This document shows, piece after piece, positions 1-64,000 of a stretch of 64,000 bases of DNA (positions within the stretch are counted from its first letter, which is position 1; each line of letters starts with the position of its first letter). The DNA lies in NCBI RefSeq assembly GCF_964204865.1, contig NC_135260.1, positions 9,796,001 through 9,860,000 of the forward strand, read 5' to 3'. A program made the translations under genes and the position numbers. A model generated the notes under the pieces. It saw nothing but the letters and a program-made list of their open reading frames with translations. It was not told where the DNA came from and did not search any database. This stretch comes from Styela clava (lineage: Eukaryota).

Positions 1-95
1 CAACGTGGCCAGAGAAAAATGAATATAGAAGCAACACAATTATGACAAAGCTGGCTTGCTCAGATATTATCATTTAATGAATTCATCATTTCCAG

Positions 96-3000
96 GTAAC
101 AGAAATTACTGAAAAGTTTATCAACGAAAGCAAAAAGGTGCTAAAGTTGAGAGAGGAGCTTGGCCAAGAAAAGATGAAATTTTCAAGTCAATTTGTCCCA
201 ATACAAGACAAGTTGAAAGAAGCAGAAGAAAAATTAAAACAAATGTCATCAAAGGTGAGGGAATGCATTGGCTAATATCTTTACAATGTTCTTTGTCGTA
301 ATTACTCACCTATGTGAAACATACGAATCACAATTTTCTGTAGTTTTTGTGACTGGTGTCACAAGTCGATAAAGCAAATATTTTTTGTATTCCCTGACAT
401 GATATTATCTGATTTTATTAATGTGGCATTTTAAATTTGGATATAATTTTGTAGTTTACTAAAAAGTAATACTAAGTGACATGAGATTACTGTAAGAATG
501 ATGTGAAGCTGATGCACTTTGAGTGTTAACACTGTTAAGAATTCTTCTAATAGATAGAGAGCAACATTTTTTTGAATATTCGTTTAGAAACAATCACAAG
601 CAGAAGAAGCAAATGATAGACTGAGACGACAAGTAATCATGTTAAAAACACGACTTGATGAGCTAGAAATTGAAAATGAAGAAAAAGAGAAAAAAATAAC
701 ATTGTTGAGAGAAGCTCCGGCTCCAAAACAGAAGAAGGTGAAAATGTTTTCATAAATATTTCGGATAGAATTTATTCCCAAGACGTTTCTATAATCACGT
801 ACTAAAAGATGAATTCAATAATGGTTGTTGGAAGCTTGCAAATGACACTTTTCATTATTAAACAACTAAATTGCCATTGATATGACTACTACTATTTAAA
901 TTCATGGTACTTTTTAGGCTGTACATGACACATCTTTCGACCTTGTGGACATGGTACATAAATTACATGAAACAGAGGAGAGATGTGAGGAATTAACAAA
1001 GCAACTGCTTGTAAGTATACAAACCATATATATATATATGCTTGAGCCGTTATTAGAATATTGAATATCCATAAAAGTCATGCCTTTAAAAATGAGTAGG
1101 AAATTAGCATAATATACAATCACTGGCACCTCATTCGATACATAATTAATACCACAGATAAAAGCAAAAGCTTGTGAAGATCTGAAGAAGGACTTATCAA
1201 AATTCAAACAAACCAACAATAATTGTAACCTGAAGGGCATATCAGTCACAGCAGTATGCACACAAACAGAAGACAGGACATTATCAGATAAAAAACAAGA
1301 AATTGAAAATCAGAAGTCTGTCGCCCCAACTCAAGACACTGTCAAATCCAACTCTCTTAGGAGAGCGCAAACTACTGCAAAATTACCCACTGCAAAAGTG
1401 TTTGTTGGGTCCGACATTTCACAGAGCAAACCAGCATTTTCAATCACAAAAGTAAGAACAGTACTTTTTCATGGGGTGTTCCACATCTTAAATCTATTAG
1501 AGAGCCTGCCTCTCAAAAGATTCATTTTAATTTATGAGAGGTATGATGCTTGAGTCACAAATAAAAACAAAGCAATCTGCAACTGTTTGCAAAATCATTT
1601 AAAGTGGGGTCTTTCATGATATAGTTTAACTTTAGATATATTTATATTTTCATAGATGAACAGCAGGCCACCAATATCACCTGTATCATCTTTGACAAGA
1701 AGTAGTAAAGTGGCCCCAGCAAATTTTCGGGTTACAAAGAAACCACCACCTTCGCAACTTAAAGCAGAGATCCCTCCAACACCAGTGGAAAACAAATCAT
1801 TACAGGATGTCTCATCCATAAAATCTGAGCACAGCAAAAACACTACAACCATGAAAGCTAAAAAATATGTGGATACTGGAGCACCAGTTAAAACAACTGC
1901 CAATGAAAATATCGCATCGATAGCTGAGTCAACAAGCAAACCTACAACAAGTATGTATATATGCCACAGATTAGCTTGCATGGAAGTTTGGGTTTAACCT
2001 ATAGATAACAACATATTTTTTAAATTTGATCCTGTGCTAAACGCTGAGTGAATAATTCGATTTTTTGATCATTGATTGATACTATGAAAGATAGGTAGCA
2101 TCATACTATTTTAGCCCAAGTCAAGATGACAAAGCACATTGTGTGTGGTACATATCATTGCTTGGCCATATGACAGAATTAGTCGGGCAAAAGCATTGTG
2201 TGTTGCTAAAATCATTTTACATTCACCCAACAAGATGCAGCAAAATACAAACAAGTTCAAACCAAATCAAAAAGTTCAATACCATCTTCACCAAAAATTA
2301 TTAGATCAAGAAATCTATCTAAAACAAGGGAAAGCGGGAAGCAGGTATTTAGACCACTGTCACCAATCAACGTTTCGTACAAAAGTCCATGTTTACTACT
2401 TACTATTATTATTTGATTGTCAAAATCCTTAGTATTACTCTTGTTTGTCATCTTGCATGTACTTTGCATGTGTTATATATACATATTGTCATTACCATTA
2501 CCGTAAATCCTTTTATGTCATACAGCCAAATATTGCTTTTATATTTTATTACATACAATTTTTATTGAGCGATATTGGAAAAGTAAGTAGCTTGCTACAA
2601 ATCATCTCAATAACCCAATGCTAAACAGATAAAATAGTCAATTGAAACACTGAGTAATATTTATAAGGGTGTGTAAATGTAGCTCAGATTGTAATATCTT
2701 AGCATTAACGGAAGTAATCATTGAATGCAAACAATAAACAATATGTTCAAGCAAATGTAGCACACATGTTAATATGACAGCATTAGGGAAGTTTCAAATA
2801 ATAAATATTAATATGACTCTAAGTTGTAAGTACCATTGATACTGGTGATAATAACAACAACTTGTGAAATTAAGCAATTTTTCAAATACAAATTTATTCC
2901 AAAATATCTCTTGGATTAGAGAATAATATACGGTGTTTGTAGTCCATGCACATTTTTTATTTAGTAATTTTATTTTAGTATTATTTGAGAAAAAATTTAA

Positions 3001-3334
3001 ATCAATTACTGAAGAACCAATTTGATAGATAGAAACTTGTCCCAATATTTTCCCTTTAAAAGGAACTAGAATAACAAGATGCATGCTGTATGTGAATGTG
3101 ATATGATTAGTCAAGTTTTATGTTCCAAACACAATATAATCTTACGCAAATTATGAGAAAATGAAAACTTGGATGCCCTCATGTGATCTGTATTTTTAGG
3201 TAACACCAAAGGACTCAATGTCACCAACAAGAATACCAAAATTCCGAAGCAGCCAAACGTTTCAAAATCTTTCAGAACCTTCCAAGTTCAAAGGGACTTC
3301 AGTGAATTACAGAAAAAATGGGCAGCCAAAATAG
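96..3334 (+). CDS. 3' part of an unidentified coiled-coil protein with a basic Ser/Pro/Thr-rich tail (5' end lies outside the window)
   Basis: In-frame GT/AG exons 96-254, 588-737, 918-1010, 1158-1451, 1656-1950, 2235-2344, 3200-3334 (TAG). E/K/L heptad-rich N-portion; motifs VCTQTE, SSIP and TRIP; AATAAA near 3742. Confidence 0.75.
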
Positions 3335-4973
3335 CAAAATAACAGTGAAGTGCCATCATACTATTTATATATTGAATTGTTTCAAGTTTTGAACTTGCCA
3401 AATATTTTTTTAGTTCAGAGAAAACATCGTATTGCAAACCTATTTCAAAAATAAAACTATATTTTATCATTTGTCATTATTGTTGTCTTTAAATACTTTG
3501 TGGCACATACACATTTTACTTCTATCAATTTGTTATATTATATGTACAGTGCTAATGGTGCCTTATTATCACATGTCAGATATTTCAATGAGATATCTTA
3601 TTTTGAGTCATTGTCAATATGTGTTCAATCTCAATAGGTTGGCAAACAATCATTTATTGTATACTATTTATTTCTTCGATTTTTATTTTCTGCTTTCGTT
3701 TCATAATCACCAATTGCACTTGTGTAAATAATATACATTGAAATAAAAATGCCTCAGCAAAATGAGTTCAGTACATGTGCTTTGTATAAAGAGTCACTGT
3801 CAATGAGATTAGCAGTGAATGATTGTGTAGTTAGAATATAAGTACAATAAAGCTTCACTTCATAATGGCATTCCATGTAAGCTTGACTGAAAATCCCCAA
3901 TTGCGCATTCTCATTTTCCTCACAGCACGTACTTCATTTCCCACAATTACTGTTTTGAACTATGAGGATAATCATAGCATCAGCCATGAAAGAAAAGGAA
4001 GTAGCATCAGCTAATAATATACTGTGTGGTAGTAGATGAGCACCAACCTATGAGTCACTTCTTCCTTTTCCTCTACGAAGCCAACGCAGTTGAGTACTGT
4101 AGTTTTGTTTTTAATACAATACTTTGGCATGCATATTAATTGTTGAGGCTTCATGTAAATCAGTGGGAATAATTTAGAAAGAGATCATTTTAAATAGGCC
4201 TGGCATATTTAAATGCAGTGAAGGACGGGAAAATATAGAATATGTAATGGAAAAAGTAGAATGGTAACTACAATAACATCATGAAAGGCCAAGCGCGCTA
4301 TAAAATTTGAAAAATGTGAGCTAATTACCTATACTAAACTTGGGCTTCAGATAAATAACAATTTCACCCAGTGAGAATATTTTGCTTCAGTATTACAGAA
4401 GTTGCAAAATAGAGGGTAATGCGATTATATACATGAGAAGTATTTTGCTGTCTCATACATCACGTCTCACAACAAGTGTCAGTGGTATGTGGAGACTATT
4501 CTGTATTTAAGACTATACAAGGCATGAAATTTCATAATAATTTAGAATTGCATAATTGGAAGTAATATGAAACTGAATCACTGTGAGACAAATTGGAAAG
4601 AACAATAACAGTAAAAACTTGCTTGTCAAAAGCTTTCTGAGTACATAATACTGTAATATATAGAGTCATATTAGTATTATGACTTATGGGCACAATGAGA
4701 TAGATCTATGTGACTTCTAATAGATAATGGCAAAATCTTGATATACTACTAAAGACTTCCTTCAAACATGATCCAAACGCATGGTTAATCTATGAATACA
4801 ACGTTCATAGGGTGGGATTACAAGCTGAACTGGTAGAAGTAATGACATGCAATGTTTAAAACCACAATATTCTTTCGTTCAAATAAGTCCCGAATACAGC
4901 ATGCTTGAAATAGATTGATAGTTAACATTCCAGTACTTTGGGATCCTTCAGATTATAACTAAAATATGGGAAT

Positions 4974-7900
4974 ATGGATCACGTAGTTCCACGATCACAT
5001 GCATACTCATCATCGGATGCACCCCCCGTAGCACCAAGGCCTGATTTAACCCTAAGAAGGTATCACTCTTCAAATCCTGATGACAGAGTCAGGTGAGAAA
5101 TATCTTTTTAAAGCCTCTATCGCAGGGTGTTCCAAACCCACGCCACATGTGGCCCGCGTCGCATTCGAATGCGGATTCTATTAGCCTGGGATGGCTATAT
5201 GTCTGATAACTATGTGTTTGCACAATAAAAGGGTTTGTTTGCCATTGCACTGTTTACCTATTTTTGGCATTATTGTGGCCCGCAAACAATGCAAAAATGA
5301 TTTTGTGACCCTGCTCTATCGAATAAAAAAATGTTTAAGCTTTCTAAAAATACGATAAGTCTATTAAACTAACTGGAAAACCTTACTTGTTGATTGCAGT
5401 TTAACAAAACAGAAGCCATATGAAAGTGATTATGAAAAAGTGAACAAGCTCCTACGCCATTCGTTATATACAAAGGTGAGTTTCATTAGAAAAAGCATAT
5501 ATCAAAAAAAATAGGGGGTCATCTAACAGATATTTTAGGTTATGGTTTCCATGTGAAGTAACCAAACAAACTCAGATAACTAGTACAGAATGTCCAAAAA
5601 CGCTGGGTGTTGTTGATCAGAACTTCAAGAAAGTATGGTCAAAACTAGATTAACAAAAATAATATAACGGATAACAATTGCAACATCCATGGAAATTTTA
5701 ATAAACAATAGCTAAGAATGAGGCCACACTAACAACCCATTCAAAGTTGAAATAATCTGACTAATAAGGAAGGCTTTTGGTATCATTATTGGATCAAAAT
5801 CCCAATGTTACAACAAGACCATTCGTATTCCATGTAAATTCGAAATCCAAGTTTTGGTATTTATCAAAAACTTTGTATGAAAATTTCACTCAGAATCGTA
5901 AGGGCAATAGAAGAGTCCCTGACCAGGAAAACACAGTATCAGAAATGGGGCCAAGACCAAGAACACAAACAAATATATTGGTGCAACCAGTTATCCAGGA
6001 AGATGAAGGTACATATTGTAGCTACATTCAAACACTGTCAGCATACTTCAGCTAATATATTTTGCATTCCCACGTTCAGATATCTACTTGTCACCTGAGG
6101 AAATAGCAAGTATGCCACAATCTGTCAATTCTTCAATACAAATGCACAAAAGCACATCCATACCACAAACAGCAAATCCACCTCTTTCAATCTCTTCTGA
6201 AGATACACAGAATCACCCAACATGTGAGAATATTATATTGTATAAGTATTCTAATATTAGAACATTGTGTAAAAGTGGCAGGGAGTCCGTAACTCATTTA
6301 AATGTCACTGCGATGGGTAGATACCTGGACCTGTGATATACTACTTCAAAAGTGGAGTACGATATAAACTCAGGCTGTTGATTCTAATCCGTTGACGTGG
6401 ACACCATACTCATAATGAAAATAAATATTTTCAGTTAGATAAAGTACAGATGGCGTTTTGCTGAAAATATTGATAGGTTGGTTAGGCCTAGGGTGCAGAA
6501 TTGCGCCAAGATCAAGATGTATTTATCCTTTTTGTAGGGGCATCAAATTCTTGAAATTCAACATCTTCATTATACTTGAACAATGTCACTTTTTTCTCTG
6601 TTGAGTATGATTTACCAAGTACACTGATATAAGGAAATATCTAATAATGATAAACTTTTTACATATATAATAAATCATCTTCCAGATGCAGTTGTTAATA
6701 AAAAGTCAGGCTTCAAAATAGAAACTGCAATTTATGGAGTGGCTCAAGGAAAAGGTTCAAATTTTGTAATGGAAATGAAAGAGATTCAAAGGACAGTGAA
6801 CAAATTTTATGGAAGAATCATGAGTACAAATAGCAATGCCCCAGAAATAGCAGATTTGAGAACACATCTCAGGTAAAAACATGCAGTGACTGCAAGTTTC
6901 TTAAGCATCAAGCCAGTGAGCATTAGTGTAACAAAAGATTTTCAAATTAATTGTTCTCTATAAGAAGAGTTCTTTATCGCCTCGCAGAATTCAACATTAC
7001 AATGTACCTAGATGCAAATCTCCTAATCAATTTTTCAAAGTCTCATTGATCAGTATTAGTCATTGTCTTTCATAGGTATACAAAGTTTTATATTCAAATA
7101 AGATGTACACAACACACTATTGTAATAACAAATTAATATGAATCAATGTATCGGCCAGGATTGGTTGGAGATAAAACTAATTTATAGTCATCACAAGTCT
7201 AATCAATATATCAAGATTTCAGAAAAAAAAAATCTAATTTCGTGTAGGTATGATTTCGAAGTTGATGTAAGCATCTAAATTTGTGCTTATTCAAACCAAC
7301 TTTTCGATATTAGTTTTTATATCTGAAATACCCAGGTGTAAATAAAGTCCTTTTACAATCAAAATTTAGTTTTCAATATATCCTAACCAGATTTGTTTTA
7401 TTTTAATCATAGTTTATTCAATTTCTTATTTTTTTACACCTTTTGCATAAAACACATCGAAGCTCTTTACCTAATTTAATACACGATTTTATGAACACTC
7501 TGTATTATATGGCAGTTAATCATGCTAAAAAAATACACAATCTCTACAAAAAACTAAAAAAATGCCATGCCGATTTCACCTAATATTAATTTTTTGATAA
7601 ACCGCAAGCTAAAAGCTTTAATAAATAATGAGCTTTTCATTATTCAATATTCATCGCTAATAAATTTTTCTAGGACTGGTGATAAAGCTCCAATGAGTGA
7701 CATTTTGAGGAAAATTCATCTAAGTTTGCAACCACCTGAACTACATAACGAAGAGGAAGAAAATGACACAATGTACCTGGTTGATTTTCACAATTGTGAG
7801 AGTAAGTCACAATTGAGAGAAAAACTACTACGGCTGTTCACAATACCTGGACCGCGTGAGTTGCTTTTCATTACAAAATCCTATAGTTGTAAAATGAAAC

Positions 7901-9414
7901 TCTCACAATAAGGTATTACCCTGAGAGGAGAAGGAAAGACTTCAAATCAAAATTCGATTGAAATTTTTCATTGAACTTTTTTTTTAAATGTTTTCCATGA
8001 TTTTTATATTTTAGCTTCAATTGCATATCAGCGAGTGACTGCAAAATTAGATGCTTTAATTCACACCTTTGCAGAAATTGTCATTACCTTGAGGGCAGCA
8101 AAAAATGAAACAATTGTCAGTCCATACCACGCTCAAAGTATTTTACAGAATGCAGGTAACAAATGATTACATCAACATGATGCAGTTTCATGTGAATTTT
8201 TAAAAAGAATCTTAGTAAACTTATAAACGCAGTTAAAATTACAAACATGGACTTATTAAAATTAGGATTAGGGAAACCCTGAATTAATGGAAACAAGAAA
8301 AAAAATTGAGATGTTTTTCAAGAGTTTTGTGTATTATGGAATGGAAACAATATGTCAGCATCAAAACAAATTCACATAATGCCTAAACTGAACTGAAGAT
8401 AACAATTGAGATATTATTGAATACAATATATAAAAAAAGACAATTGATTTCAGTGATGTACCAGATTCACATTATTGTTGTGAGAGAAAGACTGCAAGAT
8501 GTGATAAAACTAAATGACATTATTTATAGCATCAGAAACAGATCAACTAATAAAGGTTCTGCAAGCTAATGAACTTTGGATAAAATGGGGAACAGAGACT
8601 GGACTTCCACCGCTGAATCATGTCTATATGCTGAAACAGTCACCAACATATGAAGTAGGTATTGACTGTGACCATGGCAAGAATAATTAATTGAAGGGGA
8701 GTTATTTTATGTATCACTTTTATATTATTTTCAGTTAAACAAAATACAAGGTGACCCAAAAAAACAGAACCCATAAATTTCTGTATCACTTCCATGAAAA
8801 TTAAATTTTTTTATTATACACTCAAACTGCTATTTGTGTATGATTGTACTCAAAATTTCAGTAATATAGGATGCTTTCCATAGAAGTTATGTTTCTCTAA
8901 AATATGTTCCAAATGACCTCGGGTCATCATGTAGCTATATAATCATTTTAATTTGTTTTCAGATGAGAAAATCCATAGTGCTTTCCATAATCGCAGAAAA
9001 ATGTGACGTCATCAAGGCAATGCTATCCCATCAAGTTAGACAAGAGGAACTTATTCCACCTATTTACAGCAAGTTGGAGTCAGAAGAAGGTGAAAAATGG
9101 CAGGTACTATACCAAATTCTATTAAACTGAAACTGTAGGTGTACAAGAATATTTGTTATCTGTTCCTGAAATTTAGGTGACGGAATATGACCCAGACACA
9201 AAATCCCTTGAGACTCGAGAGACAGCATTTCCAATATGGATTACAGAATGTCCCAAATTAAGTGCACATCTTAAATCACCAAACAGGTTAGTTAAAAATT
9301 TTGTGACAATATTAACTATTTTACAAGTGTGATTAAATATTAACTCGCTTTAGAAGATATTTTTTCAAATTGATAAGAATAGCATTTACTCATTCTGGAA
9401 AACGAAACCAATAA
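4974..9414 (+). pseudogene. Multi-exon gene of unknown family, disrupted by stops and frameshifts
   Basis: Exon-like blocks with canonical splice sites: 4974-5092, 5400-5475, about 5539-6220 (several stops/frameshifts), 6686-6872, 7674-7912 (TAA at 7909-7911 just before the donor), 8015-8155, 8530-8654, 8963-9103, 9177-9285, 9354-9414. The later exons join in phase. Confidence 0.55.
5123..5313. mobile_element. hAT-type MITE
   Basis: Termini CAGGG...CCCTG; 8-bp TSD CTCTATCG at 5115-5122 and 5314-5321; internal TGTGGCCCGC motifs. Confidence 0.8.
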
Positions 9415-10338
9415 TGAAGGACCTAATCATATGACAATTGTGGCCTTGCATCTAGTAATCATGTATGTTGGGAATGTGAATGGTTAACCAATTATTCGTT
9501 CTATATGCATGTACAATAGTTAGTGGAGGAAGCCAACAGAGTAATCAGAGGTGTGATGAAAAGCGCAGAGGTGTGATGCACCAACGTACAATAACCCATT
9601 ACCCAATTGCAAAATTGTATTAGCCAGTGTAATTTTATTTACTAGTACCTTTTCCTATTAGTTTAATCGCGAGTGCAAAAAAAAATATTCGCTGTTATTT
9701 ATTATACTGCACGATTTTTCCAAATCAAAAATGAACTATTTTTACAAGGACTAAATTCAAGCATGGCGATCACACATATGCTCTATACTCCGTTTATTTG
9801 GTCGTAATTAAAGACATTACAATGGCAGAAGGAAACTTCCCTAAGGAAAGTAGGATACCATGCAGTCATCAGGTAAAAGCAAGCATGTTATCCATCTTCG
9901 ATATGAACACTACAAATAATAGTGAATCGGGTTTCCTTTAGTGAATATAGCATAACAATACATACAGTGGTTTTAAAACTAAAATAACTACATAATGAGG
10001 TACTCAATTAACCAAAAAACAAATATATAAAACAGATCGTTCTTTATAAAAGAAAATTGTTATTTAGCCGTCTTTTTGAAGTCAATTCTAAAATATACAC
10101 AATAAGGAAAAATAGTATCAGAAACTTTCACAAGTTAAATCTATAAAAACGTATACAAGTTGGATAAAAAATTAATTATGAATACAAGTTACCATTTGCA
10201 ATATCGTTGCATTTTGATAAACATCATAATTTTGTTTTAAGATTTATGTTGGCTCATCTTCTACTGGAGTGCTATACAAATTTATGAATGTTGAAAACAA
10301 TCACTGTGATCATATCAAAGATATTTTGGATAGAAGTT

Positions 10339-11070
10339 CTATGTTAAAAACTTTTCGATGCCATCAAGATAGTGAGTTGGTAGAGGTAAGAAAGAAATTT
10401 TATACAATGTTTCTACATTACAGGATATCCGAATGAGCATATATTTCATATGCAGTAATATCAGGCCGTTGCCCAAAAATATTTCCACCAACCTGTTGTC
10501 GAACTCAATTAAAGTCATACTGATTGCAAAATGTATGACTGAAAACATCACATAAGTTTGAATCTGCCCAAAGCAACTGAAGATATTGCACTAGTTTAAA
10601 CAGTATATACGGTAGTTCAAATAACAACTCTGAATTGAATATAACAAAAATAGCATTAGAAATCGGTAAACCAGCCTTCTGTCAACTACTGAAGATGAGG
10701 AAAAAGCATTTCAACTAATGCTAGATGATATATGAGTACTCTTTCTGGCTTTAATATATATTTTTGATAGATTGTGCACTGATATCTATTACAAATGCAA
10801 ATATTAATGAAAGATTTTATATGACAGGCCTGCCTTGCACTTTCATGGGCAAGAAGACAACCTAGAGCAGTCTTTGTGATAAACTCCTTCCAAGAAGGAA
10901 ATATGGCGAAACTATCATTGAACAAGAAAAAACCATTCCACGACAAAATGATAAACCTGGAGCAGCATTACATTTCTAGCAAGAAACTGGGTCCAGCAAA
11001 TGACATGCGATATGGCATGAATAAGTTAGGAGACAATATATCACCATAACAATATTTCTTTCACAAATGA
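10339..11070 (-). pseudogene. Decayed SOCS-box-containing gene fragment
   Basis: C-terminal peptide LLHMKYMLIRISC...ISFLPLPTHYLDGIEKFL resembles a BC-box plus LPLP Cul5 box; upstream frames are broken by stops and shifts. Confidence 0.45.
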
Positions 11071-11702
11071 AAGTCTAAGTAGTGCAACAAAGTTTGATTT
11101 TAAATCTAACAAAGAAACAAAAACCACGGAGAATTGAGAGAGCATGATTAAACCAATACCTATTAAATAACTGTCTCTTATACTATGAAAGTAACATTTC
11201 TAAACATTTTAAAAAAAGTTTTGTTTTTTCAACTGATTAAAACTACAGTGTATAAATTTGTTAACACATGAGTTGTGAACAGCGTGAAAAGAATGTTTTT
11301 CAACATGAATAAAGACAAAAAAGAATTCAAAAGTTGTCAAATTGTCGAATGATATTGATGATAATTAAAGTGGATGATATTCATTACCGGTAATTCATAA
11401 TAGTTTATGGGAATTCTTTTGGCAAAATTATTTGCCATTTTCAATTCAATTCACTTTTTGGTATATTTCAAAAAACTTATCAACATCAAGATATAAATAC
11501 CATCCATGTTTCTTCCATACTTATTCATGAGTATTCACAGATAGTTTAGTTTCTAGTTAAACAGTCACAGATTGAAGGGTTCAAAGTGAAGAAAAAATAT
11601 GTGTGACTAATATTACATGCTGCACAGCTAATTTGAGCAATCTGTCGGTATAAAAGCTTCAATAAGGGTCCTAAAATATTATGCATACCCGAAACTTGCT
11701 TA

Positions 11703-12029
11703 CCACTCTCTTTAGCATAATCTGTTTCATTTATATCTTGCAAGGATTGTGATGTTTAAAACTTTCTGACACCGCTTCTCTATACTTATTCGTTTTCTAT
11801 TTCCAAAGTCACTTATCCCACTAGCTTTCTTCAACACACTAAATTTGTATTCACTGACGCACAATCTTCTACTTGCTATAAGTTACAACAACATAACATC
11901 CAAATGAATATCAGTATTCAAGATACACAAATAGGACTTACTGTTTGAAATACCCTCTTCTTCTGACCCATCGGACCTTTTATCGTCCTCATCCGAATTC
12001 CACCATTCATCTTGTAAATCGTCAGCCAT
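11703..12029 (-). pseudogene. CMSS1: 5' fragment of CMSS1 (Cms1 ribosomal small subunit homolog)
   Basis: Exon 12029-11942 encodes MADDLQDEWWNSDEDDKRSDGSEEEG (human CMSS1 starts MADDLGDEWW) and ends in a GTAAGT donor. The next exon (about 11876-11703) is frame-broken. The conserved core (LFAKH, GTPGR) was not found downstream. Confidence 0.6.
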
Positions 12030-13094
12030 CTATATAACTTCTGTAAACAATATTTTGGAAAGTTAGCATGGCCGACACAAATATGAATGTATATTAGGAT
12101 AATTAGGTGTGTTACGAAGATTTCAAAATACAAAATTTGTGGATCAAACAGGCATAACTTTATTTTCTCTAATCCGTCATTTTATGTTGCAGATTCCAAA
12201 TCATTCAACACTAGACGCCATGATTTTTGACCAGCTTTTTTATATTGACTGGATGAGAGCGCTCCAAATGAATTATAAACTCTTGTATTACATTTTTTTA
12301 AATGCAAAGAGCAGCTATGAATTTATATATTTACAGTGAATTTCAAATGGCAATGTAGCCCAAAAACGTAGGCAATAATGGTTTAGACAAATTGTGCCCA
12401 AACCAAAAGGACATGTCGAAAGAGACTTATAGCAGTAGGTGAATGATAGTTTAAAATGAAAGATCTAGATAAATTATGTTTGATAGAAGTATTGAAATGT
12501 TCCATATATTATTATAGTTTACACACGCAAGGTGTTCACATTGTTCAACATGATAGGGCAGCTTTTAAAAAAGAAGCATTGTGAACAATGAAGAAGCGCA
12601 AGTATAAAATGAAACGAATGGAGCATGCATATTAGCTCCCTATTATAAACTAGTAAAAAAATATTAATTTCATAATTTTCAGTGCAATATGCTGGATAAG
12701 AACCTTTGTCTAATTCGTAATAATTTGATATTATCTAGTAAATAGCAATAAATAATTGATAAACTTATATGAAAATTTGGCATTAATAAGCTTTCAGCAT
12801 GAATATAGAGAACATCTGATGCAATATATATATTTTTAATAATATGCTAAAAATGAAAAGTAGAACATTATGGACTGATGCACTTTAGCATGGATTTGAG
12901 TTCTGTAACAAGAAATCCTTAAAATAAACTATGTCCAGGTACAAAGGGTTAAACGTTAACTCTGACCCAATAAACAATCCCAATTTCAAACTTCAAGGAA
13001 AGTAAGAATGATACCATTATTCAATACATTTCATTTGGCGCATGTTCACTAAACAATGTAAGTTGGCTCCTGGCCACCTGGCTCGGTCATTCTA

Positions 13095-13377
13095 GTATTA
13101 CGTCATTACTACCTCACAATCTACCTCGCCTGAAATGGCATCTTTGCCAACACGATTTCTCTCATATCGTGATCATTACGACAAGAAAACTATAGCTTGC
13201 TTGATTTCGGGTGATTGTCTGCGCGTCTTGGATGACAGTTAGTACAGTAGTATAGTTTGGAGGGCCTTATTACATTACTGTGATGTCGAAGTGACATAAT
13301 TTTTGAACGATGTAGTCAGGTGGGAGTTAGGAACAACATATGCAAAAATGATTTTGCCACACCAACTAGAAGTACTT
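13095..13377. mobile_element. Partial copy of palindromic MITE family A
   Basis: Aligns by eye to the internal and right portions of 43628-44057 (gtctgcgcgtcttgg...gtagtcaggtggg.gttagg...ctagaagtac). Confidence 0.7.
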
Positions 13378-14082
13378 TTGTCCTGTTGTGAACATGGCCC
13401 TTTCATTTTTCAATAGCTTCTTGTAACTTTCTGTTTACCATGAGATGCGAATTTCAATATGATATTATGAGGAAATAAGAAATGATGATTAAAACTATAC
13501 CTGTTTTAGTGTATACCGGTACTAAAAAATACCAGCTTAAATACAGGCATAGTTGGATTAAATCAATCAATTCAAGATACAGAGATAATACTGTAATAAT
13601 GATAGTATTCAGCAGATACAGAGATATGATTGCATGACTTAATTCATTAATCATTACAGTAAATTTACATGGTATAAATTATTTCTCACCTTCAGACTGT
13701 CAAACCGTTTAGTTCGGACAACCTCTTTTCGCCGACTTTCGAAATTTCGCTTGAGGCAGACTCAAAGTGAATATGCAAGTGAGTCAGTAATAACTCAAGA
13801 ATTTCGAAATTCTACACCATTGAGTATAACAACACGTGTTTCTTTTATTTACCTCAAAAAGCATTCATCCGTGATGCTCATAACTTGCTCTGTAATATAA
13901 TAAAATAACTTTGAATATGTATAAGTATATCAACAATATAAAAAGTTTCTGTTAATATCATGGTGGCATGCTTTTTTACTTGCATTTTTTTTTTGACTAA
14001 CAAAAATTACAGTTTACCATATGTTCGATAGCCAATTATGACACACAATACGTGACACGCTTCATTAATTAAATTACACTAC

Positions 14083-14100
14083 TTAGCAACGCATAGCAAC
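14083..14100 (+). promoter_or_regulatory. Two tandem RFX X-box half-sites upstream of CCDC81
   Basis: TTAGCAAC GCATAGCAAC about 230 nt before the ATG of a cilia/centrosome-associated gene. Confidence 0.4.
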
Positions 14101-14322
14101 AGCTACGCGAAAGAAGCGTTCCCGGATTTGCGCTTTGTTTTGCATTTCCGTGCTGTTTGTATATTATTTCTTTTTATTTGTCTTCTGAAAACTAGTGCAT
14201 GGTCTGAAGCAGTAGCATGCAATTGTTGATTTAGAAACGTGACATTAAAATACTAAGCTGAAGAAAGGAATTGTTTACCTCATCAATTAAACCGATTAAA
14301 GGGTCGATATCCAAACATAAAA

Positions 14323-17300
14323 ATGCCAGAAGCTATACAAAATCTGGTTTCTGAAGCCAAACGGAATCGATTTTCTACGATACCAAAATTATCAGAAGAT
14401 GGTAAGTGTAAATTTGATTTACATATGATGGAATGAGTTTCCTTTCTTACTGCATGCAGTACTGACTTAGTTTACCTCAATGGAGCTGGAAGCCAATAAA
14501 ATATTCTTAAAAATTCTCTGAATGTGATAGTGTTTTTCAGTTTCTGTTATATTATGACAAAACTTGATCTCCTTTTATTTTTTCATTTTTATCTATTTAT
14601 CATACCTGATCACAAAAAGAATTTCTGAAGGGCAGCAGATGAAAACTTCAACCACTGGAGTTAAAATATGACTAATTTTTTGATTTCATTTTTTTAACAA
14701 AATTAACTTTTATTGAGCAAAATAATCAAGGCATGTTTATCTTTTTTATCAATGATTCTTTAAACAGTAAGAGAATTTGTTTCATTCACTACCTGAGCTT
14801 CAGCTACACCTATGTGCCTGGGCTTTATCTTATTTTGTTCCAGATTTAATTTTATCATATGATTAAGTTATTATACCGACTTTTTTTATTATAAAATTGA
14901 ATTTGAAATGTGTTTATGGAAGTGAATGAATTTCGCTTATAAGAAGGCTCTGTACTAGCAGGTCCTGATATGTGAGAAGCTGCTTATTTCTTGAAAGGAC
15001 CAATATCTTTCTGTTTAAGCATTGCCCACCTTTTTATTATGCCTTGGAGTACGGGGGGGGGGGGCATGGGAATTGAACCCAAGATGCGAACTTAGTTAAG
15101 TCTACTGCTGTAAGTGCTAGGTTATTGTGCCCATCAGGTTTGTCAATGCAAAGAAACTCCAGTTACATTACCCAAAACTAAAGCCATGAGAAATCCCCGG
15201 GGTGTCAAGAGCTTGAACTTGTTCAGTTTAACCACTATCACTGAAAAAAACTGTATAGTAATTAGTAATTTAATTTTCATTTTTAGATATCATCAGTGTA
15301 TGGGACAGTGTATCTGAATTTATTGAAATACAGATGCAAGGTCAAAAAGGTGTTCACATTGCCAATTTGGGAACATTCACATTTGTTCATAAGAAGATGG
15401 ACATTGGAAACAATAAATTCATCCTTCTGCAACGACCTGTCTTTGTTCTCTCTGAAAAATTTGCCCAGACACATGCTCTACAATACACTAAATATCACAC
15501 CACAGGTCATAAATTATACTCTAAATATTTTTTATATTCTACAATTTTAATTAATAATTTTTAAAGAAGGAGAATTTATTAAACTTGTCATATTTAAAAC
15601 AAATATATATATGTATATTTAATTTAATTGATTTATTTGAGAATATTTTTAATTGACATATTCATGTGCTTTTCGCAAACCAAGCAGAGCTACTGTAGTT
15701 TGGAAGAATCAGAATTTTTGGTACTCCCGTAGTATGTGAACCAAGATAGCGGACAACGGAATGTAGTACGTGTACCAGGTTAGGGTTATGCCATAATTTC
15801 AGGTTTGAATACTATGAGAGTCACTTGGCCAGTCTCCGAACTTGTAATAGAACTAAAATAAGGAAAATTGGAATAACATATTGGCCTATCCCTAACCCGG
15901 TACACATACTATATTACGGTGTCTGCCATCTTGGTTCACATACTACGGGAGCGCCGAATTTTTCCGGTTCACCATTCCATACCCAAATATTTTACACCCG
16001 TGGTAAGGTGGTGAACATGAGATATGACACATGAACCGAAGATTTTAACCTGCGATGCCATCACGGTTAAGACTAATGATTTAACTACTCGGCCGACTCG
16101 TGCCCACTTTGATTTTAAACTCTGTTATATTGAATTTTTATTACTACGAGACAGACAAAGAACACTATTTTTGGAATTTAAATTTTGTCCAGTTAGTATG
16201 GCCTTAACGCTTCATGAAATCATTAAGACCAAGATAACATTGGTTATGTTATCAAGTGCAGTGTTACAAAACCATTATCATATATCTGATGTAAGTTCTC
16301 TTCAAACATCTAGAAGTTGTTAGAAAAATCGATGCCACTGGGAAAAAGCAGATTTTTCACCATATTTCAATTGTATCTTTTAGGTGAAATCCCTGTTGTT
16401 CAGCTGAATTTTACTGTTCTTGCGATGGAAACACCATTTGACAGAGATACAGTTGAATCATGTGTTCGCGAAGTTTTGCAGGTGCTGTTAAATAAACAAT
16501 AATCTGACACAGTTTCACTGACAATTATTATTATTATAATGGATCATTCATAGGGCCATCATATTATTATTATTAAATGATTTTTGTGCTTGATGATTGG
16601 CACATCATGCTATGCGCTAGAAACATGCTTGCCGTTGCACCTCTGATTACCCTGCGAAGGTTCAAGTCCTGTGAGAGAATTCTATGTGTGAGATAAATGC
16701 TGGACCCCTTGTTGTCATTTGGTGGTTCAAATAACTGGTGACCGTATACTGCATCAACCTATTTGAAATCAACGCATCTGAAGCAAATCTAACAATATTC
16801 AGTAACCAGACAAGAGGTTGTGGTTCACCATATGATTAGGCTATCTAAGTGGCTTTCCCTCCCCCACTAGGATAATTATAAAAATAAACCCATCCTACAA
16901 AAGGATCAGCCGCTTGCAATTACTAGTTTATTGAGAGTTTTGCAAAGACCCGAAGAGACATACGGTTACCAAAAGAGATAGCTGGAGCTTAGGTTGCGGG
17001 TGTTTTAATTACTGGGGTAATAATAGGGGTTTCTTCTGATTCATTCAATACCCAACCAATAGTACTTTGAATAAGGGGAAAGAGCAAAAAAAAACATAGT
17101 GGGAAAGTCTTTTTTATCATATACTGCCACTTTTTACAATTTTTGTTCACTATATCAAAAACTTATTCTTCAAGCCATTTTTATTTCATTTGTAATCAGG
17201 CTCTTTCTCGTGCTGTTGCAAGTCAACGGAATGTTGAATTTCTGTTTCGTGGCATAGGAGTCTTGAACATCCGAGATTCAAAAGTGAAAATGAAGTTTTT

Positions 17301-20300
17301 CAAAGATTTTTTAAACAGCATGGATGGATCTGGAAATCTCGTACGAGTACTCGCTAATGTGAGTTTGTATTAGATGAAATAAAAAAGTAAATTAATATAT
17401 TGTCGTATGTGTATTATACCAGTATATTACATGGCACTTAAGATAGATTCGGATAATTCATTTTCGTCATGCAAAAAACAATGCACAATAAAATAGAGAA
17501 TACATTTCATAAATTACTGAAACGAATATCGGCTTGTTGTAGTAGACGAGGGATTGCAGAAGACCCCTGGCACTTTTGTAAAATTTATAGCTTACTTCAT
17601 CATTGGTATGGTTTTGTTTACAATCGCTTTTTTCCAAGTCAATTTTTTTCATATTTTCATCCTGAAAACTTCAGTCACCTTATATGGAATTCTTTATCAC
17701 TGAGATGTTTCCTGACCATTTTAAGTAGATAGATTCCATTTTACTTGTCACCCGTTGCTCTACACTGAGAGTGAGTTCGCTTAATATCTGAGTGATTTTT
17801 TCATGTGTTGCCTTGACACCGGGACTCTAGCTTAAGCACAAAGTATTTTAATGAAAGACCCAGTTGTCAGTTTTAGATTATATTCAGTTGAGATGAAGTT
17901 GGTATTGAGTGGTTGCAAACCTAATAGCTGTTAAGGAATCTTAGTGCAATGGAGGTTATAGAGTTAAAAAAGAGAAAGGCTTATTATTATTTTGCTGGTG
18001 AAAAAACTTGACTATAACTATTCTAGGTAGAGTCGAAAGAGATATCATATTCATTATGTATCTTGTCTTCTTGTTTATTTGTCAGGAATTATTCAATGGA
18101 ACGTGTTCTTCAAGTGTAGCAGAGATAGTCAAAAAATGCATGAAGGTTGGTTTGTTAATTACCGGTATTGAAAGTGAAGCAATTTGTGTTTGCCAGGCTC
18201 AACAAAAAAGTAGAAGTCAGGTTGCAATATACAGAGATCATCATTATTATTGCAATATACAGACATCATCATATTATTATTGTTGCAGATATCTAGAAAC
18301 AGGTTATTTAAGAGGACATGAAAGCAGGCTTTATTGTTTATAATAGTGCTTCTCTGTATAAGCATCCACTGCTGGGCAAGTAGCTACTATATTTTGGAAG
18401 GACCGGGATTTTATCAGTTTGGCATTTTATACCAAATTTATTACACCCTGCGTGAGATGGTGAGAATGGGATTTGAATCCGAAATTTAATCTACTGTACC
18501 ATCATTGTTAAGTCTAACTATTTAACAACTGGAAGACTGCACCCACCTTCATTTTCACACAAACACTTTAAACCAATGGTCGGCAAATTTTATGTACTAC
18601 TAGGCCAAATATGCACATTGACAAAAGTGTGCCTATAAGCAATCTCCACATTAAACTCCAGATTATGACGCGCTTGCAACGATTTTTTTTGTTAATTACA
18701 ACTAATGGTAGGCATGTTTAGCAAGTAAACGATATACAATTTGCTTTTGTCTACGCTAGTTACTACAAAACAAAGGCAGTACAAGAATTTTTGTTTAAAA
18801 GTGAGGTAGTACGAGGGCCATAAAAGAATTGTTTACAGCCGCAGTTTGCCGACCACTGCTTTAAACCAAGTTCTGGACTGTCACTTAGACGCAAGATCTT
18901 CCATATTCGGGAGGATCTGCATCTTTCCTGAAAGATAGAAAACAGAGCCTTATATATATCCCTATATTTAATAAAAACATGTCTATTCAATTCATCCTCT
19001 ATTGTTCTTTATTTATTTTTGGGAATCACTTCGGTTTGCATCTGCCAGTTCGTGATCTTATCTACAAAAGCTGGCAAATTTGACTCCGCCTATTACCCTA
19101 TCTGATTTCTATTGTATTCAGTGTGTCGACAAAGCATGTTTCAGCATAACAAAGACAATAGATTTTTTGTGTGTACAATATGTAACTGTGTTCATAGTTA
19201 CAGGTGGTTTGCCATGTTTTTACTATGATGTATAGATATTTTGATTTATGTAAAACATATAAAGAAATATTGAAATAAATCTTTATCACAGAGGCCAGGA
19301 ACAGCGGATTCTGTTATGTCAACACAAACCTCTCTTGGAGGTCGGGACAGGCCTTCAACCAACACTCTGATGTTACCTAAGTATGTACTAAATGAATTGT
19401 ATTAGTATCATACTATATTTTATAAGTAATGTTGTGAAAATATGTATGGTCACCTGATATTTCAATTTTCATTTACAATTGTATTCAATATAATCAATGT
19501 ATTGTAAATAGTATTTTCTTTGAAACTTCAACTAAAATGCAGTAGTTGATTAGGTTTCTCAAGATTTCATTAGACATTGAATCTCATAAGTTATGAATCT
19601 TTTATTGCTAGGATATTATTCAAGTTGTGAAAATCCATATAAAAATTAAATATTTGATTCAGAGCAATTATATCTGTAGGAACAAACCGAGCAATCATTT
19701 CACTCGGGATTAAAATTATCAATCTTCTAGATGAGGGGTGTGCAATACACTGTGTTTTTTTGCTCTTGTCGCTGCGTTGAATCTTTTGTCGTTCGTTTTT
19801 CTGGTGCCTTTATTACTTACTGTAAGGCTAAGCGACAGCCGCATTCATTTATCTTGCCTTTCCCGCGACGAATTTTGAATTTGTTGTGTACATGGAAAAA
19901 TTAAAATTTTTGTGTGGCCCAGCAAGACGACTGAAGTTGGTTATATGGCCTGCCGACAAAAAATGTTGCACACCCTTCAATCTATAAAGTAAGATCGACA
20001 TGGACAAAAGCCAAAATAGCTACCCTATTTGTTTTCCAATTTCAAAACTGCTTACATAAAGCCATTAATTAACTAAAGCCAACCAGAAGTCATATATCAT
20101 TTTATACAAATATAATATGGGTAAAAGTAAATATCAAACATCCATTTAATGGTGCTCAATTTCTTGGTATTATTTCGTTTATAACTTGTAAATATTTGTA
20201 ATATATATTATCAATATGAAAACAATGTGCGAATTGTATAAAGTAACCCAATGTTTATTCATAGATTGAATGGAAAAAGAGATTTATTGCCACCAATTAC

Positions 20301-23300
20301 CGAACATGGTGTAGATGAAGAAATGCTTCCAGAAGGTAGTAATATTTATTGTTGTGCATACATAAGTGATCGTAAGCTAGCTTTAATAAACAATATAATT
20401 AATTGAATTTTGGGATAATGTTCTTGTTGTAGATTTGGGAAATTTTCCTTTAAAGTTTGCTTGAATTTGAGGGCTTTAATCCAAAAGACAAAACTTGAAA
20501 AAAAATTGTATTGAGAAAGTGAGGAAAACATTATACTGTATTTCTTCGTATATAATACGCACCCATAGATAGTATGTGTGTGCATTTTAGCACATATGGG
20601 GCAAAGTTTTTTCAATCTTCTTGTATAATACGCATAAGGATTACTATTTTTTTGATATTTTCTATGTCAATGCATAATATGCAATACCTTATTCTGAACT
20701 TGAGTTTCAGCCTTGAAAGTGCATACTATATGCGGAGAAATATGGTATTCTTTTATTATTAAACTCAACTAACTTTTTATTGTAGTATTGTGATAAATAG
20801 AATTTTTCGAACTTTTTTGAATAAAAAATCTAGGATTGTCTTTTTGTCTTGAAACCCTAAAATTGTAGTCATCTTTTATAGTAAATTTATGTTTATAAAA
20901 TATGACATAAATCCTTTCAACGCTCCAAAATACAACGAAAAGTGCAATTTATCTCGGTTTTTACATGAAAACTCGCTATACACTTGTTTACCTTTCATTT
21001 GAAAGCGATACCCTTACAAATGATTTCTGTATTCTGAGAAAACACACAATGAAACTACCGAATTATATAGCAAACCATGAACTATTATGATCGCAAACTA
21101 TTGCCACAATGGAATAAATATGTTAAGGTCATACCACAATTTGATAGTGCCATTTGTATTTAAACAGTGAAAATTTAATCATGTAGATTTTTCAATTTCA
21201 TGGTCAGAATAAAACTTTTCTTATTTGCTCGTTTCAATGAGCGGACGGACGTTATCACCCTGATGACTTGTTGCTAATAAACATTGCTGTATTTATTTAC
21301 TCTTAAACATCAGTAAGAGTACTCTGTGGCTTTGTACTGTTTAAAACTTTGAATCTTATATACCATCATTTGTATTCTGGTTTCATGACATTTTTTACTA
21401 GATTAATGATGATCATTTTAAATTTACAACCTTACCACCCAATGAAAAAACACTTTCATCTTGTGAATTTTTTTTCTATTTTGGATTCTGGGCAGCAATA
21501 AAAGAAACAATTTCAATCCAATATTTGCTTATTAGAAACACTCAAGATTCACACTGCGCTATATGACTCACTTATGAATGGACCACTTATAACTATTATT
21601 GGTATCTCTCTAAAATTGGCTACAAAACCTTTGACCCCTTTGCTTACTTTTTCTCCTTCATCTTACTCCAAGAATAACATATTTTCATACTTCATACAGA
21701 TTGTTGTCTTATCCTTAGATAGATTTTGATAGATTGTTGATACAACAATGCTGAGGCGTTACAGTGACTTGAGATATTATTTTAAGCAGATTGTTTTTCT
21801 ACTCGAGTATCTTTTGCCACTGCCAATCTTATAGAAACCTATTCTATAACTTTATGATAGGATTAAATTATGCCTTATTTGCACTAAATAGCACATATGG
21901 GGAGAATAAATGAGGACTGAATTGGAACTTTTTATTCCTTCCTCGCTATGCATAAAAAATACTTCATTTGTTCAATCTTTAGTAGGTCTTTAGCTAGCAT
22001 ATCGCACTCCCACTTTGTACCCATTTAAATAGTTTGCAATCGGGAGTAAATCAATATTATAGTAAAAATAAAAAACTAAAGAACATCAGTAATTTTTTGC
22101 TGGGGGAGAATTACTCCCTGGTCAGGAAATGTGGATTTATGAAAACCATGTATGTTATTTGATCGATTATGGGAATAGTAAGCTACTTCTTGGGTTGCAC
22201 ATGCATGGATGGTGAAAAACAACTGATTAAGAGTGATATTAAACATTCTGCGATAGAGTATAGCAGATGCTTGTCTCTTTCTGAATTTTAAGTTCATTAC
22301 TTAATACATCAAATAAATGGCAATTGATATTATCTACATGGCAAATATCATGTTTTATTTTTATTAAGAAATTTCATGTGTTGTCCATTTTTGTAATACT
22401 ATGGCTGATTTTGAGATAATTGATCTATGTCTGTTTTAAAATCTTGATGTCGGAAATCAATGTAAACTACCAGATTATACAAACAGTATTTAGAAGAAAA
22501 TAGCTCAAAGTAATTCATGTTTGCAGAGAAAATTCCACTTCCACCTACAAGAACAAGCAATCGTGAAGTAATGCGACCACACCCTGTTGTCGGAGTCAGC
22601 TTAACTGCAGATGAATTACATGAAGCCATGCCAGCTCGAGACGGTGTTCGTGGATCTGCTGTGAAAAAGTAAGTGTAGGGATTTGGTACTCCCATAGTGT
22701 GTGTACCAGGTTAGGGTTAGGCCATAATTCTATTCCAATTTTCCTTATTTTAGTTCTATTACAAGTTCGGGGACTATCTGTGTTAGCCAATTGAATATAC
22801 CCCTTGCCCATAGGCTTCCATCCCTTTACACAAAATTAGTTACCTCCATAAAGGTACACATAGTTCTGGAGCGCCAAAAAATAACAAAAGGAAAAGAATT
22901 TTGATATGATTCTGCAACAAATGATGGTCATAAAATGGTGTAGAAAATGAAGAATAAACTTAAATAAACACTGATTGAAATAAAAAAAAAAGAGTTATAT
23001 TGAGATATATTGAGAACTGACCACATAACAACAGTTTTAAACTTGTAATGACCCTGCCCTTTAATGAAAAGTAAGAAATTTATAGAATCACAAATAATTG
23101 TGTTTTTCATTCGTAATATTTATTCATTATATATATTGATATTATGGAGAATTATTTAGTTTTGGACATACCTTCTCCTTACCAAACTCATTATGAAATA
23201 AATATTAGTCTATAATTACACCCCACTTTTCTATTGTGAAAAAACAAATGTCTTTATTTGAGTCTGGAAATTTCAATAAAGGTCAGGTTCTTCAGATCAA

Positions 23301-26300
23301 CTTGGCTGTTGGTTTAAGTTCAGCTTTGTTTGTTAATAAAACCTATTTGAAACCGCGTAACATAATTAAATTATGTTCCTGATTTGTACAAATTTTGTCA
23401 AGCAAATATGTGGATTTGGTGAATGGTGTCTGTGTAAATAAAATTACATGGTTGTTATTGTCCCCTACAGAAATGATCAAACATTCCATCAAAACGGTTG
23501 TTTGATCAAATGAAAATTGGCAGGTTTATTGATCATAAAAACTGAGCGGTTAATAGCTATCTATTTCCTATGTCCCTTTCACCCAAGGTATTTAGAATGA
23601 TGTATAATATCATATAAGAAACATAGATAAAATCTGCTTACCAGTTTGATTAATATATGGTCCATAGATGGAAAGAAACTGCTTTTTTTGTCGCCATTAT
23701 ATCAAGACTTTCTCTGTAATGAAGTTACAGACAATGAATGGGTTAATTTATGACTATGACAAAAGGGATGGGCTGTTGTCATGGAAATACAAGAAAAAAG
23801 GGCACCAAGAGGATAAAATCTTACGCAAAGATTATCACGCTTCTAGTTGACCAGAAAGAATTTGATGATAGGTTGTGTGTGGGTTTTTATTGAGGTTATA
23901 AAATGACGTCCACCTATCAGTTAGAGATATCATTGCCAGCGGTTCATCGAAGTGCTACTTTTCATGGCCGAAGTAAGCTACACAGTAAAAATGCTAGAAA
24001 ACAAGTTCAAAGACAGCCATTTGGTCTTTTTCCTTCTCTGGAAAAACTAAGACGGTAAAGCTGCATTGAAATAAGAAACCAATTTGTTTATACAAATAAA
24101 CTCTTAAAGTTTATAGAATAAAGAAGATGTTTTATTAACCATTATCATTCATAATAACACTGTACAAACAATTTTGATAATACTCTCAGCAGAGCAGGTG
24201 CGATAAATATATTGTATACTAATAACAGTTAGCTTTTTGTCAACAAATTAAAATTTCTCTAAATGCTTGAAGGTAAAATCTCTCTTAAAACAATGTTAAA
24301 GAATGAAAATTAGATAAAATGTAAATGAAAAATATCACATACTTTTGAATTTTTATGCTTGCTATTTATCCGTTAAAAAATTCATTTTCAGTTACTTTGA
24401 ATTATAATAATTTTCTGTATGCAGAGGAACTAATGGAAAAAAATACTCAAAATTCTTATTTTTAATCATTTAATTAGTATCTTAGTATCTATTTATTTAT
24501 TGTCTTTCGGCGCTCTCGAAGTATGTGCACCAAGATGGCAAACAACCTGAACCCTAACCTGGTACAACTACTATGTTCAGGTTGTGCGCCATCTTGGTGC
24601 ACATCATTCTGGAGGTCCTGTCTTTCTACATTGGATGCATACTGAATCCTCTGTGAAAAGCGTTTTCAAAATTAAATATTCAATTTTTTTTTGTTTGAAT
24701 ATGGATATATTATTTATATATATTATATTATATAAGATAGTATTGAAGCATTAGACCTGACTATGGTAGCATTGTGGTATGAAATCTTGGGTTCAAACCC
24801 CATGTCCACCACATGATCCAGGGTGTAATAAATAGGGTAGGCAATGCTGAATCGTAGAGATTCCTAAACTTCCTAACTATAGTAGCTCTTCACCTAGAAG
24901 TGGTTGCTTGTGCGAGCCTTGTTCAGAGAATAACTATTCATTTTATTATTTTAGGCTACCAAGTCCTCCTCATACACCTACTAGAATGAAGCCTGAAACA
25001 AATTTACAGAATACAGATGTTCCGGGACCACCACTAACACCTAGTAGGCCAAAGTATGAAAACAGACAATTGGGTGGTGAAGCTGGAGGTATAAACTATA
25101 CAGAAATTAGGTTACAATTTGAATATAGTTTGGCAAGATTTTAAACGAGAATATCGGTCGGAAACCGAAGACTTATCGATCTTAGATCGGTAATTAGTTA
25201 ATAACTTGCTAATTATACGACATAATTAACCCAAAATCTATAGGCTTCTGGTCCGAGGTAAGATGCATGCACATGCAAAATTTGGAGCAGATTCAACCAC
25301 GCGTTCGTGAGATATCGCGTTCATCTAACAGACACACACACAGACATACAGACAAATACCTATCAATATACTTACCGATCTTAAGATCGATAAGTAATAA
25401 TGCAAATTGCAATTAACATCAACTGTGTTGCTTAAATTACTAAATCATGATGATTTTTAACATTTTTGATATTAAATAGGTTTAAACTATTCAAGATAGC
25501 AATAGGTTATTCAATCATAGTATAGAATATCAGGTTCTTTATTTTGATATTTTATTTCTGTCAGAATATTTAGCATGAATATTGTCATAGCAACAACAAT
25601 AAATTCATTATATACAAGATCATCCACATACACAACTGAAACAAATTACAGGGTGGGTCTCAGTCAAAAAGAATGTCAATAAATATTTAATGATGTCCAC
25701 CTGTCGGTCATTTTAACTTCTTTTTCGCGCCATGAACATTCTTACGACCAAACACATAAAATTTTATTTTACGAGTTTCATTTACTGCTTGCGTCATACC
25801 ATTGTTTGTTAGTACCGGTTGGAAATATAAAAAATATACATCTTTGCAAATTTATTTTATATTTCTACAACTACCATATGTAACATTGTTGTAAGCTTAA
25901 GAGAATATTATCTAAAATTATTTGTAGAAGGGTATAAGGCTTTCATAAGGTTTCGTTCCTAGTAGAACATGATCCATTGTGTCTACAGTATCTCTTTTTT
26001 TGAAGTGCCCAAATCGTATGTGACTTAAAAAAGTACCTTTTCAAATTTCATATTTCAAAATATTCACCTTAGAAAAAACATATTTTTTCTCAATAAAATT
26101 GACTAAAAATAGATCAGGAGAACTTTGTCCAACTCAAAAAAGTAAATGAGAAAATCCAAATCCAAACAGGATTTTAGAAGTTTTTTTAAATGGTGACCCA
26201 TTAATATAATAGATGAAACATATTTTAAACGATTCATTCTGAAAAACATATTTTTTCTCAAGAAAATCACTCAAAATGAGGTCACAAAAACCTCCTCAAA

Positions 26301-29300
26301 CTCAAAAAATATCAGTTGTGAATGATTTGGGGGTCCCAATGAAGTTATAATTTATCATAAATCACAGAATTTAATATCCCATAATACTTATTACTTGAAA
26401 AAATAACATGATGTTATAGGAACTGTTGTATTTGTTGAAAGTGTAATGAGATTTGTCAGAAAAGATCACAAGAATTAACAATCTAACACATAAAATCAGA
26501 AGTCGAATGATTATTGATGACTGTATGCCGTGTATCATATTCTACAGATTCTCCACGTCCAAACTCAGCACCACTGCAAACTCCCGAACCAAAACTGAAT
26601 GTATCTGCTAGAATTTCGCCTCCAGCTTCAAGCATTTGTTCGTCTCCTGCACATCACCATGGGTAAGGATGGAATAGAATTTACATATTTAACCGGGGGA
26701 GAGGAAAGTTGATACGATGGCTTAATCATATGGCAAACCACAGCCTCTCGTCCGCTTACAACTGCTTGTGATTTTCTCAAAATCATCGGTAAACAAATTG
26801 AAGAGATTGAAATAAATAATAAAAGAGATTGAACTCTGAGTGCAATTAGAGTCGACCACTTATTGAGTGACGAGAAAAACAGCTATGAGGCGGTGAATTT
26901 TATTTACATAACTGAAGTTTTCGGACAAAAACTATTTTCACCATTTATAGGATAAGATTTACATATTTATCCCAGGTAAGAGGTAAGCCGATGAGACGGC
27001 TTGATCACATGGCTATTCACGGCGTCTCGTTCGGTTACCAGTCCATGTCGGGTATAGGATAAATTAGCCAGTTATTTGATTCAGATGATTATTTGTCACG
27101 TGAACCTGCGAACCCATGCAAGTTAATCAGAGGTGCGATAACGAGCGTATTCCAAACGCTTAGCGTGATGCACCACACCGCCAAACATGGTGTCTAAAAT
27201 ACCTAGTCACTGGTTGACTCCGAGTTGGATTTAAACTTTGTTTGGCTTTTCAAAACTATAGGAAAAAATCTTTTTATTTCTTAGTGCTGGACAAGAGCTC
27301 TGTTACCTGTGCATGCAACGTGCCATGAGAAACATCCCAGTGTCATTTGAAGAGGAAAGAAGAAGAAAAGAGAAAGAACAGGATGCTTTGCTTCAGCAAT
27401 ATCAACAAATGAAAGATCAGGAAGCAATTCTTAAAGAACAGGTTCGGAAACAATATTTCTTTCAAAAGAATCAAGTATTTATTTGCTATTTGCATAGATA
27501 ACGGCTGCTCAAACGGAAGTCTCAGCCCCGCAAGGGGTCTACAAAGCTGTTTTCTCGAGGCGACGAGCAAAGATCTTTGCAATTTATCGTAAATTAACTT
27601 CGATTTGTTTAATTTCTTGACTGCAATGCATTTATTTGTTTACTTTTGTTTGTCGACTTTTTTATTATTAAACTCGCATAAAATAATGATCGAAACGTAC
27701 AAAAGTAAATCTAGGTATTTAGAAAAGCAAGTGGCCACAATTGTTGAGATTCTTTGGAAGAAAGTTGTGGTTCATAAATGTTTGAGAATCATTGTCATAG
27801 ATGAATTTTGAGTGATTTGTTCTGAATAAAGGCACTCAAAGCAGCCTTTGAGAAGCATTATTTTTAAATTTTGCTGCAAAGAAATAAAAATTGCAGATTT
27901 CAACAAAAATTGATTTCATAAATATAGTATAATGGGATGTATGGTACATATTTATCCCAGGAGAGAAGAAAGGTGATAAGATGCCTTAATCATATGGTGA
28001 ACTACGACCTCTTGTCTGGTTACCAGTCCATGTCAGTTATAGAATTAGTTAGCCAGTTATTTGTTTCAGGTGCATGGACTTGATGGTGGAGTTATGTGAA
28101 CCACCCTATGGCGGTGATAAGTTCAACAATCCTTTCGCGCACAATTCAATGATTGTTTTATCAACTTTTAAGTATATATTTCCTTTTCACAGGCATCTCA
28201 GAACATAGCGAGGCATTCAAATCAGAAAATAGCAGCTTTCAATCTTGGTGTTGCAGAATGCCTTCGTGATGTCAAAGCAAAACGCTCTACTGACTTTGTG
28301 GTAAAACAACTTTATAGTTCTTTGAATTTTCACACATAGTGGTCGACTGATGAGGACTAAATCAGTTTATCCATATTACTGTAGTGTTTAGAAATTTTTT
28401 GTGTATTAAACTAGTCTTATTCACTGATTTACTTTCCGTACTGAAAGAATACCCTGTAAATTTTATCTTTGACTGTTGATTTACACTTCTTCATAAAATC
28501 CTGGGTTATGAAAAAGAAATGATAAATTTTTTGTATTTAGAAATCATACCTATTTCAACATCGACCTCTCACTCCTCTGCGTTTTTATAAACAAGAAGAA
28601 TATAGTACTGCTTTGGAAGAACAGGTTGGTATCTCACTTAATATTCAAAGTTAATTCATGTGTGGTCTATTGACGAGCCTAACAAAAAAAGGTACCCGTA
28701 AATGTGAACCAAGATGGCGGACACCGGAACTAGTATGTGTACCAGGTTAGGGTTAGGCCATAATTTCAGGTACAAATACTACGGGAGTCACTTGGCAACT
28801 CATAATAGAATTAAAATAGGGAAAATTGGTAACCTGTTACACATACTACGATCCGATGTCCGCCATCTTGGTTCGCATACTACAGAAGTACCCAAAAAAC
28901 TCTTCATCGAAGTGCTCAAAAAAAATTTCTGACACAAGCTCAAAAAAAGACCTATTATTCTTGAGTTGCCTAAGGGAGAGTAACAAGAAGGATTTCTCAT
29001 AAGTGTCCCATGGGAGAGGATGTACAAAAAGATAGCTTAATCATATGACGATCCACGTCTTCTCGTGTTGTGACCTATCGCCGTCGATATGGGTCGTGTA
29101 CCTCATATTTGTTTCAGTTGCATGGACTTAATGGTGGAGTAAGTCGTACACAGCCTCTTGCACCTTCGAATCTATGAAACCACTTGGAATGGAAGTGGTC
29201 TTTCATGGTAAAAACTTGAGCAAATTAAATTGATTCATAATCCTGGACCTAGCAAAAGTTTAATTAGTAAATTAAAAGTCAATATTCATAAAGATCTCTT

Positions 29301-32300
29301 GGAGTGAATTCAGTGACATGAAATTGTCATAGCTGGTATGTAGTATATTTCATTGTAATTCCTTAATTGCAGGTAAAACTGAAAAAGACTCGCTCCAAAC
29401 AAGATCGTCATGATCGAGAATTCCTTGAACGTTTGGAACAAGTTCAGTTGGCTGAGGAGTAAGTCGATCTTGATTCAAGTCACATTTTTATAAAGACTCA
29501 ACTTGAAGGATATTGAATTTTTTCAAAAGTGACTCGAGTCACTTTGCTGAAACTATGGAAATCAACTTGACCCATTTTATGATACTTCTTATAGTGCCTT
29601 GGTTGAATAACTATCCTCAGGACTTTAGACTGAATACTTAAAACTGGTGAACTGACTCAAATTTCATAATGATTCCTAAGACTTAGTCAGCTGATTGCTT
29701 ACCATTAATTATGTCTGAGACATAGCCATTAGGGCTGGGCATTTCGAATCGAATATTCGAATCGAATCGAATAGTAAATTATTCGAATCGGTTCAGAGCT
29801 AAATTTCGAATCGCCGCCATCTTGTTTTTATCTTTCCGCTAATGGTCGAGGTGAATTCCCCAATTTTTTTCTCATTGGAGTCATATTTTTTCAACGAAAT
29901 TCTAACATATGACTATTTTCTGTAGTGAGTTATTGATAAAACGTGTTTGTTATTCTGTGTGAACGCTCAGTAATCTATCTGGGTGATTTATTCTATGTCT
30001 TCAGTAATTCATTTGTTGAGAGGACCAATTACTATAATAAAGTCGCTTACAGTTATATATTTTCAAGTATTCGAGATTCGATTCGAAAAAAATTATTCGA
30101 TTCGATTCTGAAATCACAAGGTATTCGAAAATGCCCAGCCCTAATAGCCATTGCTGACTTGGTCGCAATCACAATTCAAACATGCTTCTCTTTTGCAGCC
30201 TCTCAGCACAAAGGGAAGAATATTTGCGAAACAAAGCTGAACAGATCGCACAATATCAACGAGCTCTCTCAGCACAGGTGAGAAAATGAATATGTAGATG
30301 TAAAAGCAGGGAATACTCATATTGATTATTTATAATAATTTCAATCTGAGCAAAATGTGATGCAAGATATTGGTTACATTCTGATTTGCCATAAGCCACA
30401 CAACTTATTACACCATGGGGGTAATACTTGGCTGAATTATACTTCGACTTGGGCAACTGACATAGTTTAAGCTAGCGTTTCACTACAGGGAGGAACTCTT
30501 CCCCGGGAAGTAATTTTGTTGTTTCGGGCAAGATATACACAAGCATTATCTTGTATTCGATACATGTTCATGGAAATATTACACCTAGCTAAGATACTGA
30601 AGACTGAATTAATAACAGAAGCAGAGTTTGTATTCATAATGAGAGAGGGATAGAGAGATTTAAAATAGGCAGAGGGGAAAATATCAAGTAAGGTTAGGAA
30701 ACACGGGTTTAATTTAACATTGTAAGCACTAGGCGACAGCTCTTACCAAGTTGTTGGTATAAAAGGGTGTTTGCGATATATAGAAAAGTTAAGTTAGAAT
30801 ATGATTATTATAGTTCATGTATAGCTCAACCATATGGTGCTTGTTTGGTAACCAGTCAGATAGGTTTTACCAGCCAGCCATTCAGGTATGATTGACATTT
30901 ATAGATGTTCTTAATATGCAATGATGAGTTGTTGAGTTTCACATATTTTGGTTAAAATCAGTGTTGAAGAAAACGTATCTGGGGATGTATATAAATACCA
31001 ATTGTTCTATCTTCTTGTCATTGTCAGTACATCCTTTACCAATCCTAGATAAAAGTGAGAAAGAAGCATTTTAAGATACAGGGAAGAAGTCGTTCAAGGC
31101 GCCATCTCAGTGTACCAAGACCTCAGATTCTAAATCCATTCAAAGCAGAAAAGGAGGAAAATCAAAGAGGAGACAAGGTTGAGCAATATAAAACTAGTTT
31201 ATTTTTTACTATAGAGAGGCTCTGAAGATATGAGATTCTCGTGAGCACAGGATTAGGTGGAGTAAATAGCTTATCATTGAAGGTGCCATTGGGAAGATAC
31301 AGTTAGTGAACAACAAAAAGAGTTCAGTAACGACCGTGATTGAAGTTCATCAACATGATGACACATCAAACTTCATCAACATTGTATCCACTGAGACTAT
31401 GATCCGATTCAATGCATAATACCAATCCATTCTCGTCAGTGTTTGAAATATTTAACCTATAAATAAGCTGATACGATTCACATATTTATCCCGGGGGGAG
31501 GAAAACCAATAATACTGCTTAATCATATGGCGAACCATGGCCTCTTGTCCAGTATGGGATTAGTTAGCCAGTTATTTGTTTCACATGCATGAACTTGATG
31601 GTGGAGGACGTCATAAGAAGCACCCTACGGCGACGAGAAGTCCAGCAATCTTCTCGCACATAGTTATTCCTCCTCAGGATTCAAACCTGAGTAAGGTAAT
31701 CAGAGCTGTGGTGGGGAGCTTATTCCCAACGCTTTGCACAGTGCCACACCTTTGAACTGTGCAATGTCTAATTTATCATCGTTCAGGTGCGAAGCAAACC
31801 ATTACCAATGCCAAAAGCAGAACCAGATTCGAAAGATCCTATTTTTGGAAAATTTGATTCGACTAATGAGAAACTTCTAGAGCAAAGAGAAAGAGCAAGA
31901 GCCCTTTACAAGTATATAAAAATACTGATTGTTTTAATTAAGCCTTCAATTTTTGTTGTAGCAAAACTAACCTCTTCTCATTGTTCATAACATCTGAAAC
32001 TATTGCATTTAACTTCGGATTCTGTCTTGTGTATTAAATTACGGCCATATAAGTTTTAGTGACATAGTATGCCGTGATATATCAAATCAATTGCGAAAAG
32101 TTGGGAATTGTCATTATTTCTTATTGAATAGGGCACCCGATAGTTGAAAGTAAATACCCGATGTAAAACACGGAGTATACAATATTATTTTTAATCAATT
32201 TACATTCCATATGCATGAATGTTAGTAATTTTATGCTAATATTTCCCCCAATATATATTCAAATCTGTGAGCGTTATAGAATGGTACCGATTATACAGTG

Positions 32301-34121
32301 GACGTGAGACTTCACTGTTAAAGCGTTAGACTTCACTGTGTAGACATCGACAGTTACACATCTCAGTCCCACCACCTCACCCAGAGTGTAATAAATTTGG
32401 TAGTCAATAACGAACTTGAAAGATTCCGCTCCTTTTAAGAATATGATTGCTGGCACATGCCTTGTTTAGAGCAAGAGTGGTTTAGCGTCATATAAAACAA
32501 GCTCACTATTTCTCGATGAATCATATCAAGTAGTTCTGTCTTTTGATTGTTATTCACTTTTTGTAGGAACCAACTGAACATGGTTGCTGATAAGAAAAAG
32601 GAATCCATTCTTCATCATTTGACCAAACAGAAAGAAGAGATTGAAATGTTGAAACGCACAAGACAAGAGTATGTCAATTAAAATATTTAAAAATGTTAGC
32701 CATAAACCACTGATTTAAAATGATAAAATTCGCATGTGGGTTGAGAAATGCCGCTAAATAAAGTTGACCAATAAGCAAGCAATTCAAATTTTGAGATGAT
32801 CACTCACAGATTTTACAGAGTGTAACTTGGATAGGTTTCAATTGTAATGTTTATTTCTATCTATTGAAACTCTTGCAATTCAATGAACTTGAAAGTATTT
32901 CAAAGAGACTTGTGCTCCGTCTTTATACAGACTCTACTAATTGTGAACATGACGAGGTCATGGCAACAGAACGCTGTATTTAATTAGTATGAAAGTTATT
33001 CCAGGATTTTTACGTGTAAATTTTGGGCGAATCGAAAAATGTGACTAAGTGAATGATATCAAAAACAACCTCAATTTGTGTTTAAAGTGTCACAAATTGT
33101 GTATCTTTTCTTTCCATATCAAGGCTGTAATAGGCAGAGAAATTGATTCCGGACTTTAAAATAATGAAAATACATTTTTAGGCTTATTGAAGATCGTATA
33201 AATGCTCATAACCGAGCATATGAGATGCGTCATTCCTTGGAAGACAACTGGAAAGATCATACTCGTAGCAAGCACAACAGAGAACATGAAGAAAAACAGA
33301 GAATGAGAACACCAGGAATGCTTCTTCTTCAACAAACTGAGAAATATGAGTGAGTTTTATTTTTAGCTTTTGCCGTTTGCTTAGTATAGAAAGTGAAAAC
33401 ATCACCTGATTCTGGGTCACATCAAACACGACATTACAATTTGTCCTCAAATCAGCGAATAAAGCGGGTAAAACTAGGAGACACATAAGAAATTAGAAAA
33501 ATATATAATGTACTTCTAGGAAATAATTAAATCTTTAACGACTTAAACTCTGAAAACTTTTACGGTAGTTTAGTATTTAGGGAGTAAAGCAAGCTCTTTC
33601 AACCATCAACCTAATCTGAGTCTGTGGGGCCAAAAGTTTGGCATATCTTCACTGGAGTCAAAATTTCAAATCGAAATACTTACAATGGTGATAATATAAG
33701 TCAAAATTTTAAGTCGAATTTACTAAGCGTTCTTAACACTCTATTTAAGTAGGCTTGCATACAATGTTTTTGTTATCAGAATTTGATTTTCTTGGAGTTC
33801 GGAGCTGGAGTCAAAATATTTACGACCTCCGGAGTCGATTGTAAATTTTCTTTTACGGCACTGACAGGATCACCCATGACATGATCCTGCACAGGCGATA
33901 CACTAATTTGTTGTACAAGATGACCCAGTAAAAACGGGACCCATAGAATATGTCCAAATGACCCGGCGAGGGGTTCACCCTATAAAAAAAATTTTGTGCT
34001 TCATTGTCACAATCTATTTTTCAGTCGATGCGGCCAATGTGAGAGACGTGTTACAAACTGCGGAGAATCAAACATATGGAGCGAATCTCGTTACATTCCT
34101 GGTTCAAGACTGATGGTTTAA
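14323..34121 (+). CDS. CCDC81: Coiled-coil domain-containing protein 81 (N-terminal HU-like domains), 18 coding exons
   Basis: Exons 14323-14401, 15287-15505, 16384-16481, 17200-17358, 19292-19380, 20265-20335, 22527-22668, 24955-25088, 26548-26662, 27285-27441, 28193-28300, 28541-28624, 29373-29458, 30199-30277, 31787-31911, 32567-32668, 33182-33349, 34025-34121, all in phase. Signature peptides KGVHIANLGTFTF...QRPVFVLSEKF, AGQELCYLCMQRA and RCGQCERR...NIWSESRYIPGSRLMV. Confidence 0.92.
14935..15110 (-). mobile_element. tRNA-derived SINE family D (related copies about 18345-18490 on - and 24750-24930 on +)
   Basis: B-box-like GGTTCAATTCC/GGTTCAAACCC followed by a shared body in three diverged copies. 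Confidence 0.5.
15720..15955. mobile_element. Palindromic MITE family B (GG...CC termini, 8-bp TSD)
   Basis: Long TIRs (ggtactcccgtagtatgtgaaccaagat... / ...atcttggttcacatactacgggagcgcc); TSD GAATTTTT at 15712-15719 and 15956-15963. Confidence 0.85.
16597..16897 (+). mobile_element. tRNA-derived SINE family C
   Basis: A-box-like TGGC and B-box GGTTCAAGTCC; body shared with the copies at 26.9-31.8 kb and 51.5 kb; ATCCT tail. Confidence 0.6.
18574..18858. mobile_element. hAT (Charlie-like) MITE
   Basis: TIRs CAATGGTCGGCAAA / TTTGCCGACCACTG; 8-bp TSD CTTTAAAC on both sides. Confidence 0.85.
19733..19978. mobile_element. Degenerate hAT-like MITE
   Basis: TIR GGGTGTGCAA / TTGCACACCC with TGGCCC subterminal motifs; no clean TSD. 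Confidence 0.55.
22685..22875. mobile_element. MITE family B copy
   Basis: ggtactccc...gtaccaggttagggttaggccataatt...ggagcgcc, matching 15720-15955. Confidence 0.7.
24509..24618. mobile_element. Short MITE family B variant
   Basis: TIR gtgcaccaagatggc / gccatcttggtgcac; 8-bp TSD TGTCTTTC at 24501-24508 and 24619-24626. Confidence 0.8.
25144..25396 (+). mobile_element. Helentron-associated (HINE/DINE-1-like) non-autonomous element
   Basis: Subterminal inverted repeats acttatcgatcttagatcggtaa / ttaccgatcttaagatcgataagt; internal (ACAG/AC)n microsatellite; no TSD; T-rich insertion site. Confidence 0.6.
26951..27192 (-). mobile_element. SINE family C copy (further fragments 26667-26760, 27935-28145, 29010-29160)
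   Basis: Shared blocks acatatttatccc, cttaatcatatgg, tagccagttatttg and taatcagaggtg. Confidence 0.7.
28691..28892. mobile_element. MITE family B copy
   Basis: TIR gaaccaagatggcggaca / tgtccgccatcttggttc; near-perfect TSD CAAAAAAA / CAAAAAAC. Confidence 0.8.
29730..30143. mobile_element. hAT MITE with TCGAA subterminal repeats
   Basis: TIR TAGGGCTGGGCATTT / AAATGCCCAGCCCTA; 8-bp TSD ATAGCCAT at 29722-29729 and 30144-30151. Confidence 0.88.
31470..31750 (-). mobile_element. Near full-length SINE family C copy
   Basis: The minus strand begins GGTGTGGCAC...GGTTTGAATCC (A/B boxes), followed by the shared body. Confidence 0.7.
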
Positions 34122-34590
34122 ATAAATTTAAAAAAAAGATACTAGCACTTAAATGTTGATATGTTTGCCTTTATAATTCTTATTTTTTAAAAAACGAATA
34201 GTGTCAAATATTTTTGTAGTGTTTGTCTCTGCCATTATGCACTGTCCACTATATATTGTTTGTTGTATTGTCCCTAGCATAGCTTTTTATGTTGAAAGCT
34301 GATCGCCATCACAGATTACCTAACACAGCTAATTTTAGCACTGCTAGATTTTATATAAGCGAATGGCATTTTTGTGTTGCGTTGTTGTCCTATTTCTCAT
34401 AAAACTGCATCTCATTTTATGTAGGCTGTGCTTTATCCTGTCATGTAAACGTAAATAGACTACTGTGGCACGCTGGATCGTATTTCGGCATTTCTCTAGT
34501 TCAATGTTTTAATTTATATAGGCGAGTGTTTTTCACATTTGCCAAGTTATTTACTAAGGATTAATTAAAGCTTGCGATTACTACTGTTGC

Positions 34591-34626
34591 AAAATAAAAT
34601 GTACAATTTTATTTTTCGATTTTATT
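34591..34626. terminator. Candidate bidirectional polyadenylation signal between convergent CCDC81 and XPO5
   Basis: AATAAA on + at 34593-34598 and on - at 34613-34608 and 34626-34621, forming the inverted repeat AAAATAAAAT-gtaca-ATTTTATTTT. Confidence 0.45.
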
Positions 34627-35668
34627 GAGAAAAGGGCAGACGGGAAATAAAAAGGAACAAAATCACCACATAGTCCTTCCTCCGAGACAAATCATGGTTT
34701 TACGAGGGCTTCAACCCAAAACGGCAAAAAAAAATTCAAATCCAACTCCCATAATTTTTTTTTGAAATACTGGTAGAGCACATATTTCATTGTAATATTT
34801 TCAAATAAAGACGTTTTTGGATATTTCAACATTCGCCATTGACTTAAAACCCTCAAAATAATTCCTATAAATATAAACCAATCAATCTCAAAGATAATGG
34901 CTGTTGAATTCAAGAGGATGTAAGATATTGCAGCCAGTAGACACACTGCGCCAGGGAATTCATCAGGAAAATAAATACCTCATTTATAATGTGGATGTAC
35001 CTTTTATAAAATTTGTGACATGGTGAGTAATAACAGGATTCACCCTTGGTTCTAATTTGGTATAGTATGTCCTTTAATTTTTAGGGCTTAAACTTCAATA
35101 TTCACACCTGGAGATTTAATCATATGGCAGACCATGGCCTATCATGCGTTCATCAATTTAAGTCTGGTATTGGAATTAACCAATCAATTGCTCAATATGT
35201 ACGGAAAGAATACATACATACTTAACTACATTTTGACAAATGATAACCACAACACACAAAAGCTAACAAGGAATTCATATCACCAAGAAATGCCACATTA
35301 CATTATGAAAAACCATATAAATGCAATGTATGCTATAATTGTTCATTTGAAATCAGTTCTCGAAAAGGATATCCAAAGAATTTAGTTGGAAATTGGTAAA
35401 TCAGAATGTATTTACAAATAAAATGGGTTGTAAAATAGGGAGGGTATTCTCGTCTGCAAACGAATGTTTTTGGCATGGATGCTCATATAATTCATGTAGT
35501 CTTTCAGTTTCAGAAAATTTGCCATATTTTAGCGGAAGCAAGAACTTCTGTCAATATTTTGAAAAAGAAAAATTTAATAACATGATTTTGCTGGAAAATA
35601 GCTTAATTTAGATGATTCTTAATCAAAAAACAGAATTGCAGAATTATCATATGCAGATCTCATATACT

Positions 35669-38600
35669 TCATCTTCCATCTGGTTTGAAGAAAAATTCCA
35701 AGCCCAAACTCTCAATTTCATCAATATTTAGTGACTTTGCCTTTTTTCCAACAAAAAATCGTGGAAGAACTCTCATTTCTTGTTTTGATTTGAATCGCTG
35801 GCCAATATGCTGATCGACAATTTTGATCATAAGCTTCTTAAATGTAACTTTCCGTTTCTTCTCTGCATACTTTGTATACCCCTGGTCAAACGTTGCTAGG
35901 GCTTTTTTGTCCAGAACAGGAATACCTTGAAGTATAGTTAACAAAGAATTATGTGTGGGCCGTAGAGCTACATATACATAAAGGCTTAAGGCTAGCAATT
36001 GAGCTTGACAACCATCATGCTGTCCTTGACGTTGTAGGCCAAGAAGTACAGACTCAAATATAAATTTAGCAGCATCATCAGGCACTTCTTTCGTCTCAGT
36101 GAATGTATGTTTCAAAAGCCCCCATAAAAGATGAACGCCCTTATAAGCAGTTGCTGTGTCGTGCCAAGATATGGACATCAAACCAGTTGTTAGAAGCAAT
36201 TCAGCTATTTCGGTATGCATTAAAGATATTCCAATGGATGTAAGTTGACTTAAATTTGTTGTATTTTGTGTAATATTATTATCTTCTTGCATTTCGGTAT
36301 CAATGTTAGCGTCATTTTCCTCTTCTTTGGTATTTGATTTAGAATTTGGTTTCTTGTTGATGCACAAATTCACTAAAAGTTCAAGATATTCACGAGAAAC
36401 GATTCGTAAAAGCTGTTCCTTCAAGATTTCATCTTCTTCTTTTGTATCTTCATATTCTTGGCATTTATCAGACATAGACTCAATCACTTTTAGTCTTTCT
36501 TGTTCTTTGGTTCCATATTCCGTCCATTGGCACTGAAGCATTGAATTCATGAAATTGCAATATTTGTGAAGAATAGGTGCAACTACCTGATTAAGGTGTG
36601 ATTCAGGACACGATTTCATGAAATAATATAAGAACTGCCTTGTAAAAGAACGGATTCTTAATTCAGGCAATGTTTGAAAATCAGAAAATGATTTGGCTAA
36701 TATTTCCGGGAACAGATCAGCACTGCCATAGAATAGAACATTACAGCATTTTCCAACAGCGCCTAATATTTGATAACAATTTTCTAATACTATCAAAATA
36801 AATGTTTGCATCTTTTCCCAGGGTTCTTTTTCACGATTTTCATTTGGATCTTTAGTAATAGGATTAAATGAAACCATGGTCTTCCTTTCAGTCTCTCTGA
36901 TTAATAGACTTTTTGAATAATCGCTATGTACAATAGATTTTATACCAGCTGTCCAAAGTCCATGAAACATTTGCACTAAACTTGCAATATTGCCCATAAC
37001 TCCAATAACATGGGAAGCACAAGGGTGTAATACAACACCATTTTCATTCAAAAACCCACCGTTAGAAAGCGCTTTTGCATCCTCTGGAATTCGAGATCTG
37101 TTGATCATAGCCAGAGTGAGAGAAACACAGAAGCTAATATTGTTACGAAAATTACTAAATTGTTCATCTCTGTATTGTGATGAAGGTGAACTAAGTCCGA
37201 TAGCGGCAGCAAATTCAATTGGTGCAGTCATTCGAATATCATCCTTTGCAAGCCACATGTCATTTGCCAACGACATACCTTCTTGAATCAGAGCACTCTG
37301 TTGCTCAAACATGTTCCATTCACCACTAACAAGAACCATTGACTCATATACACATATTTTTTCCAAATGTGTGAGGCCATTTGGAATAGCAATTATTTCA
37401 CTCATTGCCTGTTGGAACTGTTCATATATTGTAATAACATGATCAGGATGATATTTACAAATATGTATTGTGGCAGACAGGCCATGTCGACGAAACTGAG
37501 ATACAACGGGTCCCCAGCGTTCAGGATGTGACATCGACATTTTTACCATAGCTGCATATTTGAAAACTATACTAATCAAAAATTTCTTTTTGTCATCAAA
37601 TATTTCTATGACTGGTAGAAAGCATCCTATAAGACTAATGAGGCATTGACAAAGGCATATATCTGTTATTTCACAGTTTATCAAATCCATAAGAAGGCTT
37701 TCCATTTTTGCAACTGGCATTGATTGAATCGTATCTTGCTTTTTTGAGAAAGTAATGGCAGTCTTCAAAACAATCTCGAGAATGTTTCTTATCGCATCCC
37801 ATCTGAGATAGGTAGGAGATTTTGATGTACATTGTTCTAATTTTGCACCATCTGAGCCCATTCCAGTTTCAATCGGCAAAGAGAGTTCGGCAGTCAAAGC
37901 TTCCAAAATAACATTGGCACAGTGGATGGGCATAACTCGTGTACAGCCACGAATAATTTGCAGAAGAGTGACACGATGGGAAAACACGAAAGCTTCAATT
38001 TCTTCATCATCATTGAAGTCTAACTGCGCAGGGAGAGACAAAGATGGAGCAACATCCTTTCTTATACCTTTAGCAGCCACTTCAAATAACTGTGGAACAT
38101 ATTTTACAAAAGTTTCATCCCTAGCTATACTACTGTTTTGCAGTAACTGATACCATGATCCACTTACTTCATAGGATAGAACAGGATTATCTTGACACAA
38201 AAAATCCATCAATAAGTCAAGGTATGCTGTATGAGAAGCTAAATTTGTAATTGTACTGTCTGATACTTCATCAGACCAGGATGAAACAATCTGCCCAGAA
38301 AGCAGTGAAAGAAAATTTCCCATTCGCTTGAGAAATAAATATTGTTCGTTTTCTTGTGAATGAGCAGCAGCATCGGTTATGGATGCTACTATAGTTTCTA
38401 TGTAAACTGGTGTTGAAAGGGTTAAGACATATTTTCTGTCTGATGCTTGTCCTTTGCGAAATACAGCCAATGCCAGGCACTCAACTGCCAATACTTGTAA
38501 TCCTCCTACATTTAGGAGTTTACAAAGTAGGCGAATGAGTAACCCTTCGTTTGCGAACACATGCTCCATATTAACCCATTCTAAATAACCCTGAAGTGTT

Positions 38601-39274
38601 TTTAAAGTGGATATTGATAAAGTTCTATACATGTCAAGTTCTTGCAGTTCCGTTGCATTAGCCTTTGTGTACAGTTGAATGTATATTGCTGAATTGCTTT
38701 CAAGTACGTCATAAAAAAATCTCATAATTTTTCCCATGCATAAGGAAAGACCATGTCGTATGTCTTGACTCCTATGGGAAGCTGACACAGTATGCAACAC
38801 TGCAACATCCTCTGCTATTCTGAGGAAAACCAGTTCAACTAGCTCGGTCTGAATTGGCCCAAGCTTCGCTAGATCAATTAAATCCTCAATCATGGATGGC
38901 CATTGTTGTGGCCATACATGCTTGATGATTTCAGCTAATGTATGAGCAATACCATCCTTTACATAGCTACTTTCATGCTGAAGACAGCTTTCCATTAAAA
39001 GCATAGCATTATTCTTAATTTGAATTTGTATTTCTTGACCAGTTTTTGTCCAACGGTTATGCACAAACTGTTGCATTAATTGCAAACCAAAGTGTTTAAT
39101 ATGGGGAGCAGCATCAGATTTAGACGCCAGAGCAAAACCAATTGAGCAAGCCATCTCGTTTTCTTTACATGCTTCACAAATACTATGAGCTGTCGCACGA
39201 TCGCCAGGTAGAGTATTCGGATTTAAAATGGCATCTACGGCGTTCACTATTTGTAGTAACATTTCGTCCTCCAT
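35669..39274 (-). CDS. XPO5: Exportin-5, single coding exon (about 1201 aa from the first ATG)
   Basis: Uninterrupted ORF with importin-beta N-terminal/Xpo1 motifs (KHFGLQL...HNRW, AEIIKHVWPQQWP, ELVFLRIAEDV) and the XPO5 C-terminus (LLGLQRQGQHDGCQAQLL). First ATG at 39274; the track's 39313 start is TTG. Confidence 0.93.
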   Translation of the reverse strand: MEDEMLLQIVNAVDAILNPNTLPGDRATAHSICEACKENEMACSIGFALASKSDAAPHIKHFGLQLMQQFVHNRWTKTGQEIQIQIKNNAMLLMESCLQHESSYVKDGIAHTLAEIIKHVWPQQWPSMIEDLIDLAKLGPIQTELVELVFLRIAEDVAVLHTVSASHRSQDIRHGLSLCMGKIMRFFYDVLESNSAIYIQLYTKANATELQELDMYRTLSISTLKTLQGYLEWVNMEHVFANEGLLIRLLCKLLNVGGLQVLAVECLALAVFRKGQASDRKYVLTLSTPVYIETIVASITDAAAHSQENEQYLFLKRMGNFLSLLSGQIVSSWSDEVSDSTITNLASHTAYLDLLMDFLCQDNPVLSYEVSGSWYQLLQNSSIARDETFVKYVPQLFEVAAKGIRKDVAPSLSLPAQLDFNDDEEIEAFVFSHRVTLLQIIRGCTRVMPIHCANVILEALTAELSLPIETGMGSDGAKLEQCTSKSPTYLRWDAIRNILEIVLKTAITFSKKQDTIQSMPVAKMESLLMDLINCEITDICLCQCLISLIGCFLPVIEIFDDKKKFLISIVFKYAAMVKMSMSHPERWGPVVSQFRRHGLSATIHICKYHPDHVITIYEQFQQAMSEIIAIPNGLTHLEKICVYESMVLVSGEWNMFEQQSALIQEGMSLANDMWLAKDDIRMTAPIEFAAAIGLSSPSSQYRDEQFSNFRNNISFCVSLTLAMINRSRIPEDAKALSNGGFLNENGVVLHPCASHVIGVMGNIASLVQMFHGLWTAGIKSIVHSDYSKSLLIRETERKTMVSFNPITKDPNENREKEPWEKMQTFILIVLENCYQILGAVGKCCNVLFYGSADLFPEILAKSFSDFQTLPELRIRSFTRQFLYYFMKSCPESHLNQVVAPILHKYCNFMNSMLQCQWTEYGTKEQERLKVIESMSDKCQEYEDTKEEDEILKEQLLRIVSREYLELLVNLCINKKPNSKSNTKEEENDANIDTEMQEDNNITQNTTNLSQLTSIGISLMHTEIAELLLTTGLMSISWHDTATAYKGVHLLWGLLKHTFTETKEVPDDAAKFIFESVLLGLQRQGQHDGCQAQLLALSLYVYVALRPTHNSLLTILQGIPVLDKKALATFDQGYTKYAEKKRKVTFKKLMIKIVDQHIGQRFKSKQEMRVLPRFFVGKKAKSLNIDEIESLGLEFFFKPDGR

Positions 39275-39353
39275 TTTTAGTTCATAAGAGTATGTAGCGT
39301 ACAAAAATGACAATTTTTTTAAATTATTTAAATAAGTGAGGTTAACTTAGTTA

Positions 39354-42300
39354 TTAGGATTGATCGGATTGATGCTTTCTAGCAATTTCTTGCTGCTTCT
39401 TCTCCCACAAACGCTGTCCGTCACAAAAACCAAGTTTGCCTTTGTTGAAAGAGTTTGGGCCTGATGAAGTTGGTGTGTTTCTGAAGATAAATTCAAAAAT
39501 GTTCTTTACAAGTCGATAAGAAACAGGAATAGGATATTCTTATTTATACTAACAAAGGCTAGGGAGCCAGAGTTGGAGCGAAGCTTATCATACAAGATGA
39601 CCATCGAGCCGAAGCTACCAGAAACTTTGTTGGCTCCAGTTCTGAAACATCTTTTTATTTTTCACATTTATTATTTTCTCATACCTCATACAAATAATGA
39701 AATCTGTCCTTATCAGCGTATAACTTTTTTGTAATTAATTACCAATATTAATTTAAAAATTTCAAGTTTAAATTATATAATCAAGTTAATTTACAATTTG
39801 AAACCATTTGGGTTGTTGTTTCGGGGTGAGTAGTCTACTGGTCAACACAAAAAATCTAATGACTATGCAGCCGGATCCCCAGTTTAAATATGATTAATAT
39901 AACTTTTAGGGAGTTAAACATCAGACAAATATACCTTCCAATGTTCTTCATTCGCATCTTAGCCTCTGGAGGAATCTCTTCTGGTTCACTCTACATCAGA
40001 AACAAGAAATACATAACATTCTGCGACAAATGACTATAAATGTATGTATGAATATTGTGGAAATATTAGACTTCTAGGAATGCAATAATAACTACTTGGT
40101 ATCTATAAATGGAATGATTTTATTGTCAATGAAAAAGACGAGCAGAAAATGAAAACGGCTACAAAAATTTTATGCGCAAGTAAACAGAACACTTTGGCAA
40201 TGATCCATGGCGAACAACAGGGAATAACACCTCTATACTACACAAAATTACTTTACATTCAAGTTTATCTCAGTAAGTAAATAAAATATCGATATTGAGA
40301 TATTTCATTTTTTCTTTGAAATTTGAATTTTTTCTCTCTGAATTGAACAATTGGAGGATCTTTAACGAAAAGCCAACACAAATTGACAAACATATAAGAA
40401 GACTCAAGTCAAGAAATTTTATTTTTTAGTTTCTTTCAAAAATGGTTGTCTGAATATATCATGTAACCGCTTTGCTTTTAACCCCCCTAAACCAGGCAAT
40501 AAAGCTAAATCATGTTCTGTAGCTTTTGCAACATTGCTCAAATTTTTATAGTTTGATAATAAAGTGTGTGCATCAGTGGAATTAACAGATTTAACGGATG
40601 ATAAAGTCTCGGCAAGTCTTGCTGTGAATTCTTTCTTTATTTTGGTTTGAATCAAGTCCGCAGGTTTATTCCTATACGCTTTGAAAGTTTCTAAATACGT
40701 CCCAGCTTCTTCGTTACTAAATGCCAGCAAAAGTGTCATTTCCGATACTAATGCAGCTTTCGCAAGTTCCTTAACTGCATGAGCAGGCTCTTTGACATCA
40801 ACGAGCCCCAGAAGCACTCTAATGGAGAACTGACCAGATTTCCGCAATGCTTGAATACGGTCGTATATATAATTTGGTTTTAAAGCATGATATCGAAGAC
40901 TTAGGAATAAACAACAAGACGTGGCACTCATAATGTAATCAGGTACCATTCCGGCATCTTTGTCCGCATATTGCCAAGGAACATTACATATGTTATCCAA
41001 AACGGGATTACCACGCTGACATGGGTTAACCATAATAGCATTGCCAGATCCTAGAGCAAAAGTTCGAGTGCTCCCTCCACTTGGAAGACAAGCCTTATAT
41101 TCAGCTTCAGCATCTTTTTGTAAGAATGCAAACGCACTTGTAAATGAGACGGTTCCAGATGGGCCTGCTATATCTTCAATTGCCACCTTTTCTGTGCTTG
41201 ATTTTGTACTTGAATTACCATTCTCATTAGATTGCAGATCTTTCCCATGGGCCGAGTTGAGAAACTCTCCTAATATTTTATCATTTTCATCTGATTCATA
41301 ATCAGCCATTTTCAATCAATAAATCTCAATTACTAATAAAGATAACTAGGTCAATGAAGAAAAGTTCGTCAGTTAAGCCCGAATAACGAGTCCAGTTGAT
41401 ATAATAATTTTGGTTAAATTGGAGTTCAAACGATGAAGATTATGGGTATGAGTGAAGAAATATAAACAATATTGATATTGTAACTAGCTCCAAATAGATT
41501 AGAAAAAATCATTCTTGGATGCCAATTTTGCCAGATATTTAGAAATATGTTTACAACAAACCAGGCCATATGCAACCAAAGGTAATTTTTAAGTATGCCA
41601 TCGCCAACTTACTACATAGGCAAGATATACTGGTATACAAGTGATAACAAATACAACAATACTATACAAGGTCAAACTATACATATAGTAATAAATTATT
41701 ATCTAAGATATAAAACAATAAAACTGGCAAACCTTTCTACAAACATAACAAAGAGAAAAGCTGAACGAAAAAGTTTAGTTTAGATATGGAAAGTAGCTGC
41801 CCATTACATGATTCCAAATGGAAACTGCAAATGACTAGTATTAACAGAGTATAAAAAATATCATTAACCTTTTTATTCCCTAGCACTGATTTCAAATTTA
41901 TTTCAGTAAAATGTATCCATTAAAATCCTACAACCCTTTCGAAATTTGAGGGATCTAATAGGGCAATGCAACAGTGTCAACTTATGTCAGATCATATTAA
42001 CCCTTTCATTATGTCAACTGCTAGAGTACCAGAAATAGGCATGTCCCTCTTATCGATAGACAGTGTGTTAGCTAACTTGAAAATACTGTAAGTTTAAGAG
42101 ACGACCATTACACTAGAATCCCCACAAAATTGCATTAAAATGGATAACTTAAGAATGATGGTAAGACCGGATTTCTGATTCAGATCAAGACCGAAATTCT
42201 GAGTGTTGTTTCTGGTTCAGACCTTAGAAATTTACATTTGCATGATTCTCAGATCAGACCAACTAGGCATGGTTCCCACGGTACACGGGACCTGTTGGTG

Positions 42301-44365
42301 ATATATTACGAATTGATTGGGGGAGACTGGGGCATGTGAGGATGAATCAAAGTACAAAATTTCAACTTTACAAATAGTACAATAAAGACAATTGAAAACT
42401 TCTTCTAGGCTATCCCGTATTTTAAGTTTAAAAAAGGGGTAACGAATTCTCCAGTTTAGCAGGGTAATTCGAAAGTGGAAGGGTTAATAGATCATTTGAT
42501 GACAATAAATTGTATGTATTTAGTAAATTACTTACATCACTGTCTTCATTAAACACAGCTGCAACCTTACTAGATTTCTTCACGACAGTTGGTTCTGTCT
42601 TTGTTTTGTCCTTCTGTAATTTTCAGAGACATTTTGTAATTTTGGCCACAAAACGCTAGTATTATTTATTTCAAAATCTCATTTATCAAATATCTAATTG
42701 AGTTATACACGAACAGCAAGCTCGAAACCCCTTTTATATCTACCACAATAGGCCAAACAAATAGACCCCATAAATTCCAGTATTAGTAAAAATGAATTCA
42801 TTATTATATCGTATAAGAATACTGCTAATCATGAAGGGATTCTGTTTATAGTTAAATTTCTATTATAGCATTGGTTATCAATATTGGTAATCGTACAAAA
42901 TTCCCAACCATGATTTTCACTCACTGCCAGTTTTAAAGCAATGGGGTTGAGATTTTTTTTCATGGCACCAGGCTTCAATATCTTTGTAGTTGTGGCAGGC
43001 TTCTTGTTTGATGTAGAAGACTTAATATTGAACCCAATGGAAGGCTTCTTTGATGGAATAGTTTCGGATGAGGTCTCTGTAGATGGTCTTTTGTAAGAAG
43101 ATGCCTCTGTTAGAACAAGTCAAAACTTCCCAAGATGAGAATGCATGCCTAATTTCAAGCAATAAAATCAAAAAATTGTCAACAAAGTCAACGAGGATAA
43201 GCATGATTGATAAAATTAGCTCCATAAACTGACAAGCCATTCCACATCAATATGAAATAAGTCTACAAACTTGGTATTTTCATTAAATTATAACTTTTTA
43301 CCAATATCTATAAATGATACTTTCATATTTCTACAGGATATATTACGGTATTATGTAATATTTTGATGTACAACAGATGAAATGGCGTAACAGTATGGGA
43401 TTCATGACATGAAGTAACATAGAGTGTATTGTGTCACCTCTTTTACTCTTATTAACAATATCATTGAACTAATGTACAAAAGAATATTTATTTGAGAGTT
43501 TAAAAATTGAACAGGTGGAAATTGTCAGATTTATATATACTAGATCCATTTGAGTATAGAAAACACAGCATTTTAATACATGTGAAACATATAACGAGAG
43601 TAAAGAAAGTTTTGCAATAATATTAAACTCGTGTAGTTTCGTACCTAACAAACTTCTAGTGGGCGAAGCATAACAATTTTTTGACATGTCAATCCTAATC
43701 CCCACCCGACTACGGCATCCAAAAATTACGTCACAATCACGTCATAGAGCTTGCCAAATACACGCACGATCGCCCGAAATGGCATCAGCGCCGACGATAA
43801 AGAACTGACTAACGTCAGCGATCTCTCTCATATTGGGATCGTTGCGACAAGAAAACGAGAGAAATAGCTGTTCGATTTCTTGTCTGCGCGTCTTGGGTGA
43901 CAGTTCGTATAGTTTGAAGGGCTCTATTACATCACTGTGACGTTGTAGTGACGTAATTTTTGGATGGCGTAGTCAGGTGGGGGTTAGGATTGAAACATGA
44001 AAAAATTGTTATGCCAGCCCTCTAGAAGTACGTTAGGTACGAAACTACACGAGACCCAAAATTACCTCAAACATAAAGCTGTAAAGCCAGAAAAGACATT
44101 TCAATCTAAAACATGGCCTAAAATGCATACAAACATATGATGATACAAAATAACAATACGGCAATGAAAGCATACAGAGGTAAGGTACGTGAGGCAGTGT
44201 TTTCTAAAAACATATTTCTATTGAAGCTCAAAAGCTGTATCGGTATCGGTAGGTACCTATTGTGAGGTAACGTTAGGTCAATTTAGCAATTATGCGCCAA
44301 ATACTATCACAGAGACGCGATAACCAAATTTTATACTCACCATCCCTGCGATACGTGTCTGCCAT
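39354..44365 (-). CDS. PCNP: PEST proteolytic signal-containing nuclear protein, 5 coding exons
   Basis: Exons 44365-44341, 43106-42925, 42613-42536, 39990-39935, 39480-39354 in phase; peptides [56 protein letters not shown] match the PCNP C-terminus. Confidence 0.93.
40419..41309 (-). CDS. ERCC1: DNA excision repair protein ERCC1, intronless, nested in PCNP intron 3
   Basis: [11 protein letters not shown]...VPWQY...PDY...LFLSLRYH central domain and C-terminal HhH2 ([10 protein letters not shown]...[16 protein letters not shown]). ATG at 41309; the track's 41315 start is TTG. Confidence 0.95.
   Translation of the reverse strand: MADYESDENDKILGEFLNSAHGKDLQSNENGNSSTKSSTEKVAIEDIAGPSGTVSFTSAFAFLQKDAEAEYKACLPSGGSTRTFALGSGNAIMVNPCQRGNPVLDNICNVPWQYADKDAGMVPDYIMSATSCCLFLSLRYHALKPNYIYDRIQALRKSGQFSIRVLLGLVDVKEPAHAVKELAKAALVSEMTLLLAFSNEEAGTYLETFKAYRNKPADLIQTKIKKEFTARLAETLSSVKSVNSTDAHTLLSNYKNLSNVAKATEHDLALLPGLGGLKAKRLHDIFRQPFLKETKK
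43628..44057. mobile_element. Palindromic MITE family A (PCNP intron 1)
   Basis: Imperfect TIRs over 100 bp long (ctcgtgtagtttcgtacctaac... / ...gttaggtacgaaactacacgagaccc); the left terminal GGGT is missing. Confidence 0.8.
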
Positions 44366-45137
44366 ATTTTGAAATCACAGATTATACGATCCAAAACCAG
44401 AATTAAAATCCAACAACGATGCTGAAGCGCAAACGAACCAAAACGAAATCATCCACGGAACACCGCCTTGTGGTCGTGTAACTAAAACGTGTTGAAAAAA
44501 CACCAAATGGTCATTTCATATTTCCCTTTAAAAAATTCAGGGTTGCGAAGAACTGAAGAACAAGGAATAGAATTATTTTTCAAACTCAGACCACGAAACG
44601 CAGAATATATCTAAGACAGGCTGTAAGAGCCGGTAGTAGAAAACGACATTTAAAAGTTATATCTGGTTTTTCCGCGACGAGAACAAATTTTTTTTTCTGA
44701 CATAAATTAAGAAAACGCAAACACACAGTTTTTCGATGTTTATTAGTATCTTGCGTTTTTTACCTTCTGTTTTTTTTTTCAATCGTCTATCCAGCATGTC
44801 ATGAGTTAATGGTGTAACATATGATTATGATATGTGTTATGAATAGCGTTAACAAATTATCGCTTCTGACAAATCTTAAGAGATAAGACTAAATTTCTGC
44901 TATTATATCGTAAATCTCAAATCGAGATTCCGCGACTTCAAAATTTACAATGTCGATTCTTATTATCGCGCAATACACTGAATTTTGACTTAATTAATTT
45001 GTTAATATTACTTTCACATCCTGCAACCGATTCCGGTGCGGCAGCGCGTATGCTGCGAAACCACGATCCACAAAACTTAGGAGATGCTCATTGATTCCTC
45101 GCTAATTTTGACTAGCTCTTTCTCAACTATCCTAGGC

Positions 45138-45777
45138 TCCGTAATGTAAAAAATTTGATTCCTAATGGGAAAATAGAAAAATGGTCAAATGAATTGTGCA
45201 AGAACTTGGATAATTAGTTGACGCAGTATGAAAAAGTGTTTTATTGCACTATTAAATCGCGACTTAGATCTTTCCATGTCAAATTTTCTCTGAGAGCAGT
45301 GCCTACAAATGACCTGTTATTTAGAATAAATAAGACATCAAGTCCAAAATGTACATTTTGTGAGAGTCATGTCGAAACAGTGTTACATTTATTTTATTTC
45401 TGTTAATTTGTGCAACACTTTTGGGAAATAGTGAATGCATAGCTAACTGTTGAATATGGGTTAAATCTTGATCTGACATATGAAGAAATTTGATTTTGGC
45501 CTTTGGGTAGGGCAAAACCAAGGTATAAACTGTGTTTTACTAAGTGCAAGATATTATATTTATAAATGTAAATTACGTAATGAGAGGCCTCAATTTGATC
45601 AATTTTTATATATGATAAAAAGTATTTTCAACTGTGAAAAAATTATTGCAACTAAAAAATGTAAACTGTCGAATCATGTAAAAAAGGGGAAAATTATCAT
45701 GAACTCATTTTTTTAAGTGCAATTGTAATTATATGTTATCGTGTGTATAAAAAGTGATGTTTTTAATAATAAAAAAA
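45138..45777 (+). mobile_element. 5'-truncated L1/Tx1-type LINE (C-terminal CCHC zf-RVT region)
   Basis: Peptide RAVPTNDLLFRI...PKCTFCESHVETVLHLFYFC...ARYYIYKCK with stops; AATAAA plus A-tail; 13-bp TSD AACTATCCTAGGC at 45125-45137 and 45778-45790. Confidence 0.85.
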
Positions 45778-46292
45778 AACTATCCTAGGCCGTTAGAGAC
45801 TCTAAGCACTTAGGACTGTGGTGTCATATTGGAAAAAATAATAATAATAGGAATATAACAAGAGTTCCGTGTTATCTGAAATTGAATAAATAAGTTTTAG
45901 GGTATATTCTTTAATAATTGAAGGCCAGATTATAATTAATTTGCATGATATTTTTCGGAAATAGTTCTCATAACTACAAACACTTATAGATAGGTTTAAG
46001 ATGATACTTATAAAAGAAAAATAAGCAAAATTATTCCAGCTGGGCCAATACTGTATTTAGGTCTGAACAATCACTTCATTAAACACAGAGGCACTATTGC
46101 AAACTCGGATATGACAATTTCTGTGATATCGTCTTTTCCTAGGTGCACTAAGCACGTATTTTAAATGGTGATTTCATCCCTGGATGCAACACTCTCGCAT
46201 AATTACACGCCTACAAATCCGTCAGCATGATAGAGAAAGACTAAATCACGCGTTGTATACAAAACTAATGAATTCAGTGAAGCCGATTAATA

Positions 46293-46463
46293 GTATTGAA
46301 GTTACGGTGTAATGATATTCAAACATTCAACGACTGACGCCTTTTAACATAATTGAAGTTAATGAAATGCTATTCAAACGTTCAACGAATGAAGCTTTTT
46401 AGCAGTATTGAAGTTACTGTGAAATGCTATGTGAACTTTCAACGACTGACGCTTTCTGGCAGT
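46293..46463. repeat. Three-copy tandem repeat with a unit of about 57-59 bp
   Basis: Unit approximately gtattgaagttac.gtgaaatgctattcaaacnttcaacgactgacgc.ttttagca. Confidence 0.75.
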
Positions 46464-48832
46464 ACAAGCGAGGATCTTGTGAGGATGAGGTGTTGATCTA
46501 ATCTTAAATTCTCTTTTCTTCGAGCATGGTCATAGTAATACGCCTGATACATATACACTGCAAAACTCATTCAGTCACAATGGGATAACAGCATAAATAA
46601 ATGGAGATTCGGCATGATTAACGCCAGGCATACAGCCAGATTACCATTGCATGATAAATATCTGGAGATTCTATTGGGCGATCGAATCTCAAACTAATAT
46701 CAAACGCATCTTTCACACGACAAGCCAAGTAGATCGCGGGTGTACTTAAATGCCTCTTCCGGTTATTGTATCTACATATCAACTTGAAATGGGATTCATA
46801 GAACAGTCTTCATAAAGGAAATGAATCCACGCAAACACTAATATAAAAGATTGGCAGACATCCGCGCCATACTAAACGCCCAATTCAGAGAGGGATATTT
46901 GGAGTGGAGTGTAACTAAACATAGCAAGGTGCGTCACCATACAACATGTGAATGGTTTCTATAACGCTGGTACATTATACAGTCATTAACAAAAACAAGT
47001 TTTTGGAACTTACAGCTCCTTTTACTTTTGTCAAATCAGAAGAAGCATTACACACAATACAAATGCATCATTGCAAAAGCAGACAAAAAATGTTCGAAAC
47101 AATTTCGATTTGCTTGGGTCAGTCGAGGGTAACTATTTTTTAACTTGCTGCAGATTTAAGGGGACCCGGGCCAGTATTTTTACTATTGATAATATCAAGA
47201 ATCATAGATAAGAACACAAAGAGTAACAAAAACACACAAAAAACAATAACGAAAACAAATCCAATCTAGCCATAAAAAGTTTAAACATACATGATTGTTC
47301 ATGGAACTTGAAAAAACGTATGAATCACTTCATATTCATATTAAGTTCATTTAGGAGGCTAAGATGTAAAGATGGCGCAATTATTTTGAATAAAACGTTC
47401 ATGCATACAAAAACATAGCTAGCAGCTTAGTAATAGAACAAGATGATTGATAAAGAAAAAAAAATGAATCTGGTTCAACACAAAGACTGAACCTCCACCA
47501 AGGTTTGTACGCACAGTACATGCAGGAACATTCCATTACATATGGAACCATTATTCAAAAAGTTACAGAATGGCGCAGTGATCAGCTTCATTGTGTAAAA
47601 GCTATGTCCTCAAAAAGGTATGATAAAACGAAGAAATCTTAACAGGAAAATTCAAAATTTGCTGAAGGAAAATGAGTTGAGTCTGTAGAGAACTGATGCA
47701 CTGAACAAGGCATGTCCATTTTTTGTGACTCTTCTTATGTCACATGGGGCAGATAGCATGGCTGACACATTCCCTCGACATTTGGGCAGCAAGCTGGTTC
47801 CTTCATGTGCTCAAGAACCCTCCATAATTCCTGTATTAAAAACATAACATTCATAAGCACATTGCATTGATATTTTCTTTTAAAAGGAATGGACACCCCG
47901 AATACATCAAGACTAAGAAATAACCATTTGCATGATAACGCAGATTTCAAAAATCAAGATTCGAGACAAATACAAAATAGGTTTAAACGCAAATTTGAAT
48001 GCTCAAATATTAAATAAAATTGTCCAAAAATATAAAATTTCTTACTGTTCATTTTGGAGTGAAAATCGATCAAAATCATACCTCTGTCGAGATGAAAAAT
48101 TCTGCACCAGATTTGTTTAAGAATAACGACAGAACTGTTTACAGATTCAGTTTTTGGTCTCAGGTGCCAAATCCACAATTTGTGCCAGCACGATCCAATA
48201 AGTGCATAGCAGTTTCTTCAAGTTCGTTTTTTTTTTTTTTGAGAACTTTCAGATGTCACCAGAACTTTCGAATGAATGAAGTTGTTTTACGCTTAAATCC
48301 ATATTTTCAAGATGAAGTCTTATTTCAACGCAACGTTTTGACGAGGTAAACCATTGATAAGGTGAACCATATAGTTTCTGAAGGCTTCGTTTTTTGCCCA
48401 TTTTCATGAGGTTGCTAATTTTGAATCCTCTGCCCAAATACCAGCCAAAGTCATTTTTGAAGACTTTGGGATTCACAACTGACAAATTTGACAATATTCG
48501 AAGTTTGAACAATTTTATTGCAATTTTATACAGAGACCGGATTGAAACTTCGCACGATCGTGAAGTACAAATTTGAACAAATAATTCATTCAGCAATAGT
48601 TTTTATAAAGTTTGAGCGTAGTTGGTGTAAACAAACAAAAGACGAGACGCTACAAAATTGACAAAGTAAATAAAATAAAAATAAAAGTAAAATGAACTGG
48701 GCACAGGCAGGATAACATCATTGAGCAAAACCATTGTGATTATTCACAACCTTTCAAGTTCAAATAAAAATAAGTTTTTTTCTCTGTCTTGTTACATAAA
48801 CAAATACCGAATTGTACCCCATTACAGAGAGT

Positions 48833-51800
48833 TTACATCCACTGTGATTCGTCAGTGAAGTCACCCAATGGTTGCTGAGCAATGGGCTGATTACCCCACA
48901 TGTTTTGAGAATTTTGACCCCCCTCAGTCTGCCTTCGTTTTCCACCGACACCATCGCCATTGAAGTTAGCCTTACGTTTGCCACCTAGATTTGGTTTTCC
49001 ACGGGCTCCTCCGCGGCCGCCCCTGACCCCCTGCCCACCGCGACCACGGGCCATGAAGTTCATTGGGCCACCCATGCCCATACCCATGCTGATCGGTGCA
49101 GAAGAAAAGAAAAAATGAATGATTTAAATTTTGATAATCGAATTGAAAAAAATTTCAAATTTTTCAGACTATGTTTAAATTTTTTTTTATCACATATCAT
49201 GACAAAGCCCCTGTAATAAATAGATATTTTTCCAAACTGTTCGGCATCATGCTCGTACATCACATTCGAACACTTAACTTTTTGAGGAAATATTAGATTT
49301 TTATTACTTTTAGGGACAATTAATTGGGTGTCTGGAACGATATTCTAGCCCATAACAATATAATAACTGTCTATTACAATAATAATATGACTTGCTCACC
49401 TGCCTCTGTATCCTCTCATCATCATATTTCCGCGTCCTCGAAAGCCAGGTCCACCCATTCCCATTCCACCAAAATACGGGTCATCGTAGCCTCCGCCAAA
49501 ACCACTTCCGAAGCCCATGTAATCGTAATAATCATCGACGAATCCGCCACTGTTGTACGGCATCGGTGGAAAACCCATTGGGCCCATATGTCCACCACGT
49601 GGTCCTCTTCCGCGCTGCCCTCTTTGATTGAACTGCCCGGGTATGCCCATGCTGCAATAGCATAAGGACAGAGTTAAAAATGAATTTTTGCATTGCCGAA
49701 AAATAAAAATGCTTCTCTACGTACTGCTGATTCATTTTTCGTTCCATTTGTCTTTCCTTCTTTTTTTTATCAACTGGTTTTGCAAGGCTGATTTCAATTG
49801 GTTCACCTTCCAGATTCAGACCGTTCAGCTCTTGCATTGCCTGTAAATGAAGTAAATATTGGAACAGAATACAGTAGTACTTCTTCAGACACTGTTCTAC
49901 TTATAGAGATCGATAAAAGAAAAGCAGAACCTTACCTTCAAAGCCTGCTCTCTATCTTTAAAATGCACGAAAGCGTAGTCCTTGATTTTTTTCACTCTTT
50001 CAATTTCGCCATATGAACTAAATGTTGTCTGGATTACTTCTTCGGAAGCTTTGGTCGCCAAATTTTTCAGGTACAGAACCTTTACCTGTAAAAAATAACG
50101 TAAAGGTTGATTAGCTAGGTTACACAACTGCAAAGACCCCAAACTTAAATTTCATGAAAAGTGTTGACGGGGCTAAGTTCCGACATCTTAAACTCTTGCA
50201 GCCATTTAACGATAACTGTCTAAACGAAACGAGTCCTGACTCAATGAGACCTAACTGAGTGAGTGACTCGACCATACTTCTCATCAAAAGGTGTAAAAAA
50301 TTAGGTTGGGCTGATGACCAATGACGAGCAGCTATGAGTTTAGGGACTTTTACCCAACACCGAGAACGATAAATACCAATAATATATAGGTATATATATA
50401 TACCTTTGACATGACTTCATCAGATGGATTATCGATCGGATCAGCCCAGTCCACCGACACAAGATTATTCCAAACTTTTGTTTTTCCCGATCCAAGTTTT
50501 CGCCGTGCTTGCGATGCAGACTTGTGATCAGTGTATTCAAGGAAGCAGAATCCTCGGTTTTTCGACTTGTCCTCGGTTTGATGATAAACAATGACATCTT
50601 TTAGACAAGCTGCAACAAAAATGTTTTACATTACTTCAAAATAAGATTAAATAATGTCTGTCTCTGGTCACGGATGTCTGCAGATGAAATAAATTTGGCA
50701 TTGGCAATAACTGAATTATCAGAAATCAATAAATTGTTACAGTTTAGACTGAAAGATGCAGAAGGGGTGGGTGCCTCATGTATACTTACTTATTCAGTAA
50801 TCAGCATCTTACAGTTATATCACAATTTATAAACAAATTTATTTGCTATGTATATGACCACCTCAGATCTGTTGAGCTTATAAGTAGGTTTCATCACATA
50901 TAAATATGACGGGGAAAGAAGTATTCTCATCACTGGTGGTAAATCAATCAAAATAGTAAAAACAAATAATATTAAAAATGAGGGCAAAACAATCTTACGT
51001 GATAAACTCTGGAACTCTTCAAAAATTTCATCTTTTGTTTTATTTTTAGGTATTGAACCGATAAACAGGCGACAATTTGATTGTGACAGGCAGACGCCAA
51101 GAAATTTTTTCGGTTTTATTTCGTAATTGTCCAGCTGTGAAACCAGAATGCATTGTTTAAATGAGTAAAAATCTGTTTGACCTAATCTGGCTCAGTGGCA
51201 CTTCCAATAAAGCTTTCTCAATCAAAATCTCAGAGATGAACTTGTGATGACAATGTATTTTTTTTTATATATATTTCAGTAATCTAACCAATTTCACGGA
51301 TTCCACTGCCATGTCTCTCTGTACGAATGACGCGAAACCGTAGCCTCTATTTTGCCCTGATAATGGTTCCATCATTAGTCTGAAATCCCATATTGTACCG
51401 GCTTTTTCCAGAAGTGGTATGATTTCATCTTCAAAGACATCTCTTGGAATTCGACCAATGAATACCTGTTATATAGGATACAAACATAATAATACAAAAC
51501 TGAAACATTGGAAATAGAATTTGCATACTTATCCTGGGAAAGAGGAAAGACTGCTTGTATGGTATCTCATTTCGTTACTTGTGCATTTCGGGGACGGGAA
51601 TAGATAACCAGTTACTTGATTCAGATACATGGGCTTATTATTAATGGAGGAGTAACCAATCAGGAGTCATGTGAACTATCCTACGAAACTTCTCACATAT
51701 ACATTCAAACTCGAGATTCTCTGCAGGATAATCAGAGGTGTGATGGCACACATGTTCCTAACACCTAGCTTAATCTGCCAAACACCTGAGAGTTATTGAA

Positions 51801-53411
51801 GAACAAACAGGTAAGAAAAATACTTGAAACCCTGGTCCTGGCTGTGAATACTCAAATAAACCAAGATGCTCATTTCAAAACTTCATTTTTTATACATTGT
51901 CAGTTCACCACCTCAGATCTGTTGAGCTAGTAGTTGTATCATCATGTATTAATATGACGGGGAAAGAAGTATTTTCATCATCGGTGGTGAACCAAATCAC
52001 AATGTAAAACCAATTTATTTTTGAATAAAACCAGACAGACAATGTGATTATACGAAATTTTACTTTTAGATCCACTCTTACTTTACACAATGATATTCGA
52101 ATAAATACCTGGCAGCCTGGTCCTGGCTCTTCACCATCATAAACTTCTGTGGGTGGTGGTCCACCATATCTTCGTTGACCTGTGGTTACATCTAAGGAGT
52201 ACTTTGTTCTATCCAGAAGAGCCTACAACGAATGTAAAAATGGATTTCATGAAAATATACAAAATAATTATCAGAAAATTATCAATTGCTCAGTCCAATT
52301 AGTAATTTAGTGAAGTACAAAGAAAAAGTTATGTAGGACAGAATTTTAAAATTTTTTCCCCAAAATAACTTCTATATTGCGTACTTGAATATCGTCTTCA
52401 TTAGGCCCAACTTTTTGGCTGAGATTGGTTCTTCCATCTTTTTCTGCCTTGAGTCTCTGTCGGTAGATTTTCATTACACCGCAAAGAAAGGCACTTTTGT
52501 TCTGGACATGCTGTAAAATTAGAAACATACGATTATAATTCGCTCAGTGCTATGCAATATTACAATTTATTTTACAACTAAATCTAATTGCACAAGACTA
52601 AGAGATATTGTGAAATATGAGCTTTACCCCATTGCTTTTTTTACCTGAAGATTAGAATCTTTAAACTGCTTTAAAACAGCGATAGCTCCATCCTCTTCGA
52701 GCTCTTTTAATGCCTCAATCGCTCTTTCATCTAATTCACTGTATTGGACTAGACCTACAACAGAAGTTGCAAATGATTAATTATTTAAAAGCAATGGAAA
52801 AGTCACCAATTGGAATATGAGATTAGAATGTCACGTGGCAAGGTTTTCTTCGGTTTAGAGATTAGTTTGATTATAAATACCCAAATTCGTTCAACACATT
52901 TGTAACATGAAATTACCTCAATATTCAAGTTGTAAGTCGCATATTTTTAAAGTATCGCGATTTGGATGTATACATATATAATGAATTTAAATCCATTTTA
53001 ACACTCGAAGACCAATTCATTTCCCCGACCAGTGAGTTTCAAAAGTTTAAATATTGTCAGTTCACCACCTCAGATCTGTTGAGCTTGTAGTTGTATCATC
53101 ATGTATTAATATGACGGGGAAAGAAGTATTTTCATCATCGGTGGTGAATCAAATCACAACGTAAACCATAGAAAGTAGAAATGATATATTTTCAAATCCA
53201 AACAAACAACCATTGTGATAAGGAAATCTACTGTTAGATCCACTCTTACTTTACACAATGATAATCGAATAACAAACGTTATACCTTCTACAAAAATCGC
53301 ATCTAGAGCTCCGGCAACTTTTTCCGTGCAGCCAGCTTCTATTAGACTTTGATAATGTTCTGATTTCATAACTTCATCTTCATTCTCAATTTTGGCCACA
53401 ACGTCTGTCAT
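48833..53411 (-). CDS. SYNCRIP: hnRNP R/Q (SYNCRIP-like): acidic N-domain, three RRMs, RGG tail
   Basis: Exons 53411-53285, 52754-52645, 52510-52385, 52222-52109, 51465-51289, 51134-50999, 50609-50404, 50085-49936, 49840-49725, 49651-49400, 49088-48833. Peptides HVQNKSAFLCGVMK, LDVTTGQRRYGGPPP, KNRGFCFLEY, RVKKIKDYAFVHF, WGNQPIAQQPL. Probably co-orthologous to HNRNPR and SYNCRIP. Confidence 0.93.
50857..50940 (-). ncRNA. Intronic box C/D snoRNA, SNORD12/snR190-like, copy 1
   Basis: ACCACC/GGTGGT-type terminal stem, C box GTGATGA, guide CTTCTTTCCCCG, D' CATA, C' GTGATGA, guide AAGCTCAACAG, D box CTGA; same strand as the host gene. Confidence 0.88.
51511..51785 (-). mobile_element. SINE family C copy in an hnRNP intron
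   Basis: Shared blocks ttatcctggg, ccagttacttgattcagat and taatcagaggtgtgatgg. Confidence 0.6.
51903..51992 (-). ncRNA. Intronic box C/D snoRNA, SNORD12/snR190-like, copy 2
   Basis: 10-bp terminal stem GTTCACCACC/GGTGGTGAAC, C box ATGATGA, the same two guides, D box CTGA. Confidence 0.9.
53061..53148 (-). ncRNA. Intronic box C/D snoRNA, SNORD12/snR190-like, copy 3
   Basis: 9-bp terminal stem, C box ATGATGA, guides CTTCTTTCCCCG and CAAGCTCAACAG, D box CTGA. Confidence 0.9.
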
Positions 53412-54368
53412 TATGCTAAGTTAATTTGGAATTTGCTGGGAAAACCAATGAAGATACTACGATTAATTAAAGGGAAGTGCAGATTAGTTTGAATGAGGCT
53501 TTCAGCATTATCAGATCATGTTCAAGTTGACGACTACTGAATAGAATTGACAATTTAGTCATCCATTCATTCATATGGGAGTTAAATTCAGGACCCCAAA
53601 AACTTTTGGCAGCCAATAAAAACATGCAAACAATTAAATTAATTGAGTTCTTGGCGCTATATGAATATTTGAGGTTGAACAACAGAGGATAGGGGATTCC
53701 ACGATCTGTCTGCCATGTACTGATGTACAGTTCATCAAGAAAGTCATACACAGGAGAATTTGTAGTATCTTTAGGGAATACTGCCAATGGTACATTTTAA
53801 TATCATACATGACGCTACTAGACACTTCGAAATCAAACGTTTTTTTATGAGTAAATGAAAATTTGTTGAAAAAAGTAAAACCACGGACAGAAATAGAATT
53901 AAAATCATCTTTCGGTTAAACTTTTAAAGGAGTTGGGTTATTTGTCATTTATACTTGACATTTATGAGCAAAGATTTCGTAGTCAAAGTAGTTGGCAATT
54001 GTGTTGAATTGAGTCATCAAAGTCACTTATATTTTCAATATTAATTAATTAAATCATCCTATGTGATTACAAAAGTGGGTAACCAACCTATCCACCTACA
54101 AGTGCTTACAGACTAAACGTCATTATTTCGTAGTGCAAAGCGGTGTAAGAAAAAATGAAATTCTTTAACTTCAGAACTTGTCATGAGTTTCTTTTCTTAG
54201 TTTTCTCCTTGAATTGTTGTGGATTCATTTTACTGTTTCACATGAATTGTTTTGAATATTAGATACAGAAGTAAAAACACGACATAGCCCTCCACAGCTT
54301 TACGAGTTCGTCAAATTTTGACTATAGTGTTATAATTTTTAAATTAGCTTCAATGTTAATATTACTTC

Positions 54369-54756
54369 GGGTCTGATATAGTTTAGTACCACATGCACTT
54401 CTAGTTAGCTCAACAGTTTTCGCATATGTCATTCCTGAGCCCAACCCCGACTACATAACCAAAAAAGTACGTCACTACGACCTCAAATTGGCATAGCATA
54501 ATTAAGATCTCCGAAGCATACGGATAGCAACAATCCCCATATGGGAGAGATCGCTAGCGTTCGTGAGTTCGTTATCGTCGGCGCATATGCCGTTTCGGGC
54601 AATCATAACTATATTTCAGTACTTTGGCAAGCTCTATGACTTCGTACTGATGTAGTTTTTGGATGGCATAGTCAGGTAGGGGTTAGAAATAACATGTGCA
54701 AATTTTGTTATGCTACGCCCATCGGAAGTACTTGTGGTAGTAACTATACTAGACCC
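54369..54756. mobile_element. Complete palindromic MITE family A (GGGTC...GACCC, 8-bp TSD)
   Basis: TSD ATTACTTC at 54361-54368 and 54757-54764; long imperfect TIRs. Confidence 0.85.
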
Positions 54757-56746
54757 ATTACTTCTACTGTCAGACAAATTACTGAACTTGTATTAACAAT
54801 CTGAATCAGTAATTTCATTCATATCACAGTAATGCAGTAATGCAGTAGGCTATCATTCTTAATGTAGTCTAATTGAAATTATTTACTAGGAAGCTTGATA
54901 CAATATCAATAAAATATTACTGTAATTACAGAATTAACAATAGGATACTGTACACAGCTTTTTGACTATAACTGTCAGACTGTATAACCTAAAAAGCTGG
55001 TACCAATACAGCATTATCAGATTATGAAATTGTGACATCGCCTATCTCCCAATGCTTATTGCAATGCAAATTATGTTGCCATGCTGCAGCTACTGAGCTA
55101 ACAAGGCTAGACGATCAATCTATTTCAGCTTTCTATGGTCCCACGCCCAGTGAAAAGAAAAACGCTGCGAAACTACATCCACCTGTTCGCAGACAAACAG
55201 CTTTTACTTGTAGATTATGCCCACGTGACTATGCAATCAGACAACGTGACTTCACATGCCACATGGCAAAACTAACGTATGTGCATAAACTAAATTAACC
55301 GACATTATCAACACTTTTTGAACTAGTTATGAAACGTCACAGCCAAGGTAAAATACAAGGAGGCGACAACGCACGCCGTGAAAGGAAACACAAAAACAAT
55401 GCTTTTCGATAAAGACACGCGCTACACGCCGAACAACAGAATCACGCCGCGATAGTACCGGCAATCTTTTTTCGTTGCTACACCACTAACCCGCGTGTCG
55501 CTCTGTGTGGCCAAAGGATGACGTTTCTAACAGGCAGGGGTGCGAATCCGACGCGGCAGATTCAAGCATGCAAATTGCAAACAACGTGTCTGATATTACG
55601 CTGTCGGTAGTCTAATCTGATCCATAGAGATAAGACTGGTTCTTCTGGTAAATATTACTAGATAATATTCGATGTGTTGTGACAAGTTGTCTATCACTAT
55701 ATTAGGCTTCAAATATTTCATGGCAACATAAATGTTGTGCAGGTAGCCTACTCGTCCAATGCATATTCTACCGGCATTTATAAATATAACCTGTGTCAGC
55801 TAGAAAAAAGTAATAAGTACAGTACGTGGTAAAAACAAGTTGCTCCAGGTATAATTACCATAAGTTTTATGAAAGAATTTCTCATTTTAGGGGTCGGGTC
55901 GGTCAACATAGTTGACCTTGTAGTCTTGCCCGCCCCCTCCCGATTATATTTTTTGATTGTTTTTTGTATATATTGCAATCTGTACATTTTTGATATATTC
56001 GGAAATAAATCATTATCTCTGTCTTATCGAAACAGTTTCAAACATTTCATTTCAACCCAAGTTCATTTTTGCCCAAGCGAAAGATTTATGGCAGTATAAG
56101 CTAAATACGACAAGGCTTAAAAGATTTGGCGGAAAACAAGGCTGAATCATAGGCTCAAAAAATAAATGAAGATTCGCGACATTGAAACCCGCAGAAATAT
56201 AGCCATATTCATTTTAAAAACTTTTTTCATTGACATTTATGCGTATATAATTGATGAAAGTATAACGAATTAATGGAACTCAAAAAACACTACGAGAGAG
56301 CTATGCTCAAATGTAAGAATACGAAATCCAAAACGAATTAAAAGGCCTATCCAATCTTTTACAGTATTGATAGTCAGACCGCTGAGATGTGATCATTGAA
56401 TCGCGGCATTTTGCACAATTTTTACTCTTGACGACGTCATCACACAAAACTTTAAAGTGAAAAACGAATGCCATAGAGCCACAGACTTTTTTGAAATAAA
56501 TGAATGTATAATAGCCTTCTATCGTAAATAGGAAGCTTGAATCACTGAACATTTCAAAGCAAATATTCCTTCAGTTTAATAGAAAAGCGATTTTTTTCAT
56601 GAAAACAACATATATAATGATAACGAAACGATTCATAGGTTCATTTCGTGTTCAATAAATTTTAAAAACAAAGACAACTTTATTAACAACACAATTATTG
56701 ATGGTATGGAAGCCCTGCTTATGAGTAGAAAGATGTCTGGGTCTCA

Positions 56747-56802
56747 TACCAGGTTAGGGTTCAGGTTGTGCGTCATCTTGGTTCACATACTTCGGGAGCG
56801 CC
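56747..56802. mobile_element. MITE family B right-end fragment
   Basis: accaggttagggttcaggttgtgcgtcatcttggttcacatacttcgggagcgcc. Confidence 0.65.
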
Positions 56803-58153
56803 GTATCTGGTAGGCCTGAATTATTGTATTCGCTTCCATCACACAATCTAAAAATGAAAAAAAAATTAAAAAGTGATATTCAAAGTGAAAAAATATCTGT
56901 TTGAATTAGCGTCAAACACGTTTATTCTTTTAGATAATTGCTCAATGATGACGATTGCAGTTGACAATATCGTTCACCGATGTAAGAGTTATTTAATTCA
57001 TGAAATATCCTCCCTGCATAAACTGCTGTCTCAAGCTGCTCTTTGGTTGGGCTCTCCCCTTGACCTTTTGTGTAAATCAGATCATTAAACAATCCGTAAG
57101 CCACTTTAAATGGGTGATGTATTGTGAAATGAATAATACACAATAGCGAGCACATGTGTGCTCATTTTCTTCACGTAAGTCTATTGTTAGCTATTGTCCG
57201 AATATCTTTTGTAATAATGCACGCAGACATTTCTCACGAGAAAAAAGAAAATGGAATATTAAAATTCCATTTCCCTATTATCGGCGTAATATTTAAACTG
57301 TATATATAATTTTGCTTGAGCCTTATTGTATTGTTGTCATACCGACTGTCTGTTATTAGCAAGTTTGTGGCCTAAGTAACGCTTGGCTCCTAATCTAGTA
57401 CCTATACCTGGGCCTGGAACAGGAATCTACATTAGTAACTGTTGTGTAGTTTTAAAATCCATCGCATGTTGCAATAGGTGTGGGTTTGTAACGTTCGACA
57501 AAAAAGTGAACATGTTTCATCCTTTTCATTTTCCACATAGCCTACCTGTACGATGCGTCTCTGCATGAAAGCTAATACAATCGATTTATTGATAGAATGC
57601 AAATATTCCGCAGAAAAGTCTAAACTAAACAGATATATATATATGATTATTCCGTCGATCGCAAAAATGTGACAACCTAACGAACAAAATAATATCGAGT
57701 TACAAGCAGTTCGGGATTGGTTGTTAGAGTTTTTGATCATCGAATAATTTAAAATAAATCACATTTATGTGCATTGTGCATTTATATATTTTGCCAATCA
57801 ACACAGCCATCAAAAAGAATTAGATTATATATATGTCACTAGAGTTATAACACAGATAATTATTTTACCGTACTATAAGCACAGCCTAAATTAACAAAAA
57901 AATTTCAGCAGTCGACCGAAATACTTTAAACGGTCCCGAACGGTGACCAAAATTTTAGCACACCTACTATAATATAATTATACAAACTGCTCCTCTTGAA
58001 TCTAAGCAAATTTTTGTCATCCAAAACTCCCAGTCGTTAACCTGTGATAAGCAGTGAAAGATATGAATGCAACTCTGCTGATGCGTCCGCTTCTAAAAGT
58101 TCGTTTTCATATTGCCGACCTATTGAACGTGAACACATAGTTTTTGTGTAGGA

Positions 58154-59600
58154 CAGTGGTTCCCAACCTTTCTACCCAGGTGGACGGTAAAATTAAATGT
58201 AGGGGAAAGTGGGGAAGGTTGGGACACTTTTTTTCTTTTTCATATTTTGAGCCCTTTATTCTGCACATTCATATGACTTTGCGGGATTAATGCAGAGAGG
58301 GGTAAATGTTGATTTTATTCAGCGACTAAGAAATTCTCTCGCGACACACATCTCACCACCAAAATGCTTTGAAAAACGTTGGTCAAGTGTCCCACTGTAC
58401 CCCACTTGTGGGGCACATTCGGACAGACCCTGGGGCACAATGGGTCATTCTGGTAAAATTCAACGAAGTATGCCCTTAAAAATAAGCAATCAATCAGCAT
58501 AATCGTCTAAAGAACAGGGAGATCTCAAATTTGAAGATTTAAGATTTTTAAAATCAATGTTCAACCGAAATATTTCACTAAAAAATTCGCTTACAAATTA
58601 AATTGTTTTCTAATCCGAATCTAAATCTGGAAATATTTTTGATTCTCGAATATATTTCATATTGGACCATGAGTCGAAAGATACCATACTGTTACATAAA
58701 AATATAACGCATCTCTAGGTCTCTAAGCACTTGTTGTATCAAACACTGTCGAATTGTGCCATGTAGGGCATGTCCCACTGAACCCCGGTCCATTGTTCCC
58801 CATAATCAACAAATATCTTCAGATCATCCCACGGCGAAATTCGGAAGGCACATCCACTTGCCAACGTTATAAATATTTCACAGTGGACTATAGCTAAAAG
58901 ATATCAGACGGTGGTTTGTCACGTTGAAAAGGCTAAGTTAGAAAAAAAAGGAAAAAATGGAACGGTGAAATTTTAGTTTCAACCCCCCAAAACCAATTTC
59001 ACCTCATAGCTTTCGTCGCTCTACCCGTCCGCTGTCCGTTTGCGGGGACGTTGTAACTCACCGAAGGGTGGATCGAAACATCAAACCGCGGACCGGATTC
59101 CGAATATAGTATTAGTGTGAAAGCTGATTTTCCGCTGTGCCCCATGTCCCAACGTGCCCCACCTTCCCCTACTCGCGGACCGGCAAAAAATTGAAATGGC
59201 CGGAAAAGTATAATTATAAAACATATATTTGGGTAATTTCGGGCACTCAATATGCTACTAGACAAAAACATGTCACACGAAGAAAAACTATCAAATATTG
59301 TGCCGGCCAATAATTAAAATGGATGAAACATAAAATAGTACCATATATATATTTGCGTAATGAAATGCAGTGCTGGGCACCCATTATGCACGCATAAAAC
59401 ATCTCACATAAAAACATGTACATGTCAAATCACGTACAAACACAATTACCTCTAGTGAGAATTTTGGTACCGTTTCGTTTCCAATACAGGATTGCAAGTG
59501 AGGCCTCAATGAAGTTTCTGCAACACGTAGCTCTGCAGCGGCGTGCAGCCGATTTCTTTGCTTCGTTTTAATTAAAGCTCCGTCGAATCTCGCAAGATTC
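58154..59600 (-). mobile_element. Charlie/Buster-type hAT remnant (3' end plus transposase C-terminus), interrupted by a nested element
   Basis: Terminus CAGTGGTTCCCAAC at 58154; minus-strand peptide LIKTKQRNRLHAAAELRVAETSLRP resembles the hAT dimerisation-domain tail. Confidence 0.65.
58202..59169. mobile_element. TA-flanked non-autonomous DNA transposon (Tc1/mariner-pogo type) nested in the hAT remnant
   Basis: TIR GGGGAAAGTGGGG..GTTGGGACA / TGTCCCAAC..CCCCACCTTCCCC; TA on both sides; internal GTCCCA repeats. Confidence 0.7.
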
Positions 59601-59684
59601 AGAAACCTAATAATTGGCACTCATGGTTTTTCTATGTTGCATGCTTTTCCTGATTAATATTATCATCCAAATAAAAGGTTATGC

Positions 59685-62600
59685 CAGTGGCGGCGCGTCA
59701 ATAGGGCCAACCGGGGCAATGCTCCGGTTGTTTTTTCGGTATAAAAAAAAATATTCGAAAAATACCTCAATATCGGTTGCACAGACTGTCTACACTAGCC
59801 ATATTCTCCCGACATGGTTCATTTTTCGCTCGCAAAGCCTTCGCCGAACGTCGACGGGGCGACGCCGATTTTGCCCCGGTTGCTTATTGTATATCGTATT
59901 CTCTCTTTTATCTTCCACTCGCCGCGTTTGTCTCGTTTGTTTTCTGTTTCTTTTACTAAATCATCGGGGCCGATCGGGGCTAGCCACGAAATTATGACGA
60001 CACAATGCCGACGTTTCTTACAACAACGTGTTGACATATTCACGCATTCCTTCTCGTTCGTTGGTTGCTTGAAGAGTTGATAGTTTCCTCGCCTTCGTTT
60101 TTGTCGCTTGTTTCGCTATTTGAATCAGTTAGAGACCTTTAGTCCATTTGCTTTCGATTTTCCACATTCTTTTTGAGCTCCTCACTTCTTTCCGGCTTCG
60201 CATTTCTTAGCCTTAGACCTCATAATGAATAAGGTTGGTGCACTACTTTGCACTCCGTTTTCGCAGCTGCCGCTGGAACAAAAATTAGAGGTACAACGTC
60301 TTGGGCCTTATCAACCAAAAAATTGTTCACTGGAACAATCCCATGACGGAGGAAAGCGTCGGCGTACATTCTGCACAGAAACTTGGTATAAAAAACACGA
60401 ATGGTTGTGTTACAGCGAGGACAAAAATGCACTTTTTTGTTTTTATTGCCTACTTTTTGCTACCGCCCGTGACTCACATTGGTGTAAATTTGGTTTTAGA
60501 GATCTTAAACATCTTTCCGAGCGTGCCAGGGATCATCAATCTTCTATGGAGCATCTGGACAATGCAGTAAAATACCGAACATTCGGAAATGTTAATATTG
60601 CAGCACAGTTGGATGAAGGACGCGCGGTTTCTATTCGTCGGCACAACCAAAACGTCGAGAAAAACCGCCATGTTCTCGATCGATTGATAGATGTTTTGAA
60701 GTTCATTGGTTGTCACGAGCTGTCCTTCCGTGGGCACGATGAACGGGCTGGCTCTTCTAATAGAGGGGTATTTTTGGATATGGCGGAATACACCGCATCC
60801 CTAGATACAGTATTGAGAGATCATCTTGATGCCGCAACTGTTTCGAAAGGGACATCTAAGGATATCCAAAATGATTTGCTCGACTCAATGTATAAAATTT
60901 ATTTACAACATTTGGCTCTGGAAATTGAGAATTGCCAGTTCCTTTCGATTCAGTCTGACGAGACAACTGACATCACGTGCGTTTCCCAACTGGCTGTAAT
61001 TTTTCGGTTTGTGAAAGATGGTAAACCTACCGAGAGATTTCACAGCTTTGTACCAATCGTTGATTGCACGGCTTGCGGGATATCGGCTGTACTGGAAAAA
61101 GTGTTACAGCCTTACAACGCGAAGTCAAAATTGATAGCTCAAACTTATGACGGCGCGGCAGTCATGTGTGGGTCGAAACATGGTGTTCAAGTTTATATAA
61201 AAGAAGATTTTCCTCATGCGCATTTCTTACATTGTTATGCACACCAATTTAACCTCGTTATTAAAAATATGTGTCTTGATACCCCTCTCGTCCGTATATT
61301 TTTTGCAAATGTTTCGGGGTTTTCTTCATTTTTTTCCGTTTCGCCGAAGCGCTCTGACCTTCTTCGCCAGATATGTAGCCGCCGTCTCCCAGCTTGTGCA
61401 CCAACACGTTGGAATTTCCAATCACGCGTGGTGCAGGGCGTGTCCGAAATTAGGTCTGAGCTCATTGAGTGTTTCAATGGCATTCAGAGCTCTCCGGTTT
61501 GGGACGAACGCTCTGTGAGGGAGGCGGCAGGTCTAAAGCGTCTGCTAGAAGATGGTGAGTTTTCATTTTTTCTCGCTTTTTTCTCCACAATATTCTATCA
61601 CGTGGATGTATTATACGGCGCATTGCAGTCAAGGCTAATGGATGGAGCGTCTGTGCAGTCGTGTATTTCAGACTTCTGCGATGCTGTATCTCGTATCCGG
61701 GAAACAATAAAATACGACGACACATGGAGTGCTTCTTTACGCCGCGGGCAAACAACGCAGCGTTTGATTTTGTCTGCAAAGGAATGCTGTGACATTCTGG
61801 TGAATCAAATAGGCGATTGTCTGCGCACTGAACACCTTGCCGCGTTCTCTTTGATGGACCCCAAAAAATTTTCAAAATTTGCACGTCAATTTCTCATCCA
61901 TTTGTTGGCTACTGTCTCCAAATTTTACCCCATGATAAACGTGGGTAAATTGGAAAATGAATTGCGATGTATATACACCAATCAAACTTTTTTGAACATC
62001 ACATCAACTTGCGCGCTCTATGGGGTCCTCATAGATAACACTCTAGTAACTACCTTTGCGGCGTCTGCAAAATTTCTGGACATCATTTTGACGACGCCTA
62101 TTTCTTCCGCCGACGCAGAGCGAACATTTAGCACGCTGAAGCGTATTAAAACGTATCTCAGAAACACAATGAAGCAAGATAGATTAAATTCCTTGGCTGT
62201 TTTATCCATTCACAGAGACGTTATTTCTGGGATGCATGACTTTAATCAGCGCGTTATTGAGCATTTTGCTTCCAAGAAACCGCGGCGTGTTGCATATATG
62301 TTCAAGCAGTAGAAGTCTAGCAGCATATATATCTATGAGTGAGCGACGCATGTCCTTATCTTTGCATTAACTTTCCTTTCTTCATAGTAACGTTTTAAAC
62401 CTTATTTTAGGTTTTGTCTGCTTTCCCGAAGTTTCTGTTAATATGTCATTGTATTTATCTGGGTAAATATTGCCTTTCCTTTTGAAAGAGGTTTCAAAAT
62501 AAACTATGTCTATATTTATTAATCCATTGACTTGGACCGGTTTTAAAGACACTTTCTTATCGTTAAAAATTGTCGCTTTTGCCGATTGGTTGTTACCGAT

Positions 62601-62726
62601 GGAATGGTTTTTATACTCATAAAATGATGGGAGAACTTACAGCGCTCACCCTGTCCCCGTAGATGGGGGTGACTTGGTCCCGCAGTAGCTTGCCCCGGTT
62701 GTCAAAATGACCACGCGCCGCCACTG
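59685..62726 (+). mobile_element. Full-length hAT DNA transposon (Tip100/ZMYM1-like)
   Basis: Perfect 14-bp TIR CAGTGGCGGCGCGT / ACGCGCCGCCACTG; perfect 8-bp TSD GGTTATGC at 59677-59684 and 62727-62734; GCCCCG/CGGGGC subterminal motifs. Confidence 0.95.
60225..62312 (+). CDS. hAT transposase, 695 aa (TTF-type zinc finger, DUF4371-like region, C-terminal dimerisation domain)
   Basis: WLCYS...LFCFYCLLF, FRGHDE, SDETTD, TYDGA, HCYAH, TRW and SADAERTFSTLKRIKTYLRNTM motifs; the ORF is uninterrupted. Confidence 0.92.
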   Translation: MNKVGALLCTPFSQLPLEQKLEVQRLGPYQPKNCSLEQSHDGGKRRRTFCTETWYKKHEWLCYSEDKNALFCFYCLLFATARDSHWCKFGFRDLKHLSERARDHQSSMEHLDNAVKYRTFGNVNIAAQLDEGRAVSIRRHNQNVEKNRHVLDRLIDVLKFIGCHELSFRGHDERAGSSNRGVFLDMAEYTASLDTVLRDHLDAATVSKGTSKDIQNDLLDSMYKIYLQHLALEIENCQFLSIQSDETTDITCVSQLAVIFRFVKDGKPTERFHSFVPIVDCTACGISAVLEKVLQPYNAKSKLIAQTYDGAAVMCGSKHGVQVYIKEDFPHAHFLHCYAHQFNLVIKNMCLDTPLVRIFFANVSGFSSFFSVSPKRSDLLRQICSRRLPACAPTRWNFQSRVVQGVSEIRSELIECFNGIQSSPVWDERSVREAAGLKRLLEDGEFSFFLAFFSTIFYHVDVLYGALQSRLMDGASVQSCISDFCDAVSRIRETIKYDDTWSASLRRGQTTQRLILSAKECCDILVNQIGDCLRTEHLAAFSLMDPKKFSKFARQFLIHLLATVSKFYPMINVGKLENELRCIYTNQTFLNITSTCALYGVLIDNTLVTTFAASAKFLDIILTTPISSADAERTFSTLKRIKTYLRNTMKQDRLNSLAVLSIHRDVISGMHDFNQRVIEHFASKKPRRVAYMFKQ

Positions 62727-63174
62727 GGTTATGCATATATCTCCGTTTAAACCAGAAAACAGCCAAGACCAGTACAATATTTCAGGGCTTCTTGACATCC
62801 AGTAAGATATGAACTTATTGCGACCCTGCAGGTGGTCACGAGACGCGCAACAAAAGCATGAGCCACTTATATAGTTTCCAGGTGATAGACTGCAGGATTT
62901 TGAGCCTGGTGCCAAGTTACCAATGACTTTGTCATTGTAATGAAAATTCATTTTGTTTGAGGCGTCGATCAACTGAAGAAAGATTGTTATGATCAACCCA
63001 ATTAAAAAGCTTGATTAAAGTTGTGATTCTACTTTACAGACCAGATTTAAAAAAGAATCACTGTCACAATTTTGCATATTTCTCGATAACGAATAATCAT
63101 CACTGTCTGATATATTTACGGTCTGATCGAGCAATCAAACTGTTGTCCGTATTTTCAACCAGTTAGGCTACTCA

Positions 63175-63262
63175 CGCGGGAAAAGTTTTTCATCATTAGT
63201 TTTAATTAAAACGAAGCAAAGAAATCGACCGGACGGCGCTGCAGAGCGACGTTTTGCAGAAA
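63175..63262 (+). mobile_element. Second Charlie-type hAT transposase C-terminal fragment
   Basis: Peptide FSSLVLIKTKQRNR..GAAERRFAE; reverse-complement match to 59514-59579. Confidence 0.6.
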
Positions 63263-64000
63263 TAATTACATTTGGGAATATTCTCCAATGGACCTTTCCC
63301 GAACTTTGACCTCCATAAAAATTTTCTATACTTCACTATTGCAAAATTTTCGGGGCTTATTTTAAGAGTGGTTTCACGAGTTGGCGCCTGTAAAATGGGG
63401 TATGAGTTTCAAACCATCATTATAATTTATTGCATACAACAATCTGTTTTTTTAAAGTACCGGTAAAGAATTTTAGCCCAGTCTATCACAGCTATTTCTA
63501 CACAGATTCTTTATTACTGCAATTAAATTAAAACTCCTATGAAGACAGAGTAATCATTGAATTATCTGATTTATATTTAAATTTCCGAAACACAACTGAA
63601 AACTAACGAATAGAGTTCGAAAACGAAGTAATGATTACGACCACGCCTGAAAATCTGTCTGAGCGAGAAAAGTGTCTGAGCGGATGCGAAATGGGAGCAT
63701 TGTGACGTCACTTTTTGCATCTTGTTGATTGGCCAGTGTCACGAAGTAAACAAGGAAGTCGATGCTCGGGGAAAGGTCCATGCCATTCACTACGGTACTT
63801 GAAGTTGCCATGTAGCAATGAAAAGGATGGCGTCATGGAAATATTCAAAACCATTAAATAGTCGTGGTGTACAGTGTGTAGCCATCTTTGCGAAAACAAA
63901 ATGATGAATTACAGAAAGGAACTTTCAGGGTCAGAGGTCGGTTAAACATCTATTTCTTGAATAGTGCCTACCAAAGTAAACAAAGCATTGATTTTTATTT

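What the first reader, a model, noticed from the sequence alone, without database searches (positions are those of the whole stretch)
35669..44365. Three genes in one apparent transcription unit: PCNP hosts intronless ERCC1 and is followed immediately by intronless XPO5
Seen: PCNP, ERCC1 and XPO5 are all on the minus strand. ERCC1 lies wholly inside PCNP intron 3, and the XPO5 ATG (39274) is 79 nt after the PCNP stop (39354) with no AATAAA and little room for a promoter. Both passengers are single-exon while the neighbours CCDC81 and hnRNP R/Q are intron-rich. Established: vertebrate ERCC1 and XPO5 are multi-exon, and ascidians resolve operons by SL trans-splicing. Inference: two retroposed essential housekeeping genes (nucleotide excision repair, pre-miRNA export) were captured by the PCNP transcript to form a nested operon.
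Basis: partly seen in the sequence, partly recalled or inferred. Interest (0 to 1): 0.85.

Follow-up and report, generated by a model that had tools for sequence, protein, structure and literature searches.

The report
Ascidian PCNP–ERCC1–XPO5 gene nest
In this sea-squirt genome an intronless DNA-repair gene (ERCC1) sits inside an intron of the PCNP gene and an intronless exportin-5 gene starts 79 bases after PCNP ends; the layout is real and its ERCC1-in-PCNP part is also seen in Ciona (about 390 million years old if this species is a stolidobranch), but it fits the already known sea-squirt operon pattern and shared transcription could not be tested.

Summary
On the minus strand there is a full-length intronless XPO5 (35669-39274, 1201 aa) and an intronless ERCC1 (40419-41309, 296 aa). 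A five-exon PCNP gene has its exons 3 and 4 either side of ERCC1, and its stop lies 79 nt before the XPO5 ATG. Both intronless genes are single-copy in the 377 Mb genome.

New here: the PCNP-hosts-ERCC1 nest is also present in Ciona intestinalis. A database entry there joins PCNP exons 1-3 directly to the ERCC1 start. It is probably present in Clavelina lepadiformis too (consecutive RefSeq accessions, same chromosome). So it is old, not a recent capture.

PCNP-XPO5 meets the published working definition of a Ciona operon: same strand, under 100 bp apart, no AATAAA. Operons holding many single-exon genes are already known to cover about 20% of Ciona genes.

The only AG in the spacer is a poor acceptor. 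ERCC1 has 1.2 kb of upstream intron and its own AATAAA, so it may simply be a nested gene. No retroposition hallmarks remain.

Verdict: a real locus and a new member of a known kind, of modest interest. The scan noted other candidate operons elsewhere in this genome.

The parts
35669..39274 (-). XPO5 (exportin-5) coding sequence, a single exon of 1201 aa plus stop
   Evidence: ORF. Pfam Exportin-5 4e-75, Xpo1, IBN_N. Single copy in the genome.
35573..35578 (-). ATTAAA, the likely XPO5 poly(A) signal, about 90 nt after the stop
   Evidence: Pattern scan and sequence. No RNA confirmation.
39275..39353 (-). 79-nt spacer between the PCNP stop and the XPO5 ATG. It has no AATAAA or ATTAAA. It contains TATA-like TATTTAAATA (from 39334), Inr-like TCATTTT (A at 39308) and a 2-codon uORF (ATG 39285).
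   Evidence: The motifs are my own reading and may be chance in AT-rich DNA.
39346..39347 (-). The only AG in the spacer, in the context CTAAG with A at -3, 8 nt after the PCNP stop. It is the only possible Ciona-type trans-splice acceptor between the two coding regions.
   Evidence: All four PCNP cis-acceptors have C or T at -3.
39354..39480 (-). PCNP exon 5 (last exon, includes stop TAA 39356-39354)
   Evidence: Pfam PCNP positions 122-151, E 2.9e-14. Homologues.
39935..39990 (-). PCNP exon 4. Its donor GTATAT is the only weak donor of the gene.
   Evidence: Pfam PCNP positions 103-121, E 5.3e-9. Donor sequences.
39991..42535 (-). PCNP intron 3, which hosts the whole ERCC1 gene
   Evidence: Follows from the exon 3 and exon 4 boundaries.
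40119..40124 (-). AATAAA about 300 nt after the ERCC1 stop and 129 nt before PCNP exon 4; the likely ERCC1 poly(A) signal
40419..41309 (-). ERCC1 coding sequence, a single exon of 296 aa plus stop
   Evidence: ORF. Rad10 5.5e-41 plus HhH. Single copy.
41333..41334 (-). Best candidate splice acceptor upstream of ERCC1 (TTATCTTTATTAG|TAATTG), 23 nt before the ATG. Joining it to PCNP exon 3 would give an immediate TAA stop.
   Evidence: By analogy with the Ciona model P0391, whose acceptor lies 3 nt before the ERCC1 ATG. Not confirmed by RNA.
42536..42613 (-). PCNP exon 3 (ends ...AAVFNEDSD, donor GTAAGT)
   Evidence: 30 of 46 PCNP homologues hit it, best E 9e-5. The Ciona P0391 N-terminus hits it at E 6e-4.
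42925..43106 (-). PCNP exon 2
   Evidence: Homologues align colinearly, best E 1.2e-4. No Pfam hit on its own.
44341..44365 (-). PCNP exon 1 (ATG 44365, MADTYRRD, donor GTGAGT)
   Evidence: Reading only. Too short to test.

Best explanation
This is an old, conserved ascidian gene nest, not a recent capture. ERCC1, intronless and single-copy, sits in intron 3 of PCNP. The same arrangement exists in Ciona intestinalis and probably in Clavelina lepadiformis. XPO5, also intronless and single-copy, starts 79 nt after the PCNP stop. The most likely working (inferred, not shown) is as follows. PCNP and XPO5 form a Ciona-type dicistronic operon. RNA polymerase II starts at the PCNP promoter, which has 4.4 kb of its own upstream spacer, and reads through into XPO5. 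The XPO5 mRNA gets its capped 5' end by spliced-leader trans-splicing, either at the lone AG 8 nt after the PCNP stop or at the acceptor of PCNP exon 5. PCNP 3'-end formation competes with this, and there is no canonical AAUAAA. XPO5 ends at its own ATTAAA. ERCC1 is most simply a nested gene: its mRNA starts at a splice acceptor just upstream of the ATG, probably by SL addition, and ends at its own AATAAA inside the intron. Its precursor may come from a promoter in the 1.2 kb of intron upstream or from the PCNP transcript. The intronless state of both genes reflects an ancient reverse-transcriptase-mediated loss of all introns. Whether that was retroposition with loss of the parent or cDNA conversion in place can no longer be told.
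For: Structure. Single copy. Conservation: Ciona entry P0391 (357 aa) consists of PCNP residues 1-90, one residue, then the whole ERCC1. Its N-terminus matches Clavelina PCNP at E 3e-16 and the rest is identical to Ciona ERCC1 XP_026694956.1. Clavelina ERCC1 is XP_076818539.1 and Clavelina PCNP is XP_076818540.1, both on one 20,453,238-bp contig. Operon fit: the genes are on the same strand, 79 nt lie between the coding regions, and the spacer has no AATAAA or ATTAAA. Ciona operons are defined as same-strand pairs under 100 bp apart, and 72% of their downstream genes have SL-ESTs (PMC2760879). 16 of 18 characterised junctions lack AATAAA and have no intercistronic DNA (PMC1488885). 38% of operon genes are single-exon, against 15% elsewhere. 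PCNP heads the unit: hnRNP R/Q ends about 4.4 kb upstream with a LINE fragment in between. ERCC1 and XPO5 have their own AATAAA and ATTAAA. The exon-4 donor GTATAT is weak, and in Ciona weak paired donors go with trans-splicing at the acceptor (PMC11155486).
Against: The only AG in the spacer is a poor acceptor (AAG, 55% pyrimidines) and would leave PCNP an 8-nt 3' UTR. The stricter Ciona definition (zero distance plus an annotated acceptor) keeps only 1404 of the earlier 2909 operon genes, so about half of the under-100-bp pairs may not be operons. In Ciona the single-exon excess is strongest in the 5'-most gene, whereas here the single-exon gene is downstream. TATA-like and Inr-like motifs in the spacer allow an independent core promoter. 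ATG depletion upstream of XPO5 and ERCC1 is not significant (P 0.11-0.82). XPO5-PCNP adjacency in other ascidians could not be checked. I did not find the SL RNA gene of this species.
Confidence: 0.5

Rival explanations
1. The three genes are tightly packed but independently transcribed. XPO5 has its own core promoter overlapping the PCNP 3' end, either in the spacer or in PCNP intron 4. ERCC1 has a promoter in the 1.2 kb of intron 3 upstream of it. Either gene may still be SL trans-spliced, as most ascidian genes are, but no polycistronic precursor is needed. The nest is conserved simply because a gene inside an intron is hard to move without breaking its host.
For: TATA-like TATTTAAATA at 39334 with Inr-like TCATTTT 26 nt downstream, and TATAAATA in intron 4 (reading). 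There is 1.2 kb of intron upstream of ERCC1. Both genes have their own poly(A) signals. The spacer AG is a poor acceptor. About half of Ciona's under-100-bp pairs fail the stricter operon definition. About 79% of non-operon Ciona genes are trans-spliced anyway.
Against: The motifs are expected by chance in 65% AT DNA. PCNP would still need to end its mRNA within or across the XPO5 promoter or 5' UTR without any AATAAA or ATTAAA. A 79-nt gap between coding regions is the signature used to find ascidian operons, most of which were confirmed by SL-ESTs.
Confidence: 0.35
2. One reading: a three-cistron 'nested operon'. All three mRNAs derive from PCNP-promoter transcripts. ERCC1 is cut out of intron 3 by SL trans-splicing plus intronic polyadenylation, in competition with PCNP splicing, and both passengers arrived as retrocopies captured by the PCNP transcript.
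For: There is a good acceptor candidate 23 nt before the ERCC1 ATG. A Ciona gene model uses the PCNP exon-3 donor with an acceptor 3 nt before the ERCC1 ATG, so host transcripts can be processed onto the ERCC1 exon. Trans-splicing in Ciona can occur at an acceptor that has a paired donor. Both passengers are intronless.
Against: The PCNP exon-3 donor is a strong GTAAGT, which favours cis-splicing. In this window the cis-join gives an immediate stop, so no fusion protein is made. There are no retroposition hallmarks and no parent copies. The nest is shared with Ciona, so 'capture' cannot be dated or shown. There is no RNA data.
Confidence: 0.12
3. ERCC1 and/or XPO5 in this window are dead retrocopies, and the working genes lie elsewhere.
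For: Only that they lack introns.
Against: Each is the only copy in the 377 Mb assembly. Both frames are intact over 296 and 1201 codons with all family domains present. Relatives carry full-length orthologues at 87% and 81% identity.
Confidence: 0.02

Closest known systems
Ciona intestinalis SL-resolved operons (Satou et al. 2006 NAR, PMC1488885; Satou et al. 2008 Genome Biol, PMC2760879)
   Same: The genes are on the same strand and under 100 bp apart. The upstream cistron has no canonical AATAAA at its end. A single-exon gene is involved. The host is an ascidian in which SL trans-splicing is general.
   Different: Here the single-exon gene is the downstream one, whereas in Ciona the excess is strongest in 5'-most genes. 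The one AG available between the coding regions is a poor acceptor. The upstream gene also hosts another gene in an intron. None of the RNA-level criteria (SL-EST at the junction, poly(A) site abutting the acceptor, dicistronic cDNA) could be tested.
The Ciona intestinalis PCNP/ERCC1 locus, as seen in UniParc UPI000521C2A1 (P0391) and XP_026694956.1 (P0010)
   Same: PCNP exons 1-3 end at the same ...AAVFNEDSD boundary and lie upstream of ERCC1 on the same strand. A splice acceptor sits just before the ERCC1 ATG.
   Different: In Ciona the join is in frame (...NEDSD-I-MDDDSD...), giving a predicted PCNP-ERCC1 fusion protein. In this window every candidate join runs into a stop within 0-9 codons. 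I could not see the Ciona DNA, so the exon count of Ciona ERCC1 and the position of Ciona XPO5 are unknown. The fusion may be a prediction artefact.
Caenorhabditis SL1-type operons without intercistronic sequence (as discussed in PMC1488885)
   Same: Upstream 3'-end formation and downstream trans-splicing use the same site, so one precursor can give either mRNA but not both.
   Different: The three characterised nematode cases keep AATAAA. This is a different phylum and probably an independent origin.
Nested intronic genes and retrogenes of animals in general
   Same: An intronless gene lies wholly inside an intron of a host gene on the same strand, with its own poly(A) signal.
   Different: There is no parent copy, no poly(A) tail remnant and no target-site duplication. 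The gene is the organism's only ERCC1, and the nest is conserved across ascidian orders.

Membership tests
Ciona-type SL-resolved operon | Neighbouring genes on the same strand, less than 100 bp apart | tested here: met
   79 nt lie between the PCNP stop and the XPO5 ATG, both on the minus strand. The definition is from PMC2760879.
Ciona-type SL-resolved operon | The 5' end of the downstream mRNA is a spliced-leader acceptor site | not testable with these tools
From sequence alone, the only spacer AG is a poor AAG.
Ciona-type SL-resolved operon | The upstream mRNA poly(A) site abuts the acceptor (no intercistronic DNA) | not testable with these tools
   This needs 3'-end reads.
Ciona-type SL-resolved operon | No canonical AATAAA near the end of the upstream cistron (16 of 18 Ciona cases) | tested here: met
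   There is no AATAAA or ATTAAA on the minus strand from the PCNP stop through the spacer; the next ATTAAA downstream (39100) lies inside XPO5 coding sequence, and the nearest upstream AATAAA (39659) is in intron 4. The Ciona figure is from PMC1488885.
Ciona-type SL-resolved operon | A polycistronic precursor transcript exists | not testable with these tools
   No reads were available.
Nested (intronic) gene | The whole gene lies between two exons of a host gene | tested here: met
   ERCC1 (41309-40419) lies between PCNP exon 3 (42613-42536) and exon 4 (39990-39935). The exons are supported.
Retrogene (retroposed copy) | Lacks the introns of its orthologues | tested here: met
   Both genes are single uninterrupted ORFs. 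That vertebrate ERCC1 and XPO5 are multi-exon is from my own knowledge and was not tested here.
Retrogene (retroposed copy) | An intron-bearing parent copy elsewhere in the genome | tested here: not met
   The six-frame search of the whole assembly finds only the window copies.
Retrogene (retroposed copy) | A poly(A) remnant at the 3' end and flanking target-site duplications | tested here: not met
   There is no A-run of 8 or more after either gene and no flanking direct repeats. Decay is expected if the event is ancient, so this does not exclude it.
ERCC1/Rad10 | Rad10 central domain plus C-terminal helix-hairpin-helix | tested here: met
   Rad10 5.5e-41 and HHH_5 5.5e-6. It groups with tunicate ERCC1 at 100/100 support.
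Exportin-5 | IBN_N, Xpo1 and Exportin-5 domains over the full length | tested here: met
   It shows 29% identity over 99% of its length to named animal exportin-5.
PCNP | Match to Pfam PF15473 across the spliced exons | tested here: met
   Exons 4 and 5 cover profile positions 103-151, abutting at the splice junction. Exons 2-3 are supported by homologue alignment. The joined model was not submitted to any search.

The most novel reading that the evidence does not exclude
One promoter would serve three essential housekeeping genes through mutually exclusive RNA-processing choices. A PCNP-promoter transcript would take one of three fates. It could be SL trans-spliced and polyadenylated inside intron 3 to give ERCC1 mRNA. 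It could be fully cis-spliced and cleaved to give PCNP mRNA. Or it could be trans-spliced at or near the last PCNP exon to give XPO5 mRNA. On this reading, that coupling is what has kept the nest intact since the split from Ciona, about 390 million years ago if this species is a stolidobranch. This would be an operon with a cistron inside an intron of another cistron, a layout not described in the Ciona operon papers I read.
Probability: 0.15. Interest if true: 0.6.

Novelty: new member of a known kind. Interest (0 to 1): 0.3.

Why it matters
If the operon reading is right, nucleotide-excision repair (ERCC1) and pre-miRNA export (XPO5) in this animal depend on the promoter and RNA processing of an unrelated small nuclear protein gene. 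The conserved nest would then be a handy natural case for studying how ascidians choose between cis-splicing, trans-splicing and polyadenylation on one precursor. The finding also gives a concrete cross-species marker, ERCC1 inside PCNP intron 3, in a group whose gene order otherwise changes fast. If the genes are independently transcribed, the locus is just an example of compact gene packing.

Tried and rejected
I retried neither.

2. SL RNA gene. A search of the genome with the Ciona leader plus GT found a roughly 90-copy array on C3 at 24.85-24.96 Mb. It turned out to be tandem tRNA genes with an upstream element containing ATTTGCAT and no GT donor, so it is not an SL gene. The SL of this species remains unidentified.

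3. Synteny from metagenome contigs. The one informative contig, L010 (identical to P0016, inside the tunicate ERCC1 clade), has an intronless ERCC1. It shows no PCNP exon or XPO5 within 4.3 kb upstream or 1.6 kb downstream. Its flanks are repeats and its species is unknown, so this is uninformative rather than negative.

4. Contig-length matching. I looked for relatives' PCNP on the same contigs as their XPO5 or ERCC1. Only Clavelina matched.

5. ATG depletion of the putative 5' leaders was not significant.

6. Target-site duplications and poly(A) remnants: none found.

7. A literature search for Ciona gene IDs of XPO5 found nothing useful. PMC2860165 is not held.

8. The joined (spliced) PCNP protein was not submitted to any search.

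9. The pseudogene reading was rejected.


Full report
**What is there.** The window is G000:C14:9796001-9860000 of a 377 Mb assembly. The minus strand carries two long uninterrupted reading frames.
- The first runs from ATG 39274 to its stop at 35671-35669 and encodes 1201 aa. It matches the Pfam families Exportin-5 (4e-75), Xpo1 and IBN_N over its whole length.
- The second runs from ATG 41309 to its stop at 40421-40419 and encodes 296 aa. It matches Rad10/ERCC1 (5.5e-41) plus a C-terminal helix-hairpin-helix.
- The nearest named ERCC1 proteins are from Phallusia (57%), Ciona (56%) and Clavelina (49%). Unnamed relatives reach 87%.
- In a tree, the window's ERCC1 lies in a 100/100-supported clade with all named tunicate sequences, but outside the Ciona, Phallusia and Clavelina rows.
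- The organism is therefore an ascidian, probably a stolidobranch. That last step is an inference.

**The PCNP gene.** Reading, I place five exons on the minus strand: 44365-44341, 43106-42925, 42613-42536, 39990-39935 and 39480-39354.
- Three donors are GTGAGT or GTAAGT and one is GTATAT. The acceptors are CAG, CAG, TAG and CAG.
- Exon 4 matches Pfam PCNP positions 103-121 (E 5e-9). Exon 5 matches positions 122-151 (E 3e-14). The two matches abut exactly at the splice junction.
- I fetched PCNP proteins using exon 5 as the query. They align colinearly on exons 2 to 5. For example, the Clavelina protein P0198 places residues 64-90 on exon 3, 91-109 on exon 4 and 107-151 on exon 5. Exon 2 reaches E 1e-4.
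- Exon 1 is too short to test.
- I did not send the joined protein to any search. Exons were searched one by one, by reference.
- ERCC1 therefore lies wholly inside PCNP intron 3, 1.2 kb after exon 3 and 0.43 kb before exon 4. The PCNP stop (39356-39354) is 79 nt from the XPO5 ATG.

**Limits of the unit.**
- Upstream, an hnRNP R/Q-like gene on the same strand ends near 48833 (RRM exon, snoRNAs in its introns). That is 4.4 kb before the PCNP ATG, with a LINE fragment in between. PCNP therefore has room for its own promoter and would head any unit.
- Downstream of XPO5, the next coding-like ORFs are on the plus strand. I could not confirm that they are CCDC81.

**Copies and retroposition.**
- A six-frame search of the whole assembly finds only the window copies of ERCC1 and XPO5. 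No intron-bearing parent exists.
- No poly(A) remnant follows either gene, and no direct repeats flank them.
- Total loss of introns, which number about 30 in XPO5 of other animals by my own knowledge, points to a reverse-transcriptase-mediated event. Retroposition with loss of the parent cannot be told apart from cDNA conversion in place.
- ERCC1 is also a single 301-aa ORF on a genomic metagenome contig that falls inside the tunicate clade (L010). Full-length XPO5 relatives sit on 14.6 kb and 15.7 kb contigs. The intronless state is therefore probably widespread in the group.

**Conservation, the main new result.**
- The Ciona ERCC1 cluster contains a 357-aa entry, P0391 (UniParc UPI000521C2A1).
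- Its first 90 residues match Clavelina PCNP (E 3e-16) and vertebrate PCNP (E 7e-10). They end in ...[10 protein letters not shown], the same boundary as exon 3 in this window.
- One residue later the complete ERCC1 begins at its own Met, identical to XP_026694956.1.
- Real transcript or gene-prediction product, this model requires that in Ciona the PCNP exons 1-3 lie upstream of ERCC1 on the same strand. It also requires a usable acceptor 3 nt before the ERCC1 ATG.
- In Clavelina lepadiformis, ERCC1 is XP_076818539.1 and PCNP is XP_076818540.1, on the same 20,453,238-bp contig. Consecutive RefSeq numbers usually mean neighbouring genes. That rule is from my own knowledge, so this is suggestive rather than proven.
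- Stolidobranchs split from the Ciona/Clavelina side about 389 +/- 32 Mya (PMC5899321), and tunicate genome organisation diverges rapidly (PMC5753386).
- The nest is therefore ancient. This argues against a recent 'capture'.
- A gene inside an intron is also hard to move without damaging its host, so conservation alone does not prove shared transcription.

**Does it work as one transcription unit?** Published Ciona work sets the frame.
- Operons were defined as same-strand pairs under 100 bp apart. There were 1310 of them, holding 2909 genes, and 72% of the downstream genes had SL-ESTs. 38% of operon genes are single-exon, against 15% elsewhere (PMC2760879).
- Characterised junctions have no intercistronic DNA. 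The upstream mRNA ends at the acceptor AG, and 16 of 18 lack AATAAA (PMC1488885).
- A later, stricter definition keeps only 1404 operon genes. About 79% of non-operon genes are trans-spliced anyway, and trans-splicing can use an acceptor that has a paired, weak donor (PMC11155486).

PCNP-XPO5 meets the distance and strand criterion and the no-AATAAA criterion. Several points weigh against the operon reading:
- The spacer has a single AG (39347-39346) in the context CTAAG, with A at -3. All four real PCNP acceptors have C or T there. Using it would leave PCNP an 8-nt 3' UTR.
- One alternative is trans-splicing at the exon-5 acceptor, whose paired donor is the one weak donor of the gene. ATG depletion of that putative leader is not significant (P 0.15).
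- Another alternative is an independent core promoter. The spacer holds TATTTAAATA and, 26 nt later, TCATTTT. Such motifs are expected by chance in 65% AT DNA.

For ERCC1:
- There is a good acceptor candidate at 41334-41333 (TTATCTTTATTAG|), 23 nt before the ATG.
- There is 1.2 kb of intron upstream that could hold a promoter.
- Joining PCNP exon 3 to any of the candidate acceptors in this window runs into a stop within 0-9 codons. The Ciona-style fusion protein is therefore not encoded here.

**Odds.** No RNA data could be obtained, so the mechanism stays inferred. My estimates:

| Reading | Probability |
|---|---|
| PCNP-XPO5 is a Ciona-type operon, with ERCC1 a nested gene of uncertain promoter | about 0.5 |
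| Three independently transcribed, tightly packed genes | about 0.35 |
| Full three-cistron nested operon with captured retrocopies | about 0.12 |
| Dead retrocopies | about 0.02 |

**Novelty.** Operons rich in single-exon genes are an established feature of about one fifth of Ciona genes, so the kind is known. What is new is this particular locus and the finding that ERCC1-inside-PCNP is shared across ascidian orders. The scan's first readers also noted two other candidate operons elsewhere in this genome, which I did not check. I rate interest as modest, at 0.3.

Noticed in passing
window 43628-44053: A MITE-like element of about 426 bp lies in PCNP intron 1. It has nested inverted arms (43628-43747 and 43935-44053) that are 86-92% complementary.
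   Followed up: partly
window 60225-62312 (+): An intact 695-aa ORF encodes a hAT-family transposase (DUF4371 2e-18, hAT dimerisation domain 1e-9). It lies in a stretch of raised GC content (41-43%). A 124-aa ORF of unknown family sits 228 nt upstream.
   Followed up: partly
window 45218-45716 (+): A fragment of a non-LTR retrotransposon (zf-RVT, E 1e-7) lies in the spacer between hnRNP R/Q and PCNP.
   Followed up: partly
window 51904-51991 and 53061-53148 (-): Two SNORD12/SNORD106-family C/D snoRNAs score above the Rfam gathering threshold inside introns of the hnRNP R/Q-like gene.
   Followed up: no
G000:C3:24847563-24961794 (L009 = C3:24906500-24909500): A tandem array of about 90 units (spacings of roughly 0.5-1.8 kb) each carries a tRNA-like gene. 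About 40 nt upstream is ATTCTATTTGCATAAG, which resembles the Ciona spliced leader at 15 of 16 bases. It contains the octamer ATTTGCAT and pairs with a downstream AAATAGAAT. It has no GT donor, so it is not an SL gene.
   Followed up: partly
window 35669-39274 (XPO5 protein): XPO5 diverges unusually fast in this lineage. Identity is 81% to the closest relative, 41-45% to the next group, and then 29% to all other animals. ERCC1 from apparently the same relatives keeps 87%, 73% and 63-65%.
   Followed up: no
Ciona intestinalis entries P0391 and P0389 (no window coordinates): Two older Ciona protein entries fuse PCNP N-terminal sequence to ERCC1. P0391 is joined in frame just before the ERCC1 Met. 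P0389 is joined into the middle of ERCC1. At least the second looks like a prediction artefact.
   Followed up: partly

What the first reader, a model, noticed from the sequence alone, without database searches (positions are those of the whole stretch)
39274..39482. PCNP last exon may double as the XPO5 5' leader (cis versus trans use of one acceptor)
Seen: PCNP exon 5 (39480-39354) contains no ATG in any frame, and the 79-nt spacer has a single AG, in CTAAG just after the stop. Inference: trans-splicing onto the exon-5 acceptor (39481) would give a monocistronic XPO5 mRNA, whereas cis-splicing gives PCNP mRNA carrying the whole XPO5 ORF as a multi-kb 3' UTR or bicistronic message.
Basis: partly seen in the sequence, partly recalled or inferred. 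Interest (0 to 1): 0.7.

Follow-up and report, generated by a model that had tools for sequence, protein, structure and literature searches.

The report
Three-gene sea-squirt operon with nested gene
In a sea squirt, an intron-free DNA-repair gene (ERCC1) sits inside an intron of the PCNP gene and an intron-free RNA-export gene (XPO5) starts 79 bases after PCNP ends, and all three are likely made from one promoter and likely cut apart by adding a spliced leader, but the proposal that PCNP's last exon doubles as XPO5's front end is unproven and only second most likely.

Summary
The coordinates are right: PCNP exon 5 has no ATG and the 79-nt spacer has one AG. The real feature is larger. Intronless ERCC1 lies inside PCNP intron 3 on the same strand, intronless XPO5 follows PCNP, and each gene is single-copy. 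RNA contigs confirm PCNP's splice joints and run from exon 4 through the spacer into XPO5 (2 of 4 runs, one study). CpG content marks one promoter-like region, at PCNP's start. The genome holds tandem arrays of likely spliced-leader genes. ERCC1-XPO5 linkage recurs in Ciona, Clavelina and four unnamed contigs. Best reading: a Ciona-type leader-resolved operon with a nested cistron (about 0.7). XPO5 most likely takes its leader at the spacer's unpaired CTAAG (0.45); the exon-5 acceptor gets 0.25. No leader-bearing read was seen, so the site is undecided. The scan had not noted this locus before; it noted an intron-nested intronless gene in another tunicate genome.

The parts
44341..45100 (-). 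CpG-rich region over PCNP exon 1 and upstream; likely the unit's promoter region
   Evidence: CpG obs/exp 1.6, z +3.5, against 0.56 over 35000-43600
44341..44365 (-). PCNP exon 1 coding part (ATG at 44365)
   Evidence: joint 43106/44341 in 3 of 4 runs; frame check
42925..43106 (-). PCNP exon 2
   Evidence: joints
42536..42613 (-). PCNP exon 3
   Evidence: joints in 4 of 4 runs
41346..41347 (-). AG of a candidate trans-splice acceptor for ERCC1 (leader 36 nt, no ATG)
   Evidence: sequence; one RNA contig (X1) ends at 41347, the base an SL branch predicts; weak hint
40419..41309 (-). ERCC1, intronless, 296 aa, nested in PCNP intron 3 on the same strand; single copy
40119..40124 (-). AATAAA, candidate ERCC1 poly(A) signal inside intron 3
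   Evidence: use not shown
39935..39990 (-). PCNP exon 4 (two in-frame ATGs; strongest acceptor of the unit)
39481..39482 (-).
   Evidence: cis-spliced in 4 of 4 runs; T-rich CAG, top 5.5% of AGs
39354..39480 (-). PCNP exon 5 (terminal coding exon, no ATG)
39275..39353 (-). 79-nt PCNP-XPO5 spacer
   Evidence: covered by RNA contigs
39346..39347 (-). only AG of the spacer (CTAAG); unpaired candidate trans-splice acceptor for XPO5
   Evidence: use not shown
39314..39320 (-). A7 run followed by a U/GU-rich tract; possible PCNP 3' end
   Evidence: sequence; X1 contig end at 39343 fits a branch at 39313 but also an allele bubble
39277..39285 (-). minimal out-of-frame uORF ATG-AAC-TAA in weak start context
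35669..39274 (-). XPO5 (exportin-5), intronless, 1201 aa; single copy

Best explanation
Intronless ERCC1 lies inside PCNP intron 3 and intronless XPO5 starts 79 nt after the PCNP stop, all on one strand, and the three are likely transcribed from the PCNP promoter as one precursor that spliced-leader trans-splicing likely resolves, with XPO5 likely receiving its leader at the spacer's single AG (39346) rather than at the exon-5 acceptor. Each precursor would yield one product. Cis-splicing of all four introns gives PCNP (shown by RNA joints). Leader addition at 41345 inside intron 3 would give ERCC1 (inferred). Leader addition at 39345 would give XPO5 with a 71-nt leader whose weak uATG is likely bypassed by leaky scanning (inferred). 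PCNP would end at or shortly after that AG, as upstream cistrons do in Ciona operons (inferred). The two intronless genes were likely inserted as processed copies early in ascidian evolution and captured the host promoter (inferred).
For: Shown: gene layout and frames. All four PCNP joints in RNA contigs, three in 4 of 4 runs and one in 3 of 4. Single contigs spanning exon 4, exon 5, spacer and XPO5 in 2 of 4 runs (X2, X4, one study). Intron 3 covered on both sides of ERCC1, with the intron 3/exon 4 boundary crossed in 3 of 4 runs, while introns 2 and 4 are nearly empty. One CpG-rich region at PCNP's 5' end and CpG depletion from 43600 to 35000; Ciona promoters are unmethylated and ubiquitous gene bodies methylated (PMC3827831, passages). 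Arrays of an SL-like exon followed by GT: 944 matches against 32 for the control pattern. ERCC1 and XPO5 have consecutive accessions in Ciona and Clavelina and share contig lengths of 17,950, 100,113, 306,268 and 498,124 nt. Known: Ciona operons are resolved at the AG where the upstream mRNA ends (19 of 19) and mostly lack AATAAA (16 of 18; PMC1488885 sections 14 and 17); the spacer has no AATAAA; 38% of operon genes are single-exon (PMC2760879, passages).
Against: No SL-bearing sequence was seen on any of the three genes. A contig across two genes does not show a single transcript. CTAAG is a poor acceptor: it is AAG, has 5 T in the 20 nt upstream (77% of the window's AGs have as many), and the only good branch-like motif is 8 nt from the AG. 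An SL branch there predicts a contig end at 39349; none was seen in 4 runs (X1 ends at 39343). PCNP's 3' UTR would be only 8 nt. The highest CpG window inside the unit (1.04, 39120-39520) covers the spacer, a faint hint of a local promoter. PCNP linkage in other ascidians was not testable. 5 of 11 other ERCC1 records on long contigs had no XPO5 on a same-length contig among those looked up. L009 shows neither PCNP exons nor XPO5 within 4.3 kb upstream and 1.6 kb downstream of ERCC1.
Confidence: 0.45

Rival explanations
1. One reading: the exon-5 acceptor (39481) is used in cis for PCNP and in trans for XPO5, so PCNP's last exon is XPO5's 5' leader. The precursor could come from the PCNP promoter or from a promoter within intron 4, which would leave the acceptor unpaired.
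For: Strong acceptor (CAG, 11 T of 20). No ATG in exon 5. An isolated X1 contig of depth 3.4 covers the last 200 nt of intron 4 and ends at 39480, as an RNA released at this AG would. Trans-splicing at paired acceptors occurs in Ciona (PMC11155486) and at internal acceptors in Schistosoma (PMC5832876, passages).
Against: ATG absence has probability 0.145 given the peptide, and a uATG remains at 39285. The paired donor is not clearly weak (7 of 9 consensus, against 6-8 for the others). It is the fourth acceptor, not the first. No contig break at 39482 in 4 of 4 runs, though short leader tips are usually clipped. Intron 4 is CpG-poor (0.64).
Confidence: 0.25
2. XPO5 and ERCC1 have their own promoters (in intron 4, exon 5 or the spacer, and in intron 3), and the continuous RNA is overlap or read-through of separate genes.
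For: Slight CpG bump over the spacer. ERCC1 has its own AATAAA. A Botryllus two-gene locus with read-through RNA and no SL on the second gene is described (PMC3691228, passages).
Against: No CpG-rich region upstream of ERCC1 (0.52, z -3.2) or in intron 4. Intron 3 RNA is continuous from exon 3 toward ERCC1. Tight linkage is kept across ascidian orders.
Confidence: 0.2
3. XPO5 is translated from an unresolved PCNP-XPO5 bicistronic mRNA by reinitiation or internal entry.
For: Unbroken spliced contigs from exon 4 into XPO5 in 2 of 4 runs; the spacer is unstructured and AU-rich (-1.8 kcal/mol for 71 nt).
Against: Reinitiation after a 155-codon ORF is inefficient (established knowledge, recalled). 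Unresolved dicistronic RNAs occur as rare intermediates in Ciona operons. Contigs cannot show single molecules.
Confidence: 0.1

Closest known systems
Ciona SL-resolved operons without intercistronic DNA (PMC1488885, sections 13, 14, 17 read; PMC2760879, passages)
   Same: Same-strand neighbours under 100 nt apart, single-exon members, no AATAAA at the boundary, one SL, likely mutually exclusive products per precursor.
   Different: Here one member lies inside an intron of another, and exons 4-5 may be shared. The boundary and SL addition are not mapped here.
Ciona TS-1stAS genes: cis versus trans use of one acceptor (PMC11155486, passages and section 12)
   Different: There it is the first acceptor with a weak donor and the product is the same gene; operons were excluded. 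Here it would be the last acceptor, the donor is not clearly weak, and the product would be another gene.
Caenorhabditis SL1-type operons (PMC9258526, passages)
   Same: Adjacent genes with no intercistronic region, resolved by the general SL.
   Different: Nematode system; no nested cistron in the passages read.
Botryllus fuhc two-gene locus (PMC3691228, passages)
   Same: Stolidobranch ascidian genes 227 bp apart with spliced read-through RNA.
   Different: No SL was found on its second gene; the authors favoured read-through.

Membership tests
Ciona-type SL-resolved operon | same-strand genes under 100 nt apart | tested here: met
   79 nt from PCNP stop to XPO5 ATG
Ciona-type SL-resolved operon | organism has SL RNA genes | tested here: met
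   tandem arrays of a Ciona-SL-like exon followed by GT, 944 against 32 control matches; candidate genes, not shown transcribed
Ciona-type SL-resolved operon | RNA across the cistron boundary | tested here: met
   single contigs in 2 of 4 runs, one study; not single molecules
Ciona-type SL-resolved operon | downstream cistron carries the SL | tested here: inconclusive
   no SL loose end among those shown (the table was filled by a repeat, 226 rows hidden); one contig end fits SL at ERCC1
Ciona-type SL-resolved operon | upstream poly(A) added at the downstream acceptor AG | tested here: inconclusive
   contigs do not show ends; X1 break at 39343 fits poly(A) at 39314-39320 or an allele bubble
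Ciona-type SL-resolved operon | single upstream promoter | tested here: inconclusive
   CpG profile supports one 5' region; indirect
Ciona TS-1stAS (cis/trans dual acceptor) | acceptor is the first functional acceptor | tested here: not met
   39481 is the fourth acceptor of PCNP
Ciona TS-1stAS (cis/trans dual acceptor) | paired donor is weak | tested here: inconclusive
   7 of 9 consensus matches, others 6-8; no MaxEnt score available
Exportin-5 | IBN_N, Xpo1 and Exportin-5 domains, full length | tested here: met
   groups with ascidian XPO5 (quick tree)
ERCC1 | Rad10 domain plus HhH | tested here: met
   groups with ascidian ERCC1

The most novel reading that the evidence does not exclude
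An interlocked operon kept across ascidian orders: one precursor gives PCNP, ERCC1 or XPO5 by competition between cis- and trans-splicing, with ERCC1 released from inside an intron, PCNP exons 4-5 serving as ERCC1's 3' UTR, and exon 5 serving as XPO5's 5' leader. One exon would then be coding sequence, 3' UTR and 5' leader for three genes, and the locus would record how processed gene copies are captured into operons.
Probability: 0.22. Interest if true: 0.72.

Novelty: new variant of a known kind. Interest (0 to 1): 0.45.

Why it matters
How ascidian operons are resolved, and why they hold so many single-exon genes, were left open by the papers that described them. This locus puts a paired strong acceptor, an unpaired weak acceptor and an intron-nested cistron within 2 kb, with linkage seen in Ciona, where SL-seq data and reporters exist. 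It offers a direct test of how the spliceosome chooses cis or trans, and of whether processed gene copies enter operons by landing in or behind expressed genes.

Tried and rejected
No listed run is on record as RNA; 4 of 15 listed runs were laid, and their spliced joints and empty introns show RNA. A closer read-level view of 39000-41700 was not obtained, so leader and poly(A) junctions remain unseen. The Ciona SL pattern with 2 mismatches mainly hit a tRNA-gene array by coincidence. SL end plus Ciona Sm motif gave 33 matches against 75 control: rejected. PCNP homolog search with exon 5 found nothing, so PCNP synteny is untested. The metagenome scan gave 6 loci, one clearly an ascidian genomic ERCC1 (L009), with no PCNP or XPO5 nearby: inconclusive. 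The prokaryote-genome scan for XPO5 found nothing. No Rfam family in 33000-50000; no meaningful repeat at the spacer. PCNP-ERCC1 fusion by cis-splicing rejected: all three acceptors meet a stop. Contig depth was not used to rank genes. The hole in X1 at 39344-39410 proves nothing; its break at 39343 was first read as poly(A) and then downgraded, since an allele bubble explains both of its edges. One search's codon test used ERCC1 out of frame (0.18); it was redone (0.145). Ciona KH gene-model supplements were too large to read, and one supplement of PMC1488885 was not searched; they may already list this operon. Matsumoto 2010 and Vandenberghe 2001 are not held.

Full report
Observation. On the minus strand, 39480-39354 is the 127-nt last coding exon of PCNP, without ATG, and the 79 nt to the XPO5 ATG (39274) hold one AG, at 39347-39346. 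Pfam confirms PCNP and exportin-5. Neither feature exceeds chance: no ATG arises in 12% of shuffles and 14.5% of synonymous re-encodings of the same peptide; one AG or none in 33% of spacer shuffles and 12% of 79-nt windows. The spacer itself has an out-of-frame ATG-AAC-TAA at 39285 in weak context, so the XPO5 leader is not ATG-free from either acceptor.

What the locus is. The best named relatives are ascidian, and members of the 90%-identity clusters of both long proteins are named Styela clava. PCNP has five exons making an open 155-aa frame. An intronless ERCC1 (41309-40419) lies inside intron 3 on the same strand, and XPO5 (39274-35669) is intronless. Each gave one locus in the genome. 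Cis-splicing from exon 3 into any of three acceptors before ERCC1 meets a stop, so no fusion protein results.

RNA. Four of 15 listed runs (3 studies, assembled contigs) were laid. Three PCNP joints appear in 4 of 4 runs and the first in 3 of 4. Introns 2 and 4 are nearly uncovered, which shows these are RNA. Single contigs run exon 4, exon 5, spacer, XPO5 in X2 and X4 (one study). In X6 the bin arithmetic fits two allele arms across the spacer. X1 has a hole at 39344-39410. Intron 3 is covered on both sides of ERCC1, and the unspliced intron 3/exon 4 boundary is crossed in 3 of 4 runs, so some ERCC1-region RNA runs into PCNP's last exons. Contigs show neither single molecules nor ends.

Leader. 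A degenerate pattern from the Ciona leader (PMC7986045, passages) gave 944 matches against 32 for the control, in tandem arrays where one exon is followed by a GT donor in two array types. With this candidate leader, an SL branch predicts contig ends at 41347 (ERCC1), 39482 (exon 5) or 39349 (CTAAG). X1 has an end at 41347; a rough post-hoc chance is about 1%, using a lower bound on the number of breaks, and X2 and X6 pass through that site. No run ends at 39482 or 39349. An X1 contig of depth 3.4 ends at 39480 from the intron side, and another ends at 39343, which fits poly(A) after the A7 run at 39320-39314 or an allele bubble. These are single-run hints.

Promoter. CpG obs/exp is 1.6 at 44341-45100 (z +3.5) and 0.56 over 35000-43600 (z -8.6), returning to 0.85 beyond XPO5; upstream of ERCC1 it is 0.52 and in intron 4 0.64. 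In Ciona, promoters are unmethylated and ubiquitous gene bodies methylated (PMC3827831, passages; PMC3333190, passages). This supports one promoter. Against it, the highest 400-nt window inside the unit (1.04) covers the spacer.

Conservation. ERCC1 and XPO5 have consecutive accessions in Ciona (XP_026694956, XP_026694955) and Clavelina (XP_076818539, XP_076818538, same-length chromosome). That is 6 of 11 ERCC1 records with long contigs or ordered accessions; the other 5 (20,935; 2,955,748; 16,607; 1,095,038; 162,572 nt) had no match among the XPO5 proteins looked up. Phallusia accessions gave no positional information. Accession order is only a proxy: the Styela pair, 1 kb apart, is numbered 142 apart. 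Trees place these proteins in both main ascidian branches (the XPO5 tree is the quick one). L009 shows directly an intronless ERCC1 behind a strong acceptor in another ascidian, without PCNP or XPO5 in its 6.9 kb. XPO5 is in two pieces on the 306 and 498 kb contigs, so it is not unbroken everywhere. PCNP's position elsewhere was not testable.

Mechanism. In Ciona, 19 of 19 mapped operons add the SL at the AG where the upstream mRNA ends, 16 of 18 lack AATAAA, and products may be mutually exclusive per molecule (PMC1488885, sections 13, 14, 17). Paired acceptors prefer cis-splicing, and trans-splicing at paired acceptors favours the first one with a weak donor (PMC11155486, passages and section 12). 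This prior favours the unpaired CTAAG. Its sequence is poor (AAG, 5 T of 20), while the exon-5 acceptor is strong and its donor ordinary. Weighing these by judgement: CTAAG 0.45, exon-5 acceptor 0.25, separate promoters 0.2, bicistronic translation 0.1. The operon reading as such is about 0.7. That vertebrate ERCC1 and XPO5 have many introns is recalled, not tested; origin as processed copies is inference.

Known and new. Ascidian operons, single-exon cistrons and cis/trans competition at one acceptor are known (also PMC5832876, PMC4691747, PMC9258526, PMC3691228 and PMC1636649, passages; PMC2760879, passages). Searches for a same-strand nested cistron in such an operon, or for this gene trio, found nothing relevant, in a library that lacks Matsumoto 2010. 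The Ciona gene-model supplements could not be read and may already contain the arrangement. Earlier scan notes had nothing at this locus; they pointed to SL arrays in this genome, which I found independently. Verdict: observation confirmed but ordinary, interpretation partly supported, real interest in the nested three-gene unit; new variant of a known kind, interest 0.45.

Noticed in passing
window 40419-41309 (-): Intronless ERCC1 nested on the same strand in PCNP intron 3, with RNA on both sides of it; linked to XPO5 in other ascidians.
   Followed up: yes
window 40268-40377: A 110-nt skip in the ERCC1 3' region in runs X4 and X6 at about half depth, without clean GT-AG ends: heterozygous deletion or cryptic 3' UTR intron.
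   Followed up: no
window 43628-44053: MITE-like element with long inverted arms in PCNP intron 1, very abundant in RNA contigs and CpG-rich.
   Followed up: partly
window 44422-44423 (-): Strong T-rich acceptor 57 nt before the PCNP ATG, near where RNA cover falls; PCNP itself may be trans-spliced.
   Followed up: partly
window 39991 (-): The exon-4 acceptor is the strongest of the unit and would be unpaired on ERCC1-derived RNA; leader addition there would give a 49-codon uORF (PCNP C-terminus) before XPO5.
   Followed up: partly
L025, L026 (G000 C6 19.30 Mb; C4 23.47 Mb): Two tandem arrays (about 490 and 831 nt period) share one SL-like exon but differ downstream of the GT donor.
   Followed up: partly
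L006 (G000 C3 24.86-24.96 Mb): Large tandem array of tRNA-like genes (read by eye, not scanned) whose spacer resembles the Ciona SL by 16 of 18 letters.
   Followed up: no
window 60177-62312 (+): Intact 711-aa hAT-type transposase ORF (DUF4371 plus hAT dimerisation).
   Followed up: no
window about 48830-50600 (-) and 15274-17370 (+): RRM gene upstream of PCNP (hnRNP Q/R-like by recall) ending about 4 kb away, and a CCDC81 gene.
   Followed up: no
P0265/P0354 and P0403/P0420: XPO5 is called in two pieces (about 920 and 247 aa) on two contigs of one ascidian cluster: an intron or a break in that lineage.
   Followed up: no

What the first reader, a model, noticed from the sequence alone, without database searches (positions are those of the whole stretch)
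50857..53148. Triplicated double-guide C/D snoRNA in hnRNP R/Q introns targeting two adjacent 28S rRNA sites
Seen: three intronic copies with intact C/D'/C'/D boxes and two conserved guides. Established: the eukaryotic LSU sequence GCGGGGAAAGAAGACCCUGUUGAGCUUG borders the peptidyl-transferase loop. Guide 1 (CUUCUUUCCCCG) pairs with CGGGGAAAGAAG and by the D'+5 rule marks yeast-numbered G2395, the SNORD12/snR190 site. Guide 2 (AGCUCAACAG) pairs with CUGUUGAGCU and marks G2409, 14 nt downstream, which I do not recall in the human or budding-yeast methylation sets (needs checking). I do not know hnRNP R/Q as a host for this family; human SNORD12 paralogs sit in ZFAS1.
Basis: partly seen in the sequence, partly recalled or inferred. 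Interest (0 to 1): 0.75.

Follow-up and report, generated by a model that had tools for sequence, protein, structure and literature searches.

The report
Three SNORD12-type snoRNAs in hnRNP-Q introns
Three introns of a sea-squirt hnRNP R/Q gene each carry a copy of a known small nucleolar RNA (SNORD12 type) whose second guide has been re-aimed at the ribosomal RNA stretch right next to the first target, a spot that is methylated in plants but not in humans or yeast.

Summary
Three box C/D snoRNA genes lie on the minus strand at 50854-50943, 51904-51991 and 53061-53148. Each sits in its own intron of an hnRNP R/Q (SYNCRIP-like) gene, and they are the only copies in the 377-Mb genome. Rfam places them in SNORD12 (two of three above the gathering score).

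The D' guide pairs perfectly over 12 bp with this species' own 28S at the SNORD12/snR190/snR107 site (G2678 here). The D guide pairs perfectly over 10-12 bp with 28S 2690-2701, which starts 3 nt after the first target ends. The +5 rule points to G2692, 14 nt downstream of G2678.

Guides and boxes are invariant among the paralogs, and in a related organism's contig, while the spacers vary.

Published tables show that this second position is 2'-O-methylated in Arabidopsis, tomato and tobacco. It is guided there by a different snoRNA, SnoR29. Human and yeast have no equivalent entry.

In fungal members of the family the D-side antisense element pairs with 25S domain I and does not methylate. The D guide here could therefore be an accessory or chaperone pairing rather than a methylation guide.

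A stable small RNA and methylation were not shown. I class this as a new variant of a known family, of moderate interest.

The parts
53061..53148 (-). snoRNA copy C (88 nt). C box 53138-53132, D' guide 53126-53115, D' (CAUA) 53113-53110, C' box 53102-53096, D guide 53087-53076 (12 bp), D box 53073-53070, 9-bp terminal stem.
   Evidence: Rfam SNORD12 44.5 bits. Pairings to 28S 2675-2686 and 2690-2701. Fold. D box position.
51904..51991 (-). snoRNA copy B (88 nt). C box 51981-51975, D' guide 51969-51958, D' 51956-51953, C' box 51945-51939, D guide 51928-51919 (10 bp), D box 51916-51913, terminal stem plus an extended outer stem.
   Evidence: Rfam SNORD12 45.5 bits..
50854..50943 (-). snoRNA copy A (90 nt, the most diverged at 84% identity to B). 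C box 50933-50927, D' guide 50921-50910, D' 50908-50905, C' box 50897-50891, D guide 50880-50869 (11 WC + 1 G-U), D box 50866-50863.
   Evidence: Rfam SNORD12 36.0 bits, below the gathering score of 43..
52755..53284 (-). Host intron holding copy C (about 530 nt).
   Evidence: Joint 52752/53283 (cut +2) with CT..AC ends on the + strand, seen in X1, X5 and X6.
51466..52108 (-). Host intron holding copy B (about 643 nt).
   Evidence: Joint 51460/52104 (cut +5) in X1, X5, X6 and X10.
50610..50998 (-). Host intron holding copy A (about 389 nt). The lower boundary is my reading of the loose-end letters against the window.
   Evidence: Exon pieces start at 50999 and their loose ends match the window up to 50609.
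48833..53411 (-). Host gene, an hnRNP R/Q (SYNCRIP-like) gene. ATG at 53411. Exons seen in RNA contigs: 53285-53411, 52645-52754, 52385-52510, 52109-52222, 51289-51465, 50999-51134. Further RRM and RGG-rich ORF pieces run down to about 48833.

Best explanation
These are three functional paralogs of the SNORD12/snR190/snR107 box C/D snoRNA family. I infer that they are released from three introns of the highly expressed hnRNP R/Q pre-mRNA.

Both antisense elements bind one continuous 27-28-nt stretch of 28S domain V, at the root of the peptidyl-transferase centre. The D' guide forms 12 bp (13 with a G-U) with 28S 2675-2686. With D' read as CAUA, this places G2678 (the equivalent of human G3878/Gm3899, S. 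pombe Gm2483, Arabidopsis Gm2396 and yeast G2395) at position 5.

The D guide, next to a perfect C/D motif, forms 10-12 bp with 28S 2690-2701 and places G2692 (the equivalent of Arabidopsis Gm2410 and yeast G2409) at position 5.

I predict that fibrillarin methylates both riboses. I also predict that each duplex serves as the adjacent 'extra' pairing of the other, and that together they hold this stretch unfolded until the snoRNP is released.

Shown here: the sequences, family membership, intron positions, both complementarities to the species' own 28S, and conservation of guides over spacers. Inferred: snoRNP assembly, both methylations, and any chaperone effect.
For: - Rfam SNORD12 hits.
- The two guide matches are the best rRNA matches of each copy. 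Duplex energies are -23.7 kcal/mol (D' guide) and -16.8 to -20.9 kcal/mol (D guide).
- Low chance expectation: 107 of 20000 shuffles and 3 of 481 background 10-mers.
- 0 of 22 guide columns vary among the paralogs, against 11 of 28 spacer columns.
- A contig of another organism (X10, record 9) matches 53068-53141 with unlike flanks. All located differences (4 substitutions and 3 inserted letters) lie in spacers, outside both guides and the D', C' and D boxes.
- The host is spliced and deeply covered in 3 studies.
- The SNORD12 site is methylated in human, S. pombe (whose D' is also degenerate, CCUA) and Arabidopsis.
- The second G is methylated in Arabidopsis (two RiboMeth-seq studies), tomato and tobacco, so it is a tolerated and usable site.
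- Five Arabidopsis sites (G2392, G2396, G2410, U2411, U2422) map with one offset (+282) onto G, G, G, U, U in this 28S.
- Adjacent primary and extra pairs placed in different spacers are common in yeast and Arabidopsis.
Against: - No raw-read or small-RNA data were available. The contigs cover snoRNA plus flanking intron at low depth (3-21), so they do not show a discrete stable RNA.
- D' lacks the GA of CUGA. The D' region is predicted to pair 6-8 bp with the C' box, much like the internal stem discussed for the non-methylating snR190.
- Within this family, S. pombe ASE2 (upstream of box D) and S. cerevisiae box B pair with rRNA without methylation, and snR190 does not methylate G2395.
- Only 3 nt separate the two targets, so both duplexes may not fit one snoRNP at the same time (my inference).
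- 4 of the 8 'other letters' that table 8 counts for the X10 contig were not located in table 3.
Confidence: 0.5

Rival explanations
1. Single methylation guide plus accessory pairing. The D' guide directs Gm2678. The D-side element is not a methylation guide but an 'extra base-pairing' or chaperone element that strengthens binding next to the target and keeps the neighbouring strand open, as described for many yeast and Arabidopsis snoRNAs and for ASE2/box B of this family.
For: - van Nues 2011: 13 yeast snoRNAs, including snR190, carry conserved elements complementary to sequence immediately beside the target, sometimes in the second guide region.
- Arabidopsis: 45 of 104 Nm sites have extra pairs, more than half immediately adjacent and often in the other spacer. 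The guide for the SNORD12-equivalent site (SnoR28) uses a 7-bp major pair plus an 8-bp extra pair.
- S. pombe ASE2 pairs but does not methylate, yet it is needed for optimal Gm2483 and for 60S biogenesis.
- Human and yeast lack this Nm.
Against: - The element sits in exact canonical register next to a perfect C/D motif. Pairing starts at position 3 and position 5 lies inside a perfect 10-12-bp duplex.
- I know of no feature in the sequence that would block fibrillarin there.
- The same nucleotide is methylated in plants.
Confidence: 0.3
2. Pure chaperone or placeholder, like S. cerevisiae snR190. Neither G is methylated. The snoRNP clamps 28S 2674-2701 during early pre-60S assembly until a helicase removes it.
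For: - snR190 has the same D' antisense element but does not methylate G2395, and acts through base-pairing.
- The D' box is degenerate, and a D'/C' internal stem is predicted here.
Against: - The orthologous G is methylated in human, S. pombe and Arabidopsis.
- snR190-specific features are absent in these 88-90-nt RNAs: there is no long internal stem-loop, and no Watson-Crick run of 8 or more to the first ~1250 nt of 28S, which include domain I, other than the terminal-stem 9-mer of copy A.
Confidence: 0.12
3. Non-functional relics. These would be intron-borne snoRNA pseudogenes or retroposed copies that are no longer processed into stable snoRNPs.
For: - Stable small RNA is not shown.
- Copy A scores below the Rfam cut-off.
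- The copies lie 244-438 nt from the 3' splice sites rather than the short distance typical of vertebrate intronic snoRNAs (distances; the 'typical' distance is recalled).
Against: - All boxes, both guides and the terminal stems are kept in three copies whose spacers and flanks have diverged, and in another organism's contig.
- They are the only SNORD12-type genes found in the genome, so no other gene found would cover the site.
Confidence: 0.05

Closest known systems
SNORD12/SNORD12B/SNORD12C (human), snR107 (S. pombe), snR190 (S. cerevisiae); Rfam RF00581, clan CL00044
   Same: - Box C/D architecture.
- An antisense element upstream of D' against the same H73 strand of LSU domain V, with the same target G (human G3878/Gm3899, S. 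pombe Gm2483, predicted yeast G2395).
- A degenerate D' box, as in S. pombe (CCUA there, CAUA here).
- Three paralogs in separate introns of one host, as in human ZFAS1.
   Different: - The D-side antisense element. In fungi it pairs with 25S domain I (S. pombe residues 333-343; yeast box B) and is unmethylated. Here it pairs with 28S 2690-2701, which starts 3 nt after the first target ends, and no domain-I match exists.
- It also departs from the Rfam consensus in that segment.
- The host is a protein-coding hnRNP R/Q gene rather than a lncRNA (ZFAS1) or a U14-linked unit.
- There is no long internal stem-loop as in snR190.
Arabidopsis SnoR29 (AtsnoR29-1/-2) and SnoR28
   Same: - SnoR29 uses its two guides on the same rRNA stretch: G2392 with one guide, and G2410 (plus U2411) with the other.
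- G2410 is the position predicted here for the D guide.
- SnoR28 targets G2396, the SNORD12 site, with a short major pair plus an adjacent extra pair.
   Different: - These are different families. There was no Rfam hit to plant families at E up to 10.
- In SnoR29 the downstream G is read by the D' guide and the partner site is G2392, not G2396.
- In plants, two snoRNAs share the work that one RNA would do here.
Accessory ('extra') base-pairing in box C/D snoRNAs (van Nues et al. 2011; van Nues and Watkins 2017), and double-guide snoRNAs such as U24
   Same: A second complementarity to the rRNA immediately beside the primary target, placed in the other spacer of the same snoRNA.
   Different: Here the second element has full canonical guide geometry, so it may itself direct methylation. 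U24's two neighbouring target sites are my recollection. The papers I read mention U24 only for multi-site modification.

Membership tests
SNORD12/snR190/snR107 (Rfam RF00581) | Covariance-model score at or above the curated gathering score (43 bits) | tested here: met
   B 45.5 and C 44.5 bits. A scores 36.0 bits, below the cut-off (E = 1.3e-4 in the 8-kb search). So 2 of 3 pass.
SNORD12/snR190/snR107 (Rfam RF00581) | C box, D box and terminal stem | tested here: met
   RUGAUGA and CUGA in 3 of 3 copies. The terminal stem is 8 bp in B and C and 6 bp in A in the MFE folds.
SNORD12/snR190/snR107 (Rfam RF00581) | Antisense element upstream of D' complementary to the H73 strand of LSU domain V, selecting the conserved G | tested here: met
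   12 WC bp to the species' own 28S 2675-2686 in 3 of 3 copies. With D' read as CAUA, position 5 is G2678. Equivalence to At G2396 / human Gm3899 / S. pombe G2483 rests on offsets in published tables.
SNORD12/snR190/snR107 (Rfam RF00581) | D-side antisense element (ASE2/box B) complementary to LSU domain I (described for the fungal members) | tested here: not met
   No Watson-Crick run of 8 or more between the internal regions and the first ~1250 nt of 28S. The D-side element pairs with 2690-2701 instead. This trait is documented for fungi and called 'relatively small' in human. It is not part of Rfam's cut-off.
SNORD12/snR190/snR107 (Rfam RF00581) | Stable snoRNP (fibrillarin, NOP56, NOP58, SNU13) and methylation or chaperone activity | not testable with these tools
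   Only assembled contigs of probable RNA runs were available. They show intron coverage but no RNA ends.
Canonical dual methylation-guide box C/D snoRNA | At least 10 bp to the target directly upstream of box D, with position 5 paired | tested here: met
   10 (B), 11 (A) and 12 (C) WC bp starting at position 3 from CUGA. Position 5 pairs with G2692.
Canonical dual methylation-guide box C/D snoRNA | Consensus D' (CUGA) and C' boxes able to form the internal kink motif | tested here: inconclusive
   C' is perfect. D' is CAUA and lacks GA. S. pombe snR107 is active with CCUA, whereas snR190's divergent C'/D' motif is inactive.
Canonical dual methylation-guide box C/D snoRNA | 2'-O-methyl present at both predicted nucleotides | not testable with these tools
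   No RiboMeth-seq data were reachable for this species.
snoRNAs with accessory (extra) base-pairing | A second conserved complementarity immediately beside the primary target, in another spacer of the snoRNA | tested here: met
   The targets are separated by 3 nt in 28S. The elements lie 29-31 nt apart in the snoRNA and are invariant in the 3 copies. The pattern is described.

The most novel reading that the evidence does not exclude
A chordate ribosome carries a 2'-O-methyl G in the strand just after H73 at the root of the peptidyl-transferase centre (28S G2692), a site so far listed only for green plants. It is installed by the D guide of a SNORD12-family snoRNA whose ancestral domain-I tether has been swapped for this adjacent guide. 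One snoRNP would then methylate two Gs 14 nt apart and clamp 27-28 contiguous nucleotides of the PTC root.
Probability: 0.4. Interest if true: 0.55.

Novelty: new variant of a known kind. Interest (0 to 1): 0.4.

Why it matters
The SNORD12/snR190/snR107 family is under active study. Its members combine a methylation guide at the root of the peptidyl-transferase centre with a second antisense element that acts as a pre-60S folding chaperone in yeasts.

This ascidian version keeps the first element exactly. Its second element is in perfect guide register and aimed at the directly adjoining strand. This suggests the second element is evolutionarily re-targetable.

It also yields a concrete, cheap test: RiboMeth-seq at two named Gs. 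The test would tell whether an animal uses a site otherwise listed only for plants. It would also tell whether adjacent double pairing serves methylation, chaperoning, or both.

The finding adds hnRNP R/Q as a protein-coding host for this family. If only the first G turns out to be methylated, this is an ordinary ortholog with a well-formed accessory pairing.

Tried and rejected
- **Metagenome scan** for the double-guide pattern. It found 7 stretches. None has a C box or terminal stem, so these are chance matches. This says nothing about relatives.
- **Own-genome scans.** The D-guide + D-box pattern gave 3 extra hits against 2 control hits, none snoRNA-like. My C-box + guide-1 pattern used a spacer of 6 N where these genes have 5, so it missed the real copies and only returned 2 one-mismatch chance hits. 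That call is uninformative.
- **RNAcofold of snoRNA plus target**. It cannot draw both duplexes at once because they cross in the joined notation, so it gives no verdict on simultaneous pairing.
- **A whole-28S duplexfold shuffle script** timed out. I replaced it with exact-match shuffles.
- **Domain-I pairing as in fungi:** none found. A motif check of 28S against the Rfam consensus D-side segment was uninformative.
- **Literature.**
  - A whole-word search for the second site under human or yeast numbers (G3892, G3913, G2409 and the Gm forms) listed 12 papers, none about rRNA.
  - The main text of the Drosophila Nm map has no SNORD12 or Gm3899.
  - The main text of the Didemnum ncRNA paper has no SNORD12.
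  - In the 12 rows shown of 202 papers, no row holds a SYNCRIP or HNRNPR term together with a snoRNA-host term.
- **Supplements** are closed and I did not request them. Several could bear on whether adjacent pairing is ancestral and whether other animals methylate this G: S. pombe Supplementary Fig. 2b and Data 1, van Nues Supplementary Figs S3/S4 (the snR190 extra pair), and the Drosophila and Arabidopsis supplementary tables.
- **Organism.** 'Ascidian/sea squirt' comes only from earlier unchecked scan notes.
- **Big protein searches** were not used. PDB and Pfam settled the host.
- **Exons** were searched one by one.


Full report
**What is there**

The stretch 50857-53148 holds three related 88-90-nt elements, all on the minus strand: A at 50854-50943, B at 51904-51991 and C at 53061-53148.

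Rfam's SNORD12 model (RF00581) matches all three end to end. B scores 45.5 bits and C 44.5 bits, above the gathering score of 43. A scores 36.0 bits, below it. A whole-genome run of the same model returns only B and C.

Each copy has these features:
- a C box (A/GUGAUGA);
- a 12-nt antisense element;
- a degenerate D' box (CAUA);
- a perfect C' box;
- a second antisense element of 10-12 nt;
- a D box (CUGA);
- a terminal stem.

BLAST with copy B and a double-guide pattern each find exactly these three places in the 377-Mb assembly and nothing else.

**Host and position**

Contigs from three studies of the same organism are spliced across this region. Their joints have GT..AG ends on the minus strand, and the exons are 53285-53411, 52645-52754, 52385-52510, 52109-52222, 51289-51465 and 50999-51134.

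Searched exon by exon, with no joined model made, the exons hit:
- PDB chains named hnRNP R (E = 1.4e-23), hnRNP Q and Drosophila Syncrip;
- Pfam hnRNP_Q_AcD (23.5 bits, below its curated cut-off of 26) and RRM_1.

So the host is an hnRNP R/Q (SYNCRIP-like) gene, and the three snoRNAs sit in three different introns (about 530, 643 and 389 nt). They are not in strictly consecutive introns. Two short introns without a snoRNA lie between C and B, and one lies between B and A.

The copies lie 55-136 nt from the 5' splice site and 244-438 nt from the 3' splice site.

Introns B and C share about 230 nt from the 5' splice site through the snoRNA. Copy A shares little beyond the snoRNA itself. B/C is therefore a recent duplication of an intron segment, and A is older. 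B and C have extended outer stems.

**Targets**

I took 18S, 5.8S and 28S from this genome's own rDNA. In every copy the two longest Watson-Crick matches to any rRNA are as follows:
- the D' guide against 28S 2675-2686 (12 bp, or 13 with a G-U);
- the D guide against 28S 2690-2699 in B (10 bp), 2690-2700 in A (11 bp) and 2690-2701 in C (12 bp).

Duplex energies are -23.7 kcal/mol for the D' guide and -16.8 to -20.9 kcal/mol for the D guide.

Chance is low. 107 of 20000 shuffles of the 10-mer have any perfect site in the rRNAs. Only 3 of 481 other CTGA-anchored 10-mers of the window do. Landing 3 nt from the first target is rarer still.

Counting five from CUGA gives G2692. Counting five from CAUA gives G2678, 14 nt upstream.

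**Conservation**

Among the paralogs, 0 of 22 guide columns vary against 11 of 28 spacer columns (p = 0.001).

A 465-nt contig from a run of another (coded) organism matches 53068-53141 with unlike flanks. The four substitutions and three inserted letters that the tool locates all fall in spacers. Both guides and the D', C' and D boxes are untouched. Table 8 of that call counts 8 'other letters', so up to four differences are not located.

The same run also holds a low-depth, almost identical spliced host contig, probably carry-over. I therefore treat the relative as supportive evidence, not proof.

**Mapping to known sites**

*First site.* Passages in PMC8536666 give yeast G2395 as the predicted snR190 site in H73, not methylated, with Um2417 and Um2421 nearby. 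Passages in PMC11971394 show that:
- snR107, snR190 and SNORD12/B/C are orthologs;
- S. pombe Gm2483 depends on ASE1 (with D' = CCUA);
- human SNORD12 serves G3878.

*Second site.* Table 1 of PMC8583080 equates Arabidopsis Gm2396 with human Gm3899, and Um2422 with human Um3925 and yeast Um2421. It also lists Gm2410 with no human or yeast equivalent.

Applying one offset (+282) to Arabidopsis G2392, G2396, G2410, U2411 and U2422 lands on G, G, G, U, U in this 28S. Hence G2678 is the SNORD12 site and G2692 is the Arabidopsis Gm2410 position (yeast G2409).

Other published data on that position:
- PMC8053127 assigns G2410 (and U2411) to the D' guide of SnoR29, whose other guide serves G2392. It assigns G2396 to SnoR28, with a 7-bp major pair and an 8-bp extra pair.
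- Table 2 of PMC11542601 lists the site in tomato and tobacco (Gm2412) and as predicted in Ostreococcus. The human and yeast columns are blank.

So the second site is absent from the human and yeast entries in these tables but is an established plant Nm.

**How it most likely works**

The C/D motif is canonical and the D guide is in exact register, so by the +5 rule G2692 should be methylated. The D' guide is the family's conserved element, and I expect it to give Gm2678 as in human, S. pombe and Arabidopsis.

The two targets are contiguous. The 5' end of the D' guide and the 3' end of the D guide both sit at the C/D end of the snoRNP. Each duplex can therefore act as the adjacent 'extra' pair of the other. 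[quoted passage not shown]

Binding would sequester the 5' strand of H73 and the following strand (H74 by my recollection) until release.

I give this dual-guide reading 0.5.

**What speaks against it**

This family is the textbook exception. snR190 does not methylate G2395 and works as a placeholder. The D-side ASE2 of S. pombe snR107 pairs with 25S 333-343 without methylating it, yet it is needed for 60S biogenesis.

The D' box here lacks GA, and the D' region can pair with the C' box.

The rivals are:
- accessory pairing plus a single methylation (0.3);
- pure chaperone (0.12);
- relic (0.05).

Expression of a discrete small RNA is not shown. Contigs cover snoRNA plus intron at depth 3-21 against hundreds to more than a thousand for exons, and contigs cannot show RNA ends.

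**Comparison and novelty**

These genes are members of SNORD12 by the curated model and by the ASE1 target. They differ from the characterised members in three ways:
- the D-side element targets the adjoining domain V strand rather than domain I, with no domain-I complementarity at all, and it departs from the Rfam consensus there;
- the host is a protein-coding hnRNP R/Q gene;
- they are small, with no snR190-type stem-loop.

Functionally the closest analog for the second guide is plant SnoR29.

Earlier unchecked notes of this scan report other multi-copy intronic C/D families in this genome, in MYBBP1A, TPGS1 and CRTC. Triplication across the introns of one host therefore looks like the genome's habit, not a special feature.

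In the 12 rows shown of 202 papers, none couples SYNCRIP or HNRNPR with a snoRNA-host term. No paper in the searched library mentions the second site under human or yeast numbering.

**Verdict**

This is a new variant of a known family, with interest about 0.4.

Supplements were closed and not requested.

Noticed in passing
window 60225-62312 (+): An intact 695-aa ORF with DUF4371 and hAT C-terminal dimerisation domains. It is a hAT-type (ZMYM1-like by recollection) transposase gene without stops, in a locally GC-richer stretch (0.43 against about 0.34).
   Followed up: partly
window 51466-52108 and 52755-53284 (-): The introns holding copies B and C share about 230 nt from the 5' splice site through the snoRNA (a 55-nt block at 89% and a 120-nt block at 96%). 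The intron of copy A shares only the snoRNA. A 26-nt copy of the exon-4/intron boundary (52103-52128) also lies inside intron B at 51818-51843. This hints that a segment including the splice-site region was duplicated.
   Followed up: partly
window 51879-52016 and 53036-53173 (-): Copies B and C have outer stems extending the terminal stem (about 20 paired positions in B; fold z-scores -2.6 and -2.2). Copy A does not (z -0.5). This may help processing far from the 3' splice site.
   Followed up: partly
snoRNA D box + 3' stem versus 28S 250-265: A G-U-rich 14-16-nt complementarity between the D box/terminal-stem strand of all three copies and 28S 250-265 near the 5' end. Copy A also has a 9-nt WC match of its 5' stem to 28S 304-312. 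These are probably chance, since those snoRNA parts are occupied in the snoRNP.
   Followed up: no
Read-laying run X10 (another organism), records 8 and 9: The same run holds a diverged snoRNA homolog with unlike flanks (record 9). It also holds a nearly identical spliced host-mRNA contig at depth 2.4 (record 8). The latter looks like carry-over from organism A within the same study.
   Followed up: no
L025 (G000:C6:470510-470532): A C-box-like TGATGA, then a 10-nt near-complement (one G-U) of the same 28S stretch, then CTGA. No C' box, D box or terminal stem follows, so it is probably chance.
   Followed up: partly
same genome, other pieces (scan notes s1-813338, s1-829433, s1-819904): Earlier unchecked notes describe other multi-copy intronic C/D snoRNA families in protein-coding hosts (MYBBP1A with four copies, TPGS1 with three, CRTC with three). 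The MYBBP1A family is also said to target the 28S peptidyl-transferase region.
   Followed up: no
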